Assembly (NCBI GenBank): GCA_030145245.1 | Contig: JAQYWC010000070.1 | Location: 6,040 to 70,039 of the forward strand | Origin: Desulfobacterium sp. | GTDB lineage: Bacteria; Desulfobacterota; Desulfobacteria; Desulfobacterales; Desulfobacteraceae | Direction: 5' to 3' | Length of the DNA stretch: 64,000 bases | In this document: one piece after another, positions 1 to 64,000 of the stretch | How positions within the stretch are numbered: position 1 is the stretch's first letter | How the letters are laid out: each line of letters opens with the position of its first letter | Program-made: the position numbers and the translations under genes | Notes under the pieces: generated by a model | Database searches by the model: none | Told to the model about the DNA's origin: nothing | What the model saw: only the letters and a program-made list of their open reading frames with translations

Positions 1-258
1 GAAGCAGAAGCTGATGTAGTCCCCAAAAATACAGAAACAATTCATTTTAGAGATGTTTAAAAAAAGCATTTGAGAAGTTGATGATGAACCTTGGGTATTG
101 AGGTAGTGCGGTATGCTTCGGGACATGGTTTGTTTTAAAGAGATGTGACATAAATTTTAGATTTGACCATCGGCTTGGAATAGAGTTGGACTTTATTTGA
201 CGGTAATCCTATTATAGATGCTCAGATTGATGTTTGGCATCCATTATCGGAGGTCACC

Positions 259-1740
259 ATGCAGCTATTGTCTAAACTGGCTCCCAAAGCGGCAAACCTG
301 TGGATTTTTTGGTTCCTCATGTTTTGGACGATTGTGCTTTTATCCAGCCTGATATGGAACATTATTGAAAATAATCATACATCTAAGGACATTGCACTGG
401 TTCACGCAAGGGAGTCATTTCAAAAGGATCTTCTTGCACGCCGCTGGAATGCCTCCCATGGTGGCGTATATGTGTTTGTAACAGAAAAAACCCAGCCTAA
501 TCCCTATCTTTCCTCCATTCCGGAAAGAGACATCATTACTCCCTCCGGCAGGAATCTGACCATGATCAATCCTGCCTATATGACACGGCAACTGCACGAA
601 CTGGCACTTGTTACTGATGACACAGCCGGGCATATAACCTCCCTGAAACCGATCCGTCCGGAAAACAGGCCTGATGAATGGGAGGCCAAAGCATTAAGAA
701 GTTTCGAGAACGGCGAAACAGAGGATCACACCCTGATTGAGCGTGAAGGGGAAAAGTATCTGAGGCTTATGCGGCCCTTGCTTACTGAAGAAAACTGTCT
801 TCAATGCCATGCACAGCAAGACTATTCCGTGGGAATGGTCCGTGGCGGGATAAGTGTTATCGTTCCTGTGCCCCCATGGGATAAAGTCGCCCTTTTGAGC
901 GGTCACTTGCTTTTGTGGGTCATGGGGCTTTTTGCGATTACTTTTTTAGGGTTAAGGGTCAACACTGCCATACGTAAGCGCCAACAGGCAGAAATGGACC
1001 TTGCCGAGGCGAATCGGGATCTGGAAATCAGGATTGCCGAACGTACCTTAGAATATAAGAAAGTCAATGAACAATTACAGGATGAAATTGTTGAGCATTC
1101 AATAGTTCAAGAGAAATTAGGATTTTCTATCAAGCAGTGGCGTGAGACATTCGATGTTATGAGTGATTTTGTGTCTGTTCATGATAATGAATTCAGGTTG
1201 GTAAAAGCGAATAAGTCTCTTGCAGATTTTTTCGAAAAAAAGCCGAAAGAACTGATCGGAAAACATTGCTATGAACTCATGCACAATACTCAAGGCCCCT
1301 GGCCGGACTGCCCACATTTAAAGGCTATTGAAAAGCAGGAAGTGATTACCGTAGAGATCGAAGAGCCACATTTAAAAAGATCTCTCCTTGTCACATGTTC
1401 ACCATTGTTTGATAAAAATGGGATGCCAATAGGAAGTGTACATGTTGCAAGAGATATCACTGTGCTTAAGCAGAAAGAAGAAGAACGGGAGAAATTGATT
1501 ATAGAGATTCAGGATGCGCTTGAGAAGGTTAAGATACTAAGTGGTTTAGTTCCAATTTGTGCGAATTGTAAAAAAATCAGAGACGACAAAGGATACTGGA
1601 ATCAAATAGAGGGGTACATTCAAAAATATTCTGAGCTAAAATTCAGTCATGGCATGTGTCCAGACTGTTCAGACAAATTTTATGGCAAAGAAGAATGGTA
1701 TATAAAAGCAAAAAAGAAAAAATTGGAAAACAAGCCATAG
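259..1740 (+). CDS. Membrane sensor: periplasmic heme-c domain (DUF3365-like), TM helix, coiled coil, PAS domain and Cys-rich C-terminal tail. No recognisable kinase or cyclase output.
   Basis: 493-aa ORF with GGAGG just upstream of ATG 259. It has an N-terminal TM helix, a single CxxCH (CLQCH), a second TM helix (LLLWVMGLFAITFLGL), a heptad-rich linker and a PAS-like block. The tail reads PICANCKKIRDDKGYW...FSHGMCPDC. Confidence 0.8.
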   Translation: MQLLSKLAPKAANLWIFWFLMFWTIVLLSSLIWNIIENNHTSKDIALVHARESFQKDLLARRWNASHGGVYVFVTEKTQPNPYLSSIPERDIITPSGRNLTMINPAYMTRQLHELALVTDDTAGHITSLKPIRPENRPDEWEAKALRSFENGETEDHTLIEREGEKYLRLMRPLLTEENCLQCHAQQDYSVGMVRGGISVIVPVPPWDKVALLSGHLLLWVMGLFAITFLGLRVNTAIRKRQQAEMDLAEANRDLEIRIAERTLEYKKVNEQLQDEIVEHSIVQEKLGFSIKQWRETFDVMSDFVSVHDNEFRLVKANKSLADFFEKKPKELIGKHCYELMHNTQGPWPDCPHLKAIEKQEVITVEIEEPHLKRSLLVTCSPLFDKNGMPIGSVHVARDITVLKQKEEEREKLIIEIQDALEKVKILSGLVPICANCKKIRDDKGYWNQIEGYIQKYSELKFSHGMCPDCSDKFYGKEEWYIKAKKKKLENKP

Positions 1741-3840
1741 TCACCTCGCTATGATGACCACAAGCGTCTCGTCATCCTCCCGGGGGAGTCCTGCTCGGAA
1801 ATCCTGCACCCCCTGGAGGCACGCTTCCAGAATCGACCCGGCGGGTTGGTGGGCACTGTTGCGGACGATTTCCATCAACCGCTTTCGGCCGAAGAGCCGG
1901 CCTCTCGTATCCCGGGTTTCTGTAATTCCGTCGGTGGTGAGAACAATGATTTCACCCGGCTGAAGGGGAGATGAAGTGTATTCATGGTATGTAATATCGT
2001 CCACAACTCCCAGGGCCATCCCCTCCCCCCGGAGCTCATGGAACTTGTTTGTATCCGGCGTGTAACACAGGGCAGGCTCATGCCCGGCCCGCACCCAGGT
2101 GACGGTTCTTTCATCCGGGTTGAGCCGGAGATATATCAGCGTCATAAACCGTCCGCTCTCTCCCACGTCAGAAGCCAGGAACCTGTTAAGATCGGTTACA
2201 AACTCCGCGGGTGTGCCCCCAATGCTGGCCCTCATGCGCAGCAAGGCGCGGGCGGTCGTCATGAGCAGGGCGGCGGCGATGCCGTGGCCCGATACGTCAC
2301 CGACGACAACAGCCAGGCCGTCTTGGCCCGGCAGGTAATCAATATAGTCGCCGCCGGTTTCATCACAGTAGAGACTGCAGCCCGCAACTTCGAAGCCGTC
2401 CACCGCTGGAACTTCATTCGGAATGAGGTTCTGCTGGACTTCCTGGGCCAGGGTCAGAGACTCTTTAAGGATCTGAGTCTGCTCCTCGATCCTGTGCTTT
2501 GCCCGGGCCAGATCCTTGGTCATTCTCCTGAGTACATGGGTGAACGATTCCTTTTGCATCTCAAGACGGGTTTGGCTTTCCCGGGCCCTGGCCAGTTTTT
2601 TGGCGAGCAGTTCTACGTCCTCCCTGGTTTCGCCGGCTGAAACCCGATGCCGGGCCGCCGGTACACAGGCATCTAAATCGCTTTTGTCTTCGCCCAGAAG
2701 GACGGCAACCAAGGTGCAGTTGTGCAGCTTCGGCATCTTGGTTTCGGCAATGGGAGCGATTTCACCAAAGGTATAGAACCCGGCTATGGGAATGTTCGCC
2801 GGGAGAGCCGAGATCGACAGAGCCAGCTCTTCACGGGTCCGCAAGCCCATGATCCAGCGCCGGGATACGCATGAGAACAGGAGCGCCACCCGGGGACACC
2901 AATCCTCATCAACATCTTCCACCAGGCGGTGAAGGCGGTCCTTCAAGTTGGTTATAATGCTTTCAGGCGTGGCTTCGGTGAGCTGGATCTTCTGACCCTC
3001 GGGTATGGGTGTGGCACAGTCGAGGCTTTCATCATTCTCATCAAAGCGGATGGGACTGCGCAGATAAAAGCGCCCATTGTCCTCAAATATGGCCAGGGGC
3101 ATCTCGTACAAGGGCACGGCGTAGGGACCGAATGCTTCCCGGAAAAACCGGAGCGCGGTACGGCCCCCGATGCGCTTGACGCGATTGCCGTCAACCGCGT
3201 CAACCACCGATCGGTACCCCACAGGTTCCCAGCTGTTGCAGATAACCGAAGAGACCTTTAAGGGGCCGGCAAACAGCAGAACCGATACCCCGTCGGAATA
3301 GACGCTTTTGCGGGAAAACTGCAAAATTTTGCTGACCGTGAACTGGTCGGCACCGGCCACGCCGCCGAACAACTTGCATCCAGGGCCAAGGGTTTCATAA
3401 ATGGTCGAAAGAACCGTCTCAATCCCCCCGCTGAGAACACACGGGAATATGAAGCAAAGGGAGGGCTCACCATCCAGGCGGGAACGGGCATCTGCAACAG
3501 CATGGCGAACGGCATTGCCGGCGGCCTTTGAAAGACCAAGACCAATACCGCTGGCAATGGAAATTGTATCAGAGGCAAAGAGCACCAGGCACATGGAATC
3601 CTGGCTGAAGCCCATGAAGGAGGACATCTCGCCGCTTGAGGTGCATCCTGCAAGTTCAAGCCCCGGAAAAGCTGCGGCGATTCCCCCAACAGCGAGGGCA
3701 TGATCAAAGTGGTCTGCTGCAAACAGGATTCCGGCAGTTGGACACAACCCCTTCAATTGTGCCCGGCACTGGCCGATGACCGTCCGAGTCACCCTGGGGG
3801 TGTTTGTCCCTTCGGTTTGTCCTACAACAGCTTTAAACAT
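1741..3840 (-). CDS. FIST-domain sensor fused to a PP2C/SpoIIE-type serine phosphatase
   Basis: 699-aa ORF with AGGAGAG upstream of the ATG at 3840. The N-terminal ~400 aa show a FIST_N/FIST_C-like pattern, followed by a coiled-coil linker. The C-terminal PP2C block contains GGDYIDY...VVGDVSGHGIAAALLM...TDGITE. Confidence 0.85.
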   Translation of the reverse strand: MFKAVVGQTEGTNTPRVTRTVIGQCRAQLKGLCPTAGILFAADHFDHALAVGGIAAAFPGLELAGCTSSGEMSSFMGFSQDSMCLVLFASDTISIASGIGLGLSKAAGNAVRHAVADARSRLDGEPSLCFIFPCVLSGGIETVLSTIYETLGPGCKLFGGVAGADQFTVSKILQFSRKSVYSDGVSVLLFAGPLKVSSVICNSWEPVGYRSVVDAVDGNRVKRIGGRTALRFFREAFGPYAVPLYEMPLAIFEDNGRFYLRSPIRFDENDESLDCATPIPEGQKIQLTEATPESIITNLKDRLHRLVEDVDEDWCPRVALLFSCVSRRWIMGLRTREELALSISALPANIPIAGFYTFGEIAPIAETKMPKLHNCTLVAVLLGEDKSDLDACVPAARHRVSAGETREDVELLAKKLARARESQTRLEMQKESFTHVLRRMTKDLARAKHRIEEQTQILKESLTLAQEVQQNLIPNEVPAVDGFEVAGCSLYCDETGGDYIDYLPGQDGLAVVVGDVSGHGIAAALLMTTARALLRMRASIGGTPAEFVTDLNRFLASDVGESGRFMTLIYLRLNPDERTVTWVRAGHEPALCYTPDTNKFHELRGEGMALGVVDDITYHEYTSSPLQPGEIIVLTTDGITETRDTRGRLFGRKRLMEIVRNSAHQPAGSILEACLQGVQDFRAGLPREDDETLVVIIAR

Positions 3841-3891
3841 GTGAGCTCTCCTATCCAGGCACGATTATCAGTACCTGGCGCAAAGGAGTCT

Positions 3892-4260
3892 TTAATCAGC
3901 GGATGGTTTGCCGGCATTCCGGGTTGACAAATAGTCTTTTGCCCAACCGTTGAACTCTTTTAATATGGGGAGCAGTTTCTGGCCGATCTCCGTCAGGGAA
4001 TATTCCACAACGGGGGGTACTTCCGGGTAAACTTTTCTACTTACGATGCCGCGTTTTTCAAGTGTCCGGAGCTGTTGAGTCAGCATTTTCTGGGTTACAG
4101 ACGGCATTATTTTTCTAAGCTCGCCAAATCTTTTTGTGCCTTCCGTTGAAAGCGTCCAAACGATAAGTGGTATCCATTTTCCTGATAAAATTTCAAACGC
4201 AACCTCAACTTCATAAACATAGCTGCTGCAGCTGACTTTATGTGTCCTGTCCTCGGGCAT
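3892..4260 (-). CDS. HxlR-family winged-helix transcriptional regulator
   Basis: Contains the HxlR signature ILSGKWIPLIVWTL...RFGELRK...ITQKMLTQQLRTLEKRGIVSRKVYPEVPPVVEYSLTEIG. An internal ATG at 4260 follows GGAG. It is divergent from the alcohol dehydrogenase gene. Confidence 0.85.
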   Translation of the reverse strand: MPEDRTHKVSCSSYVYEVEVAFEILSGKWIPLIVWTLSTEGTKRFGELRKIMPSVTQKMLTQQLRTLEKRGIVSRKVYPEVPPVVEYSLTEIGQKLLPILKEFNGWAKDYLSTRNAGKPSAD

Positions 4261-4617
4261 TAAACTTCTCCTAACCGTTTTTGAACCATATTTTTTTTTA
4301 TTATACCTGCAATAAATATCATACAATTATAAAAAAAACATGCTTTTTCCAGCATCGGCTCAACCCTCTGACAGCGAATAACCATGGGGCTTTACACGAC
4401 ATTGCCCTCCGATGGGAAAGGCGGTTACTTTTTGTATACTGTGAAACCAAAACCATACTGCGACACTATAAAGTGCCTACTTTACAGGCTTTTTTAAATC
4501 ATGTTATCACCCCCCTCAAGTGAATTAACTTCTTCGGAATTTTATGATTTCAAATCCCAACCGGGAAGAACAACCCTTCATCCTTTTGTGATGATGATTA
4601 ACAGGAGAAAAACAACC

Positions 4618-5775
4618 ATGGCAAGATTTACACTACCCAGAGACGTATATTTCGGACAGGGAACAATCGAAGAGCTGAAAGGCCTGAAAGGCAACAGAGC
4701 AATTATTGTTATTGGCGGCGGTTCCATTAAAAGAAGCGGCACCCTTGACAAGATCGAGGGATATCTGAAGAAAGCCGGTATGGAGACAACCCTGATCGAG
4801 GGAGTTGAAGCGGATCCGTCCGTTGCAACGGTGATGAAAGGTGTTGAGGTCATGAAAGAATTCCAGCCGGACTGGATTGTCGGCGTGGGGGGTGGTTCTC
4901 CAATTGATGCGGCCAAAGCCATGTGGATCTTTTATGAACACCCGGAGTTTACCTTTGAAGAGGCGGCAAAGCCCTTTAACCTGCCGGAACTCAGGCAGAA
5001 AGCGTCTTTTGCTGCCATTCCGACCACCAGCGGAACAGGTACCGAGGTCACGTCTTTCTCTATCATTACGGACAATGATACCGGGATTAAATACCCCATC
5101 GCCGATTTCAACATTACTCCCGATGTTGCCATTGTTGATACCGATCTTGCCCAGACCATGCCGGGACACCTGGTTGCCCATACCGGCATGGATGCATTGA
5201 CCCATGCACTGGAAGCGTATGTTTCCACCATGTCCAATGAGCTGACCGACTGTCTTGCGATGAAATCCATGGAAATGATACAGGATTATCTTGTTGAGTC
5301 CTGCAAAAGTGAAGGAGAGGCAAGGTCTAAAATGCATATTGCCCAGTGCCTTGCAGGAATGTCTTTCTCTAACGCTATCCTGGGCATCGTTCACAGCATG
5401 GCCCACAAGACAGGTAAGATTTTCAGCATTCCCCACGGATGTGCCAATGCCATCTACCTTCCGGTGGCAATCCGGTTCAATGCTGAGGCGGCCGGTGAGA
5501 AATACGCTGACGCGGCAAGGAGATTAGGGCTTAAGGGTAGCAATACCCGGGAACTCGTTGATTCACTGATCGATTTCATTATTGACCTGAACAACGCCCT
5601 TAACATCCCCACAACCCTTAAGGAATTCGGCGTGAACGAGGCGAATTTCCTTGCAAACCTGGACGGTATTTCTGAAAGCTCAGTATCGGATCCCTGTACA
5701 GGAACCAACCCCAGGGAGATCTCCGTGGATCAGATGAAGGAGCTGTTCAAAGAAGCATACTACGGCATGGCATAA
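4618..5775 (+). CDS. Iron-containing (group III) alcohol dehydrogenase
   Basis: Fe-ADH motifs are present: GGGSPIDAAKA, a PTTSGTGTEVT-type block and His-rich metal-site blocks (HTGMDALTHALEAY, HSMAHK). ATG 4618 is preceded by AGGAG. The longer track ORF (4501) adds a non-homologous leader. Confidence 0.9.
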   Translation: MARFTLPRDVYFGQGTIEELKGLKGNRAIIVIGGGSIKRSGTLDKIEGYLKKAGMETTLIEGVEADPSVATVMKGVEVMKEFQPDWIVGVGGGSPIDAAKAMWIFYEHPEFTFEEAAKPFNLPELRQKASFAAIPTTSGTGTEVTSFSIITDNDTGIKYPIADFNITPDVAIVDTDLAQTMPGHLVAHTGMDALTHALEAYVSTMSNELTDCLAMKSMEMIQDYLVESCKSEGEARSKMHIAQCLAGMSFSNAILGIVHSMAHKTGKIFSIPHGCANAIYLPVAIRFNAEAAGEKYADAARRLGLKGSNTRELVDSLIDFIIDLNNALNIPTTLKEFGVNEANFLANLDGISESSVSDPCTGTNPREISVDQMKELFKEAYYGMA

Positions 5776-5787
5776 CAAGATGCTGGT

Positions 5788-5832
5788 CTGCCGAGCCTTG
5801 TTTCCATATATTAAGGAAACAAGGTTCGGCAG
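5788..5832. terminator. Long hairpin between the convergent adh and GNAT genes; a possible bidirectional terminator without a clear U-tract
   Basis: Arms 5788-5805 and 5815-5832 pair over 18 bp (17 Watson-Crick pairs plus 1 G-U) around a 9-nt AT loop. Confidence 0.45.
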
Positions 5833-5877
5833 CCGGCCCAATCGCCGTTGAATTTACATCCGGATGAATCGGCCTGG

Positions 5878-6369
5878 TTATGCGCTGTTAAATGCGAGCA
5901 CCCGGTTTTCATGCAACTCTCCCTCAAGTTCAAAGTCTTTGTGCCCTATATCAATAAACCCCATGTGCTTATAAAAATTAATAGCATTCCAATTGTGGGC
6001 CCAGGTTGACAGCCAGAACCGACCGCCATAGCGTGCTGCCATTTCAGAAATTAAACGGCGGCCTATGCCTTTTCCGTGAAAGTGCTCCTGAACATATAGT
6101 TTGTCAATCTCATAGCCGTTGGATTGATCCTGCCACAAAGATTTAAGGTTAGCCATAACATAACCTACAAGGTGTTTTTCCTCAATAAAGACTAGAATAC
6201 GATAATCCGGGTTATTTATAAGCTCTTTGAAATATTGTTCTGTATAAGTCCCTATTGCAAATTCGGAAATCCCCCGGCGGATGCCATCTGTAGCATACGT
6301 ATGCAGCCAGACCTGAATGGACAATGCAGCGATGTTAATCGAATCCTCTTTTCTTGCTTTTCTTATCAT
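5878..6369 (-). CDS. GNAT-family N-acetyltransferase
   Basis: The acetyl-CoA-binding block is QEHFHGKGIGRRLI. Its start MIRKARKED at 6369 forms an ATGA overlap with the stop of the upstream GNAT gene. Confidence 0.8.
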   Translation of the reverse strand: MIRKARKEDSINIAALSIQVWLHTYATDGIRRGISEFAIGTYTEQYFKELINNPDYRILVFIEEKHLVGYVMANLKSLWQDQSNGYEIDKLYVQEHFHGKGIGRRLISEMAARYGGRFWLSTWAHNWNAINFYKHMGFIDIGHKDFELEGELHENRVLAFNSA

Positions 6370-6782
6370 TTGATTTGTTTCTTCATATAAAGTTTGGAGT
6401 GATTGCCGCAAAAGTCTTCTAATGTCCCAAAAATTTCATATCCTGATTTTTCATAAAACCTGGGGCTTTGAAAACTATATGTATACAAATATGCACCACC
6501 ACATTTTTTATCAATGCCCCTTTCCTCTGCTAAAGATAACAGCTTTTTCCCCAGCCCCTGTTCCCTATGGCATTCTTTGACCCAAAGGCTTGCTATATAA
6601 AGCCAGCCACCACCTGTTTGACCATGAATTCCAGCTGTTATTGAGTTAGAATCATCAATTGCCTTAACAATAAAATTTTCATAGGAATATTGATCGATTT
6701 TCGAACAGTTGAACTGGAGCAATTTCTGCTCTAAAAATTTAATTTCTTCTATTCCTGGATCAGATTCAAAAACAATTCTCAT
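6366..6782 (-). CDS. GNAT-family N-acetyltransferase
   Basis: 138-aa ORF with the block WVKECHREQGLGKKLL plus a C-terminal FYEKSGYE motif typical of GNAT proteins. Confidence 0.8.
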   Translation of the reverse strand: MRIVFESDPGIEEIKFLEQKLLQFNCSKIDQYSYENFIVKAIDDSNSITAGIHGQTGGGWLYIASLWVKECHREQGLGKKLLSLAEERGIDKKCGGAYLYTYSFQSPRFYEKSGYEIFGTLEDFCGNHSKLYMKKQIK

Positions 6783-6864
6783 TTATTTAACTCGTTGGCA
6801 GAACCTTAAGTTCGGCTGTCATTTTTGTTTATCTACGGTTACTGATGATTGAACTTCCCCTTTT

Positions 6865-9800
6865 TCAAGCCTGGATCACCGCGCAGTTTTTTCCCTGCTG
6901 CTTGCCCCGGTACAGGGCCTTGTCCGCCTTGGCAACCGATGCGTCCAGCCCCTCCTTGTGGGAAAAGAGGGAAATACCATAGGTCATGGTCACGGAAAGA
7001 CTCTCACCATTCCAGGAAAAATTCTGGCTTTCCAGGCATTCCTGAATCCGCTTTGCAATAAGGACAGCCCCTTCCGGGTCTGACTCGGGAAGCAGCAGGA
7101 TGAACTCCTCTCCCCCCCAGCGCCCCAGGATGTCCTGGCCCCGGATCTCCCGGGGAAGCAGCCTGCCCATGGTTTCAAGGACATAATCCCCGCAGTCGTG
7201 GCCATGGGTGTCGTTCAGGGCCTTGAAGTCATCCACGTCGCAAAGGATGAAGCTCATGCATTGCTTACTTCTCCGATGGCGAATGATCTCCTGGTTCACC
7301 CGCTCCAGGAAGCCCCGCCTGTTGTTGAGCCCGGTCAGGGGATCTGTCCTGGAAAGGTGTTCCAGTTGCTGTTTCTGTTCAAGCAGTTCCCGGGTTCTTT
7401 CATTCACAAGCTCGGTCAACACCCTGTTCTTCCGGGTCTCCCTTGACAAGCGGAGATAGATGAGCCAGCAAACCAGAAAGAGGAGGGTTCCAAAGAGTCC
7501 CAACCGAAAGTACCATCGTTCCCAAAAGGGCGGAGTGATGGAGATGGCAAGGGACGCACCTGTATCATTTTTTTGTCCCATGCTGCTGGTTCCGGTCACC
7601 CTGAAGTTGTACTCCCCCGGGGCAAGGTTGGAGTAATGGGCGGTGGCCCCGCCGCCCTGGACCTTCCGCCATGCCTTGTCACAGCCCTCCAGCCTGTAGC
7701 TGTAGATGGTGTTAAGGGGTGAATTGAAATCCAGGAGTGCGAATGAGATGGACAGGGAGTTCTCATTATGGGAGAGGGTCACCTTGTCCGCTTCATGGGC
7801 GGGCCGGTTGAGTATGACCTTTTTTCCGTAAACCTCTCCGGGAACCACTGTCTTGTTGTGCAGGGAGAGCCTGGAGATCACCATGGGAGGAGGCGTTTTA
7901 TCCATCACCACATCCCCGGGGTTAAAGGTGAGATATCCTGTCTCCCCGCCGAAAACGATCCGATCCCTGGAAAAGGAGATCATGGCTGCACCCTGGTTAA
8001 AGACCAGGGGAAAATCGAAATTACGGATGGCATGGGTCCCCGGATCAAGCCTTGAAATCCCCCTGTCCGTGGAGATCCAGACCGTTCCCGATCCGTCCAC
8101 CACAATGGCTTTGATGAGCTCCCCTGCCAGTCCGTCCTTTATGGTGTACGGCCTGATGGTTCCCGTGGAGGTATCGAGCCGGGAGAGCCCCTGGTAGGTG
8201 CCCACCCAGATGCAGTCCCGGCTCCCAAGGGCCAGGGCGGTCACAACGTTGTTGGAGAGGCCTGCTGAATCTTCGGTCCCGCGGGTAAAGGGCAAAAGCG
8301 TGCTTCCGTCCGGATCCAGGCGAAAAAGCCCGGAATCGGTGCCAACCCACAGGTTTTGACCGGGGTCCACCAGGAGGGAAGAGACAGTCCGGGTGCCGTA
8401 TATCTCCGGTATGTGCAGGGACTTTCCCGTAGCAGGCTCATGCCTGAACAGTCCGTTCTCCCGGGATCCTGCCCAGATCCGGCCCTGTTGATCCCGGGCC
8501 AGGGCTGTGATGGTCCGGGTGTCCGGGACAGACCCATCCCCTTGATTCAGCCGGGAGAACCGCCGGCTCGTCCTGTCATAAAAGAGCAGCCCCTTTTCCC
8601 AGGTGCCGATGAACAATTCCCCGGATTCATTTCCCAATAGGGCATTGATCTCCCGGGTTCCAGGCCCTTCAGGCAGAGCGCCACCATAGGATGTGCACCC
8701 CTCCCCTTTTTGAATCCGGTTCAAACCATTGTACCAGGTACCGCTCCATATCCCCCCCTTTCCGTCGTCGGCAAGGGCATGGATGGCGTTCAGTCCCTGG
8801 CAGGGATCATCATCCCCCATGCCTTCATGGAGGGTGAATCCGGTGTATATTTTACTCAGCTTGTTCACCCCACCGCCCCGGGTTCCGATCCAGAGCACCC
8901 CGGATCTGTCTTCATGTATCCACCGCACATCGTTGTTGGACAGGGTCCCCTTTTTTTGAAATTCCCGCCTGAACCTGTTCCATGTCCCTGCCCCAAGGTC
9001 TACCCGGTAAAGCCCATGGTTGGGGGTTCCCACCCATAGGATCTTCTGGTCGTCCTCATACAGGGCGCTTATGGGATCGGAAAAAAGGGCCGGGGGCAAC
9101 CCGCTGATCGTATCTGGGGGAGAAAAGCGGCCGGTCTTGGGATCGAACCGTTTCAGCCCATTCTCCGTTCCCGCCCAGAGCCGGCCGTCCGCCCCGGGAA
9201 AAAGGGTCCGGATCCGATTGTTCACGTTTTCGCCCATGGAGCAATAGTAGGTGCTGATTTGCCCCTTTTCCACATCTAAACGATTCAACCCGTTGTCTGT
9301 CCCCACCCAGAGGCTTCCGTCTTTCATCTCGGTAATGGACCAGATCCTGTTGTTGCTGAGCCCCTGGCCACCGGGCTTACCGGCCATGTACCTGGAGAAC
9401 CCGCCCGTGTCCGGGTGAAAGCGGTTCAGGCCTTTGCTGAAGGTTCCGGCCCAGAGTATCCCCCGGCTGTCCTCAAAAAAAGTCTGAACCCGATCCTCAC
9501 TGAGACTTGCCGGATCCCCCTGACTGTGCCTGAAGACCCGGATTTTACCGGTAGTTTCGTCAATCCGGTTGAGTCCCCCTCCCCAGGTTCTAACCCAGAT
9601 ATACCCCTGACGATCCTCCAGCACACCCCCTGAATCATTATGGGAGATGGTGTTGGTATCGGTGGGATCATGCTGGAAAAGCCGCATACGGATGCCGTCG
9701 TATTTGACCACCCCGTTTCGGGTACCAAACCAGATGAAGCCGTGGCGGTCCTGCATGATCCGGAATACCGTTGAATGGGGCAGGCCATCTTTCTGGTCCA

Positions 9801-9963
9801 GATGTTCAAAAAAATAGATGGGTAGGGGTTGGGCCAGGGATACGGAAGCTGTCCCAGCCATAATGACCATGGAAAAAAGAAACAGGCCAAAGAGCCTGCC
9901 GTATGATGTTGAAAGCCTGTGAAAACAGCCTTTAAGTACGGAATCAAGTGGAAGTATAATCAT
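6865..9963 (-). CDS. Diguanylate cyclase with a large periplasmic beta-propeller repeat (two-component regulator propeller / Y_Y_Y type) sensor region
   Basis: About 1030 aa. It carries many repeats of the G-x-W-hydrophobic-G-T-x-x-G-L type (e.g. IWFGT, LWVGTDNGLNRL), one TM helix near residue 820, a coiled coil and a GGDEF domain with an intact GGEEF plus an RGQD I-site 5 residues upstream. The start (ATG 9963 vs GTG 9981) is uncertain. Confidence 0.85.
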   Translation of the reverse strand: MIILPLDSVLKGCFHRLSTSYGRLFGLFLFSMVIMAGTASVSLAQPLPIYFFEHLDQKDGLPHSTVFRIMQDRHGFIWFGTRNGVVKYDGIRMRLFQHDPTDTNTISHNDSGGVLEDRQGYIWVRTWGGGLNRIDETTGKIRVFRHSQGDPASLSEDRVQTFFEDSRGILWAGTFSKGLNRFHPDTGGFSRYMAGKPGGQGLSNNRIWSITEMKDGSLWVGTDNGLNRLDVEKGQISTYYCSMGENVNNRIRTLFPGADGRLWAGTENGLKRFDPKTGRFSPPDTISGLPPALFSDPISALYEDDQKILWVGTPNHGLYRVDLGAGTWNRFRREFQKKGTLSNNDVRWIHEDRSGVLWIGTRGGGVNKLSKIYTGFTLHEGMGDDDPCQGLNAIHALADDGKGGIWSGTWYNGLNRIQKGEGCTSYGGALPEGPGTREINALLGNESGELFIGTWEKGLLFYDRTSRRFSRLNQGDGSVPDTRTITALARDQQGRIWAGSRENGLFRHEPATGKSLHIPEIYGTRTVSSLLVDPGQNLWVGTDSGLFRLDPDGSTLLPFTRGTEDSAGLSNNVVTALALGSRDCIWVGTYQGLSRLDTSTGTIRPYTIKDGLAGELIKAIVVDGSGTVWISTDRGISRLDPGTHAIRNFDFPLVFNQGAAMISFSRDRIVFGGETGYLTFNPGDVVMDKTPPPMVISRLSLHNKTVVPGEVYGKKVILNRPAHEADKVTLSHNENSLSISFALLDFNSPLNTIYSYRLEGCDKAWRKVQGGGATAHYSNLAPGEYNFRVTGTSSMGQKNDTGASLAISITPPFWERWYFRLGLFGTLLFLVCWLIYLRLSRETRKNRVLTELVNERTRELLEQKQQLEHLSRTDPLTGLNNRRGFLERVNQEIIRHRRSKQCMSFILCDVDDFKALNDTHGHDCGDYVLETMGRLLPREIRGQDILGRWGGEEFILLLPESDPEGAVLIAKRIQECLESQNFSWNGESLSVTMTYGISLFSHKEGLDASVAKADKALYRGKQQGKNCAVIQA

Positions 9964-10068
9964 GGCCCCACTATAGCACACAGCAACGGGGTGTCAATAT
10001 GACGGGGACACCCTGAAATCCGCTGCCCATGCAGGAATTACCCAATGTCCCACGCTCCTTTGTTGATC

Positions 10069-11358
10069 TCAAATGGTCTGGCCCATGGTAGCCCTGTTTC
10101 GTCCATTCTGTTTTGACTGATAGAGTGCCCGGTCCGCAACCGCGATAAGATCATCCTCTGACAAAAGGTTCCCAATGGTTGTGGCAATGCCCAGACTTAT
10201 GGTCACATGTCGGTTGACCGGACTTGCCCGGTGGAGAATAGGAAGGTTTTCCACATTGGCGCGTAATTTTTCGGCCACCACAAGGGCGCTTTCCAAAGGT
10301 GTTTCCGGCAGAACGATAACAAACTCTTCCCCTCCGTACCGGGCAACCAGGTCACCGGGACGGCAAATGGTATCCTTCAGGATATGGGCCACCCGTATCA
10401 GACACTCGTCCCCGGCCTGATGGCCATAGGTGTCGTTAAACAGCTTAAAGTGATCGATATCACAAAGGACAAGGGATAAGGGGGTCTTGAAACGACGGCT
10501 GCGCAGCCACTCCTTGTGCAGGGTCTTATCAAAATAGTGACGGTTATACGCCTGGGTCAGGCCATCGACCTGGGATTGCCTTTTCAGGATTTCCGTGGCC
10601 AGGGACAGCCGTCTTCCAAACCACTGAATGATCAGGACCCCGGCACATGCGATCAGCAGGTGGCTGACAAAAAGCGGCCGGTTGCTCTTGTTCCGGCTGG
10701 GAACCATGACACTGATCCCTCCCCGGACATCCCCTAGCATATAGCCCTGCTTCCGGTGGCATATCAAGCAGCTCTCTTCGGTGACAAGGGGTGCCAGGTA
10801 CCTGAACCGGGTGGTGTTTCCATCTTTCCGGGATTCGAAATATTCATCCTGCCCCCCCTTCTGCAGGAGTTGCAAGGCCCTCTTTTCCCATGGGGCCGGT
10901 AGATTGTCCGGATTCAATGGATTGAGGCTTGTGATATGAATTTTTACTTTCCCATCTTTGTAGACAATCTCAGAAATCATACGAGTCATGTAGGCAGGAT
11001 TTATTTTGGTCAGAGCCTGACCATCGGTGGTGGTGATATCCCGTTCCGGATCTTCCAGATACGGGTTGGGGCGCAGTCCGTCACGAACCAGCAGATATAC
11101 CCCCCCATGGCGGGCATTCCACTCCCAGGTAATGACAGTCTGCCTGAAAAAGCTCCGTGCCGTCTCCAGAAGTTCATCGTGTTTGTTATTTTGAATCTGA
11201 AAAAGATTCCAGCCGAGGGAGGCCGAGACTACCAGAACCCAAGCAAACGTTGCATTGAGTAAATATTTTTTATAATCAATTTCCATCAATCCACATATCT
11301 TCGTTCCGTAATTGCAACAACAGGCATGCTGAAAAGCGGTAACAATTTTTGCAATCAT
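10069..11358 (-). CDS. Diguanylate cyclase with an N-terminal periplasmic heme-c (DUF3365-like) sensor domain
   Basis: The sensor domain is paralogous to that of ORF 259-1740 (WNARHGGVY, INPAYMTR, HITSL, CLICH, VRGGISV). It is followed by a TM helix and a GGDEF domain (RYGGEEF with RPGD I-site). The start is uncertain (ATG 11358 or 11286). Confidence 0.85.
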   Translation of the reverse strand: MIAKIVTAFQHACCCNYGTKICGLMEIDYKKYLLNATFAWVLVVSASLGWNLFQIQNNKHDELLETARSFFRQTVITWEWNARHGGVYLLVRDGLRPNPYLEDPERDITTTDGQALTKINPAYMTRMISEIVYKDGKVKIHITSLNPLNPDNLPAPWEKRALQLLQKGGQDEYFESRKDGNTTRFRYLAPLVTEESCLICHRKQGYMLGDVRGGISVMVPSRNKSNRPLFVSHLLIACAGVLIIQWFGRRLSLATEILKRQSQVDGLTQAYNRHYFDKTLHKEWLRSRRFKTPLSLVLCDIDHFKLFNDTYGHQAGDECLIRVAHILKDTICRPGDLVARYGGEEFVIVLPETPLESALVVAEKLRANVENLPILHRASPVNRHVTISLGIATTIGNLLSEDDLIAVADRALYQSKQNGRNRATMGQTI

Positions 11359-11825
11359 ACCATGGATGGGTCAGGGTGAGAACATGAAACCGAGCTTGCT
11401 GAAAAACAAAGCAATATCTCCCTGTTTCAGGAATACGGCCTGTTTCCGGGAGAGTTGTCTGAGTCCAAGGGATCAGGAACGGGAACCTGCAGGATACCGG
11501 GCCGGAGGCAAAAGGCCATAAAGCTCAAAGATAATGATCGCTAAGATAATTAACCGGCCAGGGAAGAGGAGTCCTGATCCGGTGACTCCGCTTTTCGAGT
11601 AATTTTTCAGAAAACAATTATTAAACCCTTGACGACTTGGATATAATTTGTAATGCGGTATCAGATCATGCCCTAAAGGATACAAAATTAAAATTTCAAC
11701 CTGTAGCGATATGGAGACGGAAAGCCACGGGTCATAAATGATAGCTGGACGGCATGAGCCGTTTGTCCCATGTGCGTCATTTACAGGATCTTTCTGATTA
11801 CGGCATAATAATTAAGGGAACCACC

Positions 11826-13148
11826 ATGAAGGACGAAAAAAGCAGACAAGATGAGACCTCGAAACTGGAATTTATTGAGCAGGTCGAAAATACAATCATC
11901 GGACTGATCGCATTCGGAAAACGCTTTTTTGTTACCATTATAGCAGTGGCCTTCTCACCCTCTCAATTTGGTAAACACTTGCGCGAAAGACCCCATGGGA
12001 ACAACTTCGTCAAACCGTATACCTTTCTTGTTATATCAACGTTTCCCTTTATAAAAATTGTCCGGTTTATAATGGTTTCCATTTTAGTATGGGTTAACGT
12101 CACTTTAAAAGGGTGTCACCCCAAGCAAGACACGCCTCAGACAAACTTACCGAATTTCAATGAGTATCTGGTGATTCCATCCATTGAAGAAATAACAATA
12201 ATTGGATTATCTATGATTATTGTGGTTTCCATTATGACATGGGTACTGCGAATAATTCTGACAAAATCCGCACCTGAGCTTAAACCCATATTTATCAAGG
12301 GCGCCTGCTATGCAATAGGCATTCAATACCTCTTTTATCTTCTGTTGCTATGTGTATTTTATGGCACTATGAGAACTATTGAATTCCAACCAGTTAAATC
12401 GCTTCAATGCCTTAAGCCGGTTTTATCGGTTTTATCGGAAGCATTGAACTATATGCTCAATTTTGTAATCGAATTTGATTATGCTATCGAAATTATAGTC
12501 CCACTTTTGTTAATCTGGCCCGCAATAATTTTATCACGCCTTGTCATGCAACAGATTCCAGAGGAAAAATTCCGCATAAGCCGCATATTATACAGGAGAC
12601 TCGTTTCAGGGTCCATGGCAATGATCTTTTGCGCATCAACGTTCATAGTAAGTTTTGGCGTCCCCTATTCTTTTGCAAAATTTGATGAGAAAGGAAAGTA
12701 CAAATTTATCCCGGTGATCCAGGTCGTATTGCTGGAAAAAAAAGAGATCAGCGAGCATCCCACTGAAATCACTCTTTCAATCCTTAATAAAACAGGAGAC
12801 CTTCTGCTATTCGATTCCAATGATATCACCTTTATTGCAGAAGATAATTGGGCGTATAAAGGAACCTTAACAGACTGGGAAAAGGCCCCTGCTCCGGTTA
12901 TCTCAATTCCGGCCAGGGGAAGCACTTGGCTGACGGTTAAGCTAACCCGCCAGGATAAGAGGGATAAGCCACTTTTAGAAGAGTCAAAGGGTCGAGTTAT
13001 CCTCAAGCAAATCGAATCATCGGAAGAGAGGACTAAAATTAAAGGAAATTTATGGAAAAAGGAATTTGACTATTCTGCCCACCCTTTAGTGGTCTTATAT
13101 TTTTCAAACAAATCAGAGAATCTTGCAATATCCAAATCACTCATTTAG
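11826..13148 (+). CDS. Hypothetical polytopic membrane protein with a ~150-aa soluble C-terminal domain
   Basis: The ORF lies in a very AT-rich stretch. ATG 11826 is preceded by AAGGGA. It has several hydrophobic helices. I recognise no family signature. Confidence 0.55.
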   Translation: MKDEKSRQDETSKLEFIEQVENTIIGLIAFGKRFFVTIIAVAFSPSQFGKHLRERPHGNNFVKPYTFLVISTFPFIKIVRFIMVSILVWVNVTLKGCHPKQDTPQTNLPNFNEYLVIPSIEEITIIGLSMIIVVSIMTWVLRIILTKSAPELKPIFIKGACYAIGIQYLFYLLLLCVFYGTMRTIEFQPVKSLQCLKPVLSVLSEALNYMLNFVIEFDYAIEIIVPLLLIWPAIILSRLVMQQIPEEKFRISRILYRRLVSGSMAMIFCASTFIVSFGVPYSFAKFDEKGKYKFIPVIQVVLLEKKEISEHPTEITLSILNKTGDLLLFDSNDITFIAEDNWAYKGTLTDWEKAPAPVISIPARGSTWLTVKLTRQDKRDKPLLEESKGRVILKQIESSEERTKIKGNLWKKEFDYSAHPLVVLYFSNKSENLAISKSLI

Positions 13149-13535
13149 ATTATCAGCAATTTTGAGATCCTGGTAGATATTCTCCATGATGCGGTTATTG
13201 TAATCCTGAACAATGACCTGTGACCTGAACAGGGCATAAAGCTCAAAGACTGAGATGGCGATGATAAGAGAGACCCCGAAACGCGGATAATCCATAAACG
13301 CCAGGATTATGCCCAACGCGAAAACAGAGATATTTATCAGCCCCCGGGCCCATTTTCCTAAATAAAAATGATGGAGCCCGGCAATAAGGAGATAGTTTAA
13401 CGTTGCGTATGTATCCGGGTCCTTGAGCTTTTTCTCCGTCTCCCGGTAGAACGCAGCCCGGGTGGTTTCGGGCAGTTCACGAATCAGTTTACGAATGTTT
13501 TCTTCTTTTTCCTGAACGATTTCTTTAGATAACAC
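13137..13535 (-). CDS. TM2-domain small membrane protein
   Basis: Contains a GLHHFYLGKWARG motif followed by two hydrophobic helices, which fits a TM2-like domain. Confidence 0.6.
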   Translation of the reverse strand: MLSKEIVQEKEENIRKLIRELPETTRAAFYRETEKKLKDPDTYATLNYLLIAGLHHFYLGKWARGLINISVFALGIILAFMDYPRFGVSLIIAISVFELYALFRSQVIVQDYNNRIMENIYQDLKIADNLNE

Positions 13536-13587
13536 TTTTGAGTTTCCTTAATCCCGGGAGAGCACAACCCCTCCCGGGATATTTATT

Positions 13588-13800
13588 CTATCGGCCCAGG
13601 GTAATAATTACGGCTTCACGTTTCCAGAAAAGCATGAAGCGCTTCTGCTCAACGATTTGAAAAACCACGTTCCAACCTTCAGCAGCTTCGAGGTTCAGGG
13701 CTGTTTCCATTTTTTTAGTTGGGATGCCGGAGGCGCCAAGCAATATCGTACCCAGACCGCCTTCTACAATGCTAATAACCTTATACTCTTTGAAAGCCAT
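13588..13800 (-). CDS. DUF4177-like small protein
   Basis: 70 aa. The pattern YKVISI...LN..AAEGWNVV...E is typical of DUF4177. Confidence 0.55.
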   Translation of the reverse strand: MAFKEYKVISIVEGGLGTILLGASGIPTKKMETALNLEAAEGWNVVFQIVEQKRFMLFWKREAVIITLGR

Positions 13801-13830
13801 TATAATTTCACCTTTCTCTTTATCTTTTAA

Positions 13831-14188
13831 TTAAATTCCACTTGCAATGGCAACCCCTGTTGCCATCATCACTCCACCAGCAGAACGATTCAATTTCTTT
13901 ATCGCACTTCCACTGGAAAACATCTGCCGGGCATTGCTGGCCAGATATGCATACACCATTAGCACGCCGGTTAAAACAGTATTACTTTTGGATTGGACAA
14001 TGTTATCAAAAAGCCGCTGAGGATGTTTCCCGAAGGTGATCACCCAAAACAATACCCAGGATCACGCCAAGAGCAGGTCTAAAACCTGAGGCAAGGGATC
14101 TTGCAACCGTCGCAAAAACGCCCGGCCCGGGACTTGCTGCCAGAATCAGCATGGCTGTGGATAAACTGATCAGCGAAACTAAACCCAT
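13831..14188 (-). pseudogene. Decayed LysE/RhtB-family exporter gene (frameshift plus internal deletion)
   Basis: ORF 14006-14188 encodes a LysE N-terminus (ILAASPGPGVFATVARSLASGFRPALGVILGIVLGD). ORF 13831-14052, in another frame, encodes a LysE-like C-terminus. Together they give ~119 aa, against ~200 aa for intact family members. Confidence 0.6.
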
Positions 14189-14212
14189 TGAATCCTCCTC
14201 CCCAAAAGACGT

Positions 14213-14518
14213 TTATTCAAAAACAGGTTTCATGAAGCTGCGTTCATAGCTCACGATACACCGGGTCTCCTCTGAATATTTAAATGCCTCCCGGCACTCC
14301 GGATCCTGCGCCATCTTCACCCTGTACTCTTCATAAGCTGCCAGACTCGGAAAACTGAACAGAGCGACTGCAATATTGTTCGCTCCCTCATGGGGGAGAA
14401 AATATCCATGGTGGTTGCCGCCGAGTTTATTAACCAGCGGAATCCACAATTGTGCGTATTTTTCAAACTCTTTCAATTTATAAGGATCAATAACGTATCG
14501 CAAATAACAAGTAACCAT
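14213..14518 (-). CDS. NIPSNAP-domain protein
   Basis: About 100 aa starting MVTCYLRYVIDPYKLKEFEKY, with ...FSFPSLAAYEEYR further on. ATG 14518 is preceded by AAGGAG. Confidence 0.7.
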   Translation of the reverse strand: MVTCYLRYVIDPYKLKEFEKYAQLWIPLVNKLGGNHHGYFLPHEGANNIAVALFSFPSLAAYEEYRVKMAQDPECREAFKYSEETRCIVSYERSFMKPVFE

Positions 14519-14822
14519 GATCACTCCTTCTGTTGTTTTTACATTATTCCTTATATTCCTGATCCGGTATTTAAAACAGATCAATCATCAAGGATGCCTT
14601 TTATATCTTCACAGGGCTGCCAGCCCAGACAACGTGCGAGGGACAGGTACCAGTTGAAACGTTTTGAAGAGAGTCTTTTGCCACGGACGAATAAGCATGT
14701 CAAGGGGAAGTTGGGGACGCCCATAAAAAAAACACCATTTCTTCATGGGAACTGATAATTTTATGGGCATCCCCCCTATACTATCGCCTGATTTTGAGAT
14801 ATAGACACACCAGGAAAAAATT

Positions 14823-17342
14823 ATGAGACAACAGACAATGAACAAAACAGGCGTTATACACGAGAGCATCCGGGGGATTGTGGACCGGGTCACCTACCAT
14901 AATCCCGACAATGGGTGGTCCATTCTCAGGGTGCTTCCCTTTAACAATCCCAATGGGCAGGAGACCGTCATCGTCCACCAGACAAAGGTGTTTGCCGGTG
15001 CCACCATGGAGTTCCAGGGCACATGGACGGTTCATCCCAAGTATGGCCGCCAGTTCCAGGCAACAAAGGCCGAAGAGAAGAAACCCGCAACAACGGCCGC
15101 CCTTGAAAAATACCTTGGATCGGGCCTCATCAAGGGGGTCGGCCCCAAGACAGCCAAAAGAATCGTTAAGCATTTTAACGAACAGACCCTTGAGGTGTTT
15201 GAAAAATCCATCGACCGGCTCACCGAGGTGCCCGGGATTGCCCAGAAGAAACTCAAGAGCATCGAACAGGCATGGATCGAACACAAGGCCATCCGGGAAG
15301 TGATGATGTTTCTCCAGTCCCACGGCATCAGCACCCTGTTTGCCGTTCGGATTTACAAGGAGTACGGAGATGGGGCCATCCAAACCGTGACCGGGGATCC
15401 CTACCGCCTGGCCAACGACTTTTACGGCATTGGATTCTTTTCTGCGGACAAGGTGGCCCTGAGTATCGGGCTTGCCCAGGACAGTCCCCAGCGAATCATG
15501 GCCGGGATCAAGCACGTGCTTGCGGCAAGCCGGAACTTCGGCCACTGTTTTCTGACCCTCTCCCAGATCAATGACCAGGTCACAGAGCTCCTCCAGCTAA
15601 GCCTGACAGAGCGCCTGCCCATGCTCCTGCAGGAGATGGAGCAGGAAAAACTTGTCATGGTTCGTACCCTAGAGATTGAAAAAGGCAAAAGCGAACCCTG
15701 CTACTACTCAAAGTCCCTCTATTTTGACGAACTCTACGTTGCCAAACGGATTGCAGCCATGGGGAGTTCCCCACAGGTGGATATGGATAGGATCACCCGC
15801 TGGACAGCCCGCTATTGTGAAGCCAACTCGATCGATTTGAGCGATGAGCAGACGGCTGCGGTCCATGAGAGCGTGTGTGAAAAATTTTCCATCCTCACCG
15901 GAGGCCCGGGATGCGGAAAGACAACCACCACCCAGGTGATTGTGAAGCTGATCCAGGCAATGGGATCCACCGTGCTCCTTGCCGCCCCCACCGGACGCGC
16001 CGCCCAGAGGATGAGCGAGGTGATCGGCCAGGAGTCCAAGACCATCCACCGGTTGCTCGAATGGAAGGGCGGCAAGTTCAACAAGAACGAAGAAACGCCA
16101 CTCCAGTGCAATTTTCTCATTGTTGATGAGTGCTCCATGCTCGACATCAACCTGACGGCGTCCCTTTTAAAGGCCGTGCCCAAACACAGCCAGGTGCTGT
16201 TCATCGGTGATTCAGACCAGCTGCCCTCGGTGGGGGCGGGCAATGTGCTGGGGGACATCATCGCATCCGACACCGTACCCTGCTTCCGGTTGACCAAGGT
16301 TTTCAGGCAGGCCCGGGAATCCCTCATCATCAGCTATGCCCACAAGATCAACACGGGTGAGATGCCATGGGTGGAATCCCCGTTCAAGCGCCCCGGGGTG
16401 TGGCAGGACAAAACCGACTGCCTGTTTATCGATTCAGATGAGGCCACCCAGGAGCAGCTCAATTTCATCCGCCGGGTCAAACGGCTGGCTGAAATCAAAC
16501 CGAATGAACCGGAAAACGGATCAGACGCCGACACTGACACTGACACCGATACCGGCCCGTTTGAATTCCGCAGCAACGAACCCGTGGTTCCCTATGAAAC
16601 CGAGATAACCATTCCCAAGAAATTCCAGCATGTCAATCTGCAACAGGTATGCGCGGCAGACACAGGGATTGAAGAACTCCAGGCGGTCCTGAAGCGGGTG
16701 CACCCATGGTCTTCTCTCCACTACGGCTATACGGCCCTGGACAGTGTCAGAATGCTCTACAAGGAGTGGATACCCAAATATTACGGGAACAACTGCGAGA
16801 TCCAGATCCTCTCCCCCATGACCCGGGGAAGCCTTGGGACAGGAAACCTGAACCGGGTCATCCAGGAATCCACCAATCCATTCATGGAGGGAAAAAGCCA
16901 GCTCAAGGTCGGGGAGCGGACCTTCAGGGTCGGGGACCGGGTGATCCACCGGAAGAACAACTACGATCTTGGGGTGTTCAACGGTGACATCGGCACCATC
17001 CTGGATATCGACAACGTTGAACTCACCTGTGTTGTCGCGTTCTTTCCGGACGGCAGAGAGGTCTATTACCAGCGGGACGATATCATGGAGCTGGATCTGG
17101 CATATGCCATCACCATCCACAAGTCCCAGGGAAGTGAGTTTGAGATCGTCATCATTCCGGTCCTGACCCAGCACTTCAAGATGCTCTTCCGCAACCTTAT
17201 ATATACGGGATTGACCCGGGCCAAAAAACTCGCCATCTTTGTGGGAACCCGCAGGGCCCTGTCAATGGCCGTGGGGAACCAGGATACCAGCCAGCGCCAG
17301 ACCACCTTGCAGGAGCTCCTGGGGGGCGCTTCCGGGGGATGA
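14823..17342 (+). CDS. recD2: RecD2-type SF1 ATP-dependent DNA helicase (RecD/TraA family)
   Basis: The N-terminal OB/HhH region contains GIGPKTAKRIV. Walker A is GGPGCGKTT, followed by DECSMLD, GDSDQLPSVGAG and a C-terminal AITIHKSQGSEF block. It carries an acidic insertion with a (Asp-Thr)n run. Confidence 0.9.
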   Translation: MRQQTMNKTGVIHESIRGIVDRVTYHNPDNGWSILRVLPFNNPNGQETVIVHQTKVFAGATMEFQGTWTVHPKYGRQFQATKAEEKKPATTAALEKYLGSGLIKGVGPKTAKRIVKHFNEQTLEVFEKSIDRLTEVPGIAQKKLKSIEQAWIEHKAIREVMMFLQSHGISTLFAVRIYKEYGDGAIQTVTGDPYRLANDFYGIGFFSADKVALSIGLAQDSPQRIMAGIKHVLAASRNFGHCFLTLSQINDQVTELLQLSLTERLPMLLQEMEQEKLVMVRTLEIEKGKSEPCYYSKSLYFDELYVAKRIAAMGSSPQVDMDRITRWTARYCEANSIDLSDEQTAAVHESVCEKFSILTGGPGCGKTTTTQVIVKLIQAMGSTVLLAAPTGRAAQRMSEVIGQESKTIHRLLEWKGGKFNKNEETPLQCNFLIVDECSMLDINLTASLLKAVPKHSQVLFIGDSDQLPSVGAGNVLGDIIASDTVPCFRLTKVFRQARESLIISYAHKINTGEMPWVESPFKRPGVWQDKTDCLFIDSDEATQEQLNFIRRVKRLAEIKPNEPENGSDADTDTDTDTGPFEFRSNEPVVPYETEITIPKKFQHVNLQQVCAADTGIEELQAVLKRVHPWSSLHYGYTALDSVRMLYKEWIPKYYGNNCEIQILSPMTRGSLGTGNLNRVIQESTNPFMEGKSQLKVGERTFRVGDRVIHRKNNYDLGVFNGDIGTILDIDNVELTCVVAFFPDGREVYYQRDDIMELDLAYAITIHKSQGSEFEIVIIPVLTQHFKMLFRNLIYTGLTRAKKLAIFVGTRRALSMAVGNQDTSQRQTTLQELLGGASGG

Positions 17343-17463
17343 TTCTGAGGGACAATTCCGGGTGCTTCATTTTTTTTATGATTTCCAAAACGGTGGAGAT
17401 TGTTGTACCCTCGTTGCAATGGGTCATATTTTTTTACTCCTTAAGACTTTTACACGATTAATA

Positions 17464-18282
17464 ATGCAAAGAAAACATACGATATCCTATGCTGTTTTAA
17501 TTTTATTATCTGCAACCCTGGTGGGCCTGGCCAATGCGGCATCAACGGACAGGTTGCAGAGCGGTACGACAATTTATATCGGAGCAGAAGCCGGGAATGA
17601 CTGGCCTCCCTTTAAATTTTTCAAACGTGAAAATGACAAGATTACCGGGGAAATTGTTGGGTATAATATCGATGTACTAAATGATATCTTTTCAAAGCAT
17701 GGAATTAAACACCATTTCAGGCCATACCCCTTTGCGAGGTGTCTGGTATATTTGACATCGGGAGAAAAGATACAAATGCTTCTGCCTGTTTCTCTCAATA
17801 AAGAAAGAAAAAGTAAATACCTGATATCAGACCGGGTTTACACAACGACCCCCTGTTATTTCTATCTGAAAAGGAATTTTCCAAATGGTTTGAATCTAAA
17901 AAGTCCTGATGATGTTTTAGCGTATAGTGAGATTTGCGGGCGGCATGGCTACAATTACGTCAACTTTGGCTTGGAGAATAACAACGTTGAAAGATATTCA
18001 AAGGATTTTGAGGCCTTGGTAGGCATGCTGAAAAAGGACCGGTGCAATATCGTTCTGGCAAGGTTAGAAGTTATTGCAGGACACGCTCTGATCGGGAAGT
18101 CCTATTTAGATGATGAGATAGGGTATGTGCCTGTGCCGGGAGTTCCCCCGGAGAGTTTTCACTTCATGATTTCAAAGAATTACCCCCATGGTGATGAATT
18201 GTTAAAAATTATCAATGCCGGGATTTTACGACTTCGCAAACAAGGCCGATTAAAGGAAATCTTAAAAAAATACATTCCCTAG
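17464..18282 (+). CDS. Periplasmic substrate-binding protein (family-3 / amino-acid-binding-like)
   Basis: The signal peptide is MQRKHTISYAVLILLSATLVGLANA. Size and pattern fit an SBP_bac_3 fold. The track ORF start at 17239 overlaps recD2 and was trimmed. Confidence 0.6.
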   Translation: MQRKHTISYAVLILLSATLVGLANAASTDRLQSGTTIYIGAEAGNDWPPFKFFKRENDKITGEIVGYNIDVLNDIFSKHGIKHHFRPYPFARCLVYLTSGEKIQMLLPVSLNKERKSKYLISDRVYTTTPCYFYLKRNFPNGLNLKSPDDVLAYSEICGRHGYNYVNFGLENNNVERYSKDFEALVGMLKKDRCNIVLARLEVIAGHALIGKSYLDDEIGYVPVPGVPPESFHFMISKNYPHGDELLKIINAGILRLRKQGRLKEILKKYIP

Positions 18283-18614
18283 GACCTGTAATTTACCGGA
18301 TTGCAATTTTGCTTTTTTTTGCCCCGCCACGGAAACAAAACCACAATCATAGTTAAAATCATCTACATGAAAAAAACTACCCACAAGTATGCAAAAAACA
18401 ACCTACACATGGGAACATAATGTAACAGGAGATTGTTTAATATCAACAGCACCATTTCCTCAACAGGAAGAAAACAGAATTCACCAAATATTATTTTTCA
18501 CTCTTTAATATCGCACAAGAAGTAGAATAACGCAGCCCATATCGTTTACAACGCTCTTTACTAAAATGAAGGAACATTCTTAAAGCGAACCAAGTTTCGA
18601 TTCCAAGACAACAT

Positions 18615-18630
18615 TGGCACATTAGTTGCT
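18615..18630 (+). promoter_or_regulatory. Sigma-54 (RpoN) -24/-12 promoter upstream of the PEP-CTERM gene
   Basis: The sequence TGGCAC-attag-TTGCT matches the TGGCAC-N5-TTGCW consensus exactly. It lies 155 nt upstream of ATG 18785. Confidence 0.6.
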
Positions 18631-18784
18631 GAAGTTGAATAAGAATTCACTAAAAAGTGATATTTTCCTCAAAAGTCGTATTTTAACATCCATGATAAAG
18701 CCAAACCAGTGGCAACACTGGGACGGAAAGCCTAGGATCCCGTGGGGGGACAGCCGGTTGCCGTGGAAAAACATGGAGGTTGTT

Positions 18785-19417
18785 ATGAACAAGTTTTTCA
18801 GCTTTTTAATGGGGTTGTTTTTAGTCTTTGCGGTTGCAGAGGGTGCTGGTGCCTACAGTTTTGACATGGGGCCGAATTCTAATGTCGACGTAAGCGGCAC
18901 CCAAAATGCGTTAGAGTTGTATGCCACCGTCAACCCGAATTTAGATAGCATTCTGTTTAATCTTGAGGCAGGTCAATCACACGAGTTTTACTTCGCAACA
19001 ATCGGAACAACTGAATCATGGATCAACGCCGATGACGAGGAAACAGGGAACGTAGCTGCTAACATCGATTTTGAAATTCCAGATATAATTCAGGGAGTCA
19101 ACGGGGTATCTGTTGGCTTTTCAGGATGCCTTGAATTTACTCAAGGCTGGGATCTTACATGGAATGACCCTGTGTATGTTGATTTCGGTTATCAAAACAG
19201 TGGACGATTTTCAATTGAGTTATCAGATGTTAGTGGTTCAAACGGCTGGTGGCAAGGGCCAGGAAGCAGTGCAAAGGTCTTTGCTACAATAGCCCTGATG
19301 TCAGAGCCCAGTCTCGAGCCTGCGCCCGAGCCTATTCCAGAACCTGCAACCATGGTTCTTTTCGGCCTTGGCCTTGTCGGCCTTGCCGGAGTAACCAGGA
19401 AGAATTTCAGAAAGTAA
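18785..19417 (+). CDS. PEP-CTERM sorting-domain secreted protein
   Basis: GGAGG precedes ATG 18785. There is a signal peptide, and the C-terminus PEPATMVLFGLGLVGLAGVTRKNFRK has the PEP motif, a TM helix and a basic tail. Confidence 0.85.
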   Translation: MNKFFSFLMGLFLVFAVAEGAGAYSFDMGPNSNVDVSGTQNALELYATVNPNLDSILFNLEAGQSHEFYFATIGTTESWINADDEETGNVAANIDFEIPDIIQGVNGVSVGFSGCLEFTQGWDLTWNDPVYVDFGYQNSGRFSIELSDVSGSNGWWQGPGSSAKVFATIALMSEPSLEPAPEPIPEPATMVLFGLGLVGLAGVTRKNFRK

Positions 19418-19499
19418 AAAGCGCTTGCGCTTTACTTGACCCAGCACTTCAGGCAGACCACCGTGGAAGCGTTCCTGATTCCGGAGCCGTCCCGCTGCC

Positions 19500-19547
19500 A
19501 AAAAAAAACCTTCTAAAGAGCTGTCATCCCAACTCTTTAGAAGGTTT
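19500..19547 (-). terminator. Rho-independent terminator of the kinase gene; usable in both directions
   Basis: A perfect 13-bp stem (19508-19520 / 19533-19545) is flanked by an A9 run on the plus strand, which is a U9 run on the minus-strand transcript. It sits 35 nt past the stop at 19582. Confidence 0.75.
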
Positions 19548-19581
19548 ACTATTTCAAATCACTGTTCCAGGGGACGGTGAA

Positions 19582-20544
19582 CTATCTTAGAAGGTCGGTG
19601 TACTTCTTGAACTTCTCGCTGTTCATCAATTCAACACACCTGTTGAAGCGGTTGAGGCCGTAGTCCCAGTAGAACTCCTTCTCCTTGCCGTTGAATATCT
19701 GGATCGGGGACCAGAGGTACCATAGCACGTCGTTGACAAACTTGTCGATCAGAATAAAGGCATACTCCTTGTCCGTCACACCCCGGCCAAAGTACTGATT
19801 GAGGAAAAGCTGCTCCTGCTCATCGGTCAGTCCAACCTCAAGGGAGAAGGCGGCAAGATCCATTAGGGGATCACCGATTCCACCGTACTCCCAGTCGATG
19901 AAGAAGATCTCCCCATCCTTGACAATCCAGTTCTCAGGAAGGGGGTCGTTATGGGTGGGAGACTGGGGCCTTGGATTCTTGGCAAGGACAGCCTCCATGT
20001 CGGCCAGCTTCTCCATCACCTTGTCATGACCGTCGTAATTTTCGATGTTGTTCTTCTCGATCAGTTTGATATAGCTGTGAACTTCCTCGAAAAAGTCGAA
20101 TTTCCCCTTGAACTCGTCCTTGGTGTTGTGAACTTCATGAAGTTTCTTGGCGATCATGGAGATGTAGGTATCGGCCTCATCCGTGGAAAAATCAGGGACA
20201 TGCAGGGTCTTTCCGTCGACGTAGGCGTCGATCTTGTCACCGGTGGTAGGATCATAGTAGAAGAGCGGCGGATTGATGCCGGCCTTGGCCATGATATGGG
20301 CGTTGTTATCCTCGGCAGGACGGTCGATCATATCGGCGGTTCCCTTTCCGGCAACCCTTACGGCATAGGCGTTACCGCCCACGGTAACCTTGAAATTCTC
20401 GTTGGTCAGGCCCCCCGGCAACTTTTCAATGCTCTCAATTCTGTTGCCATTATACTCAGGTACCTTGCTGACCATCGTATAGATTTGACCCACATGCACC
20501 TGATCGATCGAAGCCTCAATAGTAACCTTTTCCATTTCCCTCAT
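19582..20544 (-). CDS. Phosphotransferase of the APH / choline-ethanolamine kinase family
   Basis: Contains the N-terminal block GGLTNENFKV, the catalytic block HNDPLPENW and the block IDWEYGGIGDPLMDLA. Confidence 0.75.
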   Translation of the reverse strand: MREMEKVTIEASIDQVHVGQIYTMVSKVPEYNGNRIESIEKLPGGLTNENFKVTVGGNAYAVRVAGKGTADMIDRPAEDNNAHIMAKAGINPPLFYYDPTTGDKIDAYVDGKTLHVPDFSTDEADTYISMIAKKLHEVHNTKDEFKGKFDFFEEVHSYIKLIEKNNIENYDGHDKVMEKLADMEAVLAKNPRPQSPTHNDPLPENWIVKDGEIFFIDWEYGGIGDPLMDLAAFSLEVGLTDEQEQLFLNQYFGRGVTDKEYAFILIDKFVNDVLWYLWSPIQIFNGKEKEFYWDYGLNRFNRCVELMNSEKFKKYTDLLR

Positions 20545-20894
20545 ACCCTTCTTTTATTAAGTTGTAATAAATTGTTTCCCAGTCCTGCCGGCCACGGGTG
20601 CCCGGCAAATGTATCTGAGCTCAACCACCGGGAGTCTTTCGACCCCCTTCAACTCCCAAGGATTAAAACAGCACTATAAAGTATAGAGTTCTATACAGAA
20701 GTAGATTGCCCGGACATTTTTGTCAACAAAAAAATAGGGTCCCACCTGAAAGAAACGGAGTTAACTTGAAATAACATGAAATTATAAGACTTTATCATCG
20801 CAGCAAACCGGACAAAAACCGGGCGGCGCCTGTATAGGCGTGGGGAAGAGGTACAAAGTTTTCTGTATAGACGGGGAGACGCTTTACCCTTGAA

Positions 20895-21707
20895 TCAGGA
20901 GGCCGTCAATAAAGAGGCCACGGTTCCCTGGTCCAGGGCCTTGTCCCGGAGGAACCCGAACACGGCCTTGCCCTTGATCCATGCAGGCGGTTGCCCATCC
21001 CCCCCCTGCCTGAGGCTTGCTATCCACCCGGGATCCAGACTTGCCACGGGATCGGGCCAGAGCACAAGCCGGTTGCTCTCCGGATCGTAGATCACCATGG
21101 GGCCGAAAAACGTCCGGCCGGAGGCGTCGGTGGAAACACTGCCCCAGGTGCGATATCCCTTGATCTGGAACAGGGAAGGCGCCGGAACATAGCCCAGGAT
21201 CTCGGCAAAGAGCACCACAGCCTGTACCACCTCCTCTTCCCTGCTGTTTTCAAGGGCTGCCACACCCTCCTCAACCATGACAGCAAGGTCCGCCCCATCA
21301 AAGGTAAGATCCAGGGAGCCGAGCAGATCCTGCTGAAGAAAGACAAGGGAACCGGTTCGCCGACTCTTCACAACATCCTTGTCGCTGAGGATCTTGATGG
21401 CATTACGCACGTTGAGCATCTCCTTGAGGGTGGGATTCCGCCGTAGCAGGACATCGGCAAGGGTGGTCTCAAACAGGGGCAGCTCGTTGTCAAGCACAAG
21501 AATCTGATAGGTACCGTCACTAAGGGGCCTGAGATAGAGATCCATCTCCCGCTCCCTGAGGAGCTCAAAGGTGGACATGTCAAGAAGCTGTTTCATGGCC
21601 TTTTTGTTAACCTTGAGACCGCTCGCAACCGAACCCAGGGTTCTGTCCACGGTGCTGACAAGATCGTTGATGGTGATCCGCTTTAAAAGATTTTCCTTGA
21701 AACCCAT
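20895..21707 (-). CDS. Hypothetical protein (270 aa), co-oriented 12 nt downstream of trmH
   Basis: GGAGG is upstream of ATG 21707. I recognise no family signature. Confidence 0.55.
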   Translation of the reverse strand: MGFKENLLKRITINDLVSTVDRTLGSVASGLKVNKKAMKQLLDMSTFELLREREMDLYLRPLSDGTYQILVLDNELPLFETTLADVLLRRNPTLKEMLNVRNAIKILSDKDVVKSRRTGSLVFLQQDLLGSLDLTFDGADLAVMVEEGVAALENSREEEVVQAVVLFAEILGYVPAPSLFQIKGYRTWGSVSTDASGRTFFGPMVIYDPESNRLVLWPDPVASLDPGWIASLRQGGDGQPPAWIKGKAVFGFLRDKALDQGTVASLLTAS

Positions 21708-21719
21708 GACGCCTCCTCT

Positions 21720-22211
21720 CTACTCCCCCCCCCTCCCGGGAAGGGAGTGGGGTATCTTTGACACCCGGTCATACATGACCATGCTCCCTGCAACGGCAAC
21801 GTTGAGGCTGAACTCTCCGGGCAGCTTCACAAGGGCATGGCAGCGGGAGACAACCCCCTGGGCAAGCCCGAGCTGCTCGTTACCCAAGAGATAGACCGCC
21901 CTCTGGGGATGGTCGAATTCGCTCAATTCAACGGCGCCCTCTTCCATTTCAACGCCTACGAGCCGGGTGTCATGGGGAAGATTGCTGTAGAACTCGTCAA
22001 AATCATTGTAATGGAACAGGGGAATTTTTGTCCAGGTACGGGTCACATCCCCTGCTTGATGACTATACCTGTTTCCAATGGTGAAAATAAACGAGGCCCC
22101 CATGATATAGGCCGACCTCCACAGGGTTCCGATGTTCAACTCTTTTACCGAGTGCATCAACCCGATTCCGTAAAAACCGTTCTGCTGATATTGCTGTTTC
22201 AATCGTGACAT
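21720..22211 (-). CDS. SpoU/TrmH-family RNA 2'-O-methyltransferase
   Basis: The C-terminal SPOUT motifs are LLGNEQLGL and LPGEFSLNVAVAGSMVMYD. The start is uncertain (ATG 22211 or TTG 22238). Confidence 0.8.
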   Translation of the reverse strand: MSRLKQQYQQNGFYGIGLMHSVKELNIGTLWRSAYIMGASFIFTIGNRYSHQAGDVTRTWTKIPLFHYNDFDEFYSNLPHDTRLVGVEMEEGAVELSEFDHPQRAVYLLGNEQLGLAQGVVSRCHALVKLPGEFSLNVAVAGSMVMYDRVSKIPHSLPGRGGE

Positions 22212-22368
22212 ACCTATGTAATACCCCTGTGAAGGCAAACAGTCAACCGGCAGAGGCCGATCTTTAACCTATGCTAATCAGATTGTTTATGATAATTTTG
22301 TCCGTCAGTAAAAACAAGGAATAGATAATAATGGGACACCCATTACAACCACACAAAGGAGGGAGACG

Positions 22369-22587
22369 ATGAAAGATACCGTAATAATTTTCGGCAAAAG
22401 CTCATGACCCTTTACCAGCGCTGCCCGGGGGGCATTTACAACGAAAAAGATCGCGTTCAGGTATATAGATGTGGTGATGGAGCCGAGCCAGTTAGAAACA
22501 ATGCTTGAATATTCAGACGGCAACCGCATGGTGCCGGTGATCGTTGAAAACGGCAAGGTCACCATCGGATACCAGGGCAAAGGCTGA
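22369..22587 (+). CDS. Glutaredoxin-like (NrdH/YruB-type) small redox protein with an in-frame TGA (putative selenocysteine) at codon 13
   Basis: AGGAGGGAG lies upstream of ATG 22369. My hand translation is MKDTVIIFGKSS-[TGA 22405-22407]-PFTSAARGAFTTKKIAFRYIDVVMEPSQLETMLEYSDGNRMVPVIVENGKVTIGYQGKG, ending at TGA 22585-22587. The TGA falls exactly where the first Cys of a CPxC redox motif is expected. The downstream frame keeps thioredoxin-fold hallmarks: (I/Y)xxIDV, a cis-Pro VP and a G-K-x-I-G-Y strand. Confidence 0.6.
22422..22434 (+). other. Candidate bacterial SECIS hairpin downstream of the in-frame TGA
   Basis: UGCCC-GGG-GGGCA forms a 5-bp GC-rich stem with a G-only apical loop. It starts 15 nt after the UGA. 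It is short and needs a covariance or SECIS-model check. Confidence 0.3.
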
Positions 22588-22647
22588 AAGATCTGATTTC
22601 CGGCTGTATGCCGGAACACGTTACAACATTACAACAGGAGCACTCAA

Positions 22648-23313
22648 TTGAAGCAGACAAAAGCGACAAACGGGCAATTCCCCATAGACGACTTTAAAAG
22701 CGGTGAATCATGGCGTCTGTTCAAGATCATGGGAGAATTTGTCGAGGGCATCGATACCCTGCACAACATCGGCCCTGCCGTCTCCATCTTTGGATCGGCC
22801 CGGACAACCCCTGATAGCCCATGCTATAAAAAAGCAGAAACCATTGCAGCCCTGTTTGCAAAGGCAGGTTACGGTGTTATCACCGGCGGCGGCGGGGGCG
22901 TCATGGAGGCGGCCAACAAAGGGGCTGCATCGGTAGACGGCACCTCGGTGGGGCTCAACATCAACCTCCCCTTTGAACAACAGCCCAACCCTTACGCAAA
23001 CATAGGTCTGGAGTTCAACTACTTCTTTATCCGCAAGGTGATGTTCATCAAATACGCCCAGGCCTACATCATCATTCCCGGCGGGTTCGGCACCCTGGAC
23101 GAGCTGTTTGAGGCCGTCACCCTGATCCAGACCCACCGGCTCAAACCCCTGCCCATTATCCTTGTGGGAACCGAGTACTGGGGCGGTCTTGTGGATTGGA
23201 TTAAGGCACGGATGATCAAGGACAAAATGATATCACCCAAAGACCTGGACATCTTCCAGGTCCTGGACGATCCCGAAGAGATCGTAAAAGCGGTTGTGGA
23301 GTTCAATAAATAA
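22648..23313 (+). CDS. LOG-family (TIGR00730) nucleotide 5'-monophosphate nucleosidase
   Basis: Contains GGGGGVMEAANKGA and PGGFGTLDELFE motifs. The TTG start is preceded by AGGAG. Confidence 0.85.
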   Translation: MKQTKATNGQFPIDDFKSGESWRLFKIMGEFVEGIDTLHNIGPAVSIFGSARTTPDSPCYKKAETIAALFAKAGYGVITGGGGGVMEAANKGAASVDGTSVGLNINLPFEQQPNPYANIGLEFNYFFIRKVMFIKYAQAYIIIPGGFGTLDELFEAVTLIQTHRLKPLPIILVGTEYWGGLVDWIKARMIKDKMISPKDLDIFQVLDDPEEIVKAVVEFNK

Positions 23314-24395
23314 TGACAAGCACCAGCCACATTGTGCATTTTAATGATTCTTCTGACATGGGGGCGATCAAGTCCGAATCGGTCAACCTGGTGGTGACAT
23401 CGCCCCCCTACCCCATGGTGGAGATGTGGGATGACCTCTTCTGCGCCCAGGATCCAAAGATCAGGACAGCCCTGGACAAGGGGCAAGGCATGGAAGCCTT
23501 TGAGGGGATGCACCAAAAACTCGATAAGGTGTGGAAGGAAGTCTACCGTATACTTGCCCCGGGCTCCTTTGCCTGCATCAACATCGGTGATGCCACCCGG
23601 ACCGTGGACGGCACCTTTCTGCTCTACCCCAACCACTCAAGGATTCTCAGCGCCCTTGTGGAGCTTGGATTCTCCCCCATGCCCTCGGTGATCTGGAGAA
23701 AACAGACCAATGCCCCCAACAAGTTCATGGGATCAGGCATGCTGCCGGCCGGCGCCTATGTGACCCTGGAGCATGAGTGGGTGCTCATCCTGAGAAAGGG
23801 AGAAAAGCGGGAGTTCAAGCGCCCCGACGATAAAGAAAACCGCCGGCAGAGCGCCCTGTTCTGGGAGGAGAGAAACCAGTGGTTCTCAGATGTCTGGTTC
23901 GACCTCAAGGGCACCGTACAGAAACTCACGAAAAAGGAGGTCAGGAACCGAAGCGGCGCCTACCCCTTTGCCCTGCCCTACCGGCTGATCAACATGTATT
24001 CCGCCAAGGGCGACACCGTGGTGGACCCCTTCCTGGGCCTTGGCACCACCACCCTTGCCGCCATGGCAGCAGCCAGGAACAGCATTGGGTTTGAACTGGA
24101 CCCGGAATTCTGGGACACCATTGTCCAGAGAATAGAGAAATCAGAGCCCATGCTCAACCAGGAGATTCTCCAGCGGCTTGCCAATCACCGGGAGTTTGTG
24201 AAAACCCGGAAGGAGCAAGACAAACCGTTCAAGCATTTCAACGAGACCCACGGTTTTGATGTGATCACCAACCAGGAGCGGTTTCTCCACCTCAACGGGG
24301 TTGAAAACATCACCGTTGACGAAAAGAAAAAACGCTTCCAGGCGGCCCATTCCGAATTCCCGGAACCGGAGAGGGACCTGTTCACAGAGGTTTGA
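23313..24395 (+). CDS. Beta-class DNA methyltransferase with an SPPY catalytic motif; probably N4-cytosine, N6-adenine not excluded
   Basis: Motif IV (LVVTSPPYP) precedes motif I (VVDPFLGLGTT), which is the beta-class order. The ATG shares one base with the LOG stop (TAATG). No nuclease gene is adjacent. Confidence 0.85.
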   Translation: MTSTSHIVHFNDSSDMGAIKSESVNLVVTSPPYPMVEMWDDLFCAQDPKIRTALDKGQGMEAFEGMHQKLDKVWKEVYRILAPGSFACINIGDATRTVDGTFLLYPNHSRILSALVELGFSPMPSVIWRKQTNAPNKFMGSGMLPAGAYVTLEHEWVLILRKGEKREFKRPDDKENRRQSALFWEERNQWFSDVWFDLKGTVQKLTKKEVRNRSGAYPFALPYRLINMYSAKGDTVVDPFLGLGTTTLAAMAAARNSIGFELDPEFWDTIVQRIEKSEPMLNQEILQRLANHREFVKTRKEQDKPFKHFNETHGFDVITNQERFLHLNGVENITVDEKKKRFQAAHSEFPEPERDLFTEV

Positions 24396-24420
24396 GAACT
24401 GGACGGAGTAGAAACGAACC

Positions 24421-25335
24421 ATGAAGCACCTTAATTCAAAAGCCCTTGCCGCCATCCTCAGGCACTTGAGATCCAGCCCCACCTTTGAATCCATCGGGGT
24501 AGACCAATACAGAACCCTGCTTGAGAAAAGCGCAAAAGCCTTTAAGGTCGACCCTGGAACCCGGATCTCCCCGGTGTCCGTCGACCAGGTTCCCGGAGCA
24601 TGGATCACACCGGACAAAACAAACGGCAACCACGTCATCCTCTACCTCCACGGAGGCGGATTCATGGGGGGCTCCATCAACACCCACAAGGATCTCGGCG
24701 CAAGGATCGCAGCTGCGGCCGGGGCAAGGCTTCTCATGCCCGGGTACAGGCTTGCCCCGGAGCATCCCTTTCCCGCCGGCCTCAGGGATGCGGTCACGGC
24801 CTACACCTGGCTTCTCGACCACCATGTCTCCCCGGAACACCTTGTGGTTGCAGGCGACTCCGCAGGGGGAGGCCTTGCCCTCTCCCTGCTCCTGAAGCTG
24901 AAGGAAAAGCAAATCCCCCTTCCAAGGGCGGCAGTGCTCATCTCCCCCTGGGCGGACCTGGCCTGCACCGGTGAGTCTCACCAACTGAACCTGGGAAAGG
25001 ATCCCATGCTGAATAAAAAGCTGCTGGTCTCAACCGCCGCCCATTACGTGGACAAAACCCGGTTGACCCATCCCCTGGTGTCCCCCGTCCACGGAGATAT
25101 CTCAGGCCTCTGCCCCCTCCTCATCCAGGTGGGAAACCGGGAGGTGCTGCTGGACGATTCCATCACCCTCGCAGCCAGGGCAAAAGAGGCCGGGGTGGAG
25201 GTCACCCTGGAGATCTGGGAGGAGATGTTCCATGTATGGCACTACTTTGCCCGCTATCTGGACACGGCCAGGGATGCCATCGACGGCATCGGCGGCTGGA
25301 TCAGGGCCCGGCTCAAAGCTTGGCCCCAGCCTTAA
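24421..25335 (+). CDS. Alpha/beta-hydrolase, hormone-sensitive-lipase-type esterase (copy 1, full length)
   Basis: The oxyanion motif is HGGGF and the nucleophile elbow is GDSAGG. A C-terminal D...H is consistent with the triad. Confidence 0.85.
   Translation: MKHLNSKALAAILRHLRSSPTFESIGVDQYRTLLEKSAKAFKVDPGTRISPVSVDQVPGAWITPDKTNGNHVILYLHGGGFMGGSINTHKDLGARIAAAAGARLLMPGYRLAPEHPFPAGLRDAVTAYTWLLDHHVSPEHLVVAGDSAGGGLALSLLLKLKEKQIPLPRAAVLISPWADLACTGESHQLNLGKDPMLNKKLLVSTAAHYVDKTRLTHPLVSPVHGDISGLCPLLIQVGNREVLLDDSITLAARAKEAGVEVTLEIWEEMFHVWHYFARYLDTARDAIDGIGGWIRARLKAWPQP
24556..25320 (+). repeat. Direct repeat, copy 1 (esterase paralog segment, 765 bp)
   Basis: It is collinear and indel-free with 34657-35421. 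Runs of up to ~59 identical nt occur (e.g. ctctacctccacggaggcggattcatgggggg...). Identity is roughly 85% by eye. Confidence 0.85.
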
Positions 25336-25393
25336 TTTTATTTCAGAGCAATCATGTATGGATTCTTATTTAATGCGGTGTTAACTATTTCGC

Positions 25394-25422
25394 TTGACAC
25401 ATACAACGTAGGTCGTTATGTT
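25394..25422 (+). promoter_or_regulatory. Sigma-70-like promoter of the MarR gene
   Basis: TTGACA (25394-25399), a 17-nt spacer, then TATGTT (25417-25422). It ends 37 nt upstream of ATG 25459. A second TTGACA follows immediately. Confidence 0.45.
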
Positions 25423-25458
25423 TTGACATCGAACAATTCAACACACTCTGGAGATATC

Positions 25459-25908
25459 ATGACCAACGACAAAATAGGAACGGATCAGGTTGATAATTTT
25501 AATAAGGCTTTCCATAAGCTTTGGTTTAAGATCATGACCAGCAGACCGGAATCCAAATCTAAAAAGCTTAAAGGACTTACCTTTTCAGATATGCATGTCA
25601 TCAGTATGGCATATGAAGAACCGGATATCATTCTCAAAGAGATCAGAGAAAGACTTAGACTCCCACAAACCACTTTAAGCAGCATTGTGGCCAAACTGGA
25701 AAAAGGAGGATTTCTTCAAAGGGTTATTAATCCCAGGGATTACAGATCGTTTTCCCTTAAACTGACAACGAAAGGAAAAGAGATGATGGAGGCCCACATG
25801 AAATTGGACTATGAGCAGAATTGTCACATTTTAGAAGCACTTGAAGCAAATGAAAGGGAGGAGTTTATCAGATTATTTACCAAGGTCGCTGATAAATTCG
25901 ATTTCTAA
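25459..25908 (+). CDS. MarR-family transcriptional regulator
   Basis: The winged-HTH block is LTFSDMHVISMAY...LRLPQTTLSSIVAKLEKGGFLQRVINPRDYRSFSLKLT. GGAG is upstream of ATG 25459. Confidence 0.8.
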   Translation: MTNDKIGTDQVDNFNKAFHKLWFKIMTSRPESKSKKLKGLTFSDMHVISMAYEEPDIILKEIRERLRLPQTTLSSIVAKLEKGGFLQRVINPRDYRSFSLKLTTKGKEMMEAHMKLDYEQNCHILEALEANEREEFIRLFTKVADKFDF

Positions 25909-26051
25909 TTTAAATCAGATGCAGGGTGAAAGGCTGTTATTTTAATGGCAATGCGACCCGACTGATTTTTTTTACACATTTACAACGAACATAGTACAAA
26001 CCAATCTTCGCACAATAAATACGATCGATTATATGAAAAGGATAAAATCAA

Positions 26052-26499
26052 ATGACTAACATAATTACTTTTCCGCCTTTTTACTTTTTCACTGTCATCA
26101 TACTGAATTTTGTTTGTTATTTTCTGTTTCCTGAATTCAACAGCATTCCTTTTCCTTGTAACCTTGTTGGCATAATCGCCATTATTTGCGGATTCCATAT
26201 AGCTAATAGAAGTTCAAATATTTTCACTAAAAAAAAAGACAACTTTCCGTTTGGAAAGACCCTCTGCGTTTGTCCAAAATGATTTTTACAAAATCAGCAG
26301 AAACCCCATGTATTTAGGTGGCCTGATTCTGATTTCAGGACAGGCAGTTTTAATGACTAACTTAATCGCATTAACCACCCCCGTATTGTTTTTCCTTATT
26401 ATAAATTTTTTATGTATTCCACCTGAAGAGACCATAATGAAAAAGACCTTTGGAAGCGAGTATATCGCGTATAAACAAAACGTAAGACGCTGGTTGTAA
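26052..26499 (+). pseudogene. ICMT/PEMT-family membrane methyltransferase interrupted by a frameshift in an A9 run
   Basis: ORF 26052-26282 gives N-terminal TM helices. After the A9 tract (26229-26237), the -1 frame relative to ORF 26052-26282 reads KTTFRLERPSAFVQNDFYKISRNPMYLGG...PEE..., the conserved ICMT C-terminal core. That frame continues as ORF 26251-26499. Confidence 0.7.
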
Positions 26500-26514
26500 A
26501 GGGAGGAGGAAAAT

Positions 26515-28911
26515 ATGAACAAAACAGACAAAAGCAAACCGGGCACATCAAAAAGAATCCGAACTTACTGCGCCCAGTGCTGGAGCAATTGTCCGGCCGT
26601 GGCGCACATTGAAAATGGTAAATTCACCCGGGTGACACCCGATAAGGAACATCATTTTTACAGGCCGCTTTGCCCTAAAGGGCTGGCCGGACCGGAAATG
26701 GTTTATAGCAATACCAGACTTACGTATCCCCTTAAGCGTACGAATCCTAAAGGTGCGGCTGATCCCGGGTGGAAGCGCATAAGCTGGGAGGAAGCATTGG
26801 ATACGGTTACTGCTGAAATGAAAAACATTAAAGCCCGATATGGCGCTGAGGCATTTGTTTTTTCACAGACCAATGTTTCCTCACCGTTGTGGGAGATCAC
26901 ATCGTTCATAAGGCGGTTATCCAACATCTACGGCACCCCCAACCACATGACAACCACCCACATCTGCAACTGGCATAGGGATAATGGATCGGCTTTCACC
27001 TTTGGCAAACCCGGAAATGCCTTTGCGGCGGGCTGGCCGGATTTCAAAAACAGTAAATGCATTCTCATTTGGGGACACAACCCCAAGGCCACACACAATG
27101 CTTTCAGACGGCAAATTAAAGCTGCACGAAAGAATGGAGCCAAGGTCATTGTTGTTGACCCGCGGCGAACAGAGATTGCAGCTAAAGCGGATCTTTGGTT
27201 GCCGGTTAAGCCGGCAACGGATGGTGCCCTGGCCTTGGGCATGATTCATCTTATGATAAAACATAAACTATTCGATGATCGTTTTGTACGGAACTGGACC
27301 AATGCACCGTTATTGGTGAGGAGCGACACAGGAGATCTGCTTCAGGTTTCTTCCGTTGATTCTTCCGGGAAAAACCAGGGTCTGTTTTATTTAATAGATC
27401 CTGGAAACAATCAGCCCGTCCCCTCCATACCCGGATCAAAGCTTGATTTCACCCCGTGCCTTGAAAAAAAAACCAATATCAAGCTTGCCGATGGTAAACG
27501 TGTCGAATGCAAAACCGTCTTTACACGGCTTAAAGAAGCTGTGGCAATGTATACGCCTGAAGTTGTCGAACAGCACACATCGATTCCCATGGAGCTTTTG
27601 GAAAAAACAGTTCGCACGGTTACCGGCAACAGCCCGGCATGCTGGTATTCATTCAATGGTGTGGAACAGAACCTGAATGCCACTCAAACGAATCGGGCCA
27701 TATGCACCTTCTATGCTCTTACGGGAGATTATGACAAAAAGGGTGGCAATACCGTACATTCTCCTCTTCCCCCCCTGGACTATCCTTTCGGTTTTGAATT
27801 TATCACTCAGGAGATGCCTGGAAAGAATATAGCCATCTCAAAACATCCCCTCGGCCCGGCGGGTAGCCTTATGTCCGTTCCGCCCTACCAGATATGCAAA
27901 GCCATTGAAGAAGCAGACCCGTACCCGGTTAAAGGGCTCCTGGTCTTTGGCGCAAATACGGTTTCCGCCAATCCGGACAGCAAGATGACAGCAAATGCAC
28001 TGAAGAAGCTGGATTTTCATGTTCATGTTGCCCTCGATATCAATCCGACGGCAGAATTTGCAGACATCATCCTGCCCTCAACAAGTTTCTGGGAGACAGG
28101 TCGTATCGGCTATCCTCTGGAATTTCAAGCAAACCAATGGATACTGCAATGGCGTGAACCGGCGGCAAAGCCACGCGGAGAAAGCAAAGACGAATTATGG
28201 ATCATATTTGAACTTGCAAAACGACTGGGATTTGCCGACAAATTCTGGAATGGAAACATTGAGGCCGCTTTTGAAGCGATGCTTGGGCCCACTGAAATTA
28301 AGCTCAAAGACCTGAAAAAAGCGGATGGAGGAATATTCATACAGGAGCCGTTTGAGTATCAGAAACACAAAAAAATCGGCTTTGACAGCATCTCCGGACG
28401 TGTAGAACTCTTCTCTCAACATCTGAAGGAGATCGGGCAAGCGCCTGTACCGGAATGGAAAAACCCCTATGAGATTTTCAAAAAGGCCGGAATAGACAAG
28501 GACAGTTATCCTTTTATTCTCATCAATTCCAAATTGCGCGGGTATTGTCAATCCCAGCACCGGGCCATCCCCTCTTTAAGGAAACAACATCCCCATCCGT
28601 TTTTAGAAATCAACCTGAATACGGCAGAGGAGATCGGCATCACCGAAGGAGAGGCGATCATTCTGGAAACCGTCAATGGTAAAATAACGCTTCAGGCCAA
28701 GCTGATCGATGGTATTGCGCCGGAAGTCGTCTGCACCCAGCACGGATGGTGGCAAGCATGCACTGAACTGGGCTTGCCCGGTCATGATATTTACTCCCCC
28801 AAAGGCCCGAATGTTAACCTGTTATATAAAAATGATTTTACAGACCCGATAAGTGGATCCGTGCACATTCGGGGTTTTCCTTGCAACATTAGAAAAAAAG
28901 GACTTGACTAA
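26515..28911 (+). CDS. Molybdopterin (bis-MGD) oxidoreductase catalytic subunit, DMSO-reductase superfamily, cytoplasmic type
   Basis: 798 aa. The N-terminal Fe-S motif is CAQCWSNCPAVAHIENGK...LCPKG, with MopB core blocks and a C-terminal beta-barrel region. There is no Tat signal. GGAGGAGG is upstream. Confidence 0.85.
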   Translation: MNKTDKSKPGTSKRIRTYCAQCWSNCPAVAHIENGKFTRVTPDKEHHFYRPLCPKGLAGPEMVYSNTRLTYPLKRTNPKGAADPGWKRISWEEALDTVTAEMKNIKARYGAEAFVFSQTNVSSPLWEITSFIRRLSNIYGTPNHMTTTHICNWHRDNGSAFTFGKPGNAFAAGWPDFKNSKCILIWGHNPKATHNAFRRQIKAARKNGAKVIVVDPRRTEIAAKADLWLPVKPATDGALALGMIHLMIKHKLFDDRFVRNWTNAPLLVRSDTGDLLQVSSVDSSGKNQGLFYLIDPGNNQPVPSIPGSKLDFTPCLEKKTNIKLADGKRVECKTVFTRLKEAVAMYTPEVVEQHTSIPMELLEKTVRTVTGNSPACWYSFNGVEQNLNATQTNRAICTFYALTGDYDKKGGNTVHSPLPPLDYPFGFEFITQEMPGKNIAISKHPLGPAGSLMSVPPYQICKAIEEADPYPVKGLLVFGANTVSANPDSKMTANALKKLDFHVHVALDINPTAEFADIILPSTSFWETGRIGYPLEFQANQWILQWREPAAKPRGESKDELWIIFELAKRLGFADKFWNGNIEAAFEAMLGPTEIKLKDLKKADGGIFIQEPFEYQKHKKIGFDSISGRVELFSQHLKEIGQAPVPEWKNPYEIFKKAGIDKDSYPFILINSKLRGYCQSQHRAIPSLRKQHPHPFLEINLNTAEEIGITEGEAIILETVNGKITLQAKLIDGIAPEVVCTQHGWWQACTELGLPGHDIYSPKGPNVNLLYKNDFTDPISGSVHIRGFPCNIRKKGLD

Positions 28912-29384
28912 AGCGTTTAGACTCTACACGCTCACCCCAGGAATACGGTACCGATTTTCTCCTCGCCCGATCCGAAATTCAGCTCCTGGCAACCATTGGG
29001 GGACACAGCGGTTCAAGTGTAACCGAACTTGCGGAGCTCCATGCCGTGACCAAGGAAGCGATCTCAAAGACCCTGAAACAACTGGATACCAAAGGGCTCG
29101 CTGCAAAAGAAACGGACCCGTCCAACACCTCGAGGCTCCTTGTGGAGCTTTACCCTTCCGGGGCGATAACCCTTTCCCCCTATCCCCGGTTTACCGATGA
29201 ATGCATTTTTTGCTACAACTGCACGACGGTATGCCCCAAAGATGCAATTCTGGCGGATCTCTCGCAGATACCACCCATGCTCAGGAAAAGCGCCGGGGCG
29301 GCCTTGATGACCGCCCCGGAAACCCTATCCATGTTTTCTAATTGCTCATCTCTTCCATCTGACTCTCCCAGCTCCAACGGGTAA
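28908..29384 (+). pseudogene. Chimeric gene remnant: a MarR-like HTH fragment joined in frame to a single 4Fe-4S ferredoxin motif
   Basis: The open frame begins right after the oxidoreductase stop and has no good start codon. It reads LARSEIQLLATIGGHSGSSVTELAELHAVTKEAISKTLKQLDTKGLAAKETDPSNTSRLLVEL, then ...CIFCYNCTTVCPKDAI. Both parts are truncated relative to their families. Confidence 0.4.
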
Positions 29385-29823
29385 TCCAGAACAAGCGTTA
29401 AACAATGGGAGGTAACGTTACAGGCGAAACGATCGGAACGATAAGGCCCATGAACCGTAAAGGCATCCCCCTCTGCGAAAATCAGAGGACGGATTTAGGA
29501 CATTACAAAACACTTGCGCACCAATATATTGTATGCTATTTTGGTCATAACATTTCAAATTCACTAACAATAAATTTTATGCCCCCCCCATGCTTTTGCC
29601 GCCGAATTGACATCGGTACCAGATTTGAGATACATAATTGGCCCCACATGCGACCCAGCGGTTCCAACTCAATCAGGATCCACGTACTCCTTTCGCTCCT
29701 CCAGCAATAAAATTCGATCAAAGGTCTATAGGAGGATTCATGGAATTTATTAGGCTCATGTAATTTTGTTTGGATATGATTTCTCCTACAACTGCCATCT
29801 TTTTTTTATAAAAGGAAGCCATC

Positions 29824-30990
29824 ATGATGGGAAATGGTAATGATGCGGTTGGGAAAAACACAGGATACAGACCCGTAACTATCATCTGCCTTGCCATGGT
29901 TTTGCTGCTGGCTTTGGGTGGCGTTGCGCCCGGGAACAACTCCGAACATATGACTATTTATGAATATCTTCAGGTTCATCCGGAACAAAACCAGATTGCG
30001 GCAAACTTCAAGGCCACGATTCGCAGGAATGCGATCCCGGTGGAGCCGGGGGTTCAAGACCGGCCTGTGAAGGTCGCCATTATTTATCCGGCTTTGCAGA
30101 TTTCCGATTATTGGCGCAACAGTGTCCAATCTTTTAAAAAAAGAATGTTAGAAATCGATATCAAATTTCACACCTCGGAATATTATACCAAACCGACGGT
30201 GAACCACCGGATTCAGGAACGACAGATCAAAAAAGCGTTGGGAGACCGGCCGGATTACCTGATATTCACCCTGGACGCAAAAAAGCACCGCTGGCTCATT
30301 GAGCAGATTATCACACAAAAACACCCGAAAATCATTCTTCAGAACATCACCACCCCGCTTCGTATCTGGGAGGGAAAACAACCCTTTCTTTATGTCGGGT
30401 TCGACCATATTCAGGGTTCACTCATGCTTGCGAACTATCTGATAAAAAAGAATAACAACCGGGGGAAATATGCCCTTCTCTATTTTTCTGAAGGTTATGT
30501 CAGCAGGATGCGAGGAGATACATTTGTCAATTATCTTGATGAACATTCACAGATGGAACTGGTTGCAAAATATTATACCGGCGGCGACCCAGCCAAGGCG
30601 GAGGCAGCCGCCATGGAAATAGTCAAGTCAGATCCGGATATCAAATTCATTTACTCATGTTCCACGGACATTTCCCTGGGGGCTGCAAAGGCTCTGGAAC
30701 AGACCGGATTATCGGAACGGATCATGATTAACGGATGGGGGGGTGGCGCTGCTGAATTGAACGCCATGGCCCAGGGACAACTGGAGGTGACCGTCATGAG
30801 AATGAACGACGATAACGGTGTCGCCATGGCAGAGGCCATACGTCTCGATCTGGCCGGCCGGAGGCAGGACGTACCTGTGGTTTTCTGTGGGGATATGGAA
30901 CTTGTAAACACAACAACGCCTCGTAATCAGATAGAGCGTCTGAAAAAAAGAGCCTTTCGTTATTCCGGGAAGCCAGAGATCGAGAAATAA
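29824..30990 (+). CDS. luxP: LuxP-type periplasmic autoinducer-2 (furanosyl borate diester) binding protein
   Basis: A signal peptide is present. Full-length block similarity to my recollection of Vibrio harveyi LuxP: QISDYW, DYLIFTLD, ILQNITTP, QPFLYVGFDH, LYFSEGY, RGDTF, SCSTD, IMINGWGGG, VMRMNDD, AMAEAI, LKKRAFRYS. Confidence 0.8.
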   Translation: MMGNGNDAVGKNTGYRPVTIICLAMVLLLALGGVAPGNNSEHMTIYEYLQVHPEQNQIAANFKATIRRNAIPVEPGVQDRPVKVAIIYPALQISDYWRNSVQSFKKRMLEIDIKFHTSEYYTKPTVNHRIQERQIKKALGDRPDYLIFTLDAKKHRWLIEQIITQKHPKIILQNITTPLRIWEGKQPFLYVGFDHIQGSLMLANYLIKKNNNRGKYALLYFSEGYVSRMRGDTFVNYLDEHSQMELVAKYYTGGDPAKAEAAAMEIVKSDPDIKFIYSCSTDISLGAAKALEQTGLSERIMINGWGGGAAELNAMAQGQLEVTVMRMNDDNGVAMAEAIRLDLAGRRQDVPVVFCGDMELVNTTTPRNQIERLKKRAFRYSGKPEIEK

Positions 30991-31035
30991 AAAACGTGCT
31001 GTGATATTGCCGGATCAAGTCAGTGGGAGCTTGTA

Positions 31036-33747
31036 ATGAGCACAGTCCATCCAAAAAAACTATCCGTCGTCCTGGGCGGTTACCTCTGCTTTACCATCCT
31101 TGTATTTTCCGTTGTAATACTGATGTGGACCTACAATTCCGCAAGCGACCTGATCGATCGCGAAATGAAAAACAATTTCAGACAGGTAGAAAAGATATCC
31201 AAGCAGATCATCATGCGCGAATTCGACAAACTCGATCATTCCCTGACCACAATCCAGAGAAACGAGGCCTTACGCAGTTATCATCCCGGCGCCGGAGAGC
31301 TGAATGGCACAAAACACGATAACGCCATTGACCTGATGATCGCACTGACCGATTCAAATCCCCTGGACATCCTTTTCATTGCAAACCGGGACAATACCAT
31401 TTGGATTGACGCAAGTTCTCCGTTCTATGCGCCTGAGATGGATCTGTCGGAAATAGTCCGCAGGAAGAAAACGCTTATCCATGTCGGCGTGATAGACTGT
31501 TTTGCCGCCCACACGGCCTGCTTATCCGCACTTGTGAAAGCGGTTCCCCTTCTCTCAAAGGACACAGGCAAGGTTGTCGGAACCATATTTGGCGGAATTG
31601 TGCTTGAACACAATTTAAGATTGATGCAGGACATCCATGAAGAAACAGACTCTTCTGTATTATCTTTTTTTATAAATGGCCGTTTAATCGGTGCAACGGA
31701 TCATATGGACGCCGGAACAACCAAGGTTCTTGCTGTTGCCAGGCAAGGGGGCGAGGGAGAATTATTAGTTCAAGACCCCGATCCCGAGTCCGGGTCGCCG
31801 GGCCTTGTTTCCAGCTGGTTCACCATAGAAGTGCATGGGAAAAGAACCCCCCTTGAAATCGGTTCGGCCTTGCCCAGCACACCGTTTCTTAAGCTGAAGG
31901 AGGTGTATGTCCGGAAGGGCATCGTCCTGAGCTTTGTGTTCATGCTTCTGCCTTTTCTGACCATACTTATCATCAGGAAGATGACGTTCAGGCCCCTGGG
32001 GAATTTGCTGGAGTACGCAAAAGCGGTGTCATCCGGCAACTATGCAGCAGAATATCAGCAAGGAACCATTAAGGAGTTCAACCAATTGGGTACAGCCATG
32101 GAAAAAATGGTCATTGGACTTAAAACATCCAACACACAGCTCGTCATGGACATCAACAAGGTAAAAAAAGCGGAAAAAGCCCGGCTGCAAAGCGAAGAAC
32201 GTTACCAGGACCTGTTTGACAATGTGCCGGTCGGTTTATTCCGGAGCACCCCCCAGGGCCGGATCATTTCGGTAAACTACTCCTATATGAAAATGTTCGG
32301 TTTTCAATCCAAAAAGGAGATCCTGGCCTCCTTGAGGGCTGACTCCTTATATGTGGATAGAAAAGACCGTGGCCAGTTCCTGACCCATCTGAAAAAGCAC
32401 AAAAGCATTAAGCAGTTCGAAGTGCAGCTCAAGAGAAAGGACGACTCAATTTTCTGGGGTTCCCTCTCTGCCAGAAGCCACCTGAATTCAGAGGATAAAA
32501 TACAATGGATTGACGGACAAGTGGAGAATATTACCCAGCGTAAAAAGTCAGAGTTGGAAAAAGCCAGGCTCCATGCCCGGTTGAACCAGACCCACAAGAT
32601 GGAAGCCCTTGGCACCATGGCAGGCGGAATTTCCCATGATTTCAACAACATTCTTTCCGCAATCCTCGGTTTTTCAGAGTTCGCCCTGGAGAATACGTCA
32701 CCCGGGGACCCCCGGTACGAGTGCCTGGAAGAGATTTTAAAGGCCGGAGTCCGGGCCCGGGACCTGGTGAAGCAGATTCTCGCTTTCAGCAGACAGGGGG
32801 AACAGGAGATGAAGCCGTTAGAGCTCGAGCCCCTTGTAAGGGAAGCATTGAAACTCCTGCGCGCCTCCATCCCCAGTACCATTGATATTCAAATGGATAT
32901 CACGGATTGCCCGCCCGTAAACGCAGATGCCACCCAGATACACCAGGTCATCATGAACCTGGCCACAAATGCGGCCCAGGCCATGAACAAAAATACAGGT
33001 ATAATAAACGTATCCTTGCGGGAAGTGGATCTGGATCAGACGTTCATGGCTAAATACGCAGGGCTGGCAACGGGCCTCTACACCATGCTGACAGTACAGG
33101 ACACAGGATGCGGAATGACACCGGAAACGGAAATCCGGGCCTTTGACCCCTTCTTTACCACCAAAGATAAGGGATCCGGTACCGGTATGGGCCTGGCTGT
33201 AGTGCATGGCATTGTGCAGGATCATGGCGGGGTGATAACCGTCTACAGCGAACCCGGGACCGGGACGACCTTCAACGTTTATCTGCCGGTGTACAAAACC
33301 CGGGTCAAAGCCCCGCCGGAAATACAAATGGCCGCACAGCACGGCAGTGAAACCGTATTGTTCATAGATGATGAGGAACCGCTTTGCACCATCGGCAAGC
33401 GCATCCTTGAAACCCTGGGATATAGTGTACTTGCGACATGCTCAAGCCTGAAAGCCCTGGACATGTTCAAGGCTCAACCTGGGAAATACGACCTGGTTAT
33501 TACGGACCTGACCATGCCAAAACTGACCGGAAAACAACTCGCAAAGGAGATCACTGCCATCCGCCCCGGTATCCCTGTCATCCTGTGTACAGGATTCAGT
33601 GGTAACTCTTCTAACAATAAGGAGATCCGGGATCACGGGATCACTGCAGTGGTCCATAAACCGTTGTTAATCAGTGAGTTGGCAGAAACCGTTCGTACCA
33701 GCCTGGACCGGAACAGGATCCACGCCACACCACCTTCAATTCAGTAA
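31036..33747 (+). CDS. luxQ: LuxQ-like hybrid sensor histidine kinase (periplasmic domain, HAMP, PAS, HisKA, HATPase_c, REC)
   Basis: Two TM helices flank a ~270-aa periplasmic region. It contains TGKVVGTIFGGIVLEHNLRLMQDI, which resembles the LuxQ periplasmic block TGEVLGFSFNAVVLDNNFALMEKL. The H-box is GGISHDFNNIL, with N/G boxes and a receiver (VLFIDDE...DLVITDLTMPKLTG). It lies 46 nt downstream of luxP. Confidence 0.65.
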   Translation: MSTVHPKKLSVVLGGYLCFTILVFSVVILMWTYNSASDLIDREMKNNFRQVEKISKQIIMREFDKLDHSLTTIQRNEALRSYHPGAGELNGTKHDNAIDLMIALTDSNPLDILFIANRDNTIWIDASSPFYAPEMDLSEIVRRKKTLIHVGVIDCFAAHTACLSALVKAVPLLSKDTGKVVGTIFGGIVLEHNLRLMQDIHEETDSSVLSFFINGRLIGATDHMDAGTTKVLAVARQGGEGELLVQDPDPESGSPGLVSSWFTIEVHGKRTPLEIGSALPSTPFLKLKEVYVRKGIVLSFVFMLLPFLTILIIRKMTFRPLGNLLEYAKAVSSGNYAAEYQQGTIKEFNQLGTAMEKMVIGLKTSNTQLVMDINKVKKAEKARLQSEERYQDLFDNVPVGLFRSTPQGRIISVNYSYMKMFGFQSKKEILASLRADSLYVDRKDRGQFLTHLKKHKSIKQFEVQLKRKDDSIFWGSLSARSHLNSEDKIQWIDGQVENITQRKKSELEKARLHARLNQTHKMEALGTMAGGISHDFNNILSAILGFSEFALENTSPGDPRYECLEEILKAGVRARDLVKQILAFSRQGEQEMKPLELEPLVREALKLLRASIPSTIDIQMDITDCPPVNADATQIHQVIMNLATNAAQAMNKNTGIINVSLREVDLDQTFMAKYAGLATGLYTMLTVQDTGCGMTPETEIRAFDPFFTTKDKGSGTGMGLAVVHGIVQDHGGVITVYSEPGTGTTFNVYLPVYKTRVKAPPEIQMAAQHGSETVLFIDDEEPLCTIGKRILETLGYSVLATCSSLKALDMFKAQPGKYDLVITDLTMPKLTGKQLAKEITAIRPGIPVILCTGFSGNSSNNKEIRDHGITAVVHKPLLISELAETVRTSLDRNRIHATPPSIQ

Positions 33748-33792
33748 TACTTCCCAGGCCGTATGTTCACAGTATGATCCAAGGAGGGAGCT

Positions 33793-34623
33793 ATGAAAGC
33801 AGGCATCATTGGCGCCATGGATGAAGAGATCGAGATCTTGAAATCAAAGATTTCAAATCCCAGCTACTTGACACTGGGTGAATTTACCTTCATCTCCGGC
33901 AAAATTGAGGAGCTGGATGCCGTGGTGATGAAGTCGGGCATTGGAAAGGTGAACGCAGCCATCGGGACAACCCTGCTGATCACCTATTACAACCTGAACT
34001 GTGTCATCAACACGGGAACGGCGGGGGGCATTGATGATGCATTGGAGATCGGGGACGTCGTCATATCAAGTGAAATCCGTCACCACGATGTGGACGCCAC
34101 CGCTTTCGGGTACGAATATGGCCAGGTTCCCCGGATGCCGCCTTCTTATCTTCCCAACAAGGACTTGATGGAGATGGCACACCGATGCGTTTGCGACGAG
34201 GTTGGCAACGAAAAAACCGTGGTGGGGCTCATCGCCACAGGAGATTCTTTTATAGCTGACAGGGCTGCCATCGAATCGGTCAGAAAAAAAATGCCCACGA
34301 TTAAAGTAATTGAGATGGAAGCTGCGGCCATAGCGCAGACATGCCACCAGTTCGGCAAGAGCTTTCTGGCCATACGCTCGGTATCCGACCTGGCCGGGAA
34401 GAAATCCCCAAAGATCTTTAAATCGAATCTGAAAACAGCCTCCGGGAATTCCGCCTCCATCGTGCTGGAACTCCTTAAGGAATTGAAAAGATATGAGCAA
34501 AGGAATGAACGGCGATCTTCGGCTTCCCTCCGGAGCCGCAAGGCAGAGGAGTTAGAAAATGAAGGCAATCTCAAGTTTTACAATCGATCACAATCGCTTG
34601 TTGCCAGGCATCTGCGAGTATAG
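33793..34623 (+). CDS. mtnN: 5'-methylthioadenosine/S-adenosylhomocysteine nucleosidase (Pfs/MtnN) with a ~45-aa non-homologous C-terminal extension
   Basis: The sequence starts MKAGIIGAMDEEI and contains GKVNAA, NTGTAGG and EMEAAAIAQ...RSVSDLAG. GGAGGGAG is upstream. The family is typically ~230 aa, whereas this ORF is 276 aa. Confidence 0.85.
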   Translation: MKAGIIGAMDEEIEILKSKISNPSYLTLGEFTFISGKIEELDAVVMKSGIGKVNAAIGTTLLITYYNLNCVINTGTAGGIDDALEIGDVVISSEIRHHDVDATAFGYEYGQVPRMPPSYLPNKDLMEMAHRCVCDEVGNEKTVVGLIATGDSFIADRAAIESVRKKMPTIKVIEMEAAAIAQTCHQFGKSFLAIRSVSDLAGKKSPKIFKSNLKTASGNSASIVLELLKELKRYEQRNERRSSASLRSRKAEELENEGNLKFYNRSQSLVARHLRV

Positions 34624-34635
34624 GAACGACAGGGG

Positions 34636-35424
34636 ATGGAAGGTAACAGAAACGGAGGCACCAGGATCTCTCCTGTTTCCATTGACCATGTTCCCGGGGC
34701 ATGGATAACACCGGACAAGGTAAACTTCGACCGGGTCATCCTCTACCTCCACGGAGGCGGATTCATGGGGGGCTCCATCAACACCCACAAGGATCTCGGG
34801 GCAAGAATCGCAACCGCCGCCGGAGCAAGGCTTCTCATGCCCGAGTACAGACTTGCCCCGGAGCATCCTTTTCCCTGCGGCCTTAAGGATGCGGTCACGG
34901 CCTGCAAATGGCTTCTGGATCGCCATGTCTCCCCGGAGCAGATCGTGGTTGCAGGGGACTCCGCAGGGGGAGGCCTTGCCACCTCCCTGCTCCTGAAGCT
35001 GAAAAAGAACAACGCCCCCCTTCCAAAGGCAGGGGTGCTCATCTCCCCCTGGGTGGATCTTGCCTGCACCGGAAACTCCCACCACCTCAACCTTGGGAAG
35101 GATGCCATGCTGAACAAAGAGATGCTGGTCTCAACGGCGGCCCAATATGTGGATAAAACCCGGTTGAACCATCCCCTGGTATCGCCGGTCCATGGGGATC
35201 TCTCAGGCCTCTGCCCCCTCCTGATCCATGTGGGGAGCCGGGAGGTGCTGCTGGACGATTCCATCACCCTTGCAGCCAGGGCAAAAGAGGCAGGGGTAGA
35301 GGTCACCCTGGAGGTCTGGGAGGAGATGTTCCATGTGTGGCACTACTTTGCCCCCCATCTGGGCCAGGCCAGGGATGCCATCGACAGTATAGGTCAATGG
35401 ATAAGTGCCAGGTTCAAAGCTTAA
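34636..35424 (+). CDS. HSL-type esterase paralog (copy 2), N-terminally truncated or decayed
   Basis: HGGGF and GDSAGG are conserved. It is ~85% identical to copy 1 from GTRISPVS onward. It lacks the first ~45 aa of copy 1 and has a weak RBS. Confidence 0.7.
   Translation: MEGNRNGGTRISPVSIDHVPGAWITPDKVNFDRVILYLHGGGFMGGSINTHKDLGARIATAAGARLLMPEYRLAPEHPFPCGLKDAVTACKWLLDRHVSPEQIVVAGDSAGGGLATSLLLKLKKNNAPLPKAGVLISPWVDLACTGNSHHLNLGKDAMLNKEMLVSTAAQYVDKTRLNHPLVSPVHGDLSGLCPLLIHVGSREVLLDDSITLAARAKEAGVEVTLEVWEEMFHVWHYFAPHLGQARDAIDSIGQWISARFKA
34657..35421 (+). repeat. Direct repeat, copy 2 (esterase paralog segment, 765 bp)
   Basis: See 24556-25320. It has the same length and the same orientation. Confidence 0.85.
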
Positions 35425-35478
35425 CCCGGTTCATTCATAAGGCCGCCTGTAACTCTAATCTGAACAAAGGAGGGAACC

Positions 35479-36618
35479 ATGAAGAAGTTTAACTTCTGGT
35501 CAGTAATCACTGCAGGATTTATCATCCTGCTCAGTGGGATGCCGGCTGTATCCACTGAGCCCGCAGTTCCACTGGGCCTCCCCCATGTGGAGTACCCGGA
35601 GGAAAATCCTCAGACACCGGGGAAAATAGCCCTTGGGAATAAACTGTTCAATGACGAAAGGTTCAGCTCCACCGGGATGGTCAGTTGCGCAACTTGCCAT
35701 GAGGCAGAAAAAACCTTCACAGACAGCCCTTTAAAAGTATCGGAAGGAATTAACAAGCTCACAGGCACCCGGAACGCCCCCACGGTCGTAAATTCCGCTT
35801 ATTTCGAGAAACTCTTCTGGGACGGCCGGTCGCCGGATCTTGAAGATCAGGCCCTGCACCCCTTCTTAAATCCAGTTGAGATGGGGCTGAAAGACCATAC
35901 GCCCATCCTGGATATCGTACGGACAGATGGGGAGTATAAAAAGCTGTTCAGGGACGTTTTCGGCAAAACCGGCACCTCCATTACAATGAAAGAGGTAACC
36001 CAGGCCATTGCAGCCTTTGAGCGCACAAAGATTTCCGGTGATTCCCCATTTGACCGCTGGTACTACGGCGGTGAAAAAGATGCCCTGACCCCAGAGGAAA
36101 AACAAGGGTTTGATATTTTTGTCAATAAGGGACGCTGCGTGTCCTGCCATGTGATCGAACAGACACAGGCAGTGTTCACGGATAACCGTTTTCACAATGT
36201 AGGCGTGGGAATAAACGATATACAGGCGGATATTCCCGGATTGGCAGGCGAATTCATCAAGGCAAAGCTGACAGCATCCGAGGTTGATATCAAAATTCTT
36301 ACGGACAAGCGCACCTCCGAACTCGGACGGTTTGCCGTGACACAAAATTTCGACGACCTTGGCGCTTTCAAGACGTCCACATTGCGTAATATCGCTGTCA
36401 CAGGGCCTTATATGCATGACGGCAGCCTCAAAACCCTGAAGGAGGTTGTTGAACACTATAACAATGGCGGGGTTGCAAAAAAGGGTGATCCGGTAAATGA
36501 CTTCCTGGGCAGCGGCATTCGCCCCCTCAACCTGACAGATGATCAGGTAACAGACCTGGTCCTGTTCATGGAAACCCTTACCAGCCCGGAGTTCGCCCGG
36601 AAACAACCCCGTAAATAA
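35479..36618 (+). CDS. Di-heme cytochrome c peroxidase (CCP/MauG family)
   Basis: It has a signal peptide and two CxxCH motifs (CATCH, CVSCH). Conserved CCP blocks are GTRNAPTV, FWDGR and STLRNIAVTGPYMHDG. Confidence 0.85.
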   Translation: MKKFNFWSVITAGFIILLSGMPAVSTEPAVPLGLPHVEYPEENPQTPGKIALGNKLFNDERFSSTGMVSCATCHEAEKTFTDSPLKVSEGINKLTGTRNAPTVVNSAYFEKLFWDGRSPDLEDQALHPFLNPVEMGLKDHTPILDIVRTDGEYKKLFRDVFGKTGTSITMKEVTQAIAAFERTKISGDSPFDRWYYGGEKDALTPEEKQGFDIFVNKGRCVSCHVIEQTQAVFTDNRFHNVGVGINDIQADIPGLAGEFIKAKLTASEVDIKILTDKRTSELGRFAVTQNFDDLGAFKTSTLRNIAVTGPYMHDGSLKTLKEVVEHYNNGGVAKKGDPVNDFLGSGIRPLNLTDDQVTDLVLFMETLTSPEFARKQPRK

Positions 36619-36628
36619 AGGAAAAAAT

Positions 36629-37705
36629 ATGAACAGCAGACAAATAACCCGTCGTAGTTTTCTCAAAGGAATGGGAGCAATTGCCGCCGGAGGCACCCTG
36701 CCCGTGAGCCTGGTGGAACTTGCCTTTGCAGATTCTTCCCGGAATTTCACATTTGCGTATATTTCAGATTCACATATCCAGCACATTAAAGGGACCCAAT
36801 TCGTACGTAACTGGGACCGGGGGCTGATCCGCTCCGTGGCCGAAACAAACATGCTCCTGCCCAAACCGGATTTTGTGGTATACGGCGGTGATCTGGCCCA
36901 GCTTGGCACACAGGCGGAGCTGGATCATGGCGCGGAAATGCTGGCGAAATTAAACTATAAATATCACTGCGTCATGGGCGAACATGATTATTACCTAGAC
37001 CTTGGCAGGTACTGGGGCAAACTGTTCGGCCCCCATTACTACAGTTGGGATCATAAAGGCGTTCATTTTATCGTGCTGAACAGTATTCTCACCTACGATA
37101 AATGGACCCATGAGCGCTGGCCCACACCGGAACAGCGTATGCTTGAGATGGCCGGGCTTGACAATCCCAACGGATCACCGTTCATGGTCGGCAAAAAACA
37201 GCGCCAATGGCTCCAGGAAGATCTTAAAACGCTCAAAAAAGAGACCCCGGTTGTCCTGTTCTCCCATTCGCCGATCCAGAAAATTTACAAGGGATGGAAT
37301 TTCTGGACAGAAGATGCTGAAGAGGTACAGGCATTGTTGCGTCCGTTTGCGGATGTTACGGTTGTATACGGCCATGTGCATCAGATTCAGTACAACCAGA
37401 TCGGCAACATCAGTTTTCATGCCGTCATGGCCACGGCCTGGCCCTGGCCCTACCCCGAAAGTTATGCCCAGGCAAAGACCCATCTTCCGAAAATAACCGT
37501 CCCCATGAACCGGGCGGACCCGTTTTTTGAGCGTGACGCCACCGGCTGGCAGTTCATCAATCTCAAAACAGGGCGCATTGACATCTCCTACAATCTTTAT
37601 GATAACACCAACCGCACTGTGGCCTATAACCGTAAAACCAGCCGGCCGGAGGATACAACATACCAGTCCCCGGAGAAACGGATTCCCCCACAAAGTCATT
37701 ACTAA
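36629..37705 (+). CDS. Tat-exported calcineurin-like metallophosphoesterase
   Basis: The twin-arginine leader is SRQITRRSFLKGMGAIAAGG. Metallophosphoesterase motifs are ISDSHI, GGDLAQ, GEHD and GHVH. Confidence 0.8.
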   Translation: MNSRQITRRSFLKGMGAIAAGGTLPVSLVELAFADSSRNFTFAYISDSHIQHIKGTQFVRNWDRGLIRSVAETNMLLPKPDFVVYGGDLAQLGTQAELDHGAEMLAKLNYKYHCVMGEHDYYLDLGRYWGKLFGPHYYSWDHKGVHFIVLNSILTYDKWTHERWPTPEQRMLEMAGLDNPNGSPFMVGKKQRQWLQEDLKTLKKETPVVLFSHSPIQKIYKGWNFWTEDAEEVQALLRPFADVTVVYGHVHQIQYNQIGNISFHAVMATAWPWPYPESYAQAKTHLPKITVPMNRADPFFERDATGWQFINLKTGRIDISYNLYDNTNRTVAYNRKTSRPEDTTYQSPEKRIPPQSHY

Positions 37706-37716
37706 AGGAGAAAACC

Positions 37717-38124
37717 ATGTCAATATCATTAAGATTGCTTGCTTTTACACTTGTACCGCTCATTCTTTTTACCGGGACAACCCTTGCAGACGACTTTACC
37801 CAGAAAGACCAGGATCGCTGGCAAAAAGAATATATGAGCGTTGTGGAAAAAGGCCGGGCCCTCTGGGTAAGCCCGAAACTTGGAACAAATGGTGTTTCCT
37901 GCGCCCAGTGTCACCCCAACGGGGCCAATACCCATCCGGAAACCTATCCGAAATTCCAGCAGCAGTTAGGCCGTGTTATCCCCCTTCGGGACATGATTAA
38001 CTGGTGTATTTTAAACCCGCTGGAGGGCGAGGAGTTAAATCCCTATGATCCCCGCATGGTGGCCATGGAAGCGTATCTCGCCCATGAGCGGAAGGGCGTA
38101 CCCATGGCGCCCGGTAAACACTAA
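37717..38124 (+). CDS. Periplasmic mono-heme c-type cytochrome, SoxA-domain-like
   Basis: It has a signal peptide and a single CAQCH. The following pattern YPKF...G.VIPLRDMINWC...PL....E...MEAYL resembles my memory of the SoxA-type domain pattern. Confidence 0.7.
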   Translation: MSISLRLLAFTLVPLILFTGTTLADDFTQKDQDRWQKEYMSVVEKGRALWVSPKLGTNGVSCAQCHPNGANTHPETYPKFQQQLGRVIPLRDMINWCILNPLEGEELNPYDPRMVAMEAYLAHERKGVPMAPGKH

Positions 38125-38128
38125 GTTC

Positions 38129-38791
38129 CTACCTGTTTACCGATTTCTTAAACAGATCAAGATCCAGGATATGGTAAGTCCCTTTTTTCACACGGCGGAG
38201 ATATCCGTCACGGGTGAGTTTATTTAACATCACCGAGATGGTTTGCCGCGATGTTCCGACAAGCTGGGAGATATCTTCAACATTCAGTCCAAGCTCGATG
38301 GTTACCCCCTCCCCGTCTTTAATACCCTTGTCCTCTGCCGCCGTTATTAAAAACTCGGTCAGCCTCATCCTTGAATCCATAAAAACAAGGCCTTCTATGA
38401 TATTAAAGGAGTTTTGCAAAACTTCCCCAAGCACTTTCACCATGATCAAGGCAAACTCCGGATGTTCCCCCACATCCTTCTGAAATTTTTTCACACCGGT
38501 GGTCATAATCGAGGACGTTTCCATTGCCTGGACAAATGCGCGGGTGTGGGTGCTGAAGATATCACCCTGCTCCAGAAAAGCCAGGGTAAACTCCTTGTCA
38601 TCAAATGAGAGAAAAACCCGCAGCCTCCCGGAGCTCACGATAAACACGCTATTTGTATCATCCAGGGGACTGCAGACCATTTCGTTTTTTACGACACTCT
38701 TTTTAGAAAAATGGGTTTGAATTGCTTCATAACCGGGAGTATCAAGAAGGTTTACGATATTTATATTGCTTAAACGCATTTTTGTTGTCAT
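38129..38791 (-). CDS. cooA: CooA-like CO-sensing Crp/Fnr-family transcriptional activator
   Basis: Similar to my recollection of R. rubrum CooA: GRLRVFL..., GDIFSTHTRAFVQA (vs GDMFCMHSGCLVEA, which carries the heme His) and the recognition helix SRQTISVMLNKLTRDGYL (vs SRQTTSTALNSLIKEGYI). GGGGAGG is upstream of ATG 38791. Confidence 0.75.
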   Translation of the reverse strand: MTTKMRLSNINIVNLLDTPGYEAIQTHFSKKSVVKNEMVCSPLDDTNSVFIVSSGRLRVFLSFDDKEFTLAFLEQGDIFSTHTRAFVQAMETSSIMTTGVKKFQKDVGEHPEFALIMVKVLGEVLQNSFNIIEGLVFMDSRMRLTEFLITAAEDKGIKDGEGVTIELGLNVEDISQLVGTSRQTISVMLNKLTRDGYLRRVKKGTYHILDLDLFKKSVNR

Positions 38792-38850
38792 AGAACCTCC
38801 CCGTCGATGATTTACAGAAAGACCCAATACGCCTAACCACTCGTTTTATC

Positions 38851-38880
38851 AAAAAAAAAAAAAAACCACATGTCGGTTTT
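38851..38880 (-). terminator. Probable terminator after cooS (short hairpin plus U15 tract)
   Basis: The minus strand reads AAACCGACAUGUGGUUU followed by 15 U. This corresponds to the plus-strand A15 run at 38851-38865. Confidence 0.5.
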
Positions 38881-38938
38881 ATATAACCCATACCTTGCAA
38901 AATGCAAACAGAAATGAAATAGCAGGGACTTCAAATCA

Positions 38939-40846
38939 TTAAATTCCCAGCTTTTTCCTCTTGTCCCTGATGATATCCATCAGCTTGCCGGCCGCCGAAG
39001 CCGGGTCCGGTTCCACAATGAAATAACCGCCGAACAGATCCCTGGTTCCTTCAGTCAAAAGATCCGTCACAATGGATGACCCCGTGACCTGGGGAATGGT
39101 TCCCACATGGGTCGGGATGCCAATGGCGACACTCCATGTGGCAATGGCAACCGCTTTTTCGGACATGGCTTCAGGTGCGGATGCGATCAACGGCAGATCA
39201 CTGAGGTCAACGCCCAGTTTGTTTGCCAGGGCAGTTGCCAGGTTTACCGCCCTGCTGTTATCCACACAGGATCCCATATGCAGCACCAGGGGAAGGGGCC
39301 CACCTAGTCCGCAGGCGTTTCCGATGGAGGTGAGTACCGCTTTCAACGATTCGCCTGCGTATTTTTCCGTGGCCTCCATGGTCATCAGGCCCTCCTTTGC
39401 GCAGGCTCCTGCGCCGCATCCCGATGCCAGAAGCAACACATTGTTTTCGGCCAGGTTTTTGGCGATGGTTTCAAAACTTCTGTCCTGGACACTCCGGGTG
39501 TTGTTGCACCCGGCCAGGAGCGCGATCCCCTGGATATTTCCGTTTACAATATTGTCGATCAGGGGTTTAAGGGGATCTTTTTCATCGAGTTTTGCAAGGG
39601 CCGCCACAATGGATTCAACACCAAAGCCAACCATTGCCGTCTGTTTAATATCGGGAATATTGACCCTTTTGGCGTCCCGCCGCCGGAACGCTTCAATGGC
39701 CAGCCCCAGAATTCTACGGGCGGTATCGCCTGCGCTCTCTTCGCTGAAGCTGACATGGGTTGCTCCCGTGATCTTGTTTTCATCCATGGTGGTGATCACT
39801 TCCGTGTGAAAACAGGCACCAATTTCACTTATGGAAGGCATGATACACTGAACGTCAACAACCATGGCATCCACAGCCCCCGTAATCAGGGCCATCTCCT
39901 GGGACAAGTAATTTGTAGCCAGGGGCACACCATGGCGTACCATCACTTCGTTTCCGGTGCAGCAGATACCGATGATATTGATTCCCGCCGGTGCACCCGC
40001 GTCAATGGCATCGCCGTTCATCTCCCCGGCAATGCTGCAGATCACTTCACTCAGCAGCGGGTTGTGACCATTGATTGCGATATTTACGGCATTCTCTTTG
40101 ATCACACCGAGGTTTGCCGATGTCACAACTGGGGATGGTGTTCCAAACAAAATATCAGACAGTTCCGTTGCCAGCACCATTCCGTTCAGATCGGCAAGGG
40201 CTCCCTTGACTCCCCCCAATACAACATTGGCAGGTTCGGCATCGCACCCCACATGGGTTCGGCCCATGATCTGGCAGACCACGGCATCGATGTTGTGTGG
40301 AAGCACATGAAGATCTTTCAGTTTATTAAAATGGTTGTCCGTGACAACGGTTTTTATCCAGTGGCAGGCGGTCTGGTGGTCCTGGTTCTGAAAATCTTCC
40401 AGGGTTTTTAATGCGACCTCTTCTGCAATTTTTAAGGTATCTCTGTTTTCAGTTTCAATATCAAGTTTTTGGGCGACACTTAAGAGTTTTTTTTCATCAC
40501 GGATTCCGTAGGCGGAAAACCTGCCCCTGGATACACCCCAAAGGGCCAGCACCACATGGCGTCCGTGCTCCGAATGAGCGGCAGCCCCTGCCGCCATCAT
40601 TCGGATAAGATTTCGCGCCACGATAGTGTGGGCATCAGCGCCGCAGATTCCGCGGTCAGGTCCCCCACCAAAGGGATCAATCCTGCAGGGGCCCTTCCAG
40701 CAGATTCTGCAGCACAGGCCAAGTGAACCAAAACCGCACTGGGGCTGCATCACTTCGTAGCGATCCCATACCGTGCTGATTTTATTTTTTTTAGCGATGG
40801 GAAGAAGTTCCTTTACTGCGGGATCTATGGATATTTTATTTTTCAT
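38939..40846 (-). CDS. cooS: Anaerobic Ni-Fe carbon monoxide dehydrogenase catalytic subunit
   Basis: The N-terminal cluster motif is CGFGSLGLCCRICWKGPCRI and CODH blocks run throughout. ATG 40846 forms an ATGA overlap with the cooF stop. An alternative ATG lies at 40873. Confidence 0.9.
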   Translation of the reverse strand: MKNKISIDPAVKELLPIAKKNKISTVWDRYEVMQPQCGFGSLGLCCRICWKGPCRIDPFGGGPDRGICGADAHTIVARNLIRMMAAGAAAHSEHGRHVVLALWGVSRGRFSAYGIRDEKKLLSVAQKLDIETENRDTLKIAEEVALKTLEDFQNQDHQTACHWIKTVVTDNHFNKLKDLHVLPHNIDAVVCQIMGRTHVGCDAEPANVVLGGVKGALADLNGMVLATELSDILFGTPSPVVTSANLGVIKENAVNIAINGHNPLLSEVICSIAGEMNGDAIDAGAPAGINIIGICCTGNEVMVRHGVPLATNYLSQEMALITGAVDAMVVDVQCIMPSISEIGACFHTEVITTMDENKITGATHVSFSEESAGDTARRILGLAIEAFRRRDAKRVNIPDIKQTAMVGFGVESIVAALAKLDEKDPLKPLIDNIVNGNIQGIALLAGCNNTRSVQDRSFETIAKNLAENNVLLLASGCGAGACAKEGLMTMEATEKYAGESLKAVLTSIGNACGLGGPLPLVLHMGSCVDNSRAVNLATALANKLGVDLSDLPLIASAPEAMSEKAVAIATWSVAIGIPTHVGTIPQVTGSSIVTDLLTEGTRDLFGGYFIVEPDPASAAGKLMDIIRDKRKKLGI

Positions 40847-41427
40847 GATTTCACCATTTTGACTTTTAGACAATTATGTGCGCAGGCAAGTTCCCTGGCC
40901 CTTGGATCCAACAGGGCAGCCCGGTACTCTTCCAGATTGACAAGTTTGATCGCCCTGGTGGGACAGGCTTCGACACAGGCGGGCTGTTTTCTGTTACCTT
41001 CGGCATCTCTTAATCCGGCACAGAGATCACATTTTTTAGCGACACCTCGCTTTTTTCTTTCGCTGTTAGTGATTACGCCTTCGGTTGTCACGGTTATTGC
41101 GCCAAAGGGACACACCTTGATACATAGTTTACAACCGACACAGGTCTTCTCATAAATCACAACACGCCCGTTTTCCTGCTTGATGGCAGAGGTGGGACAG
41201 ACAACTGCGCAGGGCGCATTTTCACACTGTCTGCATTGAACCGGAATGGTACCCCCCCCGGCCTTGACCACCCTGGTCCTGGAATGAAAGGCATTACCCG
41301 ACGCCGCAGCGTCAAAAAGGTCTCCCTCCCCATGGGCAACAGCACAGGCCAGCTCACAACTGTGACAGCCCAGGCACTTCTCCCCATCAGAAAAAATGGT
41401 TTCGTTTCCCTTATCTGGTTTCATCAT
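40843..41427 (-). CDS. cooF: CooF-type 4Fe-4S ferredoxin-like electron-transfer protein
   Basis: It has four Cys clusters of the CxxCxxCxxxC(P) type. It lies directly upstream of cooS and is translationally coupled to it. Confidence 0.85.
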   Translation of the reverse strand: MMKPDKGNETIFSDGEKCLGCHSCELACAVAHGEGDLFDAAASGNAFHSRTRVVKAGGGTIPVQCRQCENAPCAVVCPTSAIKQENGRVVIYEKTCVGCKLCIKVCPFGAITVTTEGVITNSERKKRGVAKKCDLCAGLRDAEGNRKQPACVEACPTRAIKLVNLEEYRAALLDPRARELACAHNCLKVKMVKS

Positions 41428-41509
41428 AAAGCTCCTTTATTCATAGGCTTTAAACTTCCCGCTCGATAATTCCGTAGCTTAGACACTAAAATATTTAAGG
41501 GGCTTTTTC

Positions 41510-41525
41510 TGTCAGATAGGCGACA
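41510..41525. promoter_or_regulatory. CooA operator-like site upstream of cooF
   Basis: TGTCA-gatagg-CGACA matches the published CooA site form TGTCA-N6-CGACA. It is centred ~90 bp upstream of the cooF ATG. Confidence 0.55.
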
Positions 41526-41642
41526 TTTCAGGAATTCTAAAGAAAATAATCATTTACAGTTTAAAAATATTGATTGTGATTGTGCCGCTTCGTATATGGG
41601 GGCAGAATATGGTAACATATCATTCAAAAAAGGAGAAATCGA

Positions 41643-42911
41643 ATGAAGAGCCTGGGAACCAGGAAAAGACCCGGCTTCTTTTTCACGCTTCTTCTCTTGG
41701 TGACGGCAACCGCAAGCGCCATATGCGGCACGGAAGAGGCCCGCAGAAAACAGACAGGAGTCAAAAGAATGCCGACAATGCCTGAAATCAACACCCCAAA
41801 CCGAATTACCCTGTTCATGTGCGGCGACGTGATGACAGGAAGAGGCGTCGATCAGGTCCTGCCCCATCCGAGCGATCCACGGATTTATGAAACCTATGCA
41901 AAGGATGCCCGGATCTACGTGGAGCTGGCCGAAAGGAGGAACGGCCCGGTCAGGAAACCCGTGCCATGGTCTTACATCTGGGGAGACGCACTTTCCGAGC
42001 TGAAGCTCAGGTCCCCTGACCTGAGAATCATCAACCTGGAAACCGCTGTCACAACAAGCAACGATTACTGTAAATACAAGGGAATCAATTACCGGATGCA
42101 TCCGAAGAATATTCCCGTGCTCACGGCAGCTGGCATTGATGTGGCCGTTCTGGCCAACAACCACGTGATCGACTGGGGAAACCAGGGGCTGATCGAAACA
42201 CTGGACACCCTCAGGTCGGCAAAAATTCGCCAGGCTGGCGCCGGCCGGGATCTTCAGGAAGCGGAATCACCGGCCGTAATGGAGATTGCGGGAAAGGGAC
42301 GGGTGCTGATTTTCTCATTCGGCCTGAATTCCAGCGGCATTCCAAATGAATGGGCGGCTAGGTCCCACAAGCCGGGTATTGCCCTGGCGCCGGATCTGTC
42401 TGGCAAAACCGTCCACCGCCTCAGGAATAAAATCTCGGCAATCCGTCAACAGGGGGATATCGTGGTTGCCTCCGTTCACTGGGGCGGGAACTGGGGATAC
42501 CGGGTCTCTACCGCTGAACAAAAATTTGCCCGCGCCATCATCGATGAAGCAGGTGTGGACATTGTCCACGGCCATTCCTCCCACCATGCCCGGGGAATCG
42601 AGGTATACCGGGACAAACCCATCATCTACGGCTGCGGCGACTTTATCAACGACTATGAAGGAATCGGGGGCCGGGAGGAATTCAGGGGAGACCTGGCCCT
42701 GAGCTATTTTATCACCATGGATCCGCAAAACAGAAAACTCATGGAACTGCACATCTCGCCCATGCAGATCAGAAATCTGAAACTAAACCGCGTATCACCG
42801 GCCGATGCTGCGTGGCTCAAAGAAACCCTGGGCCGGGAAGGCAAAAAACTGGGAACATGGGTAAAAATGCAAAAGGATCATACCCTGGGCATCCACTGGG
42901 AAACCAAATGA
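41643..42911 (+). CDS. CapA/PGA_cap-family metallophosphatase-like protein (poly-gamma-glutamate capsule synthesis family)
   Basis: It has a signal peptide. Family blocks are LFMCGDVMTGRGVD, NLETAVT, ANNHVIDWG, HWGGNW and GHSSHH. Confidence 0.8.
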   Translation: MKSLGTRKRPGFFFTLLLLVTATASAICGTEEARRKQTGVKRMPTMPEINTPNRITLFMCGDVMTGRGVDQVLPHPSDPRIYETYAKDARIYVELAERRNGPVRKPVPWSYIWGDALSELKLRSPDLRIINLETAVTTSNDYCKYKGINYRMHPKNIPVLTAAGIDVAVLANNHVIDWGNQGLIETLDTLRSAKIRQAGAGRDLQEAESPAVMEIAGKGRVLIFSFGLNSSGIPNEWAARSHKPGIALAPDLSGKTVHRLRNKISAIRQQGDIVVASVHWGGNWGYRVSTAEQKFARAIIDEAGVDIVHGHSSHHARGIEVYRDKPIIYGCGDFINDYEGIGGREEFRGDLALSYFITMDPQNRKLMELHISPMQIRNLKLNRVSPADAAWLKETLGREGKKLGTWVKMQKDHTLGIHWETK

Positions 42912-42915
42912 TCTT

Positions 42916-42956
42916 TTGCCGGCCTCCCGGAGGGTTCTCCGGAAGGCCGTCGGCAA
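42916..42956. terminator. GC-rich imperfect hairpin between the convergent capA and GDPD genes
   Basis: ttgcc-ggcctcccgga-gggttc-tccggaaggcc-gtc-ggcaa. There is no U-tract. Confidence 0.35.
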
Positions 42957-42977
42957 TTGTCACCTGCGAACTGAGAG

Positions 42978-44834
42978 TTAATTCAACAGGGCTTCAAGGG
43001 TGGCGGGATTGTCGGTCATGATCCCGTCCACATTCAGGTCCTCGATCAGCCATTGCATCTCTTCGGGATCATTGACGGTCCAGACCTGAACTTTCAGGCC
43101 CAATTCCCGGGCTTTGTCCATGATCAAGTGAGGAATGAGAGGAATCTCCGTAAGCGGTATCTGAAGGATGGCTCCCTTGGGCCTGTGTTTGTTCAGATCA
43201 AGAACCGCATCAGGCATGGCGATAAACTCGATCACCTCCTCGGTGGCAAAGGAGGTGAGCAGATTCATGCCGCGAACTGCGGACCTTATTCTGGCGGCAT
43301 CCAGGGACTGTTTATTGAATGCCCCCAGAACAATGCGGTTTTCCATGTTGAACTGCTGAATAAGTTCCAGCACCTTTTCCGTGATCTCCATATTGTTTTC
43401 CGGCTTTATTTCCAGAACAAAGGAAACATCCCGGCCCTGATACTCGCCGAACACCTCCGCAAGTGTCGGGATTTCAAGGGCCATGCCCTCCTCCCGGTAA
43501 GGAAAGGTGACCCCGTCCGGGGTAAAGTTGTAACCGGCATTCAGGCGTTTCAGATTCTCCAGGGAAAAAGCGCTGACCGGGCCGGTACCGTCGGTACAGC
43601 GGTCCACCGTGCCATCGTGGGACACGACCACACGGCCGTCTGCCGTGAGATGAACATCCATCTCAAGCACTTCCGCGCCTGCAGCCAAGGCGGTTTCGTA
43701 GGCTGTGAGCGTATTTTCAGGGTCCAGGTCACCGCCTCCCCTGTGGGCAATATTCAAGACCCTTTCATGGTCCTGCCTGAAGAAGTTGGCACCTGTGTCA
43801 ATGCCGTTGATCCGGTTCAGCACATCCAGCCAGTCCCAGCTGATATCGCGAATCTCAATCTCACCGTACCCCTCGGTGTCGAGGAGTCCCGGGTCAAGGT
43901 AATAGTCGATCTGAAACGAAATATAGGTCACACCGTTTGCAAGGGCGCCGAACCCGTCCTCACGGGCCGTATCCCCCACCATGGCGACAAGTTTGTCCTC
44001 CCCGTACAGCACGGAAAGGATTCTGATTGCATCCGCCTTGAAATCATTTCCCTCTTCAAAATCAAGATCCTTCTTGACCACAATGGGAATTCTTCTCTGG
44101 CCGCTCCGCTCAAAATGGCTGATCATCTGCTGCCGGCACAGGTGGCGCAAATCACCGGGAAGCCCTGAGACAACGACGAGGTCTCTTCCGTTATCCATCA
44201 AACCGTTTACGGCATCCACCACAAAACCGTCGATCAGCGGCCAGTCAGCGCCCACCCAGTTGACGAACTCAACCCAGTCAAAGACCGAGTTTGCCCCGCC
44301 GGTCCTGTGTAGGGTGTTGTCATGGTCCGACACAACGGCATCCGGGTTTTTCCCGGCCTGTTCATCAAGCACCCGGATCATTCCCAGATCGTCCTCAACA
44401 TACTCATCCTTGTAATACGCCCGGGCTCTCAGCTGCAAATCCACTGGTGCGGAAGCGATTACCGGTTTCGGCAGCCACCGTCTGATTTCCGGCAGCCTGA
44501 CCTTGCCGCCCTGGTCTGTATAAAGGGCCGGGGCATCCTCCCCCAGCCGGAACCAGGCCCCATCCGAGCCATAGAGCCTTGCAAAGAACCTGACCTCCAC
44601 CCCTTCCACTTTTTCAGCGGTCACAAACTTCAGCAGGGAGGCCTTGTCCTTGTCTTTCATATGATAGACCGTTGCATTGGGAAGGATTTCATCGTTACCC
44701 GCGCTAAAGCAAGTATTTGTAATTCCGTCCGAGACAACCACGGCATAGTCGTCCTTATCGCACCCGGATAAGAGAGCAGCAAAAGAGACGATCAGCAAAA
44801 CAAAAACAAGATCCAGAGATTTTCTGACAGACAT
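42978..44834 (-). CDS. Lipoprotein fusing a HAD/App1-like (DUF2183-type) phosphatase domain to a glycerophosphodiester phosphodiesterase (GDPD) domain
   Basis: The lipobox LLSGC follows MSVRKSLDLVFVLLIVSFAA, and GGGAGG is upstream of ATG 44834. The HAD motifs are VVSDHDNTL and GDTAREDG. The GDPD core is NIAHRGG...ENT...E.DV.LT.DG..VV.HD. Confidence 0.8.
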   Translation of the reverse strand: MSVRKSLDLVFVLLIVSFAALLSGCDKDDYAVVVSDGITNTCFSAGNDEILPNATVYHMKDKDKASLLKFVTAEKVEGVEVRFFARLYGSDGAWFRLGEDAPALYTDQGGKVRLPEIRRWLPKPVIASAPVDLQLRARAYYKDEYVEDDLGMIRVLDEQAGKNPDAVVSDHDNTLHRTGGANSVFDWVEFVNWVGADWPLIDGFVVDAVNGLMDNGRDLVVVSGLPGDLRHLCRQQMISHFERSGQRRIPIVVKKDLDFEEGNDFKADAIRILSVLYGEDKLVAMVGDTAREDGFGALANGVTYISFQIDYYLDPGLLDTEGYGEIEIRDISWDWLDVLNRINGIDTGANFFRQDHERVLNIAHRGGGDLDPENTLTAYETALAAGAEVLEMDVHLTADGRVVVSHDGTVDRCTDGTGPVSAFSLENLKRLNAGYNFTPDGVTFPYREEGMALEIPTLAEVFGEYQGRDVSFVLEIKPENNMEITEKVLELIQQFNMENRIVLGAFNKQSLDAARIRSAVRGMNLLTSFATEEVIEFIAMPDAVLDLNKHRPKGAILQIPLTEIPLIPHLIMDKARELGLKVQVWTVNDPEEMQWLIEDLNVDGIMTDNPATLEALLN

Positions 44835-45028
44835 GGATACCTCCCGTTTGAATAGGTTCAAGAAATTGACCTTCGACAAAACAATGGGACAAACAGCGAT
44901 TTTTTAAATACGCTTAAAACGATGTAACCGGAAAAAAAGGACAGATGGGCTTTTGTGACGCAGATAGAAAAATAGCGTGAAACAAAGGGGATGTCAAATA
45001 GAAGCTGAGGGAACCGGTGGATGGAGAA

Positions 45029-45056
45029 GAGCCGGGCTGAAAGCTTAGCCCGGCTC
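45029..45056 (-). terminator. Hairpin downstream of purM
   Basis: A perfect 10-bp stem gagccgggct/agcccggctc, extendable to 12 bp, lies 19 nt past the purM stop. The U-tract is weak. Confidence 0.5.
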
Positions 45057-45074
45057 TTTAAACAGCAGGTCTTT

Positions 45075-46112
45075 TTAGATGTATTCCATGCCTTCGCCAT
45101 CTTTGACGGTGCCGATTTTAAAGGCTTTTTCGCCCATGCTCTCAACGGTTTTGATGACGGCATCAGCCTGGGAAGGGTCAACGATGAGCACGAAACCGAT
45201 GCCCATGTTAAAGGTTTTGTACATTTCAGCGGTTTCGATCTCTCCAAGGTTCTGGATAAGCGGGAAGAGCTTGTTCATTTCCCAGGAGTCCAGATCGATG
45301 GTGGCGCCCAGGCCTTCAGGAAGGACCCGTGGGATATTTTCGGTGAACCCGCCGCCGGTAACGTGGACCATGCCGTTGACAGGGTGGCTGGCCAGGATTT
45401 CAAGGACCTCTCTGACGTATATTTTTGTGGGGCAGAGAAGCGCTTCACCCAGGGTCATGCCCAGCTCTTCAATGGGCTGGTCTATTTTATAGTCCAGGAT
45501 ATCAAAGAACAATTTCCTTACCAAAGAATAACCGTTGGAGTGAATACCGGTTGACGGAAGACCGATGAGCAGATCATTGGGTTTTATCTTGCTGCCGTCG
45601 ATTATTTTTTCTTTTTCAACGATGCCAACGGTGAAACCTGCGATATCGTACTCGTCCTCATCGTAGAAGCCTGGCATTTCTGCGGTTTCTCCACCGATGA
45701 GGGAAGCGCCGGCCTGTTTGCAGCCGTCGGCAATGCCTTTAACGATGTCGGCGGCTTTATCGGCAGTGAGCTTTCCTGTGGCGATGTAATCGAGAAAGAA
45801 AAGCGGTTTTGCTCCCTGTACAAGGATGTCGTTAACGCACATGGCAACGAGATCGATACCGGCGGAGTCATGCTTGTCCGTCATAAAGGCAATCTTGAGT
45901 TTTGTTCCGACACCGTCGGTTCCGGAGACAAGGACAGGTTTTTTGTATCCCTCAAGATCCAGTTCAAAGAGTCCGCCGAATCCGCCGAGGCCGCCCAGGA
46001 CATTCTTGGTGAATGTCTCTTTGACGTACGCTTTCATTTTTTCTACGGCTGCGGCACCCTCTTCTATATCTACGCCGGCATCGGCGTATGTCAGTTTTTT
46101 ACTTTCGCTCAT
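45075..46112 (-). CDS. purM: Phosphoribosylformylglycinamidine cyclo-ligase (AIR synthetase)
   Basis: Starts LTYADAGVDIEEG and contains GGFGGLF, SGTDGVGTK and PSSGIHSNG-type blocks. Confidence 0.95.
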   Translation of the reverse strand: MSESKKLTYADAGVDIEEGAAAVEKMKAYVKETFTKNVLGGLGGFGGLFELDLEGYKKPVLVSGTDGVGTKLKIAFMTDKHDSAGIDLVAMCVNDILVQGAKPLFFLDYIATGKLTADKAADIVKGIADGCKQAGASLIGGETAEMPGFYDEDEYDIAGFTVGIVEKEKIIDGSKIKPNDLLIGLPSTGIHSNGYSLVRKLFFDILDYKIDQPIEELGMTLGEALLCPTKIYVREVLEILASHPVNGMVHVTGGGFTENIPRVLPEGLGATIDLDSWEMNKLFPLIQNLGEIETAEMYKTFNMGIGFVLIVDPSQADAVIKTVESMGEKAFKIGTVKDGEGMEYI

Positions 46113-46305
46113 TTTTTATTTATCCCTCCTGGTCAATCAGAATTAAACCATCTTCCTGGTTGGCATTTTTTATTATAGTTCCTCGCATATGAATAGATCT
46201 CATTTCATATCATATCGGGAAAGCAGGTATCAATTCAAATGGAAACATTTATAAGCTTGCCCCCGGCCGGGCCGCCAAAAACAGCAACCACCGGGGGCAT
46301 CCGGC

Positions 46306-49300
46306 CTACTTGAAATAGTTCACGCCGGACTCGAAGATCTTCATGTCTGTGTTACCGGTGACGTTTTTGGCAACGTGGTTTCCAATTCTCTCGCTATGGC
46401 CCATTTTACCCAGGATCCGGCCATCGGCACTTGTGATGCCCTCGATGGCGTAGATGGAACCGTTGGGGTTGAAGGTACCGTCATAGGTGGCATCGCCCTG
46501 GGCATCCATGTACTGGGTAGCGACCTGCCCGTTTTCAATAAGGGTATTGAGCATCTCTTCACTGGCGTAGAAACGGCCTTCTCCATGGGAGAGTGCGGTT
46601 TCATGGATATCACCGAGGCTCGTACCGGCAAGCCAGGGCGAGAGGTTTGAAGATACCCGTGTTTTTGCGTACCGGGCGATGTGCCGCCCTATTTTGTTGT
46701 AGGTCAGTGTGGGGGATGTCTCATCCAGGGTTCTGATTTCACCGTAGGGCAGCAGGCCGAGCTTGACCAGGGCCTGGAAGCCGTTACAGATACCGAGCAT
46801 CAGGCCGTCTTTTTCATTGAGCATTTCATGGACGGCATCCTTGATCTTCCCATTCTTGAAAATCGAAGAGATGAATTTACCGGAACCTTCGGGTTCGTCG
46901 CCTGCGCTGAAACCGCCGGGAAGTGCGATAATCTGGGCGTCTTTGATTTTTCCGGCCAGGGTGTCGATGGACTCTTCGACCCAGGCGGCCTCAAGGTTTC
47001 TGAAGACAACCACCTCCACATCGGCACCGGCGTTCATGAACGCCCGCTGGGTGTCGATCTCGCAGTTTGTTCCCGGGAAAGAGGGAATGATCACTTTGGG
47101 ACGGGCAACCTTGTGTTTGGCAATATGGATATTTTTGGCGTTGTACTGAATGTTCTCAATGGGGCCTGCATGGTCCTGTTTAATCTCAAAGATGGAATTC
47201 AGGGGCGCTTCCCACACTTTGACAAGTTCATTGAGATCAAGGGACATATCACGGTACTCGATGGCCTCTTTGTCTGTTACCGTTCCAAGGTCAATGTAGT
47301 GTGCGGCAAAAAGAGCATCCAGGTCAGCGGCTGAATCCACTTCCAGAAGGATGGAACCGATGGCTTCCTCTTTCAGGAGATCCTCTTCTATATTCTTGTG
47401 GATGCAGATGCCCAGCTTGTTGCCGAAGGCCATTTTTGAGATGGCCGCAACAGAACCGCCCTTGCCAACGGTGTGGGCCGCTGTGACATGGCCGTCTGCA
47501 ATGGATTTTGTCACAAGGTCGTATTTTGCTTTCAGATCATCAAAATCCACCACTTCATTGTCATTTCTCCGTGATTTCAGAAGCACCACCCGGGAGCCGG
47601 CCTTTTTAAATTCAGGTGAGATCACCTTGTCCAGGTTGACGGCTTCCACGGCAAAAGAGATCAGTGTGGGCGGAACATCCAGATCCTTGAAGGTTCCGGA
47701 CATGGAGTCCTTGCCGCCGATGGCAGCGATCTTGAACTCTTTCTGGGCCCGGTATGCACCGAGGATTGCGGCAAAGGGTTTTCCCCAGCGCAACGCCTCC
47801 CCTCTCAGGCGCTCAAAGTACTCCTGGAACGACAGATAGATGTCCTGGTAGTTACCCCCCATGGCAACGATCCTGGCAACACTCTCCACAACCGCGTACA
47901 ACCCGCCGTGGAAGGGGGACCAGATGGCCATGTCAGGGTTGTAGCCATGGGTCATGAGGGTTCCGGTGTTTGTGTCCTTGCCCTCCACAGGAATCTTTGC
48001 CGCCATGCCTTCGGTGGGTGTCTGGTAGGTCTTACCGCCAAAGGGCATCAGGGCCGAGCCGGCACCGACGGTGCTGTCAAATAGCTCAACAAGCCCCTTC
48101 TGGCTGGCACAGTTGAGGTCCTGGAGGGTTTCGATCCAGGTGGTTTTCAGGTCCCGGGTATCTTCCTTTTTAAACCAGCAGGCTTCAGGTGCAGGCGCCG
48201 CCACTTCGACCTTTGTTTTCTGGCTCACGCCGTTTGAATCGAGAAACTTTCTTGAGATGTCCAGGATCATCTTATCCCGCCACTGGATCCGCAACCGGCC
48301 ACTGTCTGTGATGTTTGCAACCAGGGTGGCTTCGAGGTTTTCCGAATTGGCAAGCCGGATAAATTCCTCTGCGTTCTCTTTTCTGACAACAACGGCCATG
48401 CGCTCCTGGGACTCTGAAATGGCAAGCTCGGTGCCGTCCAGGCCGTCATATTTTTTCTTGACGTTGTCCAGGAAGATATCGATGCTGTCGGCAAGCTCAC
48501 CCACAGCAACGGCCACCCCCCCCGCGCCAAAATCGTTGCAGCGGATAATCATGCGGGAGACGGTCTCGTTCCTGAACAATCTCTGGATTTTTCTCTCTTC
48601 CGGAGCGTTCCCCTTCTGCACCTCCGCACCGCAGGTGGCCAGGGAGTCCTCCGTATGCTCCTTACTGGAACCGGTGGCACCGCCGCAACCATCCCTGCCG
48701 GTTCTGCCCCCCACAAGGATCACCACATCACCGGGTTCGGGCACCTCCCGGATCACCTGGTCTTTCGGCGTTGCCGCAATCACCGCCCCCACTTCCATGC
48801 GCTTGGCAAAGAAACGGTCATTGTAATACTCTTTGACGTATCCGGTGCTCACGCCGATCTGGTTGCCGTAGGAGCTGTAACCATGGGCCGCCCGCTTACA
48901 AATAGTCCTCTGGGGCAGTTTGCCGGAAAGGGTCTCTTCATAGGGGGTGCGGGGATCTCCGGCACCCGTGATCCGCATGGCCTGATACACATAGGACCTT
49001 CCGGACAAGGGGTCCCTGATGGCGCCGCCCAGGCATGTGGCAGCCCCGCCAAAGGGCTCTATCTCCGTGGGATGGTTGTGGGTCTCGTTCTTGAACATCA
49101 CAAGGTAGGGAACCTTTTTGCCGTCCACATCCACATCAACATTGATGCTGCACGCATTGATCTCTTCACTGACATCAATATCTTTCAGGAAGCCGTCTTT
49201 TTTCAGGGATTTGGAGGCAATGGTTCCAAGATCCATGAGGGTCTCTTTTTTATCCCTGCCCTGATAAAGGGCTTTCCTGTCTTCCCTGTAGAGATCATAG

Positions 49301-50061
49301 GCCTTCTGCATCTCACCGGCATAGGCCCCGTCATGGATCTTGACCTCTTCGATCTCGGTCATAAACGTGGTATGCCGGCAGTGATCCGACCAGTATGTAT
49401 CAATGGCCATCATCTCCGTAATGGTCGGGTTCCGGTGCTCACTGTTTTTGAAATAGTCCTGGCAGGATAGAATATCCCCCATGCCCATGGCAAAGCCCTG
49501 GGACTCCTTGAACGCTTTAAGTTCGGCTTCAGAATAGTCTGTGAACCCTTCAAAAACCATCACATCTTCGGGAACAGCCGCATCCATGTCAATGGATTCG
49601 GGAAGGGCCAGACCAAGCTCACAGGACTCCACAATATTGATCAGGTGACCCTTGATCTTTTCCCTGTCACCTTGGGAGACCTCCCCGTTGATTGCGAAAA
49701 CCTTCGATGCCTTTATAAACGGACGCTCTTTGGCTGTGAGCAGCTGGACACACTGCATGGCGGAATCGGCCCGCTGATCGAACTGGCCGGGAAGCAGCCC
49801 CATCCTGAACACAAAATCGGCATTGATGAACCGGCCCTCGTCTTCATAGACATCATCCGTATTGGGCTCACTGAACACATTGTCCTTTGCCAGCGCATAG
49901 GTTTCATCATCAAACCCCAGGCACTCATAGCAGTTGATGATCCTCACATCCGTGATACCCGGAATATTCAGATTATGGGTCAAATCAGACAGTAGATGGT
50001 CTGCCTCAACCTTAAACGTCTCTTTTTTCTCAACAAACACCCGCCTGATATTGTCTGGCAT
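46306..50061 (-). CDS. purL: Phosphoribosylformylglycinamidine synthase, single-chain form (~1250 aa) with a C-terminal glutamine amidotransferase
   Basis: FGAM synthase blocks include THNHPTEIEPFGGAATCLGGAIRD. The C-terminal GATase carries GICNGFQ and HGEGRF. Confidence 0.95.
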   Translation of the reverse strand: MPDNIRRVFVEKKETFKVEADHLLSDLTHNLNIPGITDVRIINCYECLGFDDETYALAKDNVFSEPNTDDVYEDEGRFINADFVFRMGLLPGQFDQRADSAMQCVQLLTAKERPFIKASKVFAINGEVSQGDREKIKGHLINIVESCELGLALPESIDMDAAVPEDVMVFEGFTDYSEAELKAFKESQGFAMGMGDILSCQDYFKNSEHRNPTITEMMAIDTYWSDHCRHTTFMTEIEEVKIHDGAYAGEMQKAYDLYREDRKALYQGRDKKETLMDLGTIASKSLKKDGFLKDIDVSEEINACSINVDVDVDGKKVPYLVMFKNETHNHPTEIEPFGGAATCLGGAIRDPLSGRSYVYQAMRITGAGDPRTPYEETLSGKLPQRTICKRAAHGYSSYGNQIGVSTGYVKEYYNDRFFAKRMEVGAVIAATPKDQVIREVPEPGDVVILVGGRTGRDGCGGATGSSKEHTEDSLATCGAEVQKGNAPEERKIQRLFRNETVSRMIIRCNDFGAGGVAVAVGELADSIDIFLDNVKKKYDGLDGTELAISESQERMAVVVRKENAEEFIRLANSENLEATLVANITDSGRLRIQWRDKMILDISRKFLDSNGVSQKTKVEVAAPAPEACWFKKEDTRDLKTTWIETLQDLNCASQKGLVELFDSTVGAGSALMPFGGKTYQTPTEGMAAKIPVEGKDTNTGTLMTHGYNPDMAIWSPFHGGLYAVVESVARIVAMGGNYQDIYLSFQEYFERLRGEALRWGKPFAAILGAYRAQKEFKIAAIGGKDSMSGTFKDLDVPPTLISFAVEAVNLDKVISPEFKKAGSRVVLLKSRRNDNEVVDFDDLKAKYDLVTKSIADGHVTAAHTVGKGGSVAAISKMAFGNKLGICIHKNIEEDLLKEEAIGSILLEVDSAADLDALFAAHYIDLGTVTDKEAIEYRDMSLDLNELVKVWEAPLNSIFEIKQDHAGPIENIQYNAKNIHIAKHKVARPKVIIPSFPGTNCEIDTQRAFMNAGADVEVVVFRNLEAAWVEESIDTLAGKIKDAQIIALPGGFSAGDEPEGSGKFISSIFKNGKIKDAVHEMLNEKDGLMLGICNGFQALVKLGLLPYGEIRTLDETSPTLTYNKIGRHIARYAKTRVSSNLSPWLAGTSLGDIHETALSHGEGRFYASEEMLNTLIENGQVATQYMDAQGDATYDGTFNPNGSIYAIEGITSADGRILGKMGHSERIGNHVAKNVTGNTDMKIFESGVNYFK

Positions 50062-50179
50062 TTTTATCTCCCTGGTTCAATGTGATGCCTTATTATTTAT
50101 AGTTGAACATTGACTTACCACAGGTTATTGTATAAACAAAATTAATAATTATAACTTCACTTGTAAGCAGAGCTAATGT

Positions 50180-51079
50180 ATGAACATAAATTTCGAATTA
50201 TACAAAGTATTCTATCATGCAGGGAAAAACCTGAGCTTTACCAAAACCGCTGAACAGCTGTTTGTCACCCAAAGTTCCATCTCCCAATCCATCAAGCAGC
50301 TTGAGAAGAATCTGGAGATCCTCCTGTTTATAAGGAACAAGCGGAACATGCAGCTGACCAAAGAGGGGGAGATGCTCCATTCCCATATCTCCCAGGCCTA
50401 CAACCTCATCAAGACCGGGGAAAGAAACCTCGAACAGACAAAGGCCCTGAACTACGGTGAGATCAGGATCGGGGCAAGTGATACCATCTGCCGGTACTTC
50501 CTCCTGGACTACATCAAACGATTCCATGAAGATTACCCGAACATCAAGATACACATCACCAACCAGCCCTCCCTGAAATCCCTGGACGCTATTGCCCAGG
50601 GGAAAATGGATTTCGGGATCATCAACCTGCCGGACGGGGTGAAATTAAAGGGGGTAGATGTCACAGGGATAAAAGGGTTTGAAGAGGTGGCCATCACCAC
50701 ACAAAAATTTTCAGACCAACTCCCCAGGCACCCCTCCATAAAGGATTTAAAAAATTTCCCTTTGATCACCCTGACCCCGAACACCAACACAAGGCAATAC
50801 CTGAACCGGTTTTTCAAGAGCCACAATGAATCCATCTCACCGGAGTTTGAGCTGGAAAGCATCGATCTCATCATCGATCTGGTACGGATTGGACTGGGGA
50901 TCGGCTTTGTAATGAAAGATGCCATTCCCAAAGAGGCAGGTTCCGCCATTCAGATCATTCAACTGAAAGAGACCCTGCCTGCCAGGAGCATCGGCATTGT
51001 GACGAACAAGGAGTTACCCCTGAGCATTCCCACCCGGCATTTCAGGGATATCCTCATCAACAGAACAAGTGGTGAGTAA
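50180..51079 (+). CDS. LysR-family transcriptional regulator, divergent from purL
   Basis: The N-terminal HTH is FYHAGKNLSFTKTAEQLFVTQSSISQSIKQLE. A LysR substrate-binding domain follows. Confidence 0.85.
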   Translation: MNINFELYKVFYHAGKNLSFTKTAEQLFVTQSSISQSIKQLEKNLEILLFIRNKRNMQLTKEGEMLHSHISQAYNLIKTGERNLEQTKALNYGEIRIGASDTICRYFLLDYIKRFHEDYPNIKIHITNQPSLKSLDAIAQGKMDFGIINLPDGVKLKGVDVTGIKGFEEVAITTQKFSDQLPRHPSIKDLKNFPLITLTPNTNTRQYLNRFFKSHNESISPEFELESIDLIIDLVRIGLGIGFVMKDAIPKEAGSAIQIIQLKETLPARSIGIVTNKELPLSIPTRHFRDILINRTSGE

Positions 51080-51303
51080 ATCCAATCATTTTATTATGCA
51101 TATTTCAGCGGATGGAATATTTTTTTATGTTTCTTACCAAAAATCAATTTCCTATCTATTTATCTGCCGGGTATGATGATAGTATAAAAAGATAATATCT
51201 GCAAATTGGCTGGCATATCGCTTTCCCGGAGCACAAAAAGCCGTACCGGGGAGCAATATGTTCTGCTGTGGATGAATCCTATAATATTTTGAATGGTGAA
51301 AAA

Positions 51304-51591
51304 ATGAAAAAAGCGATGAATGGCCAAAAGACGTTAAAACTGGGTACTAAAAAGAAACCCGCCGTTGTTAAAGTACAAACAGAAGAAAGATCGAAAGAGA
51401 TCACATCGATATTTGAAGAAAATGGCTGGGACTATATAATTGGTTTAGAACCGGATAAACCAGAGGATATTACCGACTTAGACCTGTTATTGAACAAACC
51501 AAAAACAACGGTGGTCGAAAAGACAGTTGGCCGTAATGAGCCCTGCCCATGTGGAAGCGGGAAAAAATATAAAAAATGCTGTGCAAAATAA
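51304..51591 (+). CDS. Small SEC-C motif (zinc-binding) protein
   Basis: The C-terminus is [18 protein letters not shown] 51304 follows GGTGA. Confidence 0.7.
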
Positions 51592-51613
51592 GGGCATTTA
51601 AAATTCCAAAAGT

Positions 51614-51641
51614 TTTAGCTTCTTAGCTCTGATTTTCGCGT
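51614..51641. repeat. 28-bp inverted-repeat element, left copy
   Basis: tttagcttcttagctctgattttcgcgt is the reverse complement of 57684-57711 at 27 of 28 positions. Confidence 0.9.
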
Positions 51642-51881
51642 CAATTATCTTGTCCGGTCGGTCCCATGATTTAAAACTTCAAATCCAATATTTTTTTGGT
51701 ATTGTGTAAAAGAGAGGTTTTCCCTTCTCCTTCTCCCATTTTTTTTAACTTCGTTGGTCGAAAAATCAAGATTCGAACAGGGTGAAGCAGATAGCGAATC
51801 TGCTTCATCCCCCTCGCAGAACCGTGGGTACGGGGTGAAATTAAAGGGCATAAATCAATCATTCTTGAAGCCAGGGCAAAG

Positions 51882-52331
51882 ATGCTTGCAAAAATACGCT
51901 GTTGTATTAATATGGCTTGCATGAAATCACACCCCATTAAACATTTCGTCCTTTTGCCAATTTGCATGGCGGTGCTGCTGACAGCCCACGCCGGAGCCCA
52001 GGAAGAGACCCTGACCCTGGCATATGGGACCATGTGCGAATCCATTGAAAATTTTCATCCGGTATTTCCGGCCGTGGTTTTTCCCCTTTCCAAGGAGGAG
52101 ATCATCTGCTTTACCACCTTTGACCCGGTTCCGGAAAGAACCCATATCTTCCACAACTGGTATAAAAGAGACCGGTTGGTCTCACGGGCAAAACTGACCC
52201 TGCAACCACCGAAATGGTCGTCCTTCAGCAGCATGCAGCTCAGAAATGCCGACAAGGGTCCCTGGCGGGTCGATATCACCGATATAAACGATAATATTCT
52301 GCAAACCCTGCGTTTCAGTATTTCAGACTGA
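51882..52331 (+). CDS. DUF2914-like secreted protein
   Basis: It has a signal-like N-terminus. The pattern HNWYKRDRLVS...L...PKWSSFSS......GPWRVDITD..DNILQTLRFSI fits DUF2914. The start is uncertain (51882, 51912 or 51921). Confidence 0.6.
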   Translation: MLAKIRCCINMACMKSHPIKHFVLLPICMAVLLTAHAGAQEETLTLAYGTMCESIENFHPVFPAVVFPLSKEEIICFTTFDPVPERTHIFHNWYKRDRLVSRAKLTLQPPKWSSFSSMQLRNADKGPWRVDITDINDNILQTLRFSISD

Positions 52332-52336
52332 CCATT

Positions 52337-53773
52337 ATGGATGCTTTCTTAAACATAATTTCAGGTCTGAGGTGGCAGGACACTCTTGATATTCTGTTCA
52401 ACAGCTATGTGCTGTTCCGGCTGTATGTCCTGTTCCGGGGCACCAATGTCATCCGGGTGCTCCTGGTCATCTGTCTGCTCTGGGTGATCCAAAAGATAGC
52501 CCTGGGCATGGGGCTGATCATCACCAGCTGGGCAATGCAGGGAATTATTACCGTTGCCGCCCTGGTCATTATCATTGTGTTCAGAAATGAGATCTCCGGG
52601 GTCCTCCAGACCAAAAATTTAAAATCCTTTTTATGGGGTATTCCCCGGTACCAATTGCAAACCCCTGTATCCATCATTGTTGACGGCGCCTATGAGCTGA
52701 CCCGAAAAAAACTCGGTGCCCTGATTGTCCTTCCCATGAAGCAGGGTCTCAAAAGCAGTGTTCAGGGGGGCATCCCCTGGCAGGGGACGCTGTCCCGGGA
52801 AATGCTGGTGAGTATTTTCTGGCACGATAACCCGGTGCATGACGGCGCTGCCATCATCCAGGGGGACCGGATTACGGACGTAAGTGTTCTTTTACCCCTG
52901 TCCAAACGTCAGGATCTGCCCTCCTATTTCGGTACCCGGCACAGGGCAGCCATGGGACTTGTCGAGCAGACCGATGCAATGGTGCTGGTGGTGTCCGAGG
53001 AGACGGGCAGGATCTCCCTGTTCATGGAAAACCGGGTCTATGATATCAACGACAGCCATGTCCTGACAGAGCTCCTGGACGACCAGCTGAGTGACAAATC
53101 CACTCCTAGGGGTATCAGACATCAGACTGTGGAACTTGCGGTTGCCGCCATGATATGCCTGTTCAGCGTCACCGGTCTGTGGCTCAGTTTTTCCAGGGGA
53201 GTGGAAACCCTGGCCACCCGGGAGGTTCCCATCGAGTTCATGAACCTTGAACAAAAAATGGAAATCATCAGATCATCATCCAACACCGTGAAGCTTGTGA
53301 TCAGTGGTGCAAGCCCCCTGATTCAGGCCATTGGCCAGGACCAGGTCAAGGTGAAACTCGACATTTCCAAAGCAATCCCGGGTCCCAATGCCATGGGCAT
53401 CCAAAGGGAAAACATCCTGCTCCCTCCCGGCATACAGTTAAAACAATTCGAGCCTTCAGAGGTAGAGGTGACCGTGGATGCAACCGTACTGAAGCAACTG
53501 ACGGTTCAGCCCACCTGGACGGGCCACCTCAAGCAGGGCCTCACCATTGTGTCGGCAAAGGCCATTCCGGAAACCGTTATGGTCAAGGGGGGAAGCATGG
53601 ACCTTGCGGAGATCACGACCCTGTTCACCGAGCCCATTTCCCTGGACCATATCACGCAGTCAGGAAGAATATCCACCGGTTTCGCCCTGGCCAAGTCCAA
53701 CCTTAAACTCCAGAATCATGGTAAAAACAGCGTTACCATTCATTATGAAATCAAACAGCGCTCCACCCCCTGA
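52337..53773 (+). CDS. cdaA: Membrane diadenylate cyclase CdaA fused to YbbR-like (CdaR-type) repeats
   Basis: Three N-terminal TM helices precede the DAC domain (DGAAII, GTRHRAAMG, VVSEETGRISL). A further TM helix and ~200 aa of YbbR-like repeat pattern follow. Confidence 0.85.
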   Translation: MDAFLNIISGLRWQDTLDILFNSYVLFRLYVLFRGTNVIRVLLVICLLWVIQKIALGMGLIITSWAMQGIITVAALVIIIVFRNEISGVLQTKNLKSFLWGIPRYQLQTPVSIIVDGAYELTRKKLGALIVLPMKQGLKSSVQGGIPWQGTLSREMLVSIFWHDNPVHDGAAIIQGDRITDVSVLLPLSKRQDLPSYFGTRHRAAMGLVEQTDAMVLVVSEETGRISLFMENRVYDINDSHVLTELLDDQLSDKSTPRGIRHQTVELAVAAMICLFSVTGLWLSFSRGVETLATREVPIEFMNLEQKMEIIRSSSNTVKLVISGASPLIQAIGQDQVKVKLDISKAIPGPNAMGIQRENILLPPGIQLKQFEPSEVEVTVDATVLKQLTVQPTWTGHLKQGLTIVSAKAIPETVMVKGGSMDLAEITTLFTEPISLDHITQSGRISTGFALAKSNLKLQNHGKNSVTIHYEIKQRSTP

Positions 53774-53823
53774 AAAAATATAAATAAAAGCCAGGGTAAA
53801 ATAGCATAAAAATGAGGAATTCC

Positions 53824-54813
53824 ATGGATAAAGCAAAAAGAATACTGGTGACACGGAAAATACCGGAAGTTGGCCTGAAACAATTGGAAGCCCAGGGTTT
53901 TGAGCTAACCAAGTGGACCAGGGACAGACCCATGACCCCGTCTGAACTCGTTGAACATTCAATGGACCACCAGGTCCTGTTATGCACCGTGGGCGACAGG
54001 GTCGACCGGGCGTTTCTTGCAACATGCAGCCACCTGGAGATCATTTCCCAATATGCCGTGGGCCATGACAATATTGATTTAAATGCCGCCACAGACATGG
54101 GCATTCCCGTTGGATTCACCCCGGATGTCCTGAGCGAAGCAACAGCGGATATCGCCTTTGGGCTTATGCTTGCCACCTCAAGGAAGATGTTTTTTCTCCA
54201 CAAAACCATCCTGAAGGGTGAGTGGGGGGATTTTAAGCCAACAAGCCATCTGGGCATGGAGCTGACGGGGAAAACCCTGGGCGTCTTCGGCCTGGGCCGG
54301 ATCGGCATCATAATGGCCGAACGATGCAAAAACGCCTATGGCATGGAGGTGATCTACCATAACCGACGGGCAAACAATGCCGCCGAAAAAGCATTGAATG
54401 CCACCCGGGTCAGCTTTGACGAGCTTCTGGCCAAAAGTGACGTGCTGTCGGTCCATTGCGTGCTGAGCGATGAAACCCGGGGACGCTTTGACCAAGCCGC
54501 CTTTACGAAAATGAAACCCACGTCTATTTTCATCAACACGGCCCGGGGAGCGGTTCACCGTGAGTCCGACCTGATTAAAGCCCTTCAATCAAACGAAATC
54601 TGGGGCGCAGGACTGGACGTGACAGATCCGGAACCCATGGCAAAGGACAATCCCCTGCTGTCCATGGAGACCGTTGCGGTTCTTCCCCATGTGGGCTCCG
54701 GGACCATGGAGGCCAGGGACGGCATGTCCCGGCTGGCAGCGGAGAATATCATTGAATTCTACCGGACCGGCACCCTGCCCCATATGGTGAACCCTGGGGT
54801 ACTGAAAAATTAA
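53824..54813 (+). CDS. D-isomer-specific 2-hydroxyacid dehydrogenase (glyoxylate/hydroxypyruvate reductase-like)
   Basis: The NAD fold is GVFGLGRIG. The catalytic region is INTARG...D and PHVGSGT. Confidence 0.85.
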   Translation: MDKAKRILVTRKIPEVGLKQLEAQGFELTKWTRDRPMTPSELVEHSMDHQVLLCTVGDRVDRAFLATCSHLEIISQYAVGHDNIDLNAATDMGIPVGFTPDVLSEATADIAFGLMLATSRKMFFLHKTILKGEWGDFKPTSHLGMELTGKTLGVFGLGRIGIIMAERCKNAYGMEVIYHNRRANNAAEKALNATRVSFDELLAKSDVLSVHCVLSDETRGRFDQAAFTKMKPTSIFINTARGAVHRESDLIKALQSNEIWGAGLDVTDPEPMAKDNPLLSMETVAVLPHVGSGTMEARDGMSRLAAENIIEFYRTGTLPHMVNPGVLKN

Positions 54814-54847
54814 AAGTAAAGTCAGCGAACCTGCCCCCGGAATATTC

Positions 54848-55828
54848 ATGATCCGCCAGAGAGGCCTTTTAAAGGCAATGCCACCGGTGAATATTTATGT
54901 AATCCCCGGTGAAAACGGCCTTATCTTTGATGCCGGTTACGGCAACCGGGCCGCCATTGATCAGCTTGCAGCCGGTCTGAGCCGGATAGAAGCCATATGC
55001 AGAAAACGATCGGTCCCGTTTAATATCACCCGAATCATCCCGAGCCACACCCATCCCGACCATTTTTCCGGTCTTGTTAAGATAAGGAAACGATTCGGCA
55101 CAGCCATCGTCCTCACCGAGGAGATGGCCGGGATACTCCGTACAAAAGAAAGCTATGGTAAAACCTACCAGAACCAAGGATCGGGGAAGTACTATTTTCC
55201 GGCCTCCCCGTTGAAAAGAGTCCTTGCAGATTTTTCCGCACAATCCGTTGAGCAGATTTTTGACAGATTCTACTTTTCCGGGTTCATCCCCAGCCCCGAC
55301 ATGGTTATTAAATCCCGTACAACCATAAGGATTAACCAGCGTCAGTGGGAGATATTCCCGTCACCCGGCCACTGCGAAGACCATATCTCCCTGTATGATC
55401 CCGAAGCAGGAATACTTTTTTCGGGGGACAATGTTTTGCGGACCATCACCCCCTGGCTGGGGCCTCCGCGGTCGAGCCTCACACAATATGTAAATTCCCT
55501 TGAAAGGCTGTCTGAGCTTCCCGGTCTCAAGCTTATTCTTGCCGCCCACGGCAGTCCCGTGACTGACCCCAAAGAAAGAATCAGGGAACTTATAGAGTGG
55601 CGGCGACAGCGAATTGCCGGCACACTTGAAATCATAGACAAAAGCGGGCCAAAGGGTGTCACCCTGGCAAAGTTGCTGAAAACCCTTTACAGGGGAAAAG
55701 GACGGGATAAGTTTTTTCTGGCAGAGGGCTGGGTATGCCTCACCCTGGATCATCTTCTGGAAACAGGCGTCATAAGATCCTTTCAGCACAATAAAGGACT
55801 CAGGTTCTCAATCAATAAGTCGTTATGA
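54848..55828 (+). CDS. MBL-fold metallo-hydrolase
   Basis: The HxHxDH motif is SHTHPDH. Downstream His and Asp ligands are present. Confidence 0.8.
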   Translation: MIRQRGLLKAMPPVNIYVIPGENGLIFDAGYGNRAAIDQLAAGLSRIEAICRKRSVPFNITRIIPSHTHPDHFSGLVKIRKRFGTAIVLTEEMAGILRTKESYGKTYQNQGSGKYYFPASPLKRVLADFSAQSVEQIFDRFYFSGFIPSPDMVIKSRTTIRINQRQWEIFPSPGHCEDHISLYDPEAGILFSGDNVLRTITPWLGPPRSSLTQYVNSLERLSELPGLKLILAAHGSPVTDPKERIRELIEWRRQRIAGTLEIIDKSGPKGVTLAKLLKTLYRGKGRDKFFLAEGWVCLTLDHLLETGVIRSFQHNKGLRFSINKSL

Positions 55829-55854
55829 ACACCCAGCCTTTTGCAATGGTGGTG

Positions 55855-57030
55855 TTAAACCTTCCGGCTCATTTCCGGCAACCGGATCCGTGTTTTTATG
55901 AAAAACCACAAAACAGAAGCCGCACTTCCTGTGACAACGGCCAGGATTCCCAGAAACAACACCTTGTTCTCCCAGTCGAGGGAGACCGCAGCCATTGCCC
56001 CGGCCCCCAGCATAAAGTAAATAAAAACAAGCAGTGAGGATGCCGCCCCCGCATCCTCCCGGACCTGTTCCAAAGCCAGATTATTGGCCGAAGGACGGCT
56101 GATCCCGAGGCAAAATGAGATCAGGCCCATGGGAACAGCAAGCGCCCAGGGGCCTGTAAAGATGGACAGGGCCATGGCAACACCTCCGGCGGTCAGGCCT
56201 GCAAAGCCCAGGGACATCATGGCCACACTGCCGATGCGGGGGCCCAACCGGACGCAGAACATGGCCCCTGCCATAAAAGAGAGGGCATTGGCTCCGAAAA
56301 ACAGCGCAAAGGCATTTTCACTGAGACGGTACTGGGAAATATAAATGCTGGACGAGGCGGCAATAAATCCAAAATAGGGAAGCCCCACCAAAGAGGTGCA
56401 GGCAACCACGGACATAAATCGACCGTTGGCAAGGATCCGGCCGTAGCTTTTCACAAGCTCTTTTACCGGAACCTCCTCGGGATCGGGGTGGGATTCGGGA
56501 GTAAAGATCACACCTATAAGAGCCACCACCCCCATCATTCCCTGGGCTACGAAAATCCACGGCCAGGTAAAACGGGTAATCATCAGGCTCCCTATCAAGG
56601 GGGCGACCATGGGCGCCAGGGCCATGATCACCGACACATACCCCATGACCGCCTCCCTTTCCCTGGCTTCCAGGCGATCCTTGATAATTGCCATGGATAT
56701 GGCCGATGCCGATGCCGCTCCGCCAGCCTGGACGATACGTGCAGCAATCAGCATTTCGATTCCGGTTGAGGCAGCACAGAGAAAACTCCCCGCCATGAAA
56801 ATGAGGATGCCTGTGATCAACGGCGGCCGGCGGCCAAACCGGTCGGAAAGAGGCCCGTAAATCAAAAGGCAGATACAGTAGACGGCAAAAAAGAGTACCA
56901 GGGTCAGGTTGATTATGGCCAGTGGCTGATTCCAGAGGTTTTGGAGTAACGGGATGGCCGGCAGATACATGTCGGTGGACAATGGTGGAAATGCCGCTAA
57001 AACGGCGAGTAACATAATAAATCGAATCAT
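55855..57030 (-). CDS. MFS transporter, Bcr/CflA drug-resistance subfamily
   Basis: It has 12 predicted hydrophobic segments. The N-terminal block is LSTDMYLPAIP and the loop motif is GPLSDRFGRRP. Confidence 0.85.
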   Translation of the reverse strand: MIRFIMLLAVLAAFPPLSTDMYLPAIPLLQNLWNQPLAIINLTLVLFFAVYCICLLIYGPLSDRFGRRPPLITGILIFMAGSFLCAASTGIEMLIAARIVQAGGAASASAISMAIIKDRLEAREREAVMGYVSVIMALAPMVAPLIGSLMITRFTWPWIFVAQGMMGVVALIGVIFTPESHPDPEEVPVKELVKSYGRILANGRFMSVVACTSLVGLPYFGFIAASSSIYISQYRLSENAFALFFGANALSFMAGAMFCVRLGPRIGSVAMMSLGFAGLTAGGVAMALSIFTGPWALAVPMGLISFCLGISRPSANNLALEQVREDAGAASSLLVFIYFMLGAGAMAAVSLDWENKVLFLGILAVVTGSAASVLWFFIKTRIRLPEMSRKV

Positions 57031-57111
57031 GGAAAAACGAATAGACTCCTTATACGGTCGGTGTTCTGTTTTCGTAAATGAATTAACTAATAATTCAAAA
57101 AAACAGGCCCA

Positions 57112-57558
57112 TCAATTCCCGGTGTTGATGATGAGCTGCCTCAACACGGTTTTAAAAATTTGCAGATCATTGTCGGAAACACCCTGGGCGGCTTCGTGGA
57201 GGTTTTCCTTTGCAACACGAATCATGGCCTCCTTAATCTCTTTTCCCTGGGGGGTGAGAAATATCCGGTTGCTCCGCCCATCGTTGGGGTCTGGTGTACG
57301 CATGACAAGGCCTTTTTTTTCAAGTCCTCCGATCAACTTAAATACGGCAACCTTGCTGCGGCTGATCAGGTTGGCCAGGGCCTGTTGGGACAGCCCGTCT
57401 TCGTTCATCAGGGGAACCATAACAGCCCACTGCTCGGAAGTGACATCCAGCCCGGCATCGAAGAATTTTTTATTGAGCCTCTGCCTTAGCTGCTGGGCCG
57501 CAGTGGCCATAAGCCAGCCATAGGACTCATCTATATCGTAGGCCATGTTTTTCTTCAT
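57112..57558 (-). CDS. MarR-family transcriptional regulator, upstream of the MFS gene
   Basis: The winged-HTH region is LDVTSEQWAVMVPL...LSQQALANLISRSKVAVFKLIGGLEKKGLVMRTPDPNDGRSNRIFLT. Confidence 0.85.
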   Translation of the reverse strand: MKKNMAYDIDESYGWLMATAAQQLRQRLNKKFFDAGLDVTSEQWAVMVPLMNEDGLSQQALANLISRSKVAVFKLIGGLEKKGLVMRTPDPNDGRSNRIFLTPQGKEIKEAMIRVAKENLHEAAQGVSDNDLQIFKTVLRQLIINTGN

Positions 57559-57582
57559 GGATCTTCCCCTGTTTCAGTTACA

Positions 57583-57603
57583 ATTATAGTTAACGGGTTA
57601 ACT
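57583..57603 (-). promoter_or_regulatory. Candidate marR promoter -10 box abutting a palindromic operator
   Basis: The minus-strand TATAAT (57583-57588) is immediately adjacent to the perfect inverted repeat AGTTAAC-gg-GTTAACT (57588-57603). It lies 25-45 nt upstream of the marR ATG. Confidence 0.45.
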
Positions 57604-57683
57604 ACACGATCTCCTTATATCAAATACCTCCCCAAGTAGAAACACTTAAAGCAAAAAGGTTTTCTGATTCTCTTGCCCAAATA

Positions 57684-57711
57684 ACGCGAAAATCAAAGCT
57701 AAGAAGCTAAA
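57684..57711. repeat. 28-bp inverted-repeat element, right copy
   Basis: acgcgaaaatcaaagctaagaagctaaa. See 51614-51641. Confidence 0.9.
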
Positions 57712-57907
57712 GAGGCTCCTGTTGTTTGACATGGGTGTGCGGGTATGGCAAAATAAAAACTCTGCAATCACTTACAAAATGGGACACCCCACTCCCCTTC
57801 CCATCTCTTCGTGTCCCCGTTACAATCGGCAGCCCCGGTGGGATCGCCCCCCCGGCGAACTGTTCAAATACCGATGACGAGCCCCTACTTATAAAAGGGA
57901 TCAAACC

Positions 57908-58660
57908 ATGAAAAACCATTCCGAGACGTCAAAGACCGTCTACTATTTCGGGACCTGTCTTGCAGACATGGTCTACCCCCAGGCCGGCATGTGCGGCATC
58001 AAACTGCTTCAGCGCGAAGGCATCCGCGTGATCTATCCGCAAAGTCAGACCTGCTGCGGCCAGCCTGCCTACAACTCCGGCTTTCCCAGTGAAGCCAAAG
58101 AGGTGGCCCTCACCCAGGTGAGGATCTTCTCCGGAAGCAGCGCCCCGGTGATCGTCCCCTCGGGCTCCTGTGCCGGTATGATGAAATACCATTACCCTGC
58201 CCTGTTCCGGGACGATCCCGAGTACTTCGAGGTGAAAAAATTTTCCGACCGGATCTATGAACTGACCCAGTACCTCAACAGCGTCCTCCATGCCCGGTAT
58301 GAGGACAAAGGGCCCCCCATCCGGCTCACCTGGCACTCATCCTGCCATGCCATGCGCGAAATGGAGTGCACCGAAGATTCCAAGGCCCTGATCCGCCAGC
58401 TTGAAAACGTGGAGATGGTGGAGGTTGAAAATGAACATGAATGTTGCGGATTCGGCGGCACCTTCTCCGTTAAGCAGCCGGAAATATCCGCTGCCATGGT
58501 CCATGACAAGGCAGAGAACTTGAGGGCGACAGGGACTGAAAAATTCCTCACCGGGGACTGCGGGTGCATGATGAACATTAACGGGCATCTGGAAAAACAG
58601 AGATCCCCCATGAAAGGACAGCATATTGCTGAATTCATTCTGGAGAGAATCAATGGATAA
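57908..58660 (+). CDS. lutA: Lactate utilization protein A (LutA/YkgE, CCG-domain Fe-S oxidoreductase)
   Basis: It has two CCG-type motifs (TCCGQP, ECCGFGG). It is the first gene of a three-gene overlapping operon. Confidence 0.85.
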   Translation: MKNHSETSKTVYYFGTCLADMVYPQAGMCGIKLLQREGIRVIYPQSQTCCGQPAYNSGFPSEAKEVALTQVRIFSGSSAPVIVPSGSCAGMMKYHYPALFRDDPEYFEVKKFSDRIYELTQYLNSVLHARYEDKGPPIRLTWHSSCHAMREMECTEDSKALIRQLENVEMVEVENEHECCGFGGTFSVKQPEISAAMVHDKAENLRATGTEKFLTGDCGCMMNINGHLEKQRSPMKGQHIAEFILERING

Positions 58661-60083
58661 CCAAAGTAAGTTCAACTTTAAGCATAATGTTGAAAAAGGC
58701 CTGGCAGACAGCGAACTCCGCTCCAACCTGAAGTTCGCAACAAACACCCTCCGGGCCAAGAGAAAGGCACTGTTTGCAGACCCCGAAGAGACACATGCCT
58801 TGAGAGAAACGGGCAGAAATATCAAAGCCCGGGTTCTCTCCAGGCTTCCCAAGCTCCTTGGGAAGCTTGAAAAAAATTGCATCCGGAACGGCATCCGGGT
58901 CCACTGGGCGGAAACAACGGATGAAGCGAACCAGCTGGTACTCGAAATCATGGACAAACACGGGGCCGCCAAAATGGTCAAAGGAAAATCCATGGTGTCC
59001 GAGGAGATGCACCTGAACAGCTTTCTTGAAAAAAAAGGAAAAACGCCCCTTGAAACAGACCTCGGTGAATTTATCATCCAGCTGAATAACGAGCCCCCCT
59101 CCCATATCATTGTGCCTGCAGTCCACAAAAACCGCAGGCAGATCGCCCGGATCTTCGCCGACAAAATCCCAGGCGCCACCTATACCGAAGATGTGGACAC
59201 CCTCTTGAAAACCGCCCGGAAAATTCTCCGGGAACATTACAGAACCGCCCATATCGGCCTCTCCGGCGTCAATTTCGCCGTGGCAGAGACCGGGACCCTC
59301 TGCCTGGTGGAAAATGAGGGCAACGGCCGCATGTGCACAACTGTGCCTCCGGTTCACGTGGCCCTGATGGGGCTTGAAAAAGTGGTGGAGAAATTGGAAG
59401 ACGTCCCCCCCCTATACCGGCTTCTCTGCGGTTCGGCAACGGGCCAGAGAATCACCACCTATTTTAACATGATCACCGGACCCCGGAAAAAGGGGGAAAG
59501 GGACGGCCCCACCGAAGTACATCTCATTATCCTGGATAACGGCCGTTCGAAAATACTGGCCGATGGCCAGCTCCAGGAGACTCTCCGCTGCATCCGCTGC
59601 GGCACCTGCCTGAACCACTGCCCGGTCTACACCCGCATCGGAGGCCATGCCTACCAATCCACCTACCCGGGCCCCATCGGGACCATCCTCATGCCCCAGC
59701 TGGAGGGCCTGGACAAAAAAGGCGCACTGGTCACGGCCTCCTCCCTGTGCAATGCCTGCGAGGAGGTGTGCCCGGTGATGATTCCCATTCCCGAGCTGAT
59801 ACGGCGCTTGCGGAATGAACACTGGGATATGGATAAAAAAGGTGTGCTCAAAGGCCGGGGATCCAAGAAAAGCATACTGGAAGCCCTTGTCTGGAAAACA
59901 TGGAAATTCACCTGCACCATCCCTTGGATCAACAGAATCCAGCTGAAACTCATGGGCCTGTCAGGCGGGTTCCTCCCGGAAATCGGTCCCCTGAAAGCCT
60001 GGACATCGGTTCGAACCAAACCCGTTTTCTCAAAAAAAAGCCTGAAGGATCTCGCCAAAAAGGAGGGCATTCGTCATGGGTAA
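58653..60083 (+). CDS. lutB: Lactate utilization protein B (LutB/YkgF, 4Fe-4S binding)
   Basis: It has a LUD-like domain plus CIRCGTCLNHCPVY and a second CxxCxxxCP cluster. ATG 58653 overlaps the lutA stop by 8 nt and is preceded by GGAGAG. Confidence 0.85.
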   Translation: MDNQSKFNFKHNVEKGLADSELRSNLKFATNTLRAKRKALFADPEETHALRETGRNIKARVLSRLPKLLGKLEKNCIRNGIRVHWAETTDEANQLVLEIMDKHGAAKMVKGKSMVSEEMHLNSFLEKKGKTPLETDLGEFIIQLNNEPPSHIIVPAVHKNRRQIARIFADKIPGATYTEDVDTLLKTARKILREHYRTAHIGLSGVNFAVAETGTLCLVENEGNGRMCTTVPPVHVALMGLEKVVEKLEDVPPLYRLLCGSATGQRITTYFNMITGPRKKGERDGPTEVHLIILDNGRSKILADGQLQETLRCIRCGTCLNHCPVYTRIGGHAYQSTYPGPIGTILMPQLEGLDKKGALVTASSLCNACEEVCPVMIPIPELIRRLRNEHWDMDKKGVLKGRGSKKSILEALVWKTWKFTCTIPWINRIQLKLMGLSGGFLPEIGPLKAWTSVRTKPVFSKKSLKDLAKKEGIRHG

Positions 60084-60738
60084 ACCAAACAGCCGTGAAA
60101 ATATCTTCTCCCGCCTTAACAAGGCCGTCCGCACAGTCCCTGCATGGTACCCCGACCCCAGCCCCTGGGAACCCGCCCGGCTCACCCCAAAAGAACGAAT
60201 CTCCCAGTTCAAAGAGCTGATGACCGCAGGGAGGTCCGAGGTCTATCCGGTCAAAGGTGACGAATGGGTGGCCCAGTTGAAGAAGATCCTCCACGAACGC
60301 CGGATAAACACCCTGACCTACGGGCCGGAGACTGAAATCGGAAAAGTCCTGGCCACAGAATGGGAAACAAACGACGGTTCAACCCGTCTGATCCCCTGGA
60401 ACAACACGATTGAAACCTTTCGGGACGAACTCTTTAAAATCGATGCGGGCATCACATCCACCATGGGAGGGATCGCCGACGGGGCCGCCCTGATCCTCTG
60501 GCCCACCCCGGAAGAGCCCCGCCTGCTCTCCCTCGTCCCCCCTGTACATTTCGCCCTGGTCAGGGCCGATAAGATTTTCGCCTCATTCACCGAAGCGATT
60601 AAAAAACTGGACTGGGCGAAAAAGGCGCCCACCAACAGCCTCCTGATCTCCGGTCCATCCCGGACTGCAGACATCGAAATGATCCTCCAGTTCGGGGTTC
60701 ACGGCCCCACGGACCTGATCGTCCTGGTTGTCGAATGA
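60076..60738 (+). CDS. lutC: Lactate utilization protein C (LutC/YkgG, LUD domain)
   Basis: 220 aa. It overlaps the lutB stop by 8 nt. The LUD-domain pattern is ITSTMGGIADGAALIL... Confidence 0.8.
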   Translation: MGKPNSRENIFSRLNKAVRTVPAWYPDPSPWEPARLTPKERISQFKELMTAGRSEVYPVKGDEWVAQLKKILHERRINTLTYGPETEIGKVLATEWETNDGSTRLIPWNNTIETFRDELFKIDAGITSTMGGIADGAALILWPTPEEPRLLSLVPPVHFALVRADKIFASFTEAIKKLDWAKKAPTNSLLISGPSRTADIEMILQFGVHGPTDLIVLVVE

Positions 60739-60845
60739 GCTGAAAACCACCGGGTGTCCCTGTTCTGACTGCCATGGGATTTCCGGCCACCAGGGAAGCC
60801 GAGGGGCGACGAATCCGGGGCCAGCACAAAAAAACAATTTTTAGC

Positions 60846-60874
60846 TTGATTTTATTCAACTTTTCATATAGTAT
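60846..60874 (+). promoter_or_regulatory. Sigma-70-like promoter of the cold-shock gene, implying a ~140-nt 5' UTR
   Basis: TTGATT, a 17-nt spacer, then TAGTAT. Long leaders are typical of cspA-type genes. Confidence 0.45.
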
Positions 60875-61018
60875 GCTTTTCATTATGTAGCAAGTTTCTA
60901 ATTTTGGGAACTTGCAAGTTTTGCACTTAAGGGAAGAACAATTGTCGAATAAGCACATCTGTGTGACAACTACCTCAAGTTTGAAACAATTAAACTTTAT
61001 TTCTTAGGAGATTGTCAC

Positions 61019-61219
61019 ATGGCTAACGGAACAGTAAAATGGTTTAACGATTCAAAGGGTTTTGGTTTTATCGAGCAAGAGAACGGAGAGGATCTTTTCG
61101 TTCATCACTCAAGCATCAACGCCTCTGGTTTCAAATCCCTTAATGAAGGAGACAAGGTAACCTTTGATATAGAGCAAGGTCAGAAAGGCCCTGCTGCAGC
61201 TAACGTTACCGTAGTATAG
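61019..61219 (+). CDS. cspA: Cold-shock protein (CspA family)
   Basis: [15 protein letters not shown] (RNP1) and DLFVHHS (RNP2). 66 aa. AGGAG is upstream. Confidence 0.95.
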
Positions 61220-61286
61220 TACACGCATGCTGCCTTAAAACGGTTTGACCCTTATGGATTAAGCTGATTTTAAGTGAATATATTAG

Positions 61287-61330
61287 AAAAAGCCCCTTTG
61301 ATTAATTTCATTGGGGCTTTTTTGTTTTTG
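61287..61330 (+). terminator. Rho-independent terminator of csp
   Basis: The stem aaaagcccc / ggggctttt is followed by a T-rich run (tttttttgttttt). Confidence 0.8.
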
Positions 61331-61374
61331 GAGTTTTACCCCCGACATACAGATTCCTGATGCAAGTCCCCCAT

Positions 61375-62079
61375 CTACACCCCATCTACACCGTACTCGC
61401 CTCTCAAGGGCACATAGAGCACCTCGCAGATCACCTTACTTCTGATCTGCTTCCCCCTTTTTTCAAGCAGGACAAGATTCTGGGTTCCCTGTTCAACAAC
61501 GGGTGCAATCAGCCTTCCCCCCGTACATAGCTGCTCGATCAGTGGACGCGGAATCCCGGAGCATGCCGCTGTTACACAAATTCTGTCATAGGGAGAAAAC
61601 TCAGGGTAGCCGATCCCCCCGTCTCCCAGCACAAGGACAGTATCATCGTACCCTGCCACTTCGAGATTCTCCCTTGCAAACTCAAAGGTCACGGGATCGA
61701 TATCAATGGATACCACCAGCCCCTCAGACCCGACAATCTCCCTGGCGATGGCGGTACCATAGCCCGACCCGAGCCCGACCTCGAGAAATCTGTGCCCCCT
61801 GTCAAGCCCCAGGGGTTCATAAAAAAGGGGATAACTGTGGGGGCATGAGATGGTTGCCATTTTTCCGGGAAGCGGCAGAGGCACCTCGGTGTAGGCATAA
61901 TCCCTGAAAAGACTGGGGATAAAATTTTCCCTTGGGACCTTCTGCATGGCCTGCCTGATACGGTCAGAGACGAGATATCCCCAATCGGTAAGTTCTCTCA
62001 GCTTATCCGCCCTCTCTTTCTCGAATTCATCCCTGAGTTTAACCGGCGACCTGGGGAGTGGTATTGTCCAGCCTTGCAT
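61375..62079 (-). CDS. pcm: Protein-L-isoaspartate O-methyltransferase-like SAM methyltransferase
   Basis: Pre-region PRENFIP, SAM motif LEVGLGSGYGTAI and post-I motif VVSIDI. GGAGAGG is upstream of the ATG. Confidence 0.75.
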   Translation of the reverse strand: MQGWTIPLPRSPVKLRDEFEKERADKLRELTDWGYLVSDRIRQAMQKVPRENFIPSLFRDYAYTEVPLPLPGKMATISCPHSYPLFYEPLGLDRGHRFLEVGLGSGYGTAIAREIVGSEGLVVSIDIDPVTFEFARENLEVAGYDDTVLVLGDGGIGYPEFSPYDRICVTAACSGIPRPLIEQLCTGGRLIAPVVEQGTQNLVLLEKRGKQIRSKVICEVLYVPLRGEYGVDGV

Positions 62080-62556
62080 TTTTATGACCTCTCCAAAAGT
62101 TTTTTATTGAAAGGTAATGATCCGGGCTCTGCCAGAGAGCGGGGACCATCATTCTTCAATGATATCAACTTTCTCCCCGAGATACTACACTCTTTAGAAA
62201 AGAGTAACACCATGAATAAAAAAAGGACCACGACCTTGTTCGCAGAATGACAAAGGTCAATCCGAGACGAAAATGAAATCATCCCTTGATATTTTTGGTT
62301 TGATTGGATATGGACTAATTATCATTGTGCGACACCTCAAGCGAATTTCATAATCCGAACACGAAACCGTATCCTGTTAATAACTGCTCAAATTCATAAT
62401 CGGTGTACCGTATTTCCGTTGTTGGCCAAAGGCCATGACGTTTATATGAAGTTCTTCTCCCAAATGCCAAAGGAGGTGATATTTTCAACCGATTAAATTC
62501 GTCCATTCACCGTTTCAGTCTTTTTCCACAACATCACATTACCTAAGGAGATTTAC

Positions 62557-62934
62557 ATGAAAAAATCAATCTTGTTTTCTTTTGTACTGTTTGTCGGACT
62601 ATGTTGCGCAACATACAGCTTTGCAGCAAACAAAAAAGCGATCGAAAAAGCTGTCTCCTCCGTCACCATTGAAGGTGTCTACAATGCTAAAGCCTGTGAA
62701 GCCAAAGCACCGGAAGGTCTGTACATCTTTGTTATGGAAATGAACGGAAAACTGCTGATACATCCCAGTAAAGATGCCATAAAAGATTTGAGCACGCCAA
62801 AATATAAAGTCATTTATGATGAATTGATAAAAGCCACATCAGATGGCGTCTGGGTTCAATACCAGTGGAAGGGCAAAGAAAAAAATACCTTTGTAAAAAA
62901 GGCTGGAATAAAAATCGTCGGGTGCGGGTACTAA
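62557..62934 (+). CDS. Small secreted protein, possibly a single Cache-like domain
   Basis: The signal peptide is MKKSILFSFVLFVGLCCATYSFA. AAGGAG is upstream. The pattern G.YIFV....G..L.HP resembles an sCache fold. This is a weak call. Confidence 0.5.
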   Translation: MKKSILFSFVLFVGLCCATYSFAANKKAIEKAVSSVTIEGVYNAKACEAKAPEGLYIFVMEMNGKLLIHPSKDAIKDLSTPKYKVIYDELIKATSDGVWVQYQWKGKEKNTFVKKAGIKIVGCGY

Positions 62935-62993
62935 CGTACATGCCCTGAAAAGTACAATAAATAATGAACGCTTATAAGATAAAAACGCAGATC

Positions 62994-63037
62994 GATGTGA
63001 TCTCCTGAAGCCTGAAGACAAGGAGATCACATCGACC
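62994..63037. other. Perfect 15-bp hairpin in the convergent intergenic region
   Basis: tcgatgtgatctcct (62994-63008) pairs with aggagatcacatcga (63023-63037) around a 14-nt loop. On the minus strand it is followed by cugcguuuuua. Confidence 0.4.
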
Positions 63038-63209
63038 TGTCCACCAACGGTTTGCGAAAGGGAAAATATCCTATTTTTTTTAGCGGATTGACCGGAACCA
63101 AGAATCCGCCGAATTTCCGTGGCCATCTGTTTCACTGACCTTTCCGCAGCTCTGCTGTCAAATGAGGGATTTCACCCCACAGGCATTTGCCACCATCCCG
63201 GCTGGGGGG

Positions 63210-64000
63210 TTAACCCGGCTCGGTCATGAGGGCGGCCTTGACCTCTTTGGCTGCGGTTTCGGTCATGCCGGGAAGACTTGCCAGCTCTTCCACACTTGCC
63301 TGGCGCATGCGGGTGATGCCCTTGAAGGCGGTCATCAGCACCTGCTTTCTCTTTTTCCCGATGCCCGGCACCGCGTCCAGCACCGAGGTGCCGGCCCGCC
63401 TTGAGCGCCGTTTTCTCTGGAAGGTGATGGCAAACCTGTGGGCCTCGTCCCTGAGCCGCTGGAGGAGATAGAGGGCCTTGAGGGCCCCCCGGGTGTTCAC
63501 CGGGTTGGCCCGGCCGGGGAGATATATCTTGTCGTGCTCCTCCCCCTTTTCCGCATCCCGCTTGGCAAGGCCTGCCACATAAAACCGGTCTTCAAGCCCG
63601 AGCTCTTTGAGCACGCCCATGGCCATGGAGAGCTGGCCTTTGCCGCCGTCCACCACCAGGAGATCCGGCAGGGGCGCGTCGGTGTTGGAGAGCCTCCGGG
63701 TGAGCACCTCGGTCATGTAGGCGTAATCGTCCTGCTCCGGCACATCCCGTATGATGAACTTCCGGTATTCGGACTTGTCCGGGACACCGTTGATAAAGAC
63801 CACCATGGAAGAGACCGGATCCATGCCGGCGATGTTGGAGTTGTCATAACATTCGATCCGTTTGGGAGAGACCGGCATCCTCAGGATGGTCTGGAGCATC
63901 TCCAGGGTGTCCTTGGCCTCGGTTTCGCTGGAGAGCACCTTTTCAAGCTCTTTTTTTGCATTGACCAGGGCCATCTCCACGAGCCGGCGCTTCTCCCCCC
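63210..64000 (-). CDS. uvrC: Excinuclease ABC subunit C, C-terminal part. The gene continues beyond the window end.
   Basis: The endonuclease block is CYDNSNIAGMDPVSSMVVF. GGKGQL, RDEAHRFAITF and the C-terminal (HhH)2 block VPGIGKKRKQVLM are also present. The frame stays open to position 64000. Confidence 0.9.
   Translation of the reverse strand, partial: GEKRRLVEMALVNAKKELEKVLSSETEAKDTLEMLQTILRMPVSPKRIECYDNSNIAGMDPVSSMVVFINGVPDKSEYRKFIIRDVPEQDDYAYMTEVLTRRLSNTDAPLPDLLVVDGGKGQLSMAMGVLKELGLEDRFYVAGLAKRDAEKGEEHDKIYLPGRANPVNTRGALKALYLLQRLRDEAHRFAITFQRKRRSRRAGTSVLDAVPGIGKKRKQVLMTAFKGITRMRQASVEELASLPGMTETAAKEVKAALMTEPG

Follow-up and report, generated by a model that had tools for sequence, protein, structure and literature searches.

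The plus strand of the window (the whole 64-kb stretch of DNA that was analysed) very probably carries, at positions 22369-22596, a gene for a 75-residue minimal glutaredoxin fold with two selenocysteines, a member of UXX-star selenoprotein family 1 (NCBIfam model NF041114). It is a genuine selenoprotein gene, but its kind is known already: reviews and NCBIfam list the family together with its UxxT motif and the presence of two Sec, and the gene is one more member that brings no new biology. The family is widespread, with 243 confirmed loci in the genome collection. The locus is a textbook case of a gene lost to standard ORF callers, with two in-frame TGAs in 75 codons and an antisense artefact as all that remains; the second Sec codon is also easily missed by a reader, because it looks like a stop.

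A ribosome-binding site read from the sequence (AGGAGG, 22357-22362, plus strand) lies 6 nt 5' of the ATG at 22369, and a site of the GGAGG type precedes the ATG at the equal position in all five Desulfobacterium orthologues. From this ATG, 12 codons (MKDTVIIFGKSS) lead to an in-frame TGA at 22405-22407, after which the frame stays open for 59 codons and reaches another TGA at 22585-22587. These elements had been described in an earlier reading of the sequence alone, and all of them were found as described; the same reading ended the gene at 22587, and this end had to be moved. By comparison with relatives, the TGA at 22585-22587 is a second Sec codon, so that the protein has the tail U-K-I-stop and is 75 residues long with two Sec. 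The 3' end reads GGC TGA AAG ATC TGA, of which TGA AAG ATC TGA occupies 22585-22596; the true stop is the TGA at 22594-22596, which follows K74 and I75, and the complete plus-strand coding sequence (22369-22596) comprises 75 codons and the stop. Its product reads MKDTVIIFGKSS-U-PFT...GYQGKG-U-KI, with U13 (22405-22407) at the catalytic position of the C/U-P-[FY]-T motif and U73 (22585-22587) as the family-defining U of the C-terminal U-X-X-stop. Of the selenoprotein proposed by the sequence-only reading, the Sec at the catalytic site was retained, and the form of 72 residues with a single Sec gave way to the longer one. In the leader, a palindrome (AATGGG-ACA-CCCATT, 22330-22344, plus strand) was observed downstream of a weak promoter-like site (22264-22293) and upstream of the ribosome-binding site. 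It is partly kept in one related locus (L005). The intergenic region is common to this gene and the divergent SpoU-methylase gene, and the palindrome could serve there as an operator or form a 5' hairpin.

The read-through product matched NF041114, an equivalog model of 70 positions, with 99.1 bits in its 72-residue reading and 100.6 bits in its 75-residue reading, against a cutoff of 72; the match covered positions 1-69 of the model, the tail included. This was the top match among all NCBIfam models, with an E value of 1e-28 for the plus-strand read-through. The Pfam glutaredoxin family (PF00462) was matched with an E value of 6.6e-12, which bears out the earlier description of a gene with a glutaredoxin fold. 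Five homologues with Cys, 67-73 residues long, came from a protein search. One of them (P0001) carries the NCBI name 'UXX-star (seleno)protein family 1'; all five terminate at ...IGFGGT, which corresponds to the apparent end of the window protein. The more precise label given earlier, 'NrdH/YruB-type', holds as a description of the fold and fails as a family assignment, since the scores for NrdH (TIGR02194, 30.2 bits against a cutoff of 85.75) and YruB (TIGR02196, 39 bits against 88.55) were far below their cutoffs. The same was true of GRX_bact (TIGR02181, Grx3; 36 bits against 90).

Between the window protein and UXX-star family 1 there is no essential difference. The protein scores above the equivalog cutoff and shares with the family a length of about 70-75 residues, the U/C-P-[FY]-T motif, the VPVIVENGKVTIG core, the C-terminal U-X-X-stop, a hairpin after the stop and the two-Sec state that is listed for the family. 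It departs from the usual pattern in its tail, which is K-I instead of the usual G-V or E-V (the orthologues of the clade have K-V or R-V), and in the linker before U73, which is GKG instead of GGT. UXX-star families 2 and 3 and the HUGP/GUXX-star fusion resemble it in having a Grx-like core and a C-terminal U-X-X-stop; the window protein scored below the cutoffs of NF041211 (65-71 against 100), NF047338 (51 against 97) and NF045501 (41-44 against 325). In the selenoproteome literature, UXX-star selenoprotein family 1 goes by the name 'Distant Grx-like protein 1', and a review table of 2026 lists the family with a UxxT motif and two Sec (PMC13188914). The name is absent from the main text of the GOS paper that reviews cite for it, and Peng et al. 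2016 do not mention it.

The sole conventional, uninterrupted ORF at the locus lies on the minus strand (22305-22619, 104 residues), and its presence is what could be said for the view that both TGAs are ordinary stops, that the plus strand is non-coding or encodes short peptides, and that the minus-strand ORF is the real gene. The product of this ORF matched no family, whereas the plus-strand read-through had the NCBIfam match given above and the segment after the first TGA matched Glutaredoxin even when it was searched alone (E 4.8e-07). In addition, only three of 81 relatives lack stops in the antisense frame, and in the other 78 it is interrupted. Differences from the five orthologues fell on codon positions 1, 2 and 3 in the numbers 59, 50 and 118 (p=1.5e-8). 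Since the true frame and the antisense frame have a common wobble position, this test alone does not suffice to reject the antisense ORF, and the common position is also why that ORF stays open. Taken together, these results make it extremely unlikely that the minus strand holds the gene, and they confirm the earlier statement that the ORF at 22305-22619 is an artefact.

To compare the two TGA codons across loci, one genome per prokaryotic species was scanned, in a collection outside which the window's own genome lies; 243 loci were confirmed and 80 retained. The nearest loci, with 71-82% identity, come from five MAGs of Desulfobacterium. In all of 83 loci a TGA forms the C-terminal codon, and it is followed in each by exactly two codons and then by a terminator, which is TGA in 46 loci, TAG in 22 and TAA in 15. 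The two-residue tails of these loci are GV (37), EV (20), AV (9), KV (3) and others, the window having KI. The N-terminal redox position has TGC in 39 loci, TGT in 15 and TGA in 29; TAA and TAG are absent from it. The U-P-F-T of the window aligns with the C-P-Y-T of the homologues, which carry Cys (TGC or TGT) exactly where the window has the TGA at 22405-22407, as had been proposed. On a rough neighbour-joining tree, the N-terminal position switched between Cys and Sec at least 10 times. Each of the five Desulfobacterium orthologues has both TGAs at these positions, as do loci of many other phyla, a pattern far beyond chance; forms with two TGAs were found in Desulfobacterium, Methylomirabilota (NC10), Acidobacteriota, Nitrospinota, Tectomicrobia, Planctomycetota, Udaeobacter and Syntrophobacter. 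An invariant TGA before a variable true stop and an alternation of Cys and TGA at a catalytic site are the classical signatures of Sec. The DNA of locus L001 has a layout like that of the window: its apparent stop is a TGA, which is followed by GAG GTC TGA and then by a GC-rich hairpin.

One might suppose that an ordinary gene of the Cys form received its N-terminal TGA through faulty sequencing or through a recent nonsense mutation, and that the C-terminal Sec, if there is any, is alone real. The Cys forms are indeed the majority (54 of 83 loci), and a single base change turns TGC or TGT into TGA. However, the TGA recurs in 23 further loci of other phyla and in all five Desulfobacterium orthologues, whose assemblies are independent, and the codons that flank it are conserved, as are the upstream ribosome-binding site and the ATG. 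With the evidence from synonymous sites that is described below, this supposition is very improbable, and U13 is retained.

None of selA, selB, selD and the gene for tRNA-Sec was found in the 64-kb window, which contains no tRNA gene at all. An ORF resembling AIR synthases (45075-46112) was considered as SelD and rejected, as it scored 457 bits with PurM and 25.7 with SelD, against a cutoff of 125; the ORFs in the window that have the size of selA or selB proved to encode other proteins. A scan of the whole window for further TGA-interrupted ORFs returned noise and adjacent genes only, and no other selenoprotein gene was evident. Desulfobacterium is a lineage known to decode Sec, and relatives in the genus possess the machinery. 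From the conservation of both TGAs in relatives and the use of Sec by the genus, we infer that the window's genome is likewise capable of Sec decoding. If the organism had reassigned TGA, to Trp or Gly for instance, neither codon would be a Sec codon. We found nothing specific in favour of reassignment, and several observations oppose it: TGA terminates 10 of the 38 long ORFs in the window, which indicates the standard genetic code; the residue aligned in the homologues is Cys; the pattern at the terminal stop is typical of Sec; and the relatives belong to the Sec-decoding lineage just named. The probability of such a reassignment is close to nil. A molybdopterin oxidoreductase is also encoded in the window (26515-28911, plus strand); it is akin to formate dehydrogenase alpha subunits and DMSO-reductase-type enzymes, all at scores below the equivalog cutoffs, and its ORF is uninterrupted by any in-frame TGA, so that it is not a selenoprotein form.

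A SECIS element is the mRNA signal by which Sec insertion is directed. Within the coding region, a candidate SECIS element for the first TGA was located at 22422-22434 on the plus strand (UGCCC-GGG-GGGCA), with a stem of 5 bp and a loop that begins at nt 23 after the U of the UGA. The hairpin, which had been pointed out in the sequence-only reading, is present and conserved in the Desulfobacterium clade, and comparative signals support it; its folding energy, on the other hand, was not better than that of shuffled sequence. Similarly, no difference between Sec and Cys forms was seen in the minimum free energy around the N-terminal codon. The weakness of this hairpin in energetic terms could be held in favour of an error or mutation at the first TGA, against which stands a signature of the Sec forms at synonymous sites. 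The string CCCG (22424-22427 in the window's hairpin) was found at nt 20-23 after the N-terminal codon in 28 of 29 Sec forms and in 9 of 52 Cys forms (p=7e-13, kinship ignored). It arises from synonymous choices, the Ala codon at +6 being GCC in 28/29 Sec forms compared with 10/52 Cys forms, and the Arg codon at +7 being CGK in 29/29 Sec forms. At the N-terminal site, 72% of the Sec forms and 31% of the Cys forms have a hairpin with 5 bp or more and a G in its loop (p=3e-4, kinship ignored). Within the clade, third codon positions are invariant at 13 of 17 codons in the stretch 7-23 and at 10 of 49 in the stretch 24-72 (p=6e-5, kinship again ignored). It was further observed, from the window and the matching site of 28 other loci, that GCCCGKG after the N-terminal UGA is near-invariant in Sec forms across phyla and that its predicted pairing partners vary by clade; GCCCGKG may be a common feature for SelB recognition rather than a simple stem.

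A second hairpin, SECIS 2 (UUCCGGC-UGUAU-GCCGGAA, 22598-22616, plus strand), is situated in the 3' UTR, where its 7-bp stem starts from 10 nt after the UGA and its loop from nt 21; its free energy is -12.3 kcal/mol. In shape, this hairpin and the one after the first TGA agree with a bacterial SECIS, a stem-loop a short way past the UGA whose small apical loop has a G at a more or less constant distance. Hairpins at the C-terminal site were counted when they had at least 5 bp, a loop start 19-24 nt from the U of the UGA and a G in the first two loop positions. By this definition a hairpin was present in 97.5% of 80 loci, compared with 21.7% of shuffles and 13.9% of control windows placed 150 nt downstream. 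The stems were mostly of 6-8 bp, and the loops mostly GGU, GGC, GGUC or GUU. A T-run followed the hairpin in only 5% of loci, which indicates that these hairpins are not terminators. Within the Desulfobacterium clade, 95% of cells were paired at SECIS 2 and three pairs showed compensatory changes, while slid controls gave 17-57%. Rfam returned no relevant match near the gene, either at the gathering threshold or at E<=10. In the Eisenbacteria locus L001, which is a Cys form, a strong hairpin (GCGCGC-GAGGAGUUC-GCGCGC, 2895-2925) was observed at the place where Sec forms carry the SECIS; the hairpin may be left over from a time when the locus encoded Sec, or high GC content may have produced it by chance.

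The comparison of loci shows both UGAs to be Sec codons; in the decoding mechanism that we propose, each would depend on a separate hairpin of the bacterial SECIS type further downstream. For UGA13 this would be the hairpin in the coding region, whose loop is about 23 nt away, and for UGA73 the hairpin in the 3' UTR, which starts from 10 nt and lies just beyond the true stop. The terminal UGA, only 1 nt from the latter hairpin, would be too close for SECIS action, and translation would terminate there. A comparable arrangement exists in thioredoxin reductase, in which a 3' UTR SECIS allows decoding of a UGA that precedes the true stop by a few codons, and the Sec lies near the C-terminus on a flexible tail, in the Gly-Cys-Sec-Gly arm. 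The likeness is one of mechanism only and is drawn by analogy, as protein family, size and domain of life differ; moreover, the partner residue in the window protein would be in the N-terminal Grx motif and not adjacent in sequence, unlike in thioredoxin reductase.

The structural setting of the two residues was judged from the AlphaFold model of a homologue with 60% identity (P0002; pLDDT 84), which has the order b1-a1-b2-a2-b3-b4 followed by a disordered tail (pLDDT 43) and is devoid of a C-terminal helix. Its closest structural matches were small glutaredoxins, BC3987 and NrdH (TM 0.77-0.80), and the only solved structures that could be reached by sequence were distant glutaredoxins. Transferred to the window protein, the model shows U13 at the predicted catalytic site and U73 on what is modelled as a flexible tail. 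Like nearly all family members, the window protein has no CxxC dithiol motif, its fourth position being Thr (UPFT). Escherichia coli Grx3 and the selenoprotein Grx of C. oremlandii (UxxC) have in common with it the Trx/Grx fold (TM 0.70-0.80), the PF00462 match and an N-terminal catalytic Sec or Cys; it differs from classical and clostridial glutaredoxins in having Thr for the second Cys of the motif, no C-terminal helix and an extra Sec in the tail. U13 would take the place of the catalytic Cys in a C/U-P-x-T motif without a second Cys. U73 would be carried on an unstructured tail right after beta4 and a Gly-rich turn, an element that borders the active site in classical glutaredoxins, and this tail Sec would most likely serve as the resolving partner of residue 13. 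The resolving step would lead to a selenenylsulfide in the Cys forms and to a diselenide in two-Sec forms like that of the window.

From the chemical point of view, a protein that may form a diselenide would be of interest. We put forward, as a tentative proposal that may well fail, that in the two-Sec forms U13 and U73 make up a genuine catalytic diselenide couple and that the adjacent LOG gene, described below, is a dedicated partner and not an instance of chance synteny. If this were true, the protein, a minimal Grx fold of 75 residues, would be one of a handful of natural proteins with a diselenide and smaller than all the others.

The main rival on the chemistry is a site that binds a metal or a substrate: the two residues would form no redox couple at all, and a bis-selenolate site would bind a metal or metalloid (Hg, As, Cu) or carry a persulfide or selenide, with the protein acting as a chaperone or carrier and not as an oxidoreductase. 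It has been noted in a review that the Sec residues of the family may bind metals or unknown substrates (PMC13188914). A motif without the second Cys of the classical CxxC would suit such a role, as would the lack of the C-terminal helix of glutaredoxins in the homologue model. By contrast, the fold, the cis-Pro and the Gly-rich elements are those of thiol-disulfide oxidoreductases, and no metal-resistance genes adjoin the window locus. Across the family, the neighbours also change from lineage to lineage, 9 loci having LOG, 10 an APH-type kinase and the rest other genes, which tells against a binding site of this kind and at the same time leaves the genomic context uninformative on function. 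We consider the bis-selenolate site unlikely.

In the window itself, the selenoprotein gene heads a co-directional run of a LOG/TIGR00730 gene, an N6/N4 DNA methylase and an alpha/beta hydrolase (esterase); gene order and family matches agree with the run as it had first been described. The LOG gene (22648-23313, plus strand) matched PF03641 with an E value of 2e-35 and TIGR00730 with 152.8 bits. No terminator-like site was found on the plus strand from the selenoprotein gene to the LOG gene, and the two are probably co-transcribed. The adjacency is kept in L005, L007, L008, L009 and L011, and the order is conserved in the Desulfobacterium clade. Over the loci compared, a LOG gene adjoins or is near the UXX-star gene in L005, L007-L009, L011, L048, L056, L062, L067, L072, L077 and L079; the genomes with this linkage are those of Desulfobacterium, Desulfonema and several NC10, and Sec forms account for 8 of the 9 tightly LOG-linked loci. 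In 10 other loci an APH-type kinase is found immediately downstream, and in L001 an NTP-transferase. Analysis of the neighbourhood across the family revealed no universal partner.

Several other features of the window were recorded. Two ORFs, one of 270 residues on the minus strand (20895-21707) and one of 464 residues on the plus strand (11754-13148), had no match in Pfam or NCBIfam; the former has a counterpart, 59-83% identical, beside the SpoU gene of each of the five Desulfobacterium relatives. A c-di-GMP-I riboswitch (RF01051) was detected at 18690-18765 on the plus strand, with 57.6 bits against a gathering score of 35. It falls within the 5' part of a mechanically called ORF (18626-19417) for a PEP-CTERM protein, and the true start of this gene is probably downstream of the riboswitch.

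Follow-up and report, generated by a model that had tools for sequence, protein, structure and literature searches.

Why does an anaerobic member of the Desulfobacteraceae carry genes for a Vibrio-type AI-2 receptor together with pfs, and where would the signal for that receptor come from? AI-2 has been termed a universal bacterial signal, while critics have long regarded luxS as merely metabolic outside Vibrio and the carriers of Lsr. Their case is based partly on the point that linkage of the synthase gene to receptor genes is not known.

The locus was analyzed within a 64-kb stretch of DNA (the window). An earlier note had placed three ORFs at 29824-34623, and all were present at exactly those positions (Table 1); their identification was correct, the first encoding an orthologue of LuxP, the second a hybrid histidine kinase of the LuxQ type and the third the nucleosidase Pfs/MtnN. 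The luxQ-type gene does lie downstream of luxP, with an intergenic gap of 45 nt and not the 46 nt given. The reported neighbors were also recovered (Prismane/CODH, 38939-40873; PEP-CTERM, 18626-19417; Tll0287-like heme-c sensors), and the suspected Desulfobacterota-like host agrees with the nearest genome, a Desulfobacteraceae MAG. The best matches of the window were to Desulfobacterales proteins, and the exact window LuxP sequence had no contig match on record.

Table 1. Positions of the genes, kinase domains and unit boundaries, counted in the window
Feature	Position	Strand	Details
Leader (candidate promoter region)	29498-29823	+	Travels with cassette; L001 homology begins at 29498
luxP	29824-30990	+	388 aa ORF
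luxQ-type hybrid sensor histidine kinase	31036-33747	+	903 aa ORF
Kinase periplasmic tandem-PAS LuxQ domain	31132-31920 (aa ~33-295)	+	Pfam, PDB profile
Kinase hydrophobic segments	aa 8-33 (TM1); aa 292-316 (TM2)		Flank the periplasmic domain
Kinase core, HisKA with H534 and HATPase_c	32608-33291	+	Pfam
Kinase REC with D824	33355-33693	+	Pfam Response_reg
pfs/mtnN	33793-34623	+	276 aa ORF
Putative luxS stub, MKAISSFTIDHNRLLPGICEY	34559-34621	+	ATG and 20 further codons, lying within the 3' end of pfs but not in its frame
Right boundary of unit	34624-34626	.	L001 homology stops 3 nt past the pfs stop

The LuxP-LuxQ-Pfs trio and its known relatives

In a phmmer search of the PDB, the first ORF matched V. 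harveyi LuxP chains (1jx6, 1zhh_A, 2hj9_A, 4yp9_A; E 7e-97, 328 bits) over residues 46-382, in line with the near full-length likeness first noticed, and was 45% identical to V. harveyi LuxP across 335 aligned residues. Among the other families with solved structures, the best match was to ribose-type binding proteins, at just 2.5e-10. The shared sequence blocks listed previously were visible in the V. harveyi alignment, except that QISDYW was inexact (QVSDYW in V. harveyi). The residues reported to contact S-THMF-borate in V. harveyi LuxP (Q77, S79, W82, N159, R215, T266 and R310) correspond to Q92, S94, W97, N174, R230, T281 and R326 of the window LuxP, and the claimed conservation was complete (7/7 identical). 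Of these contacts, Arg215 and Arg310 are also given in PMC3794749. Across 82 LuxP homologues, W82, N159, R215, T266 and R310 were invariant, Q77 was present in 81 and S79 in 77.

The AF2 model of the window LuxP (pLDDT 88.5) was compared by overall fold in Foldseek, and this predicted structure superposed on AI-2-bound 1jx6 with a TM of 0.96 and rmsd of 1.5 Å (339 columns), and more poorly on apo 1zhh_A (2.9 Å). The top 8 Foldseek matches were all LuxP (E ~1e-40) and the next family followed at 1e-18, so that the protein clustered with LuxP over sugar binders in both sequence and fold searches. A signal-like hydrophobic segment was found at the N terminus (residues 13-38). From its sequence, the window LuxP is taken to be a periplasmic AI-2 binding protein, with S-THMF-borate as the presumed ligand. 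LsrB is likewise a Peripla_BP_4 protein that binds a form of AI-2, in its case R-THMF without borate, which it passes to an ABC importer (Lsr); the window protein differs in grouping with LuxP, not with LsrB or ribose binders, and no ABC transporter genes adjoined luxP/luxQ among the neighboring window ORFs.

The kinase carries the Pfam LuxQ-periplasm domain (PF09308, residues 39-221, score 60.2 bits, threshold 25.7), and the LuxQ-like block that had been quoted, TGKVVGTIFGGIVLEHNLRLMQDI (residues 177-200), aligns to GTGQVVGYLYVGIVLNDNFALLENIR of V. cholerae LuxQ. Further Pfam domains were HAMP (under the Pfam cut-off), PAS, HisKA, HATPase_c and Response_reg, with the phospho-His H534 in SHDFNN and the phospho-Asp D824 in LVITDLTMP. 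Searched against the PDB as a single sequence, the kinase found the LuxQ periplasmic domain 3c30 (E 5e-8). A profile of 16 non-Vibrio orthologues, built from the luxP-adjacent partners in the relatives' loci, matched LuxQ periplasmic structures only (3c30, E 1.9e-24, profile 34-281 on chain 5-247, covering both PAS folds; 1zhh_B, E 2e-21), which upholds homology to the LuxQ tandem-PAS domain. The NCBIfam LuxQ_Vibrio equivalog (NF041947) aligned to residues 7-884 with 194.5 bits, short of its 1200-bit cut-off, and VirA-like and CckA models outscored it on the cytoplasmic core. On sequence grounds the kinase is a LuxQ-family sensor and not an equivalog of Vibrio LuxQ, and because its cytoplasmic part is nearer to the CckA/VirA type, its signalling logic may differ.

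Compared with V. harveyi and V. cholerae LuxPQ (1jx6, 1zhh, 2hj9, 3c30), the window pair has the same LuxP fold, identical AI-2 contacts, luxP immediately upstream of luxQ, and a membrane hybrid kinase in which the LuxQ tandem-PAS periplasmic domain is followed by HisKA, HATPase and, at the C terminus, a receiver. Differences are the limited identity (merely 45% for LuxP and ~20-25% for the LuxQ periplasmic domain), the recognizable HAMP and PAS domains with a CckA/VirA-like core, and the anaerobic Desulfobacteraceae host. The third gene passed two NCBIfam equivalog cut-offs (NF004079, 249.4 bits, cut-off 169; TIGR01704, 245.3 bits, cut-off 73.8) and matched Pfam PNP_UDP_1, as expected of Pfs/MtnN. 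It contains AMDEE, EMEA and SDLA motifs, which would correspond to the catalytic residues of the E. coli enzyme.

The belief that LuxP/LuxQ receptors are essentially confined to Vibrionales did not survive. LuxP homologues were reported from delta-proteobacteria and Oceanospirillales, including luxP, luxQ-like and pfs genes in a row in Marinomonas MED121, the order seen in the window (Rezzonico & Duffy 2008, PMC2561040); a 2016 review tabulated Desulfovibrio LuxP homologues (PMC5187520); and LuxP relatives were found here in 491 species genomes. In a 2025 survey, LuxP homologues of Proteobacteria and Deferribacterota bound AI-2 (PMC12268683), and a 2025 cold-seep study recovered luxS, luxQ and luxP in MAGs that were mainly Desulfobacterota (PMC12781772). 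Several of the closest homologues are already named LuxP by NCBI and JGI. The Pfam scan of luxP-adjacent partner genes covered 54 of 68, and all 54 carried PF09308. The LuxP and LuxQ-periplasmic pair emerged from this wider survey as a common, portable input module, which in many marine lineages is coupled to kinases or to c-di-GMP enzymes, PP2C phosphatases and a chemoreceptor. Vibrio LuxP formed a monophyletic clade with the window protein outside it in 60/60 bootstraps, which rules out recent transfer from Vibrio; the label 'Vibrio-type' holds for LuxPQ homology and fails as a statement of recent import. A clean 'Desulfobacterota LuxP clade' was tried and was unsupported (18/60 bootstraps).

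The presence of LuxPQ in Desulfobacterota is documented already, and the window locus adds nothing to it. The reported non-Vibrio genes (Dace_1280, Dde_3311, and those of Desulfovibrio hydrothermalis/piezophilus/alaskensis, Neptuniibacter and Marinomonas MED121) are of the same families, with the window's own phylum represented. These earlier reports are gene lists, whereas a relocating cassette, linked luxP-luxQ-pfs-luxS genes and a luxS remnant were not found described. New here are the discrete, relocated unit, the Pfs relatives in luxP-luxQ-pfs-luxS clusters, and the 21-codon luxS stub.

Extent and position of the unit

Window positions 29498-34626 matched positions 9708-14794 of a related locus (L001) at 84% identity by blastn, delimiting a discrete 5.1-kb unit in which luxP, luxQ and pfs follow a 326-nt leader. 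The backbone that L001 shares in synteny with the window lies elsewhere in the latter (41627-51071 and 51870-54816). Homology breaks off sharply on both sides, in front of the leader and past the pfs stop, and the two backbones are otherwise collinear; among related genomes of the Desulfobacteraceae, the unit occupies differing sites. The same trio stands behind another upstream gene in a third genome (L084). Three independent assemblies agree on content, whereas both ends are defined only by the comparison of the window with L001 and by that of two further contigs described below (L087 and L088).

Within the leader, a sigma-70-like promoter is predicted at ~29521-29549 (TTGCGC, 17 nt, TG-n-TATTTT) and a consensus scan returned a weaker promoter-like site at 29502-29530, so the leader may act as a promoter. 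Its RBS-proximal segment was conserved in an alignment of the window, L001, L084 and L086, and its middle (~29615-29785) was missing from L084. No known RNA element, such as a SAM/SAH riboswitch, matched the leader in Rfam (E <= 1). A motif common to the leaders of the trio and the four-gene clusters (TATGCTAT) was too short to claim as a shared promoter.

An ordinary chromosomal LuxPQ locus, beside a housekeeping pfs by chance, might look similar if its positions differed through rearrangement or MAG misassembly. Such a locus would fit the finding that, among 84 luxP loci, luxPQ followed by pfs occurred in the window lineage only. The ends of the cassette in the window showed no direct or inverted terminal repeats and no transposase, IS element or integrase, and there are several other indels between the window and L001 (for example, 54816-63154 is missing from L001). 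Every sequence is moreover a metagenomic assembly, so that chimeric joins could mimic relocation. The sharp block ends between otherwise collinear backbones speak against an ordinary locus, as do the relatives of the unit.

Four-gene relatives and a putative luxS remnant

Two contigs, L087 and L088 (Logan SRR34261172 and SRR34261234), carry luxP-luxQ-pfs-luxS. Their genes are collinear with and orthologous to those of the window (L087, full length: LuxP 55%, LuxQ 43% over 891 aa, Pfs 58% identical), and likewise form a discrete unit between unrelated flanks. L087 and L088 are 95% identical in nucleotides within the four-gene block and share no identity beyond it, and a Tn3 transposase fragment adjoins, which is difficult to reconcile with the ordinary-locus explanation. 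Their LuxS is intact (159-163 aa, with HxxEH and GCRTGF motifs) and its gene shares 44 nt with the 3' end of pfs, whereas the window retains the first 21 luxS codons only. The intact four-gene cassette was seen on three short contigs from related samples only (L087-L089). A metagenome scan with the cassette LuxS recovered only distant LuxS (<=60% identity), mostly from gut and fermentation samples, and gave no further four-gene cassettes (0 of 80 loci with luxP or luxQ).

The closest relatives of the window Pfs (54-59% identity) include P0123 and P0128, on L087 and L088, and no named Desulfobacterales protein was nearer, its own lineage excepted. They share with it a C-terminal extension of ~45 aa, which reaches into what was once the start of luxS. 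Across 268 aa, the window and L087/L088 Pfs proteins are 58% identical. In pfs-luxS operons of Firmicutes and gut anaerobes, luxS also directly follows pfs, overlapping it in one example (L090, Pfs 53% identical to that of the window), and the arrangement was present in 13 of 80 luxS loci. These operons differ in having no receptor genes attached, and the cassette LuxS of L087/L088 is just ~31% identical to that of L090.

The stub was compared with the LuxS N terminus of L087/L088 (MKNIFSFAIDHERLKRGIFVA). It was identical at 12/21 positions in the luxS frame, as against 5/20 when either of the remaining frames was read, a match expected by chance at ~2e-9 (binomial). Nucleotide differences per luxS codon position were 7/7/14, a third-position excess. 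The same stub is present in L001 and L084, and the three sequences diverge directly past the pfs stop. The segment looks like a remnant of luxS, cut after ~21 codons with the remainder of the gene gone. Since the closest Pfs proteins lie in luxP-luxQ-pfs-luxS clusters and the stub adjoins, the cassette looks to have lost its synthase; to judge from the shared stub, the truncation most likely goes back to the ancestor that the window lineage has in common. luxP, luxQ and pfs remain under purifying selection in the luxS-less genomes (dN/dS 0.13-0.28).

For an ordinary locus, the stub would be a by-product of the Pfs C-terminal extension. As it has 21 codons only and overlaps the pfs frame, pfs could explain part of its conservation. 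The better match in the luxS than in the pfs frame, the third-position excess and the nearness of the window Pfs to cassette-borne Pfs all count against that explanation, and we consider it improbable. The cassette probably descends from a self-contained four-gene 'talk and listen' ancestor (luxP-luxQ-pfs-luxS), of which the window would hold a 5.1-kb derivative ending in a dead luxS stub, and which would persist intact on the related Desulfobacterota-like contigs. A broader proposal is put forward tentatively, at slightly less than even weight: that a self-contained, promoter-bearing LuxPQ-Pfs-LuxS unit of ~5.3 kb circulates by horizontal transfer in marine Desulfobacterota, that luxS was lost once, and that the window carries a muted, still-moving and selected eavesdropper.

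Signal source, proposed circuit and meaning

In agreement with the earlier note, no intact luxS, luxU or luxO was found in the window: tblastn with four LuxS queries (one Pfam-validated) found no intact luxS in the 64 kb, and neither Hpt nor a LuxO-like sigma-54 activator occurred among the Pfam-scanned window ORFs, which comprised all but six of those >=150 aa. No Qrr sRNA was detected in the window at the Rfam gathering threshold. The arrangement near luxPQ differs in these partners from the Vibrio circuit, and also in linkage, luxS being unlinked to luxPQ in Vibrio and pfs being co-linear here, with a luxS stub. At one related locus (L002), more kinases and a REC-sigma-54 activator lie downstream of luxPQ. 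The signal source, posed as an open question, now has a partial answer in that the cassette appears formerly to have encoded LuxS.

A second luxS elsewhere in the genome would allow AI-2 still to be made, and would make of the locus the receptor arm in a full quorum-sensing circuit for self-signalling, as in Vibrio. Some Desulfobacterota are listed with LuxS homologues (D. hydrothermalis, D. salexigens, Desulfotalea; PMC5187520), the abundance of luxS correlates with that of luxP in the cold-seep MAGs dominated by Desulfobacterota (PMC12781772), and purifying selection on pfs fits a working Pfs-LuxS pathway. No luxS was found, however, in the window, nor did any lie within 10 kb of a further 80 luxP loci, and the cassette luxS was lost and never regained in three diverged lineages. 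Pfs also has roles independent of LuxS, namely removal of MTA and of 5'-deoxyadenosine, which could account for its retention. We regard a second luxS as plausible, yet on balance somewhat unlikely.

We infer the following scheme, including its kinase/phosphatase switch, co-transcription, downstream partners and eavesdropping lifestyle. LuxP would be exported to the periplasm, take up S-THMF-borate via the same seven side chains as in V. harveyi, and be seated on the tandem-PAS periplasmic domain of LuxQ in the membrane. By analogy with Vibrio, ligand would rearrange the LuxPQ dimer and shift LuxQ from kinase towards phosphatase. Phosphate would pass from H534 to D824 in the receiver, and onwards to two partners presumably encoded outside the window, namely an Hpt protein and then a response regulator. 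Apparently co-transcribed with luxP-luxQ, pfs would supply an enzyme converting S-adenosylhomocysteine to S-ribosylhomocysteine and clearing MTA. Barring another luxS in the genome, the cassette would merely listen to the AI-2 of neighbors, an eavesdropping role already proposed for luxS-negative carriers in 2008 (PMC2561040).

The pair might instead sense another ligand, such as a borate-diol adduct or a pentose derivative, and act as a nutrient or environment sensor with no quorum-sensing role. By family, LuxP is a ribose-type periplasmic binding protein, luxS was reported missing from many hosts of LuxP homologues (PMC2561040), and the chemotaxis, c-di-GMP turnover and PP2C phosphatases that the pair drives in other taxa are typical of environmental sensing. 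Conservation of all seven AI-2 contacts, though no proof of the ligand, argues otherwise, as does the retention of AI-2 by non-Vibrio LuxP homologues in the MM32 reporter assay (PMC12268683). In the presumed ancestral cassette, moreover, the receptor genes are physically linked with those for both enzymes of AI-2 synthesis, which argues for AI-2 as the cognate ligand, and a different ligand appears very unlikely.

In the relatives of the window, the receptor is physically joined to Pfs and LuxS in what would be one transferable unit, whereas the 2008 study had explicitly found luxS never to be linked with receptor genes (PMC2561040). The window would represent what is left once the synthase goes while the receptor stays under selection. 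If the proposal of a mobile unit is true, it would be the first case of AI-2 synthase and receptor physically linked in one unit, a natural case of a signaller turned listener, and evidence at the genome level for AI-2 as a real signal, not a mere metabolic by-product, in these anaerobes. The locus offers a testable system for whether AI-2 is a true signal in sulfate-reducing sediment and symbiont communities, and for the evolution of 'listeners' out of 'talkers'.

Identity of the receptor genes

The three ORFs proposed as a Vibrio-type luxP-luxQ-pfs module in the earlier note were present as it described them, with 45-nt gaps between ORF1 and ORF2 and between ORF2 and ORF3.

Positions of the receptor genes and neighboring features in the window
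Feature	Position	Strand	Description
c-di-GMP-I riboswitch	18690-18765	+	RF01051, 57.6 bits (gathering score 35)
Short Fer4 ORF	29046-29384	+	just 5' of the cassette
5.1-kb unit	29498-34626		luxP-luxQ-pfs with a 326-nt leader; right end 3 nt after the pfs stop codon
luxP (ORF1)	29824-30990	+	388 aa
luxQ-type hybrid kinase (ORF2)	31036-33747	+	903 aa
pfs (ORF3)	33793-34623	+	276 aa

A Peripla_BP_4 domain was identified in ORF1 (Pfam). Among solved structures, the best matches of ORF1 were V. harveyi LuxP chains (E = 7e-97, residues 46-382; 45% identity over 335 aligned residues), whereas the next solved family, the ribose and allose binders, reached only 2.5e-10, which bore out the assignment as LuxP. 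The S-THMF-borate contacts of V. harveyi LuxP, which we take to be Q77, S79, W82, N159, R215, T266 and R310, were identical at 7/7 positions in the window protein (Q92, S94, W97, N174, R230, T281 and R326), in agreement with the conservation claimed earlier. Two of these, R215 and R310, are supported as AI-2 contacts (PMC3794749). The AlphaFold2 model of ORF1 (mean pLDDT 88.5) superposed on AI-2-bound LuxP (1jx6) with TM 0.96 and rmsd 1.5 Å. Its eight top PDB structure matches were all LuxP, and ordinary sugar-binding proteins trailed by >20 orders of magnitude. By homology, AI-2 would be the ligand.

ORF2 carried a LuxQ-periplasm domain (Pfam, 60 bits, cut-off 25.7) flanked by hydrophobic segments 8-33 and 292-316, together with HAMP (below cut-off), PAS, HisKA, HATPase_c and Response_reg domains, phospho-acceptor His534 and receiver Asp824. 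Searched as a single sequence, ORF2 hit 3c30, the periplasmic domain of V. cholerae LuxQ, with an E-value of 5e-8. A profile built from 16 non-Vibrio luxP-adjacent periplasmic domains was run against PDB and matched LuxQ periplasmic structures only (3c30, 1.9e-24; 1zhh_B, 2e-21; 2hj9_C, 8.5e-18), with both PAS folds covered in the alignments to 3c30 and 1zhh_B; homology to the LuxQ tandem PAS was upheld. The window LuxQ is of the hybrid-kinase type, like Vibrio LuxQ, but it scored 194.5 bits against the NCBIfam Vibrio-LuxQ equivalog, far under the cut-off of 1200, and its kinase core scored higher with VirA-like and CckA models. Homology suggests that it may switch between kinase and phosphatase.

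ORF3 scored above the cut-offs of the NCBIfam equivalog models of MTA/SAH nucleosidase and is accordingly Pfs/MtnN, as had been proposed. Its nearest relatives were a metagenomic group (54-59% identity) with the same unusual C-terminal extension, and no close relative named as Desulfobacterales was found outside its own lineage. Among 84 luxP loci, pfs followed luxPQ in the window lineage only. Co-transcription of the three genes is probable by homology. Among the three luxS-less genomes, dN/dS was 0.13-0.22 for luxP, 0.25-0.28 for luxQ and 0.16-0.18 for pfs, values indicating purifying selection and no decay. Judged from sequence and modeled structure, 29824-34623 encodes a genuine AI-2 receptor of the LuxPQ type.

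LuxPQ outside Vibrio and its partner outputs

The view that LuxPQ is nearly restricted to Vibrionales did not stand against reports from 2008, 2016 and 2025 and the genomes scanned here. LuxP homologues were described in Desulfuromonas acetoxidans, Desulfovibrio desulfuricans, Neptuniibacter and Marinomonas MED121, the last with luxP, a luxQ-like gene and pfs consecutive, and eavesdropping by luxS-negative carriers was proposed in the same study (Rezzonico & Duffy 2008, PMC2561040). A 2016 review listed three Desulfovibrio species with LuxP homologues at 42-44% identity (PMC5187520), a 2025 survey gathered 267 LuxP proteins and found AI-2 retention for three, from Proteobacteria and Deferribacterota (PMC12268683), and in a 2025 cold-seep study the MAGs carrying luxS, luxQ and luxP were mainly Desulfobacterota (PMC12781772). 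The window LuxP matched 1285 database proteins at E <= 1e-20, many from Desulfobacterales MAGs and some already named LuxP. When each species was represented by one genome, a LuxP relative was encoded in 491 of those scanned, the best 80 of which were from Desulfobacterota, the Arcobacter group, Oceanospirillales, Alphaproteobacteria, Bacteriovoracaceae, Ca. Vecturithrix and Vibrio. In a neighbor-joining tree, the window and Desulfobacteraceae MAG LuxP were a sister pair (60/60 bootstraps), and deeper groupings were weak (18/60). Vibrio LuxP was monophyletic with the window protein outside it (60/60), so there was no sign of a recent import from Vibrio. The window LuxPQ is a further case of a kind already reported.

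A large gene lay -22 to +130 nt after luxP in nearly all loci compared. A LuxQ-periplasm domain was present in all 54 partner proteins scanned with Pfam (loci L004-L083; examples are L024:11126-14176, L005:11233-13470 and L007:11110-13077), and outputs varied: histidine kinase (HATPase_c) in 36, of which 14 had a receiver and 2 a fused Hpt, GGDEF-EAL in 15 (Oceanospirillales), SpoIIE phosphatase in 2 and a chemoreceptor (MCP) in 1. The SpoIIE/PP2C partners came from Desulfococcaceae and Desulfobulbaceae, and the chemoreceptor partner from Ca. Vecturithrix. The LuxP and LuxQ-periplasm sensor pair is a general module; a review of solute-binding proteins in signaling had Vibrio LuxPQ as its sole entry for the LuxQ-periplasmic domain (PMC8050422).

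The window yielded no Qrr sRNA, and neither an Hpt nor a sigma-54 regulator appeared among its ORFs scanned with Pfam (all but six of those of at least 150 aa). In a relative with a 56% identical LuxP (L002:10001-20334), luxP-luxQ was followed by two further hybrid kinases and a REC-sigma-54 activator; its LuxQ is a kinase for which the eight listed Pfam families did not include Response_reg. This activator forms a LuxO-like end of the relay, for which no counterpart was found in the window. Further sensory and c-di-GMP genes were dense at 259-1740, 1741-3840, 6865-9981 and 10069-11358 (Tll0287-like sensors fused to PAS/GGDEF, a Reg_prop/Y_Y_Y-GGDEF protein and a FIST-SpoIIE phosphatase), and a gene for a PEP-CTERM-anchored protein, ending at 19417, lay directly 3' of the c-di-GMP-I riboswitch.

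Probable relocation of the cassette

The closest genome, MAG Desulfobacteraceae Bse_4 (L001, identical to L004), carried the same trio, with LuxP 87% identical (BLAST). By blastn, the trio block matched L001 9708-14794 at 84% identity, and the backbone (L001 241-9604 and 16105-19171) matched window 41627-51071 and 51870-54816. These collinear matches place the 5.1-kb unit ~20 kb from where it is inserted in L001. In L084 (94%), a third relative, the window's downstream neighbors were present together with a different upstream gene. No terminal repeats or mobility genes were found at the window junctions of the unit; a promoter-like motif was present in its leader, which matched no known RNA element. 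Every sequence compared is a metagenome assembly. The window locus is probably a relocating cassette.

At the position of the short Fer4 ORF, L084 has an intact 336-aa FMN_bind/Fer4_5 gene, and the sole stretch there still matching L084 (window 29286-29390) is intergenic in L084. This mismatch, with the differing L001 upstream gene, suggests that the left edge of the cassette was rearranged more than once. Two Abhydrolase_3 paralogues (24421-25335 and 34636-35424; 84% amino-acid and 86% nucleotide identity) lie on either side of ~9.3 kb in which the luxPQ-pfs unit is accompanied by MarR, a molybdopterin oxidoreductase and a ferredoxin remnant; near its 5' end, the second copy is ~141 nt shorter than the single L084 orthologue. 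The ~8.3 kb at 54816-63154 (a metallo-beta-lactamase-fold protein, MFS transporter, MarR, LUD/LutB-type lactate-utilization genes and a cold-shock protein) was missing from the otherwise collinear L001.

A four-gene form and the luxS remnant

On contigs of two Pfs-group members (L087 and L088), luxP, luxQ (911-aa hybrid kinase), pfs and luxS were consecutive, with luxS starting 44 nt inside the pfs end and HxxEH and GCRTGF motifs in the L087 LuxS. Window identity to L087 was 55% for LuxP, 43% for LuxQ (over 891 aa) and 58% for Pfs. The block (L087:420-5765, L088:667-6003) was 95% identical in nucleotides with unrelated flanks, and since similarity was confined to these 5.35 kb, the intact four-gene form, too, acts as a discrete unit. 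L089 held the cluster as well, and these three short contigs of related samples were the only ones in which it was found. A Tn3-family transposase fragment (DDE_Tnp_Tn3, 352-507) lay just 5' of the L088 block. A metagenome scan with the cassette LuxS returned distant LuxS only, none near receptor genes. In the part of the literature that was searched, no paper described a linked luxPQ-pfs-luxS cluster, and physical linkage of AI-2 receptor genes to a synthase gene was not reported.

With four LuxS queries, one of them Pfam-validated, tblastn gave no intact luxS in the window, and none at 80 other luxP loci searched out to 10 kb. An ATG at 34559, off the pfs frame, opens MKAISSFTIDHNRLLPGICEY, which was identical at 12/21 positions to the LuxS N-terminus MKNIFSFAIDHERLKRGIFVA (chance probability ~2e-9). 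The other two frames over these nucleotides gave 5/20 identity each, and nucleotide differences at luxS codon positions 1, 2 and 3 were 7, 7 and 14. The stub was common to the window, L001 and L084, which all diverged from LuxS and from each other right after the pfs stop; the simplest reading would be one luxS truncation in their common ancestor.

On these alignments, the window cassette is a predicted descendant of a combined receptor-plus-synthase unit, with a recognizable luxS remnant. LuxPQ outside Vibrio, the earlier note's main ground for excitement, falls as already published; the locus is of moderate interest as a probable relocating cassette from a receptor-plus-synthase ancestor, which goes beyond that first view.
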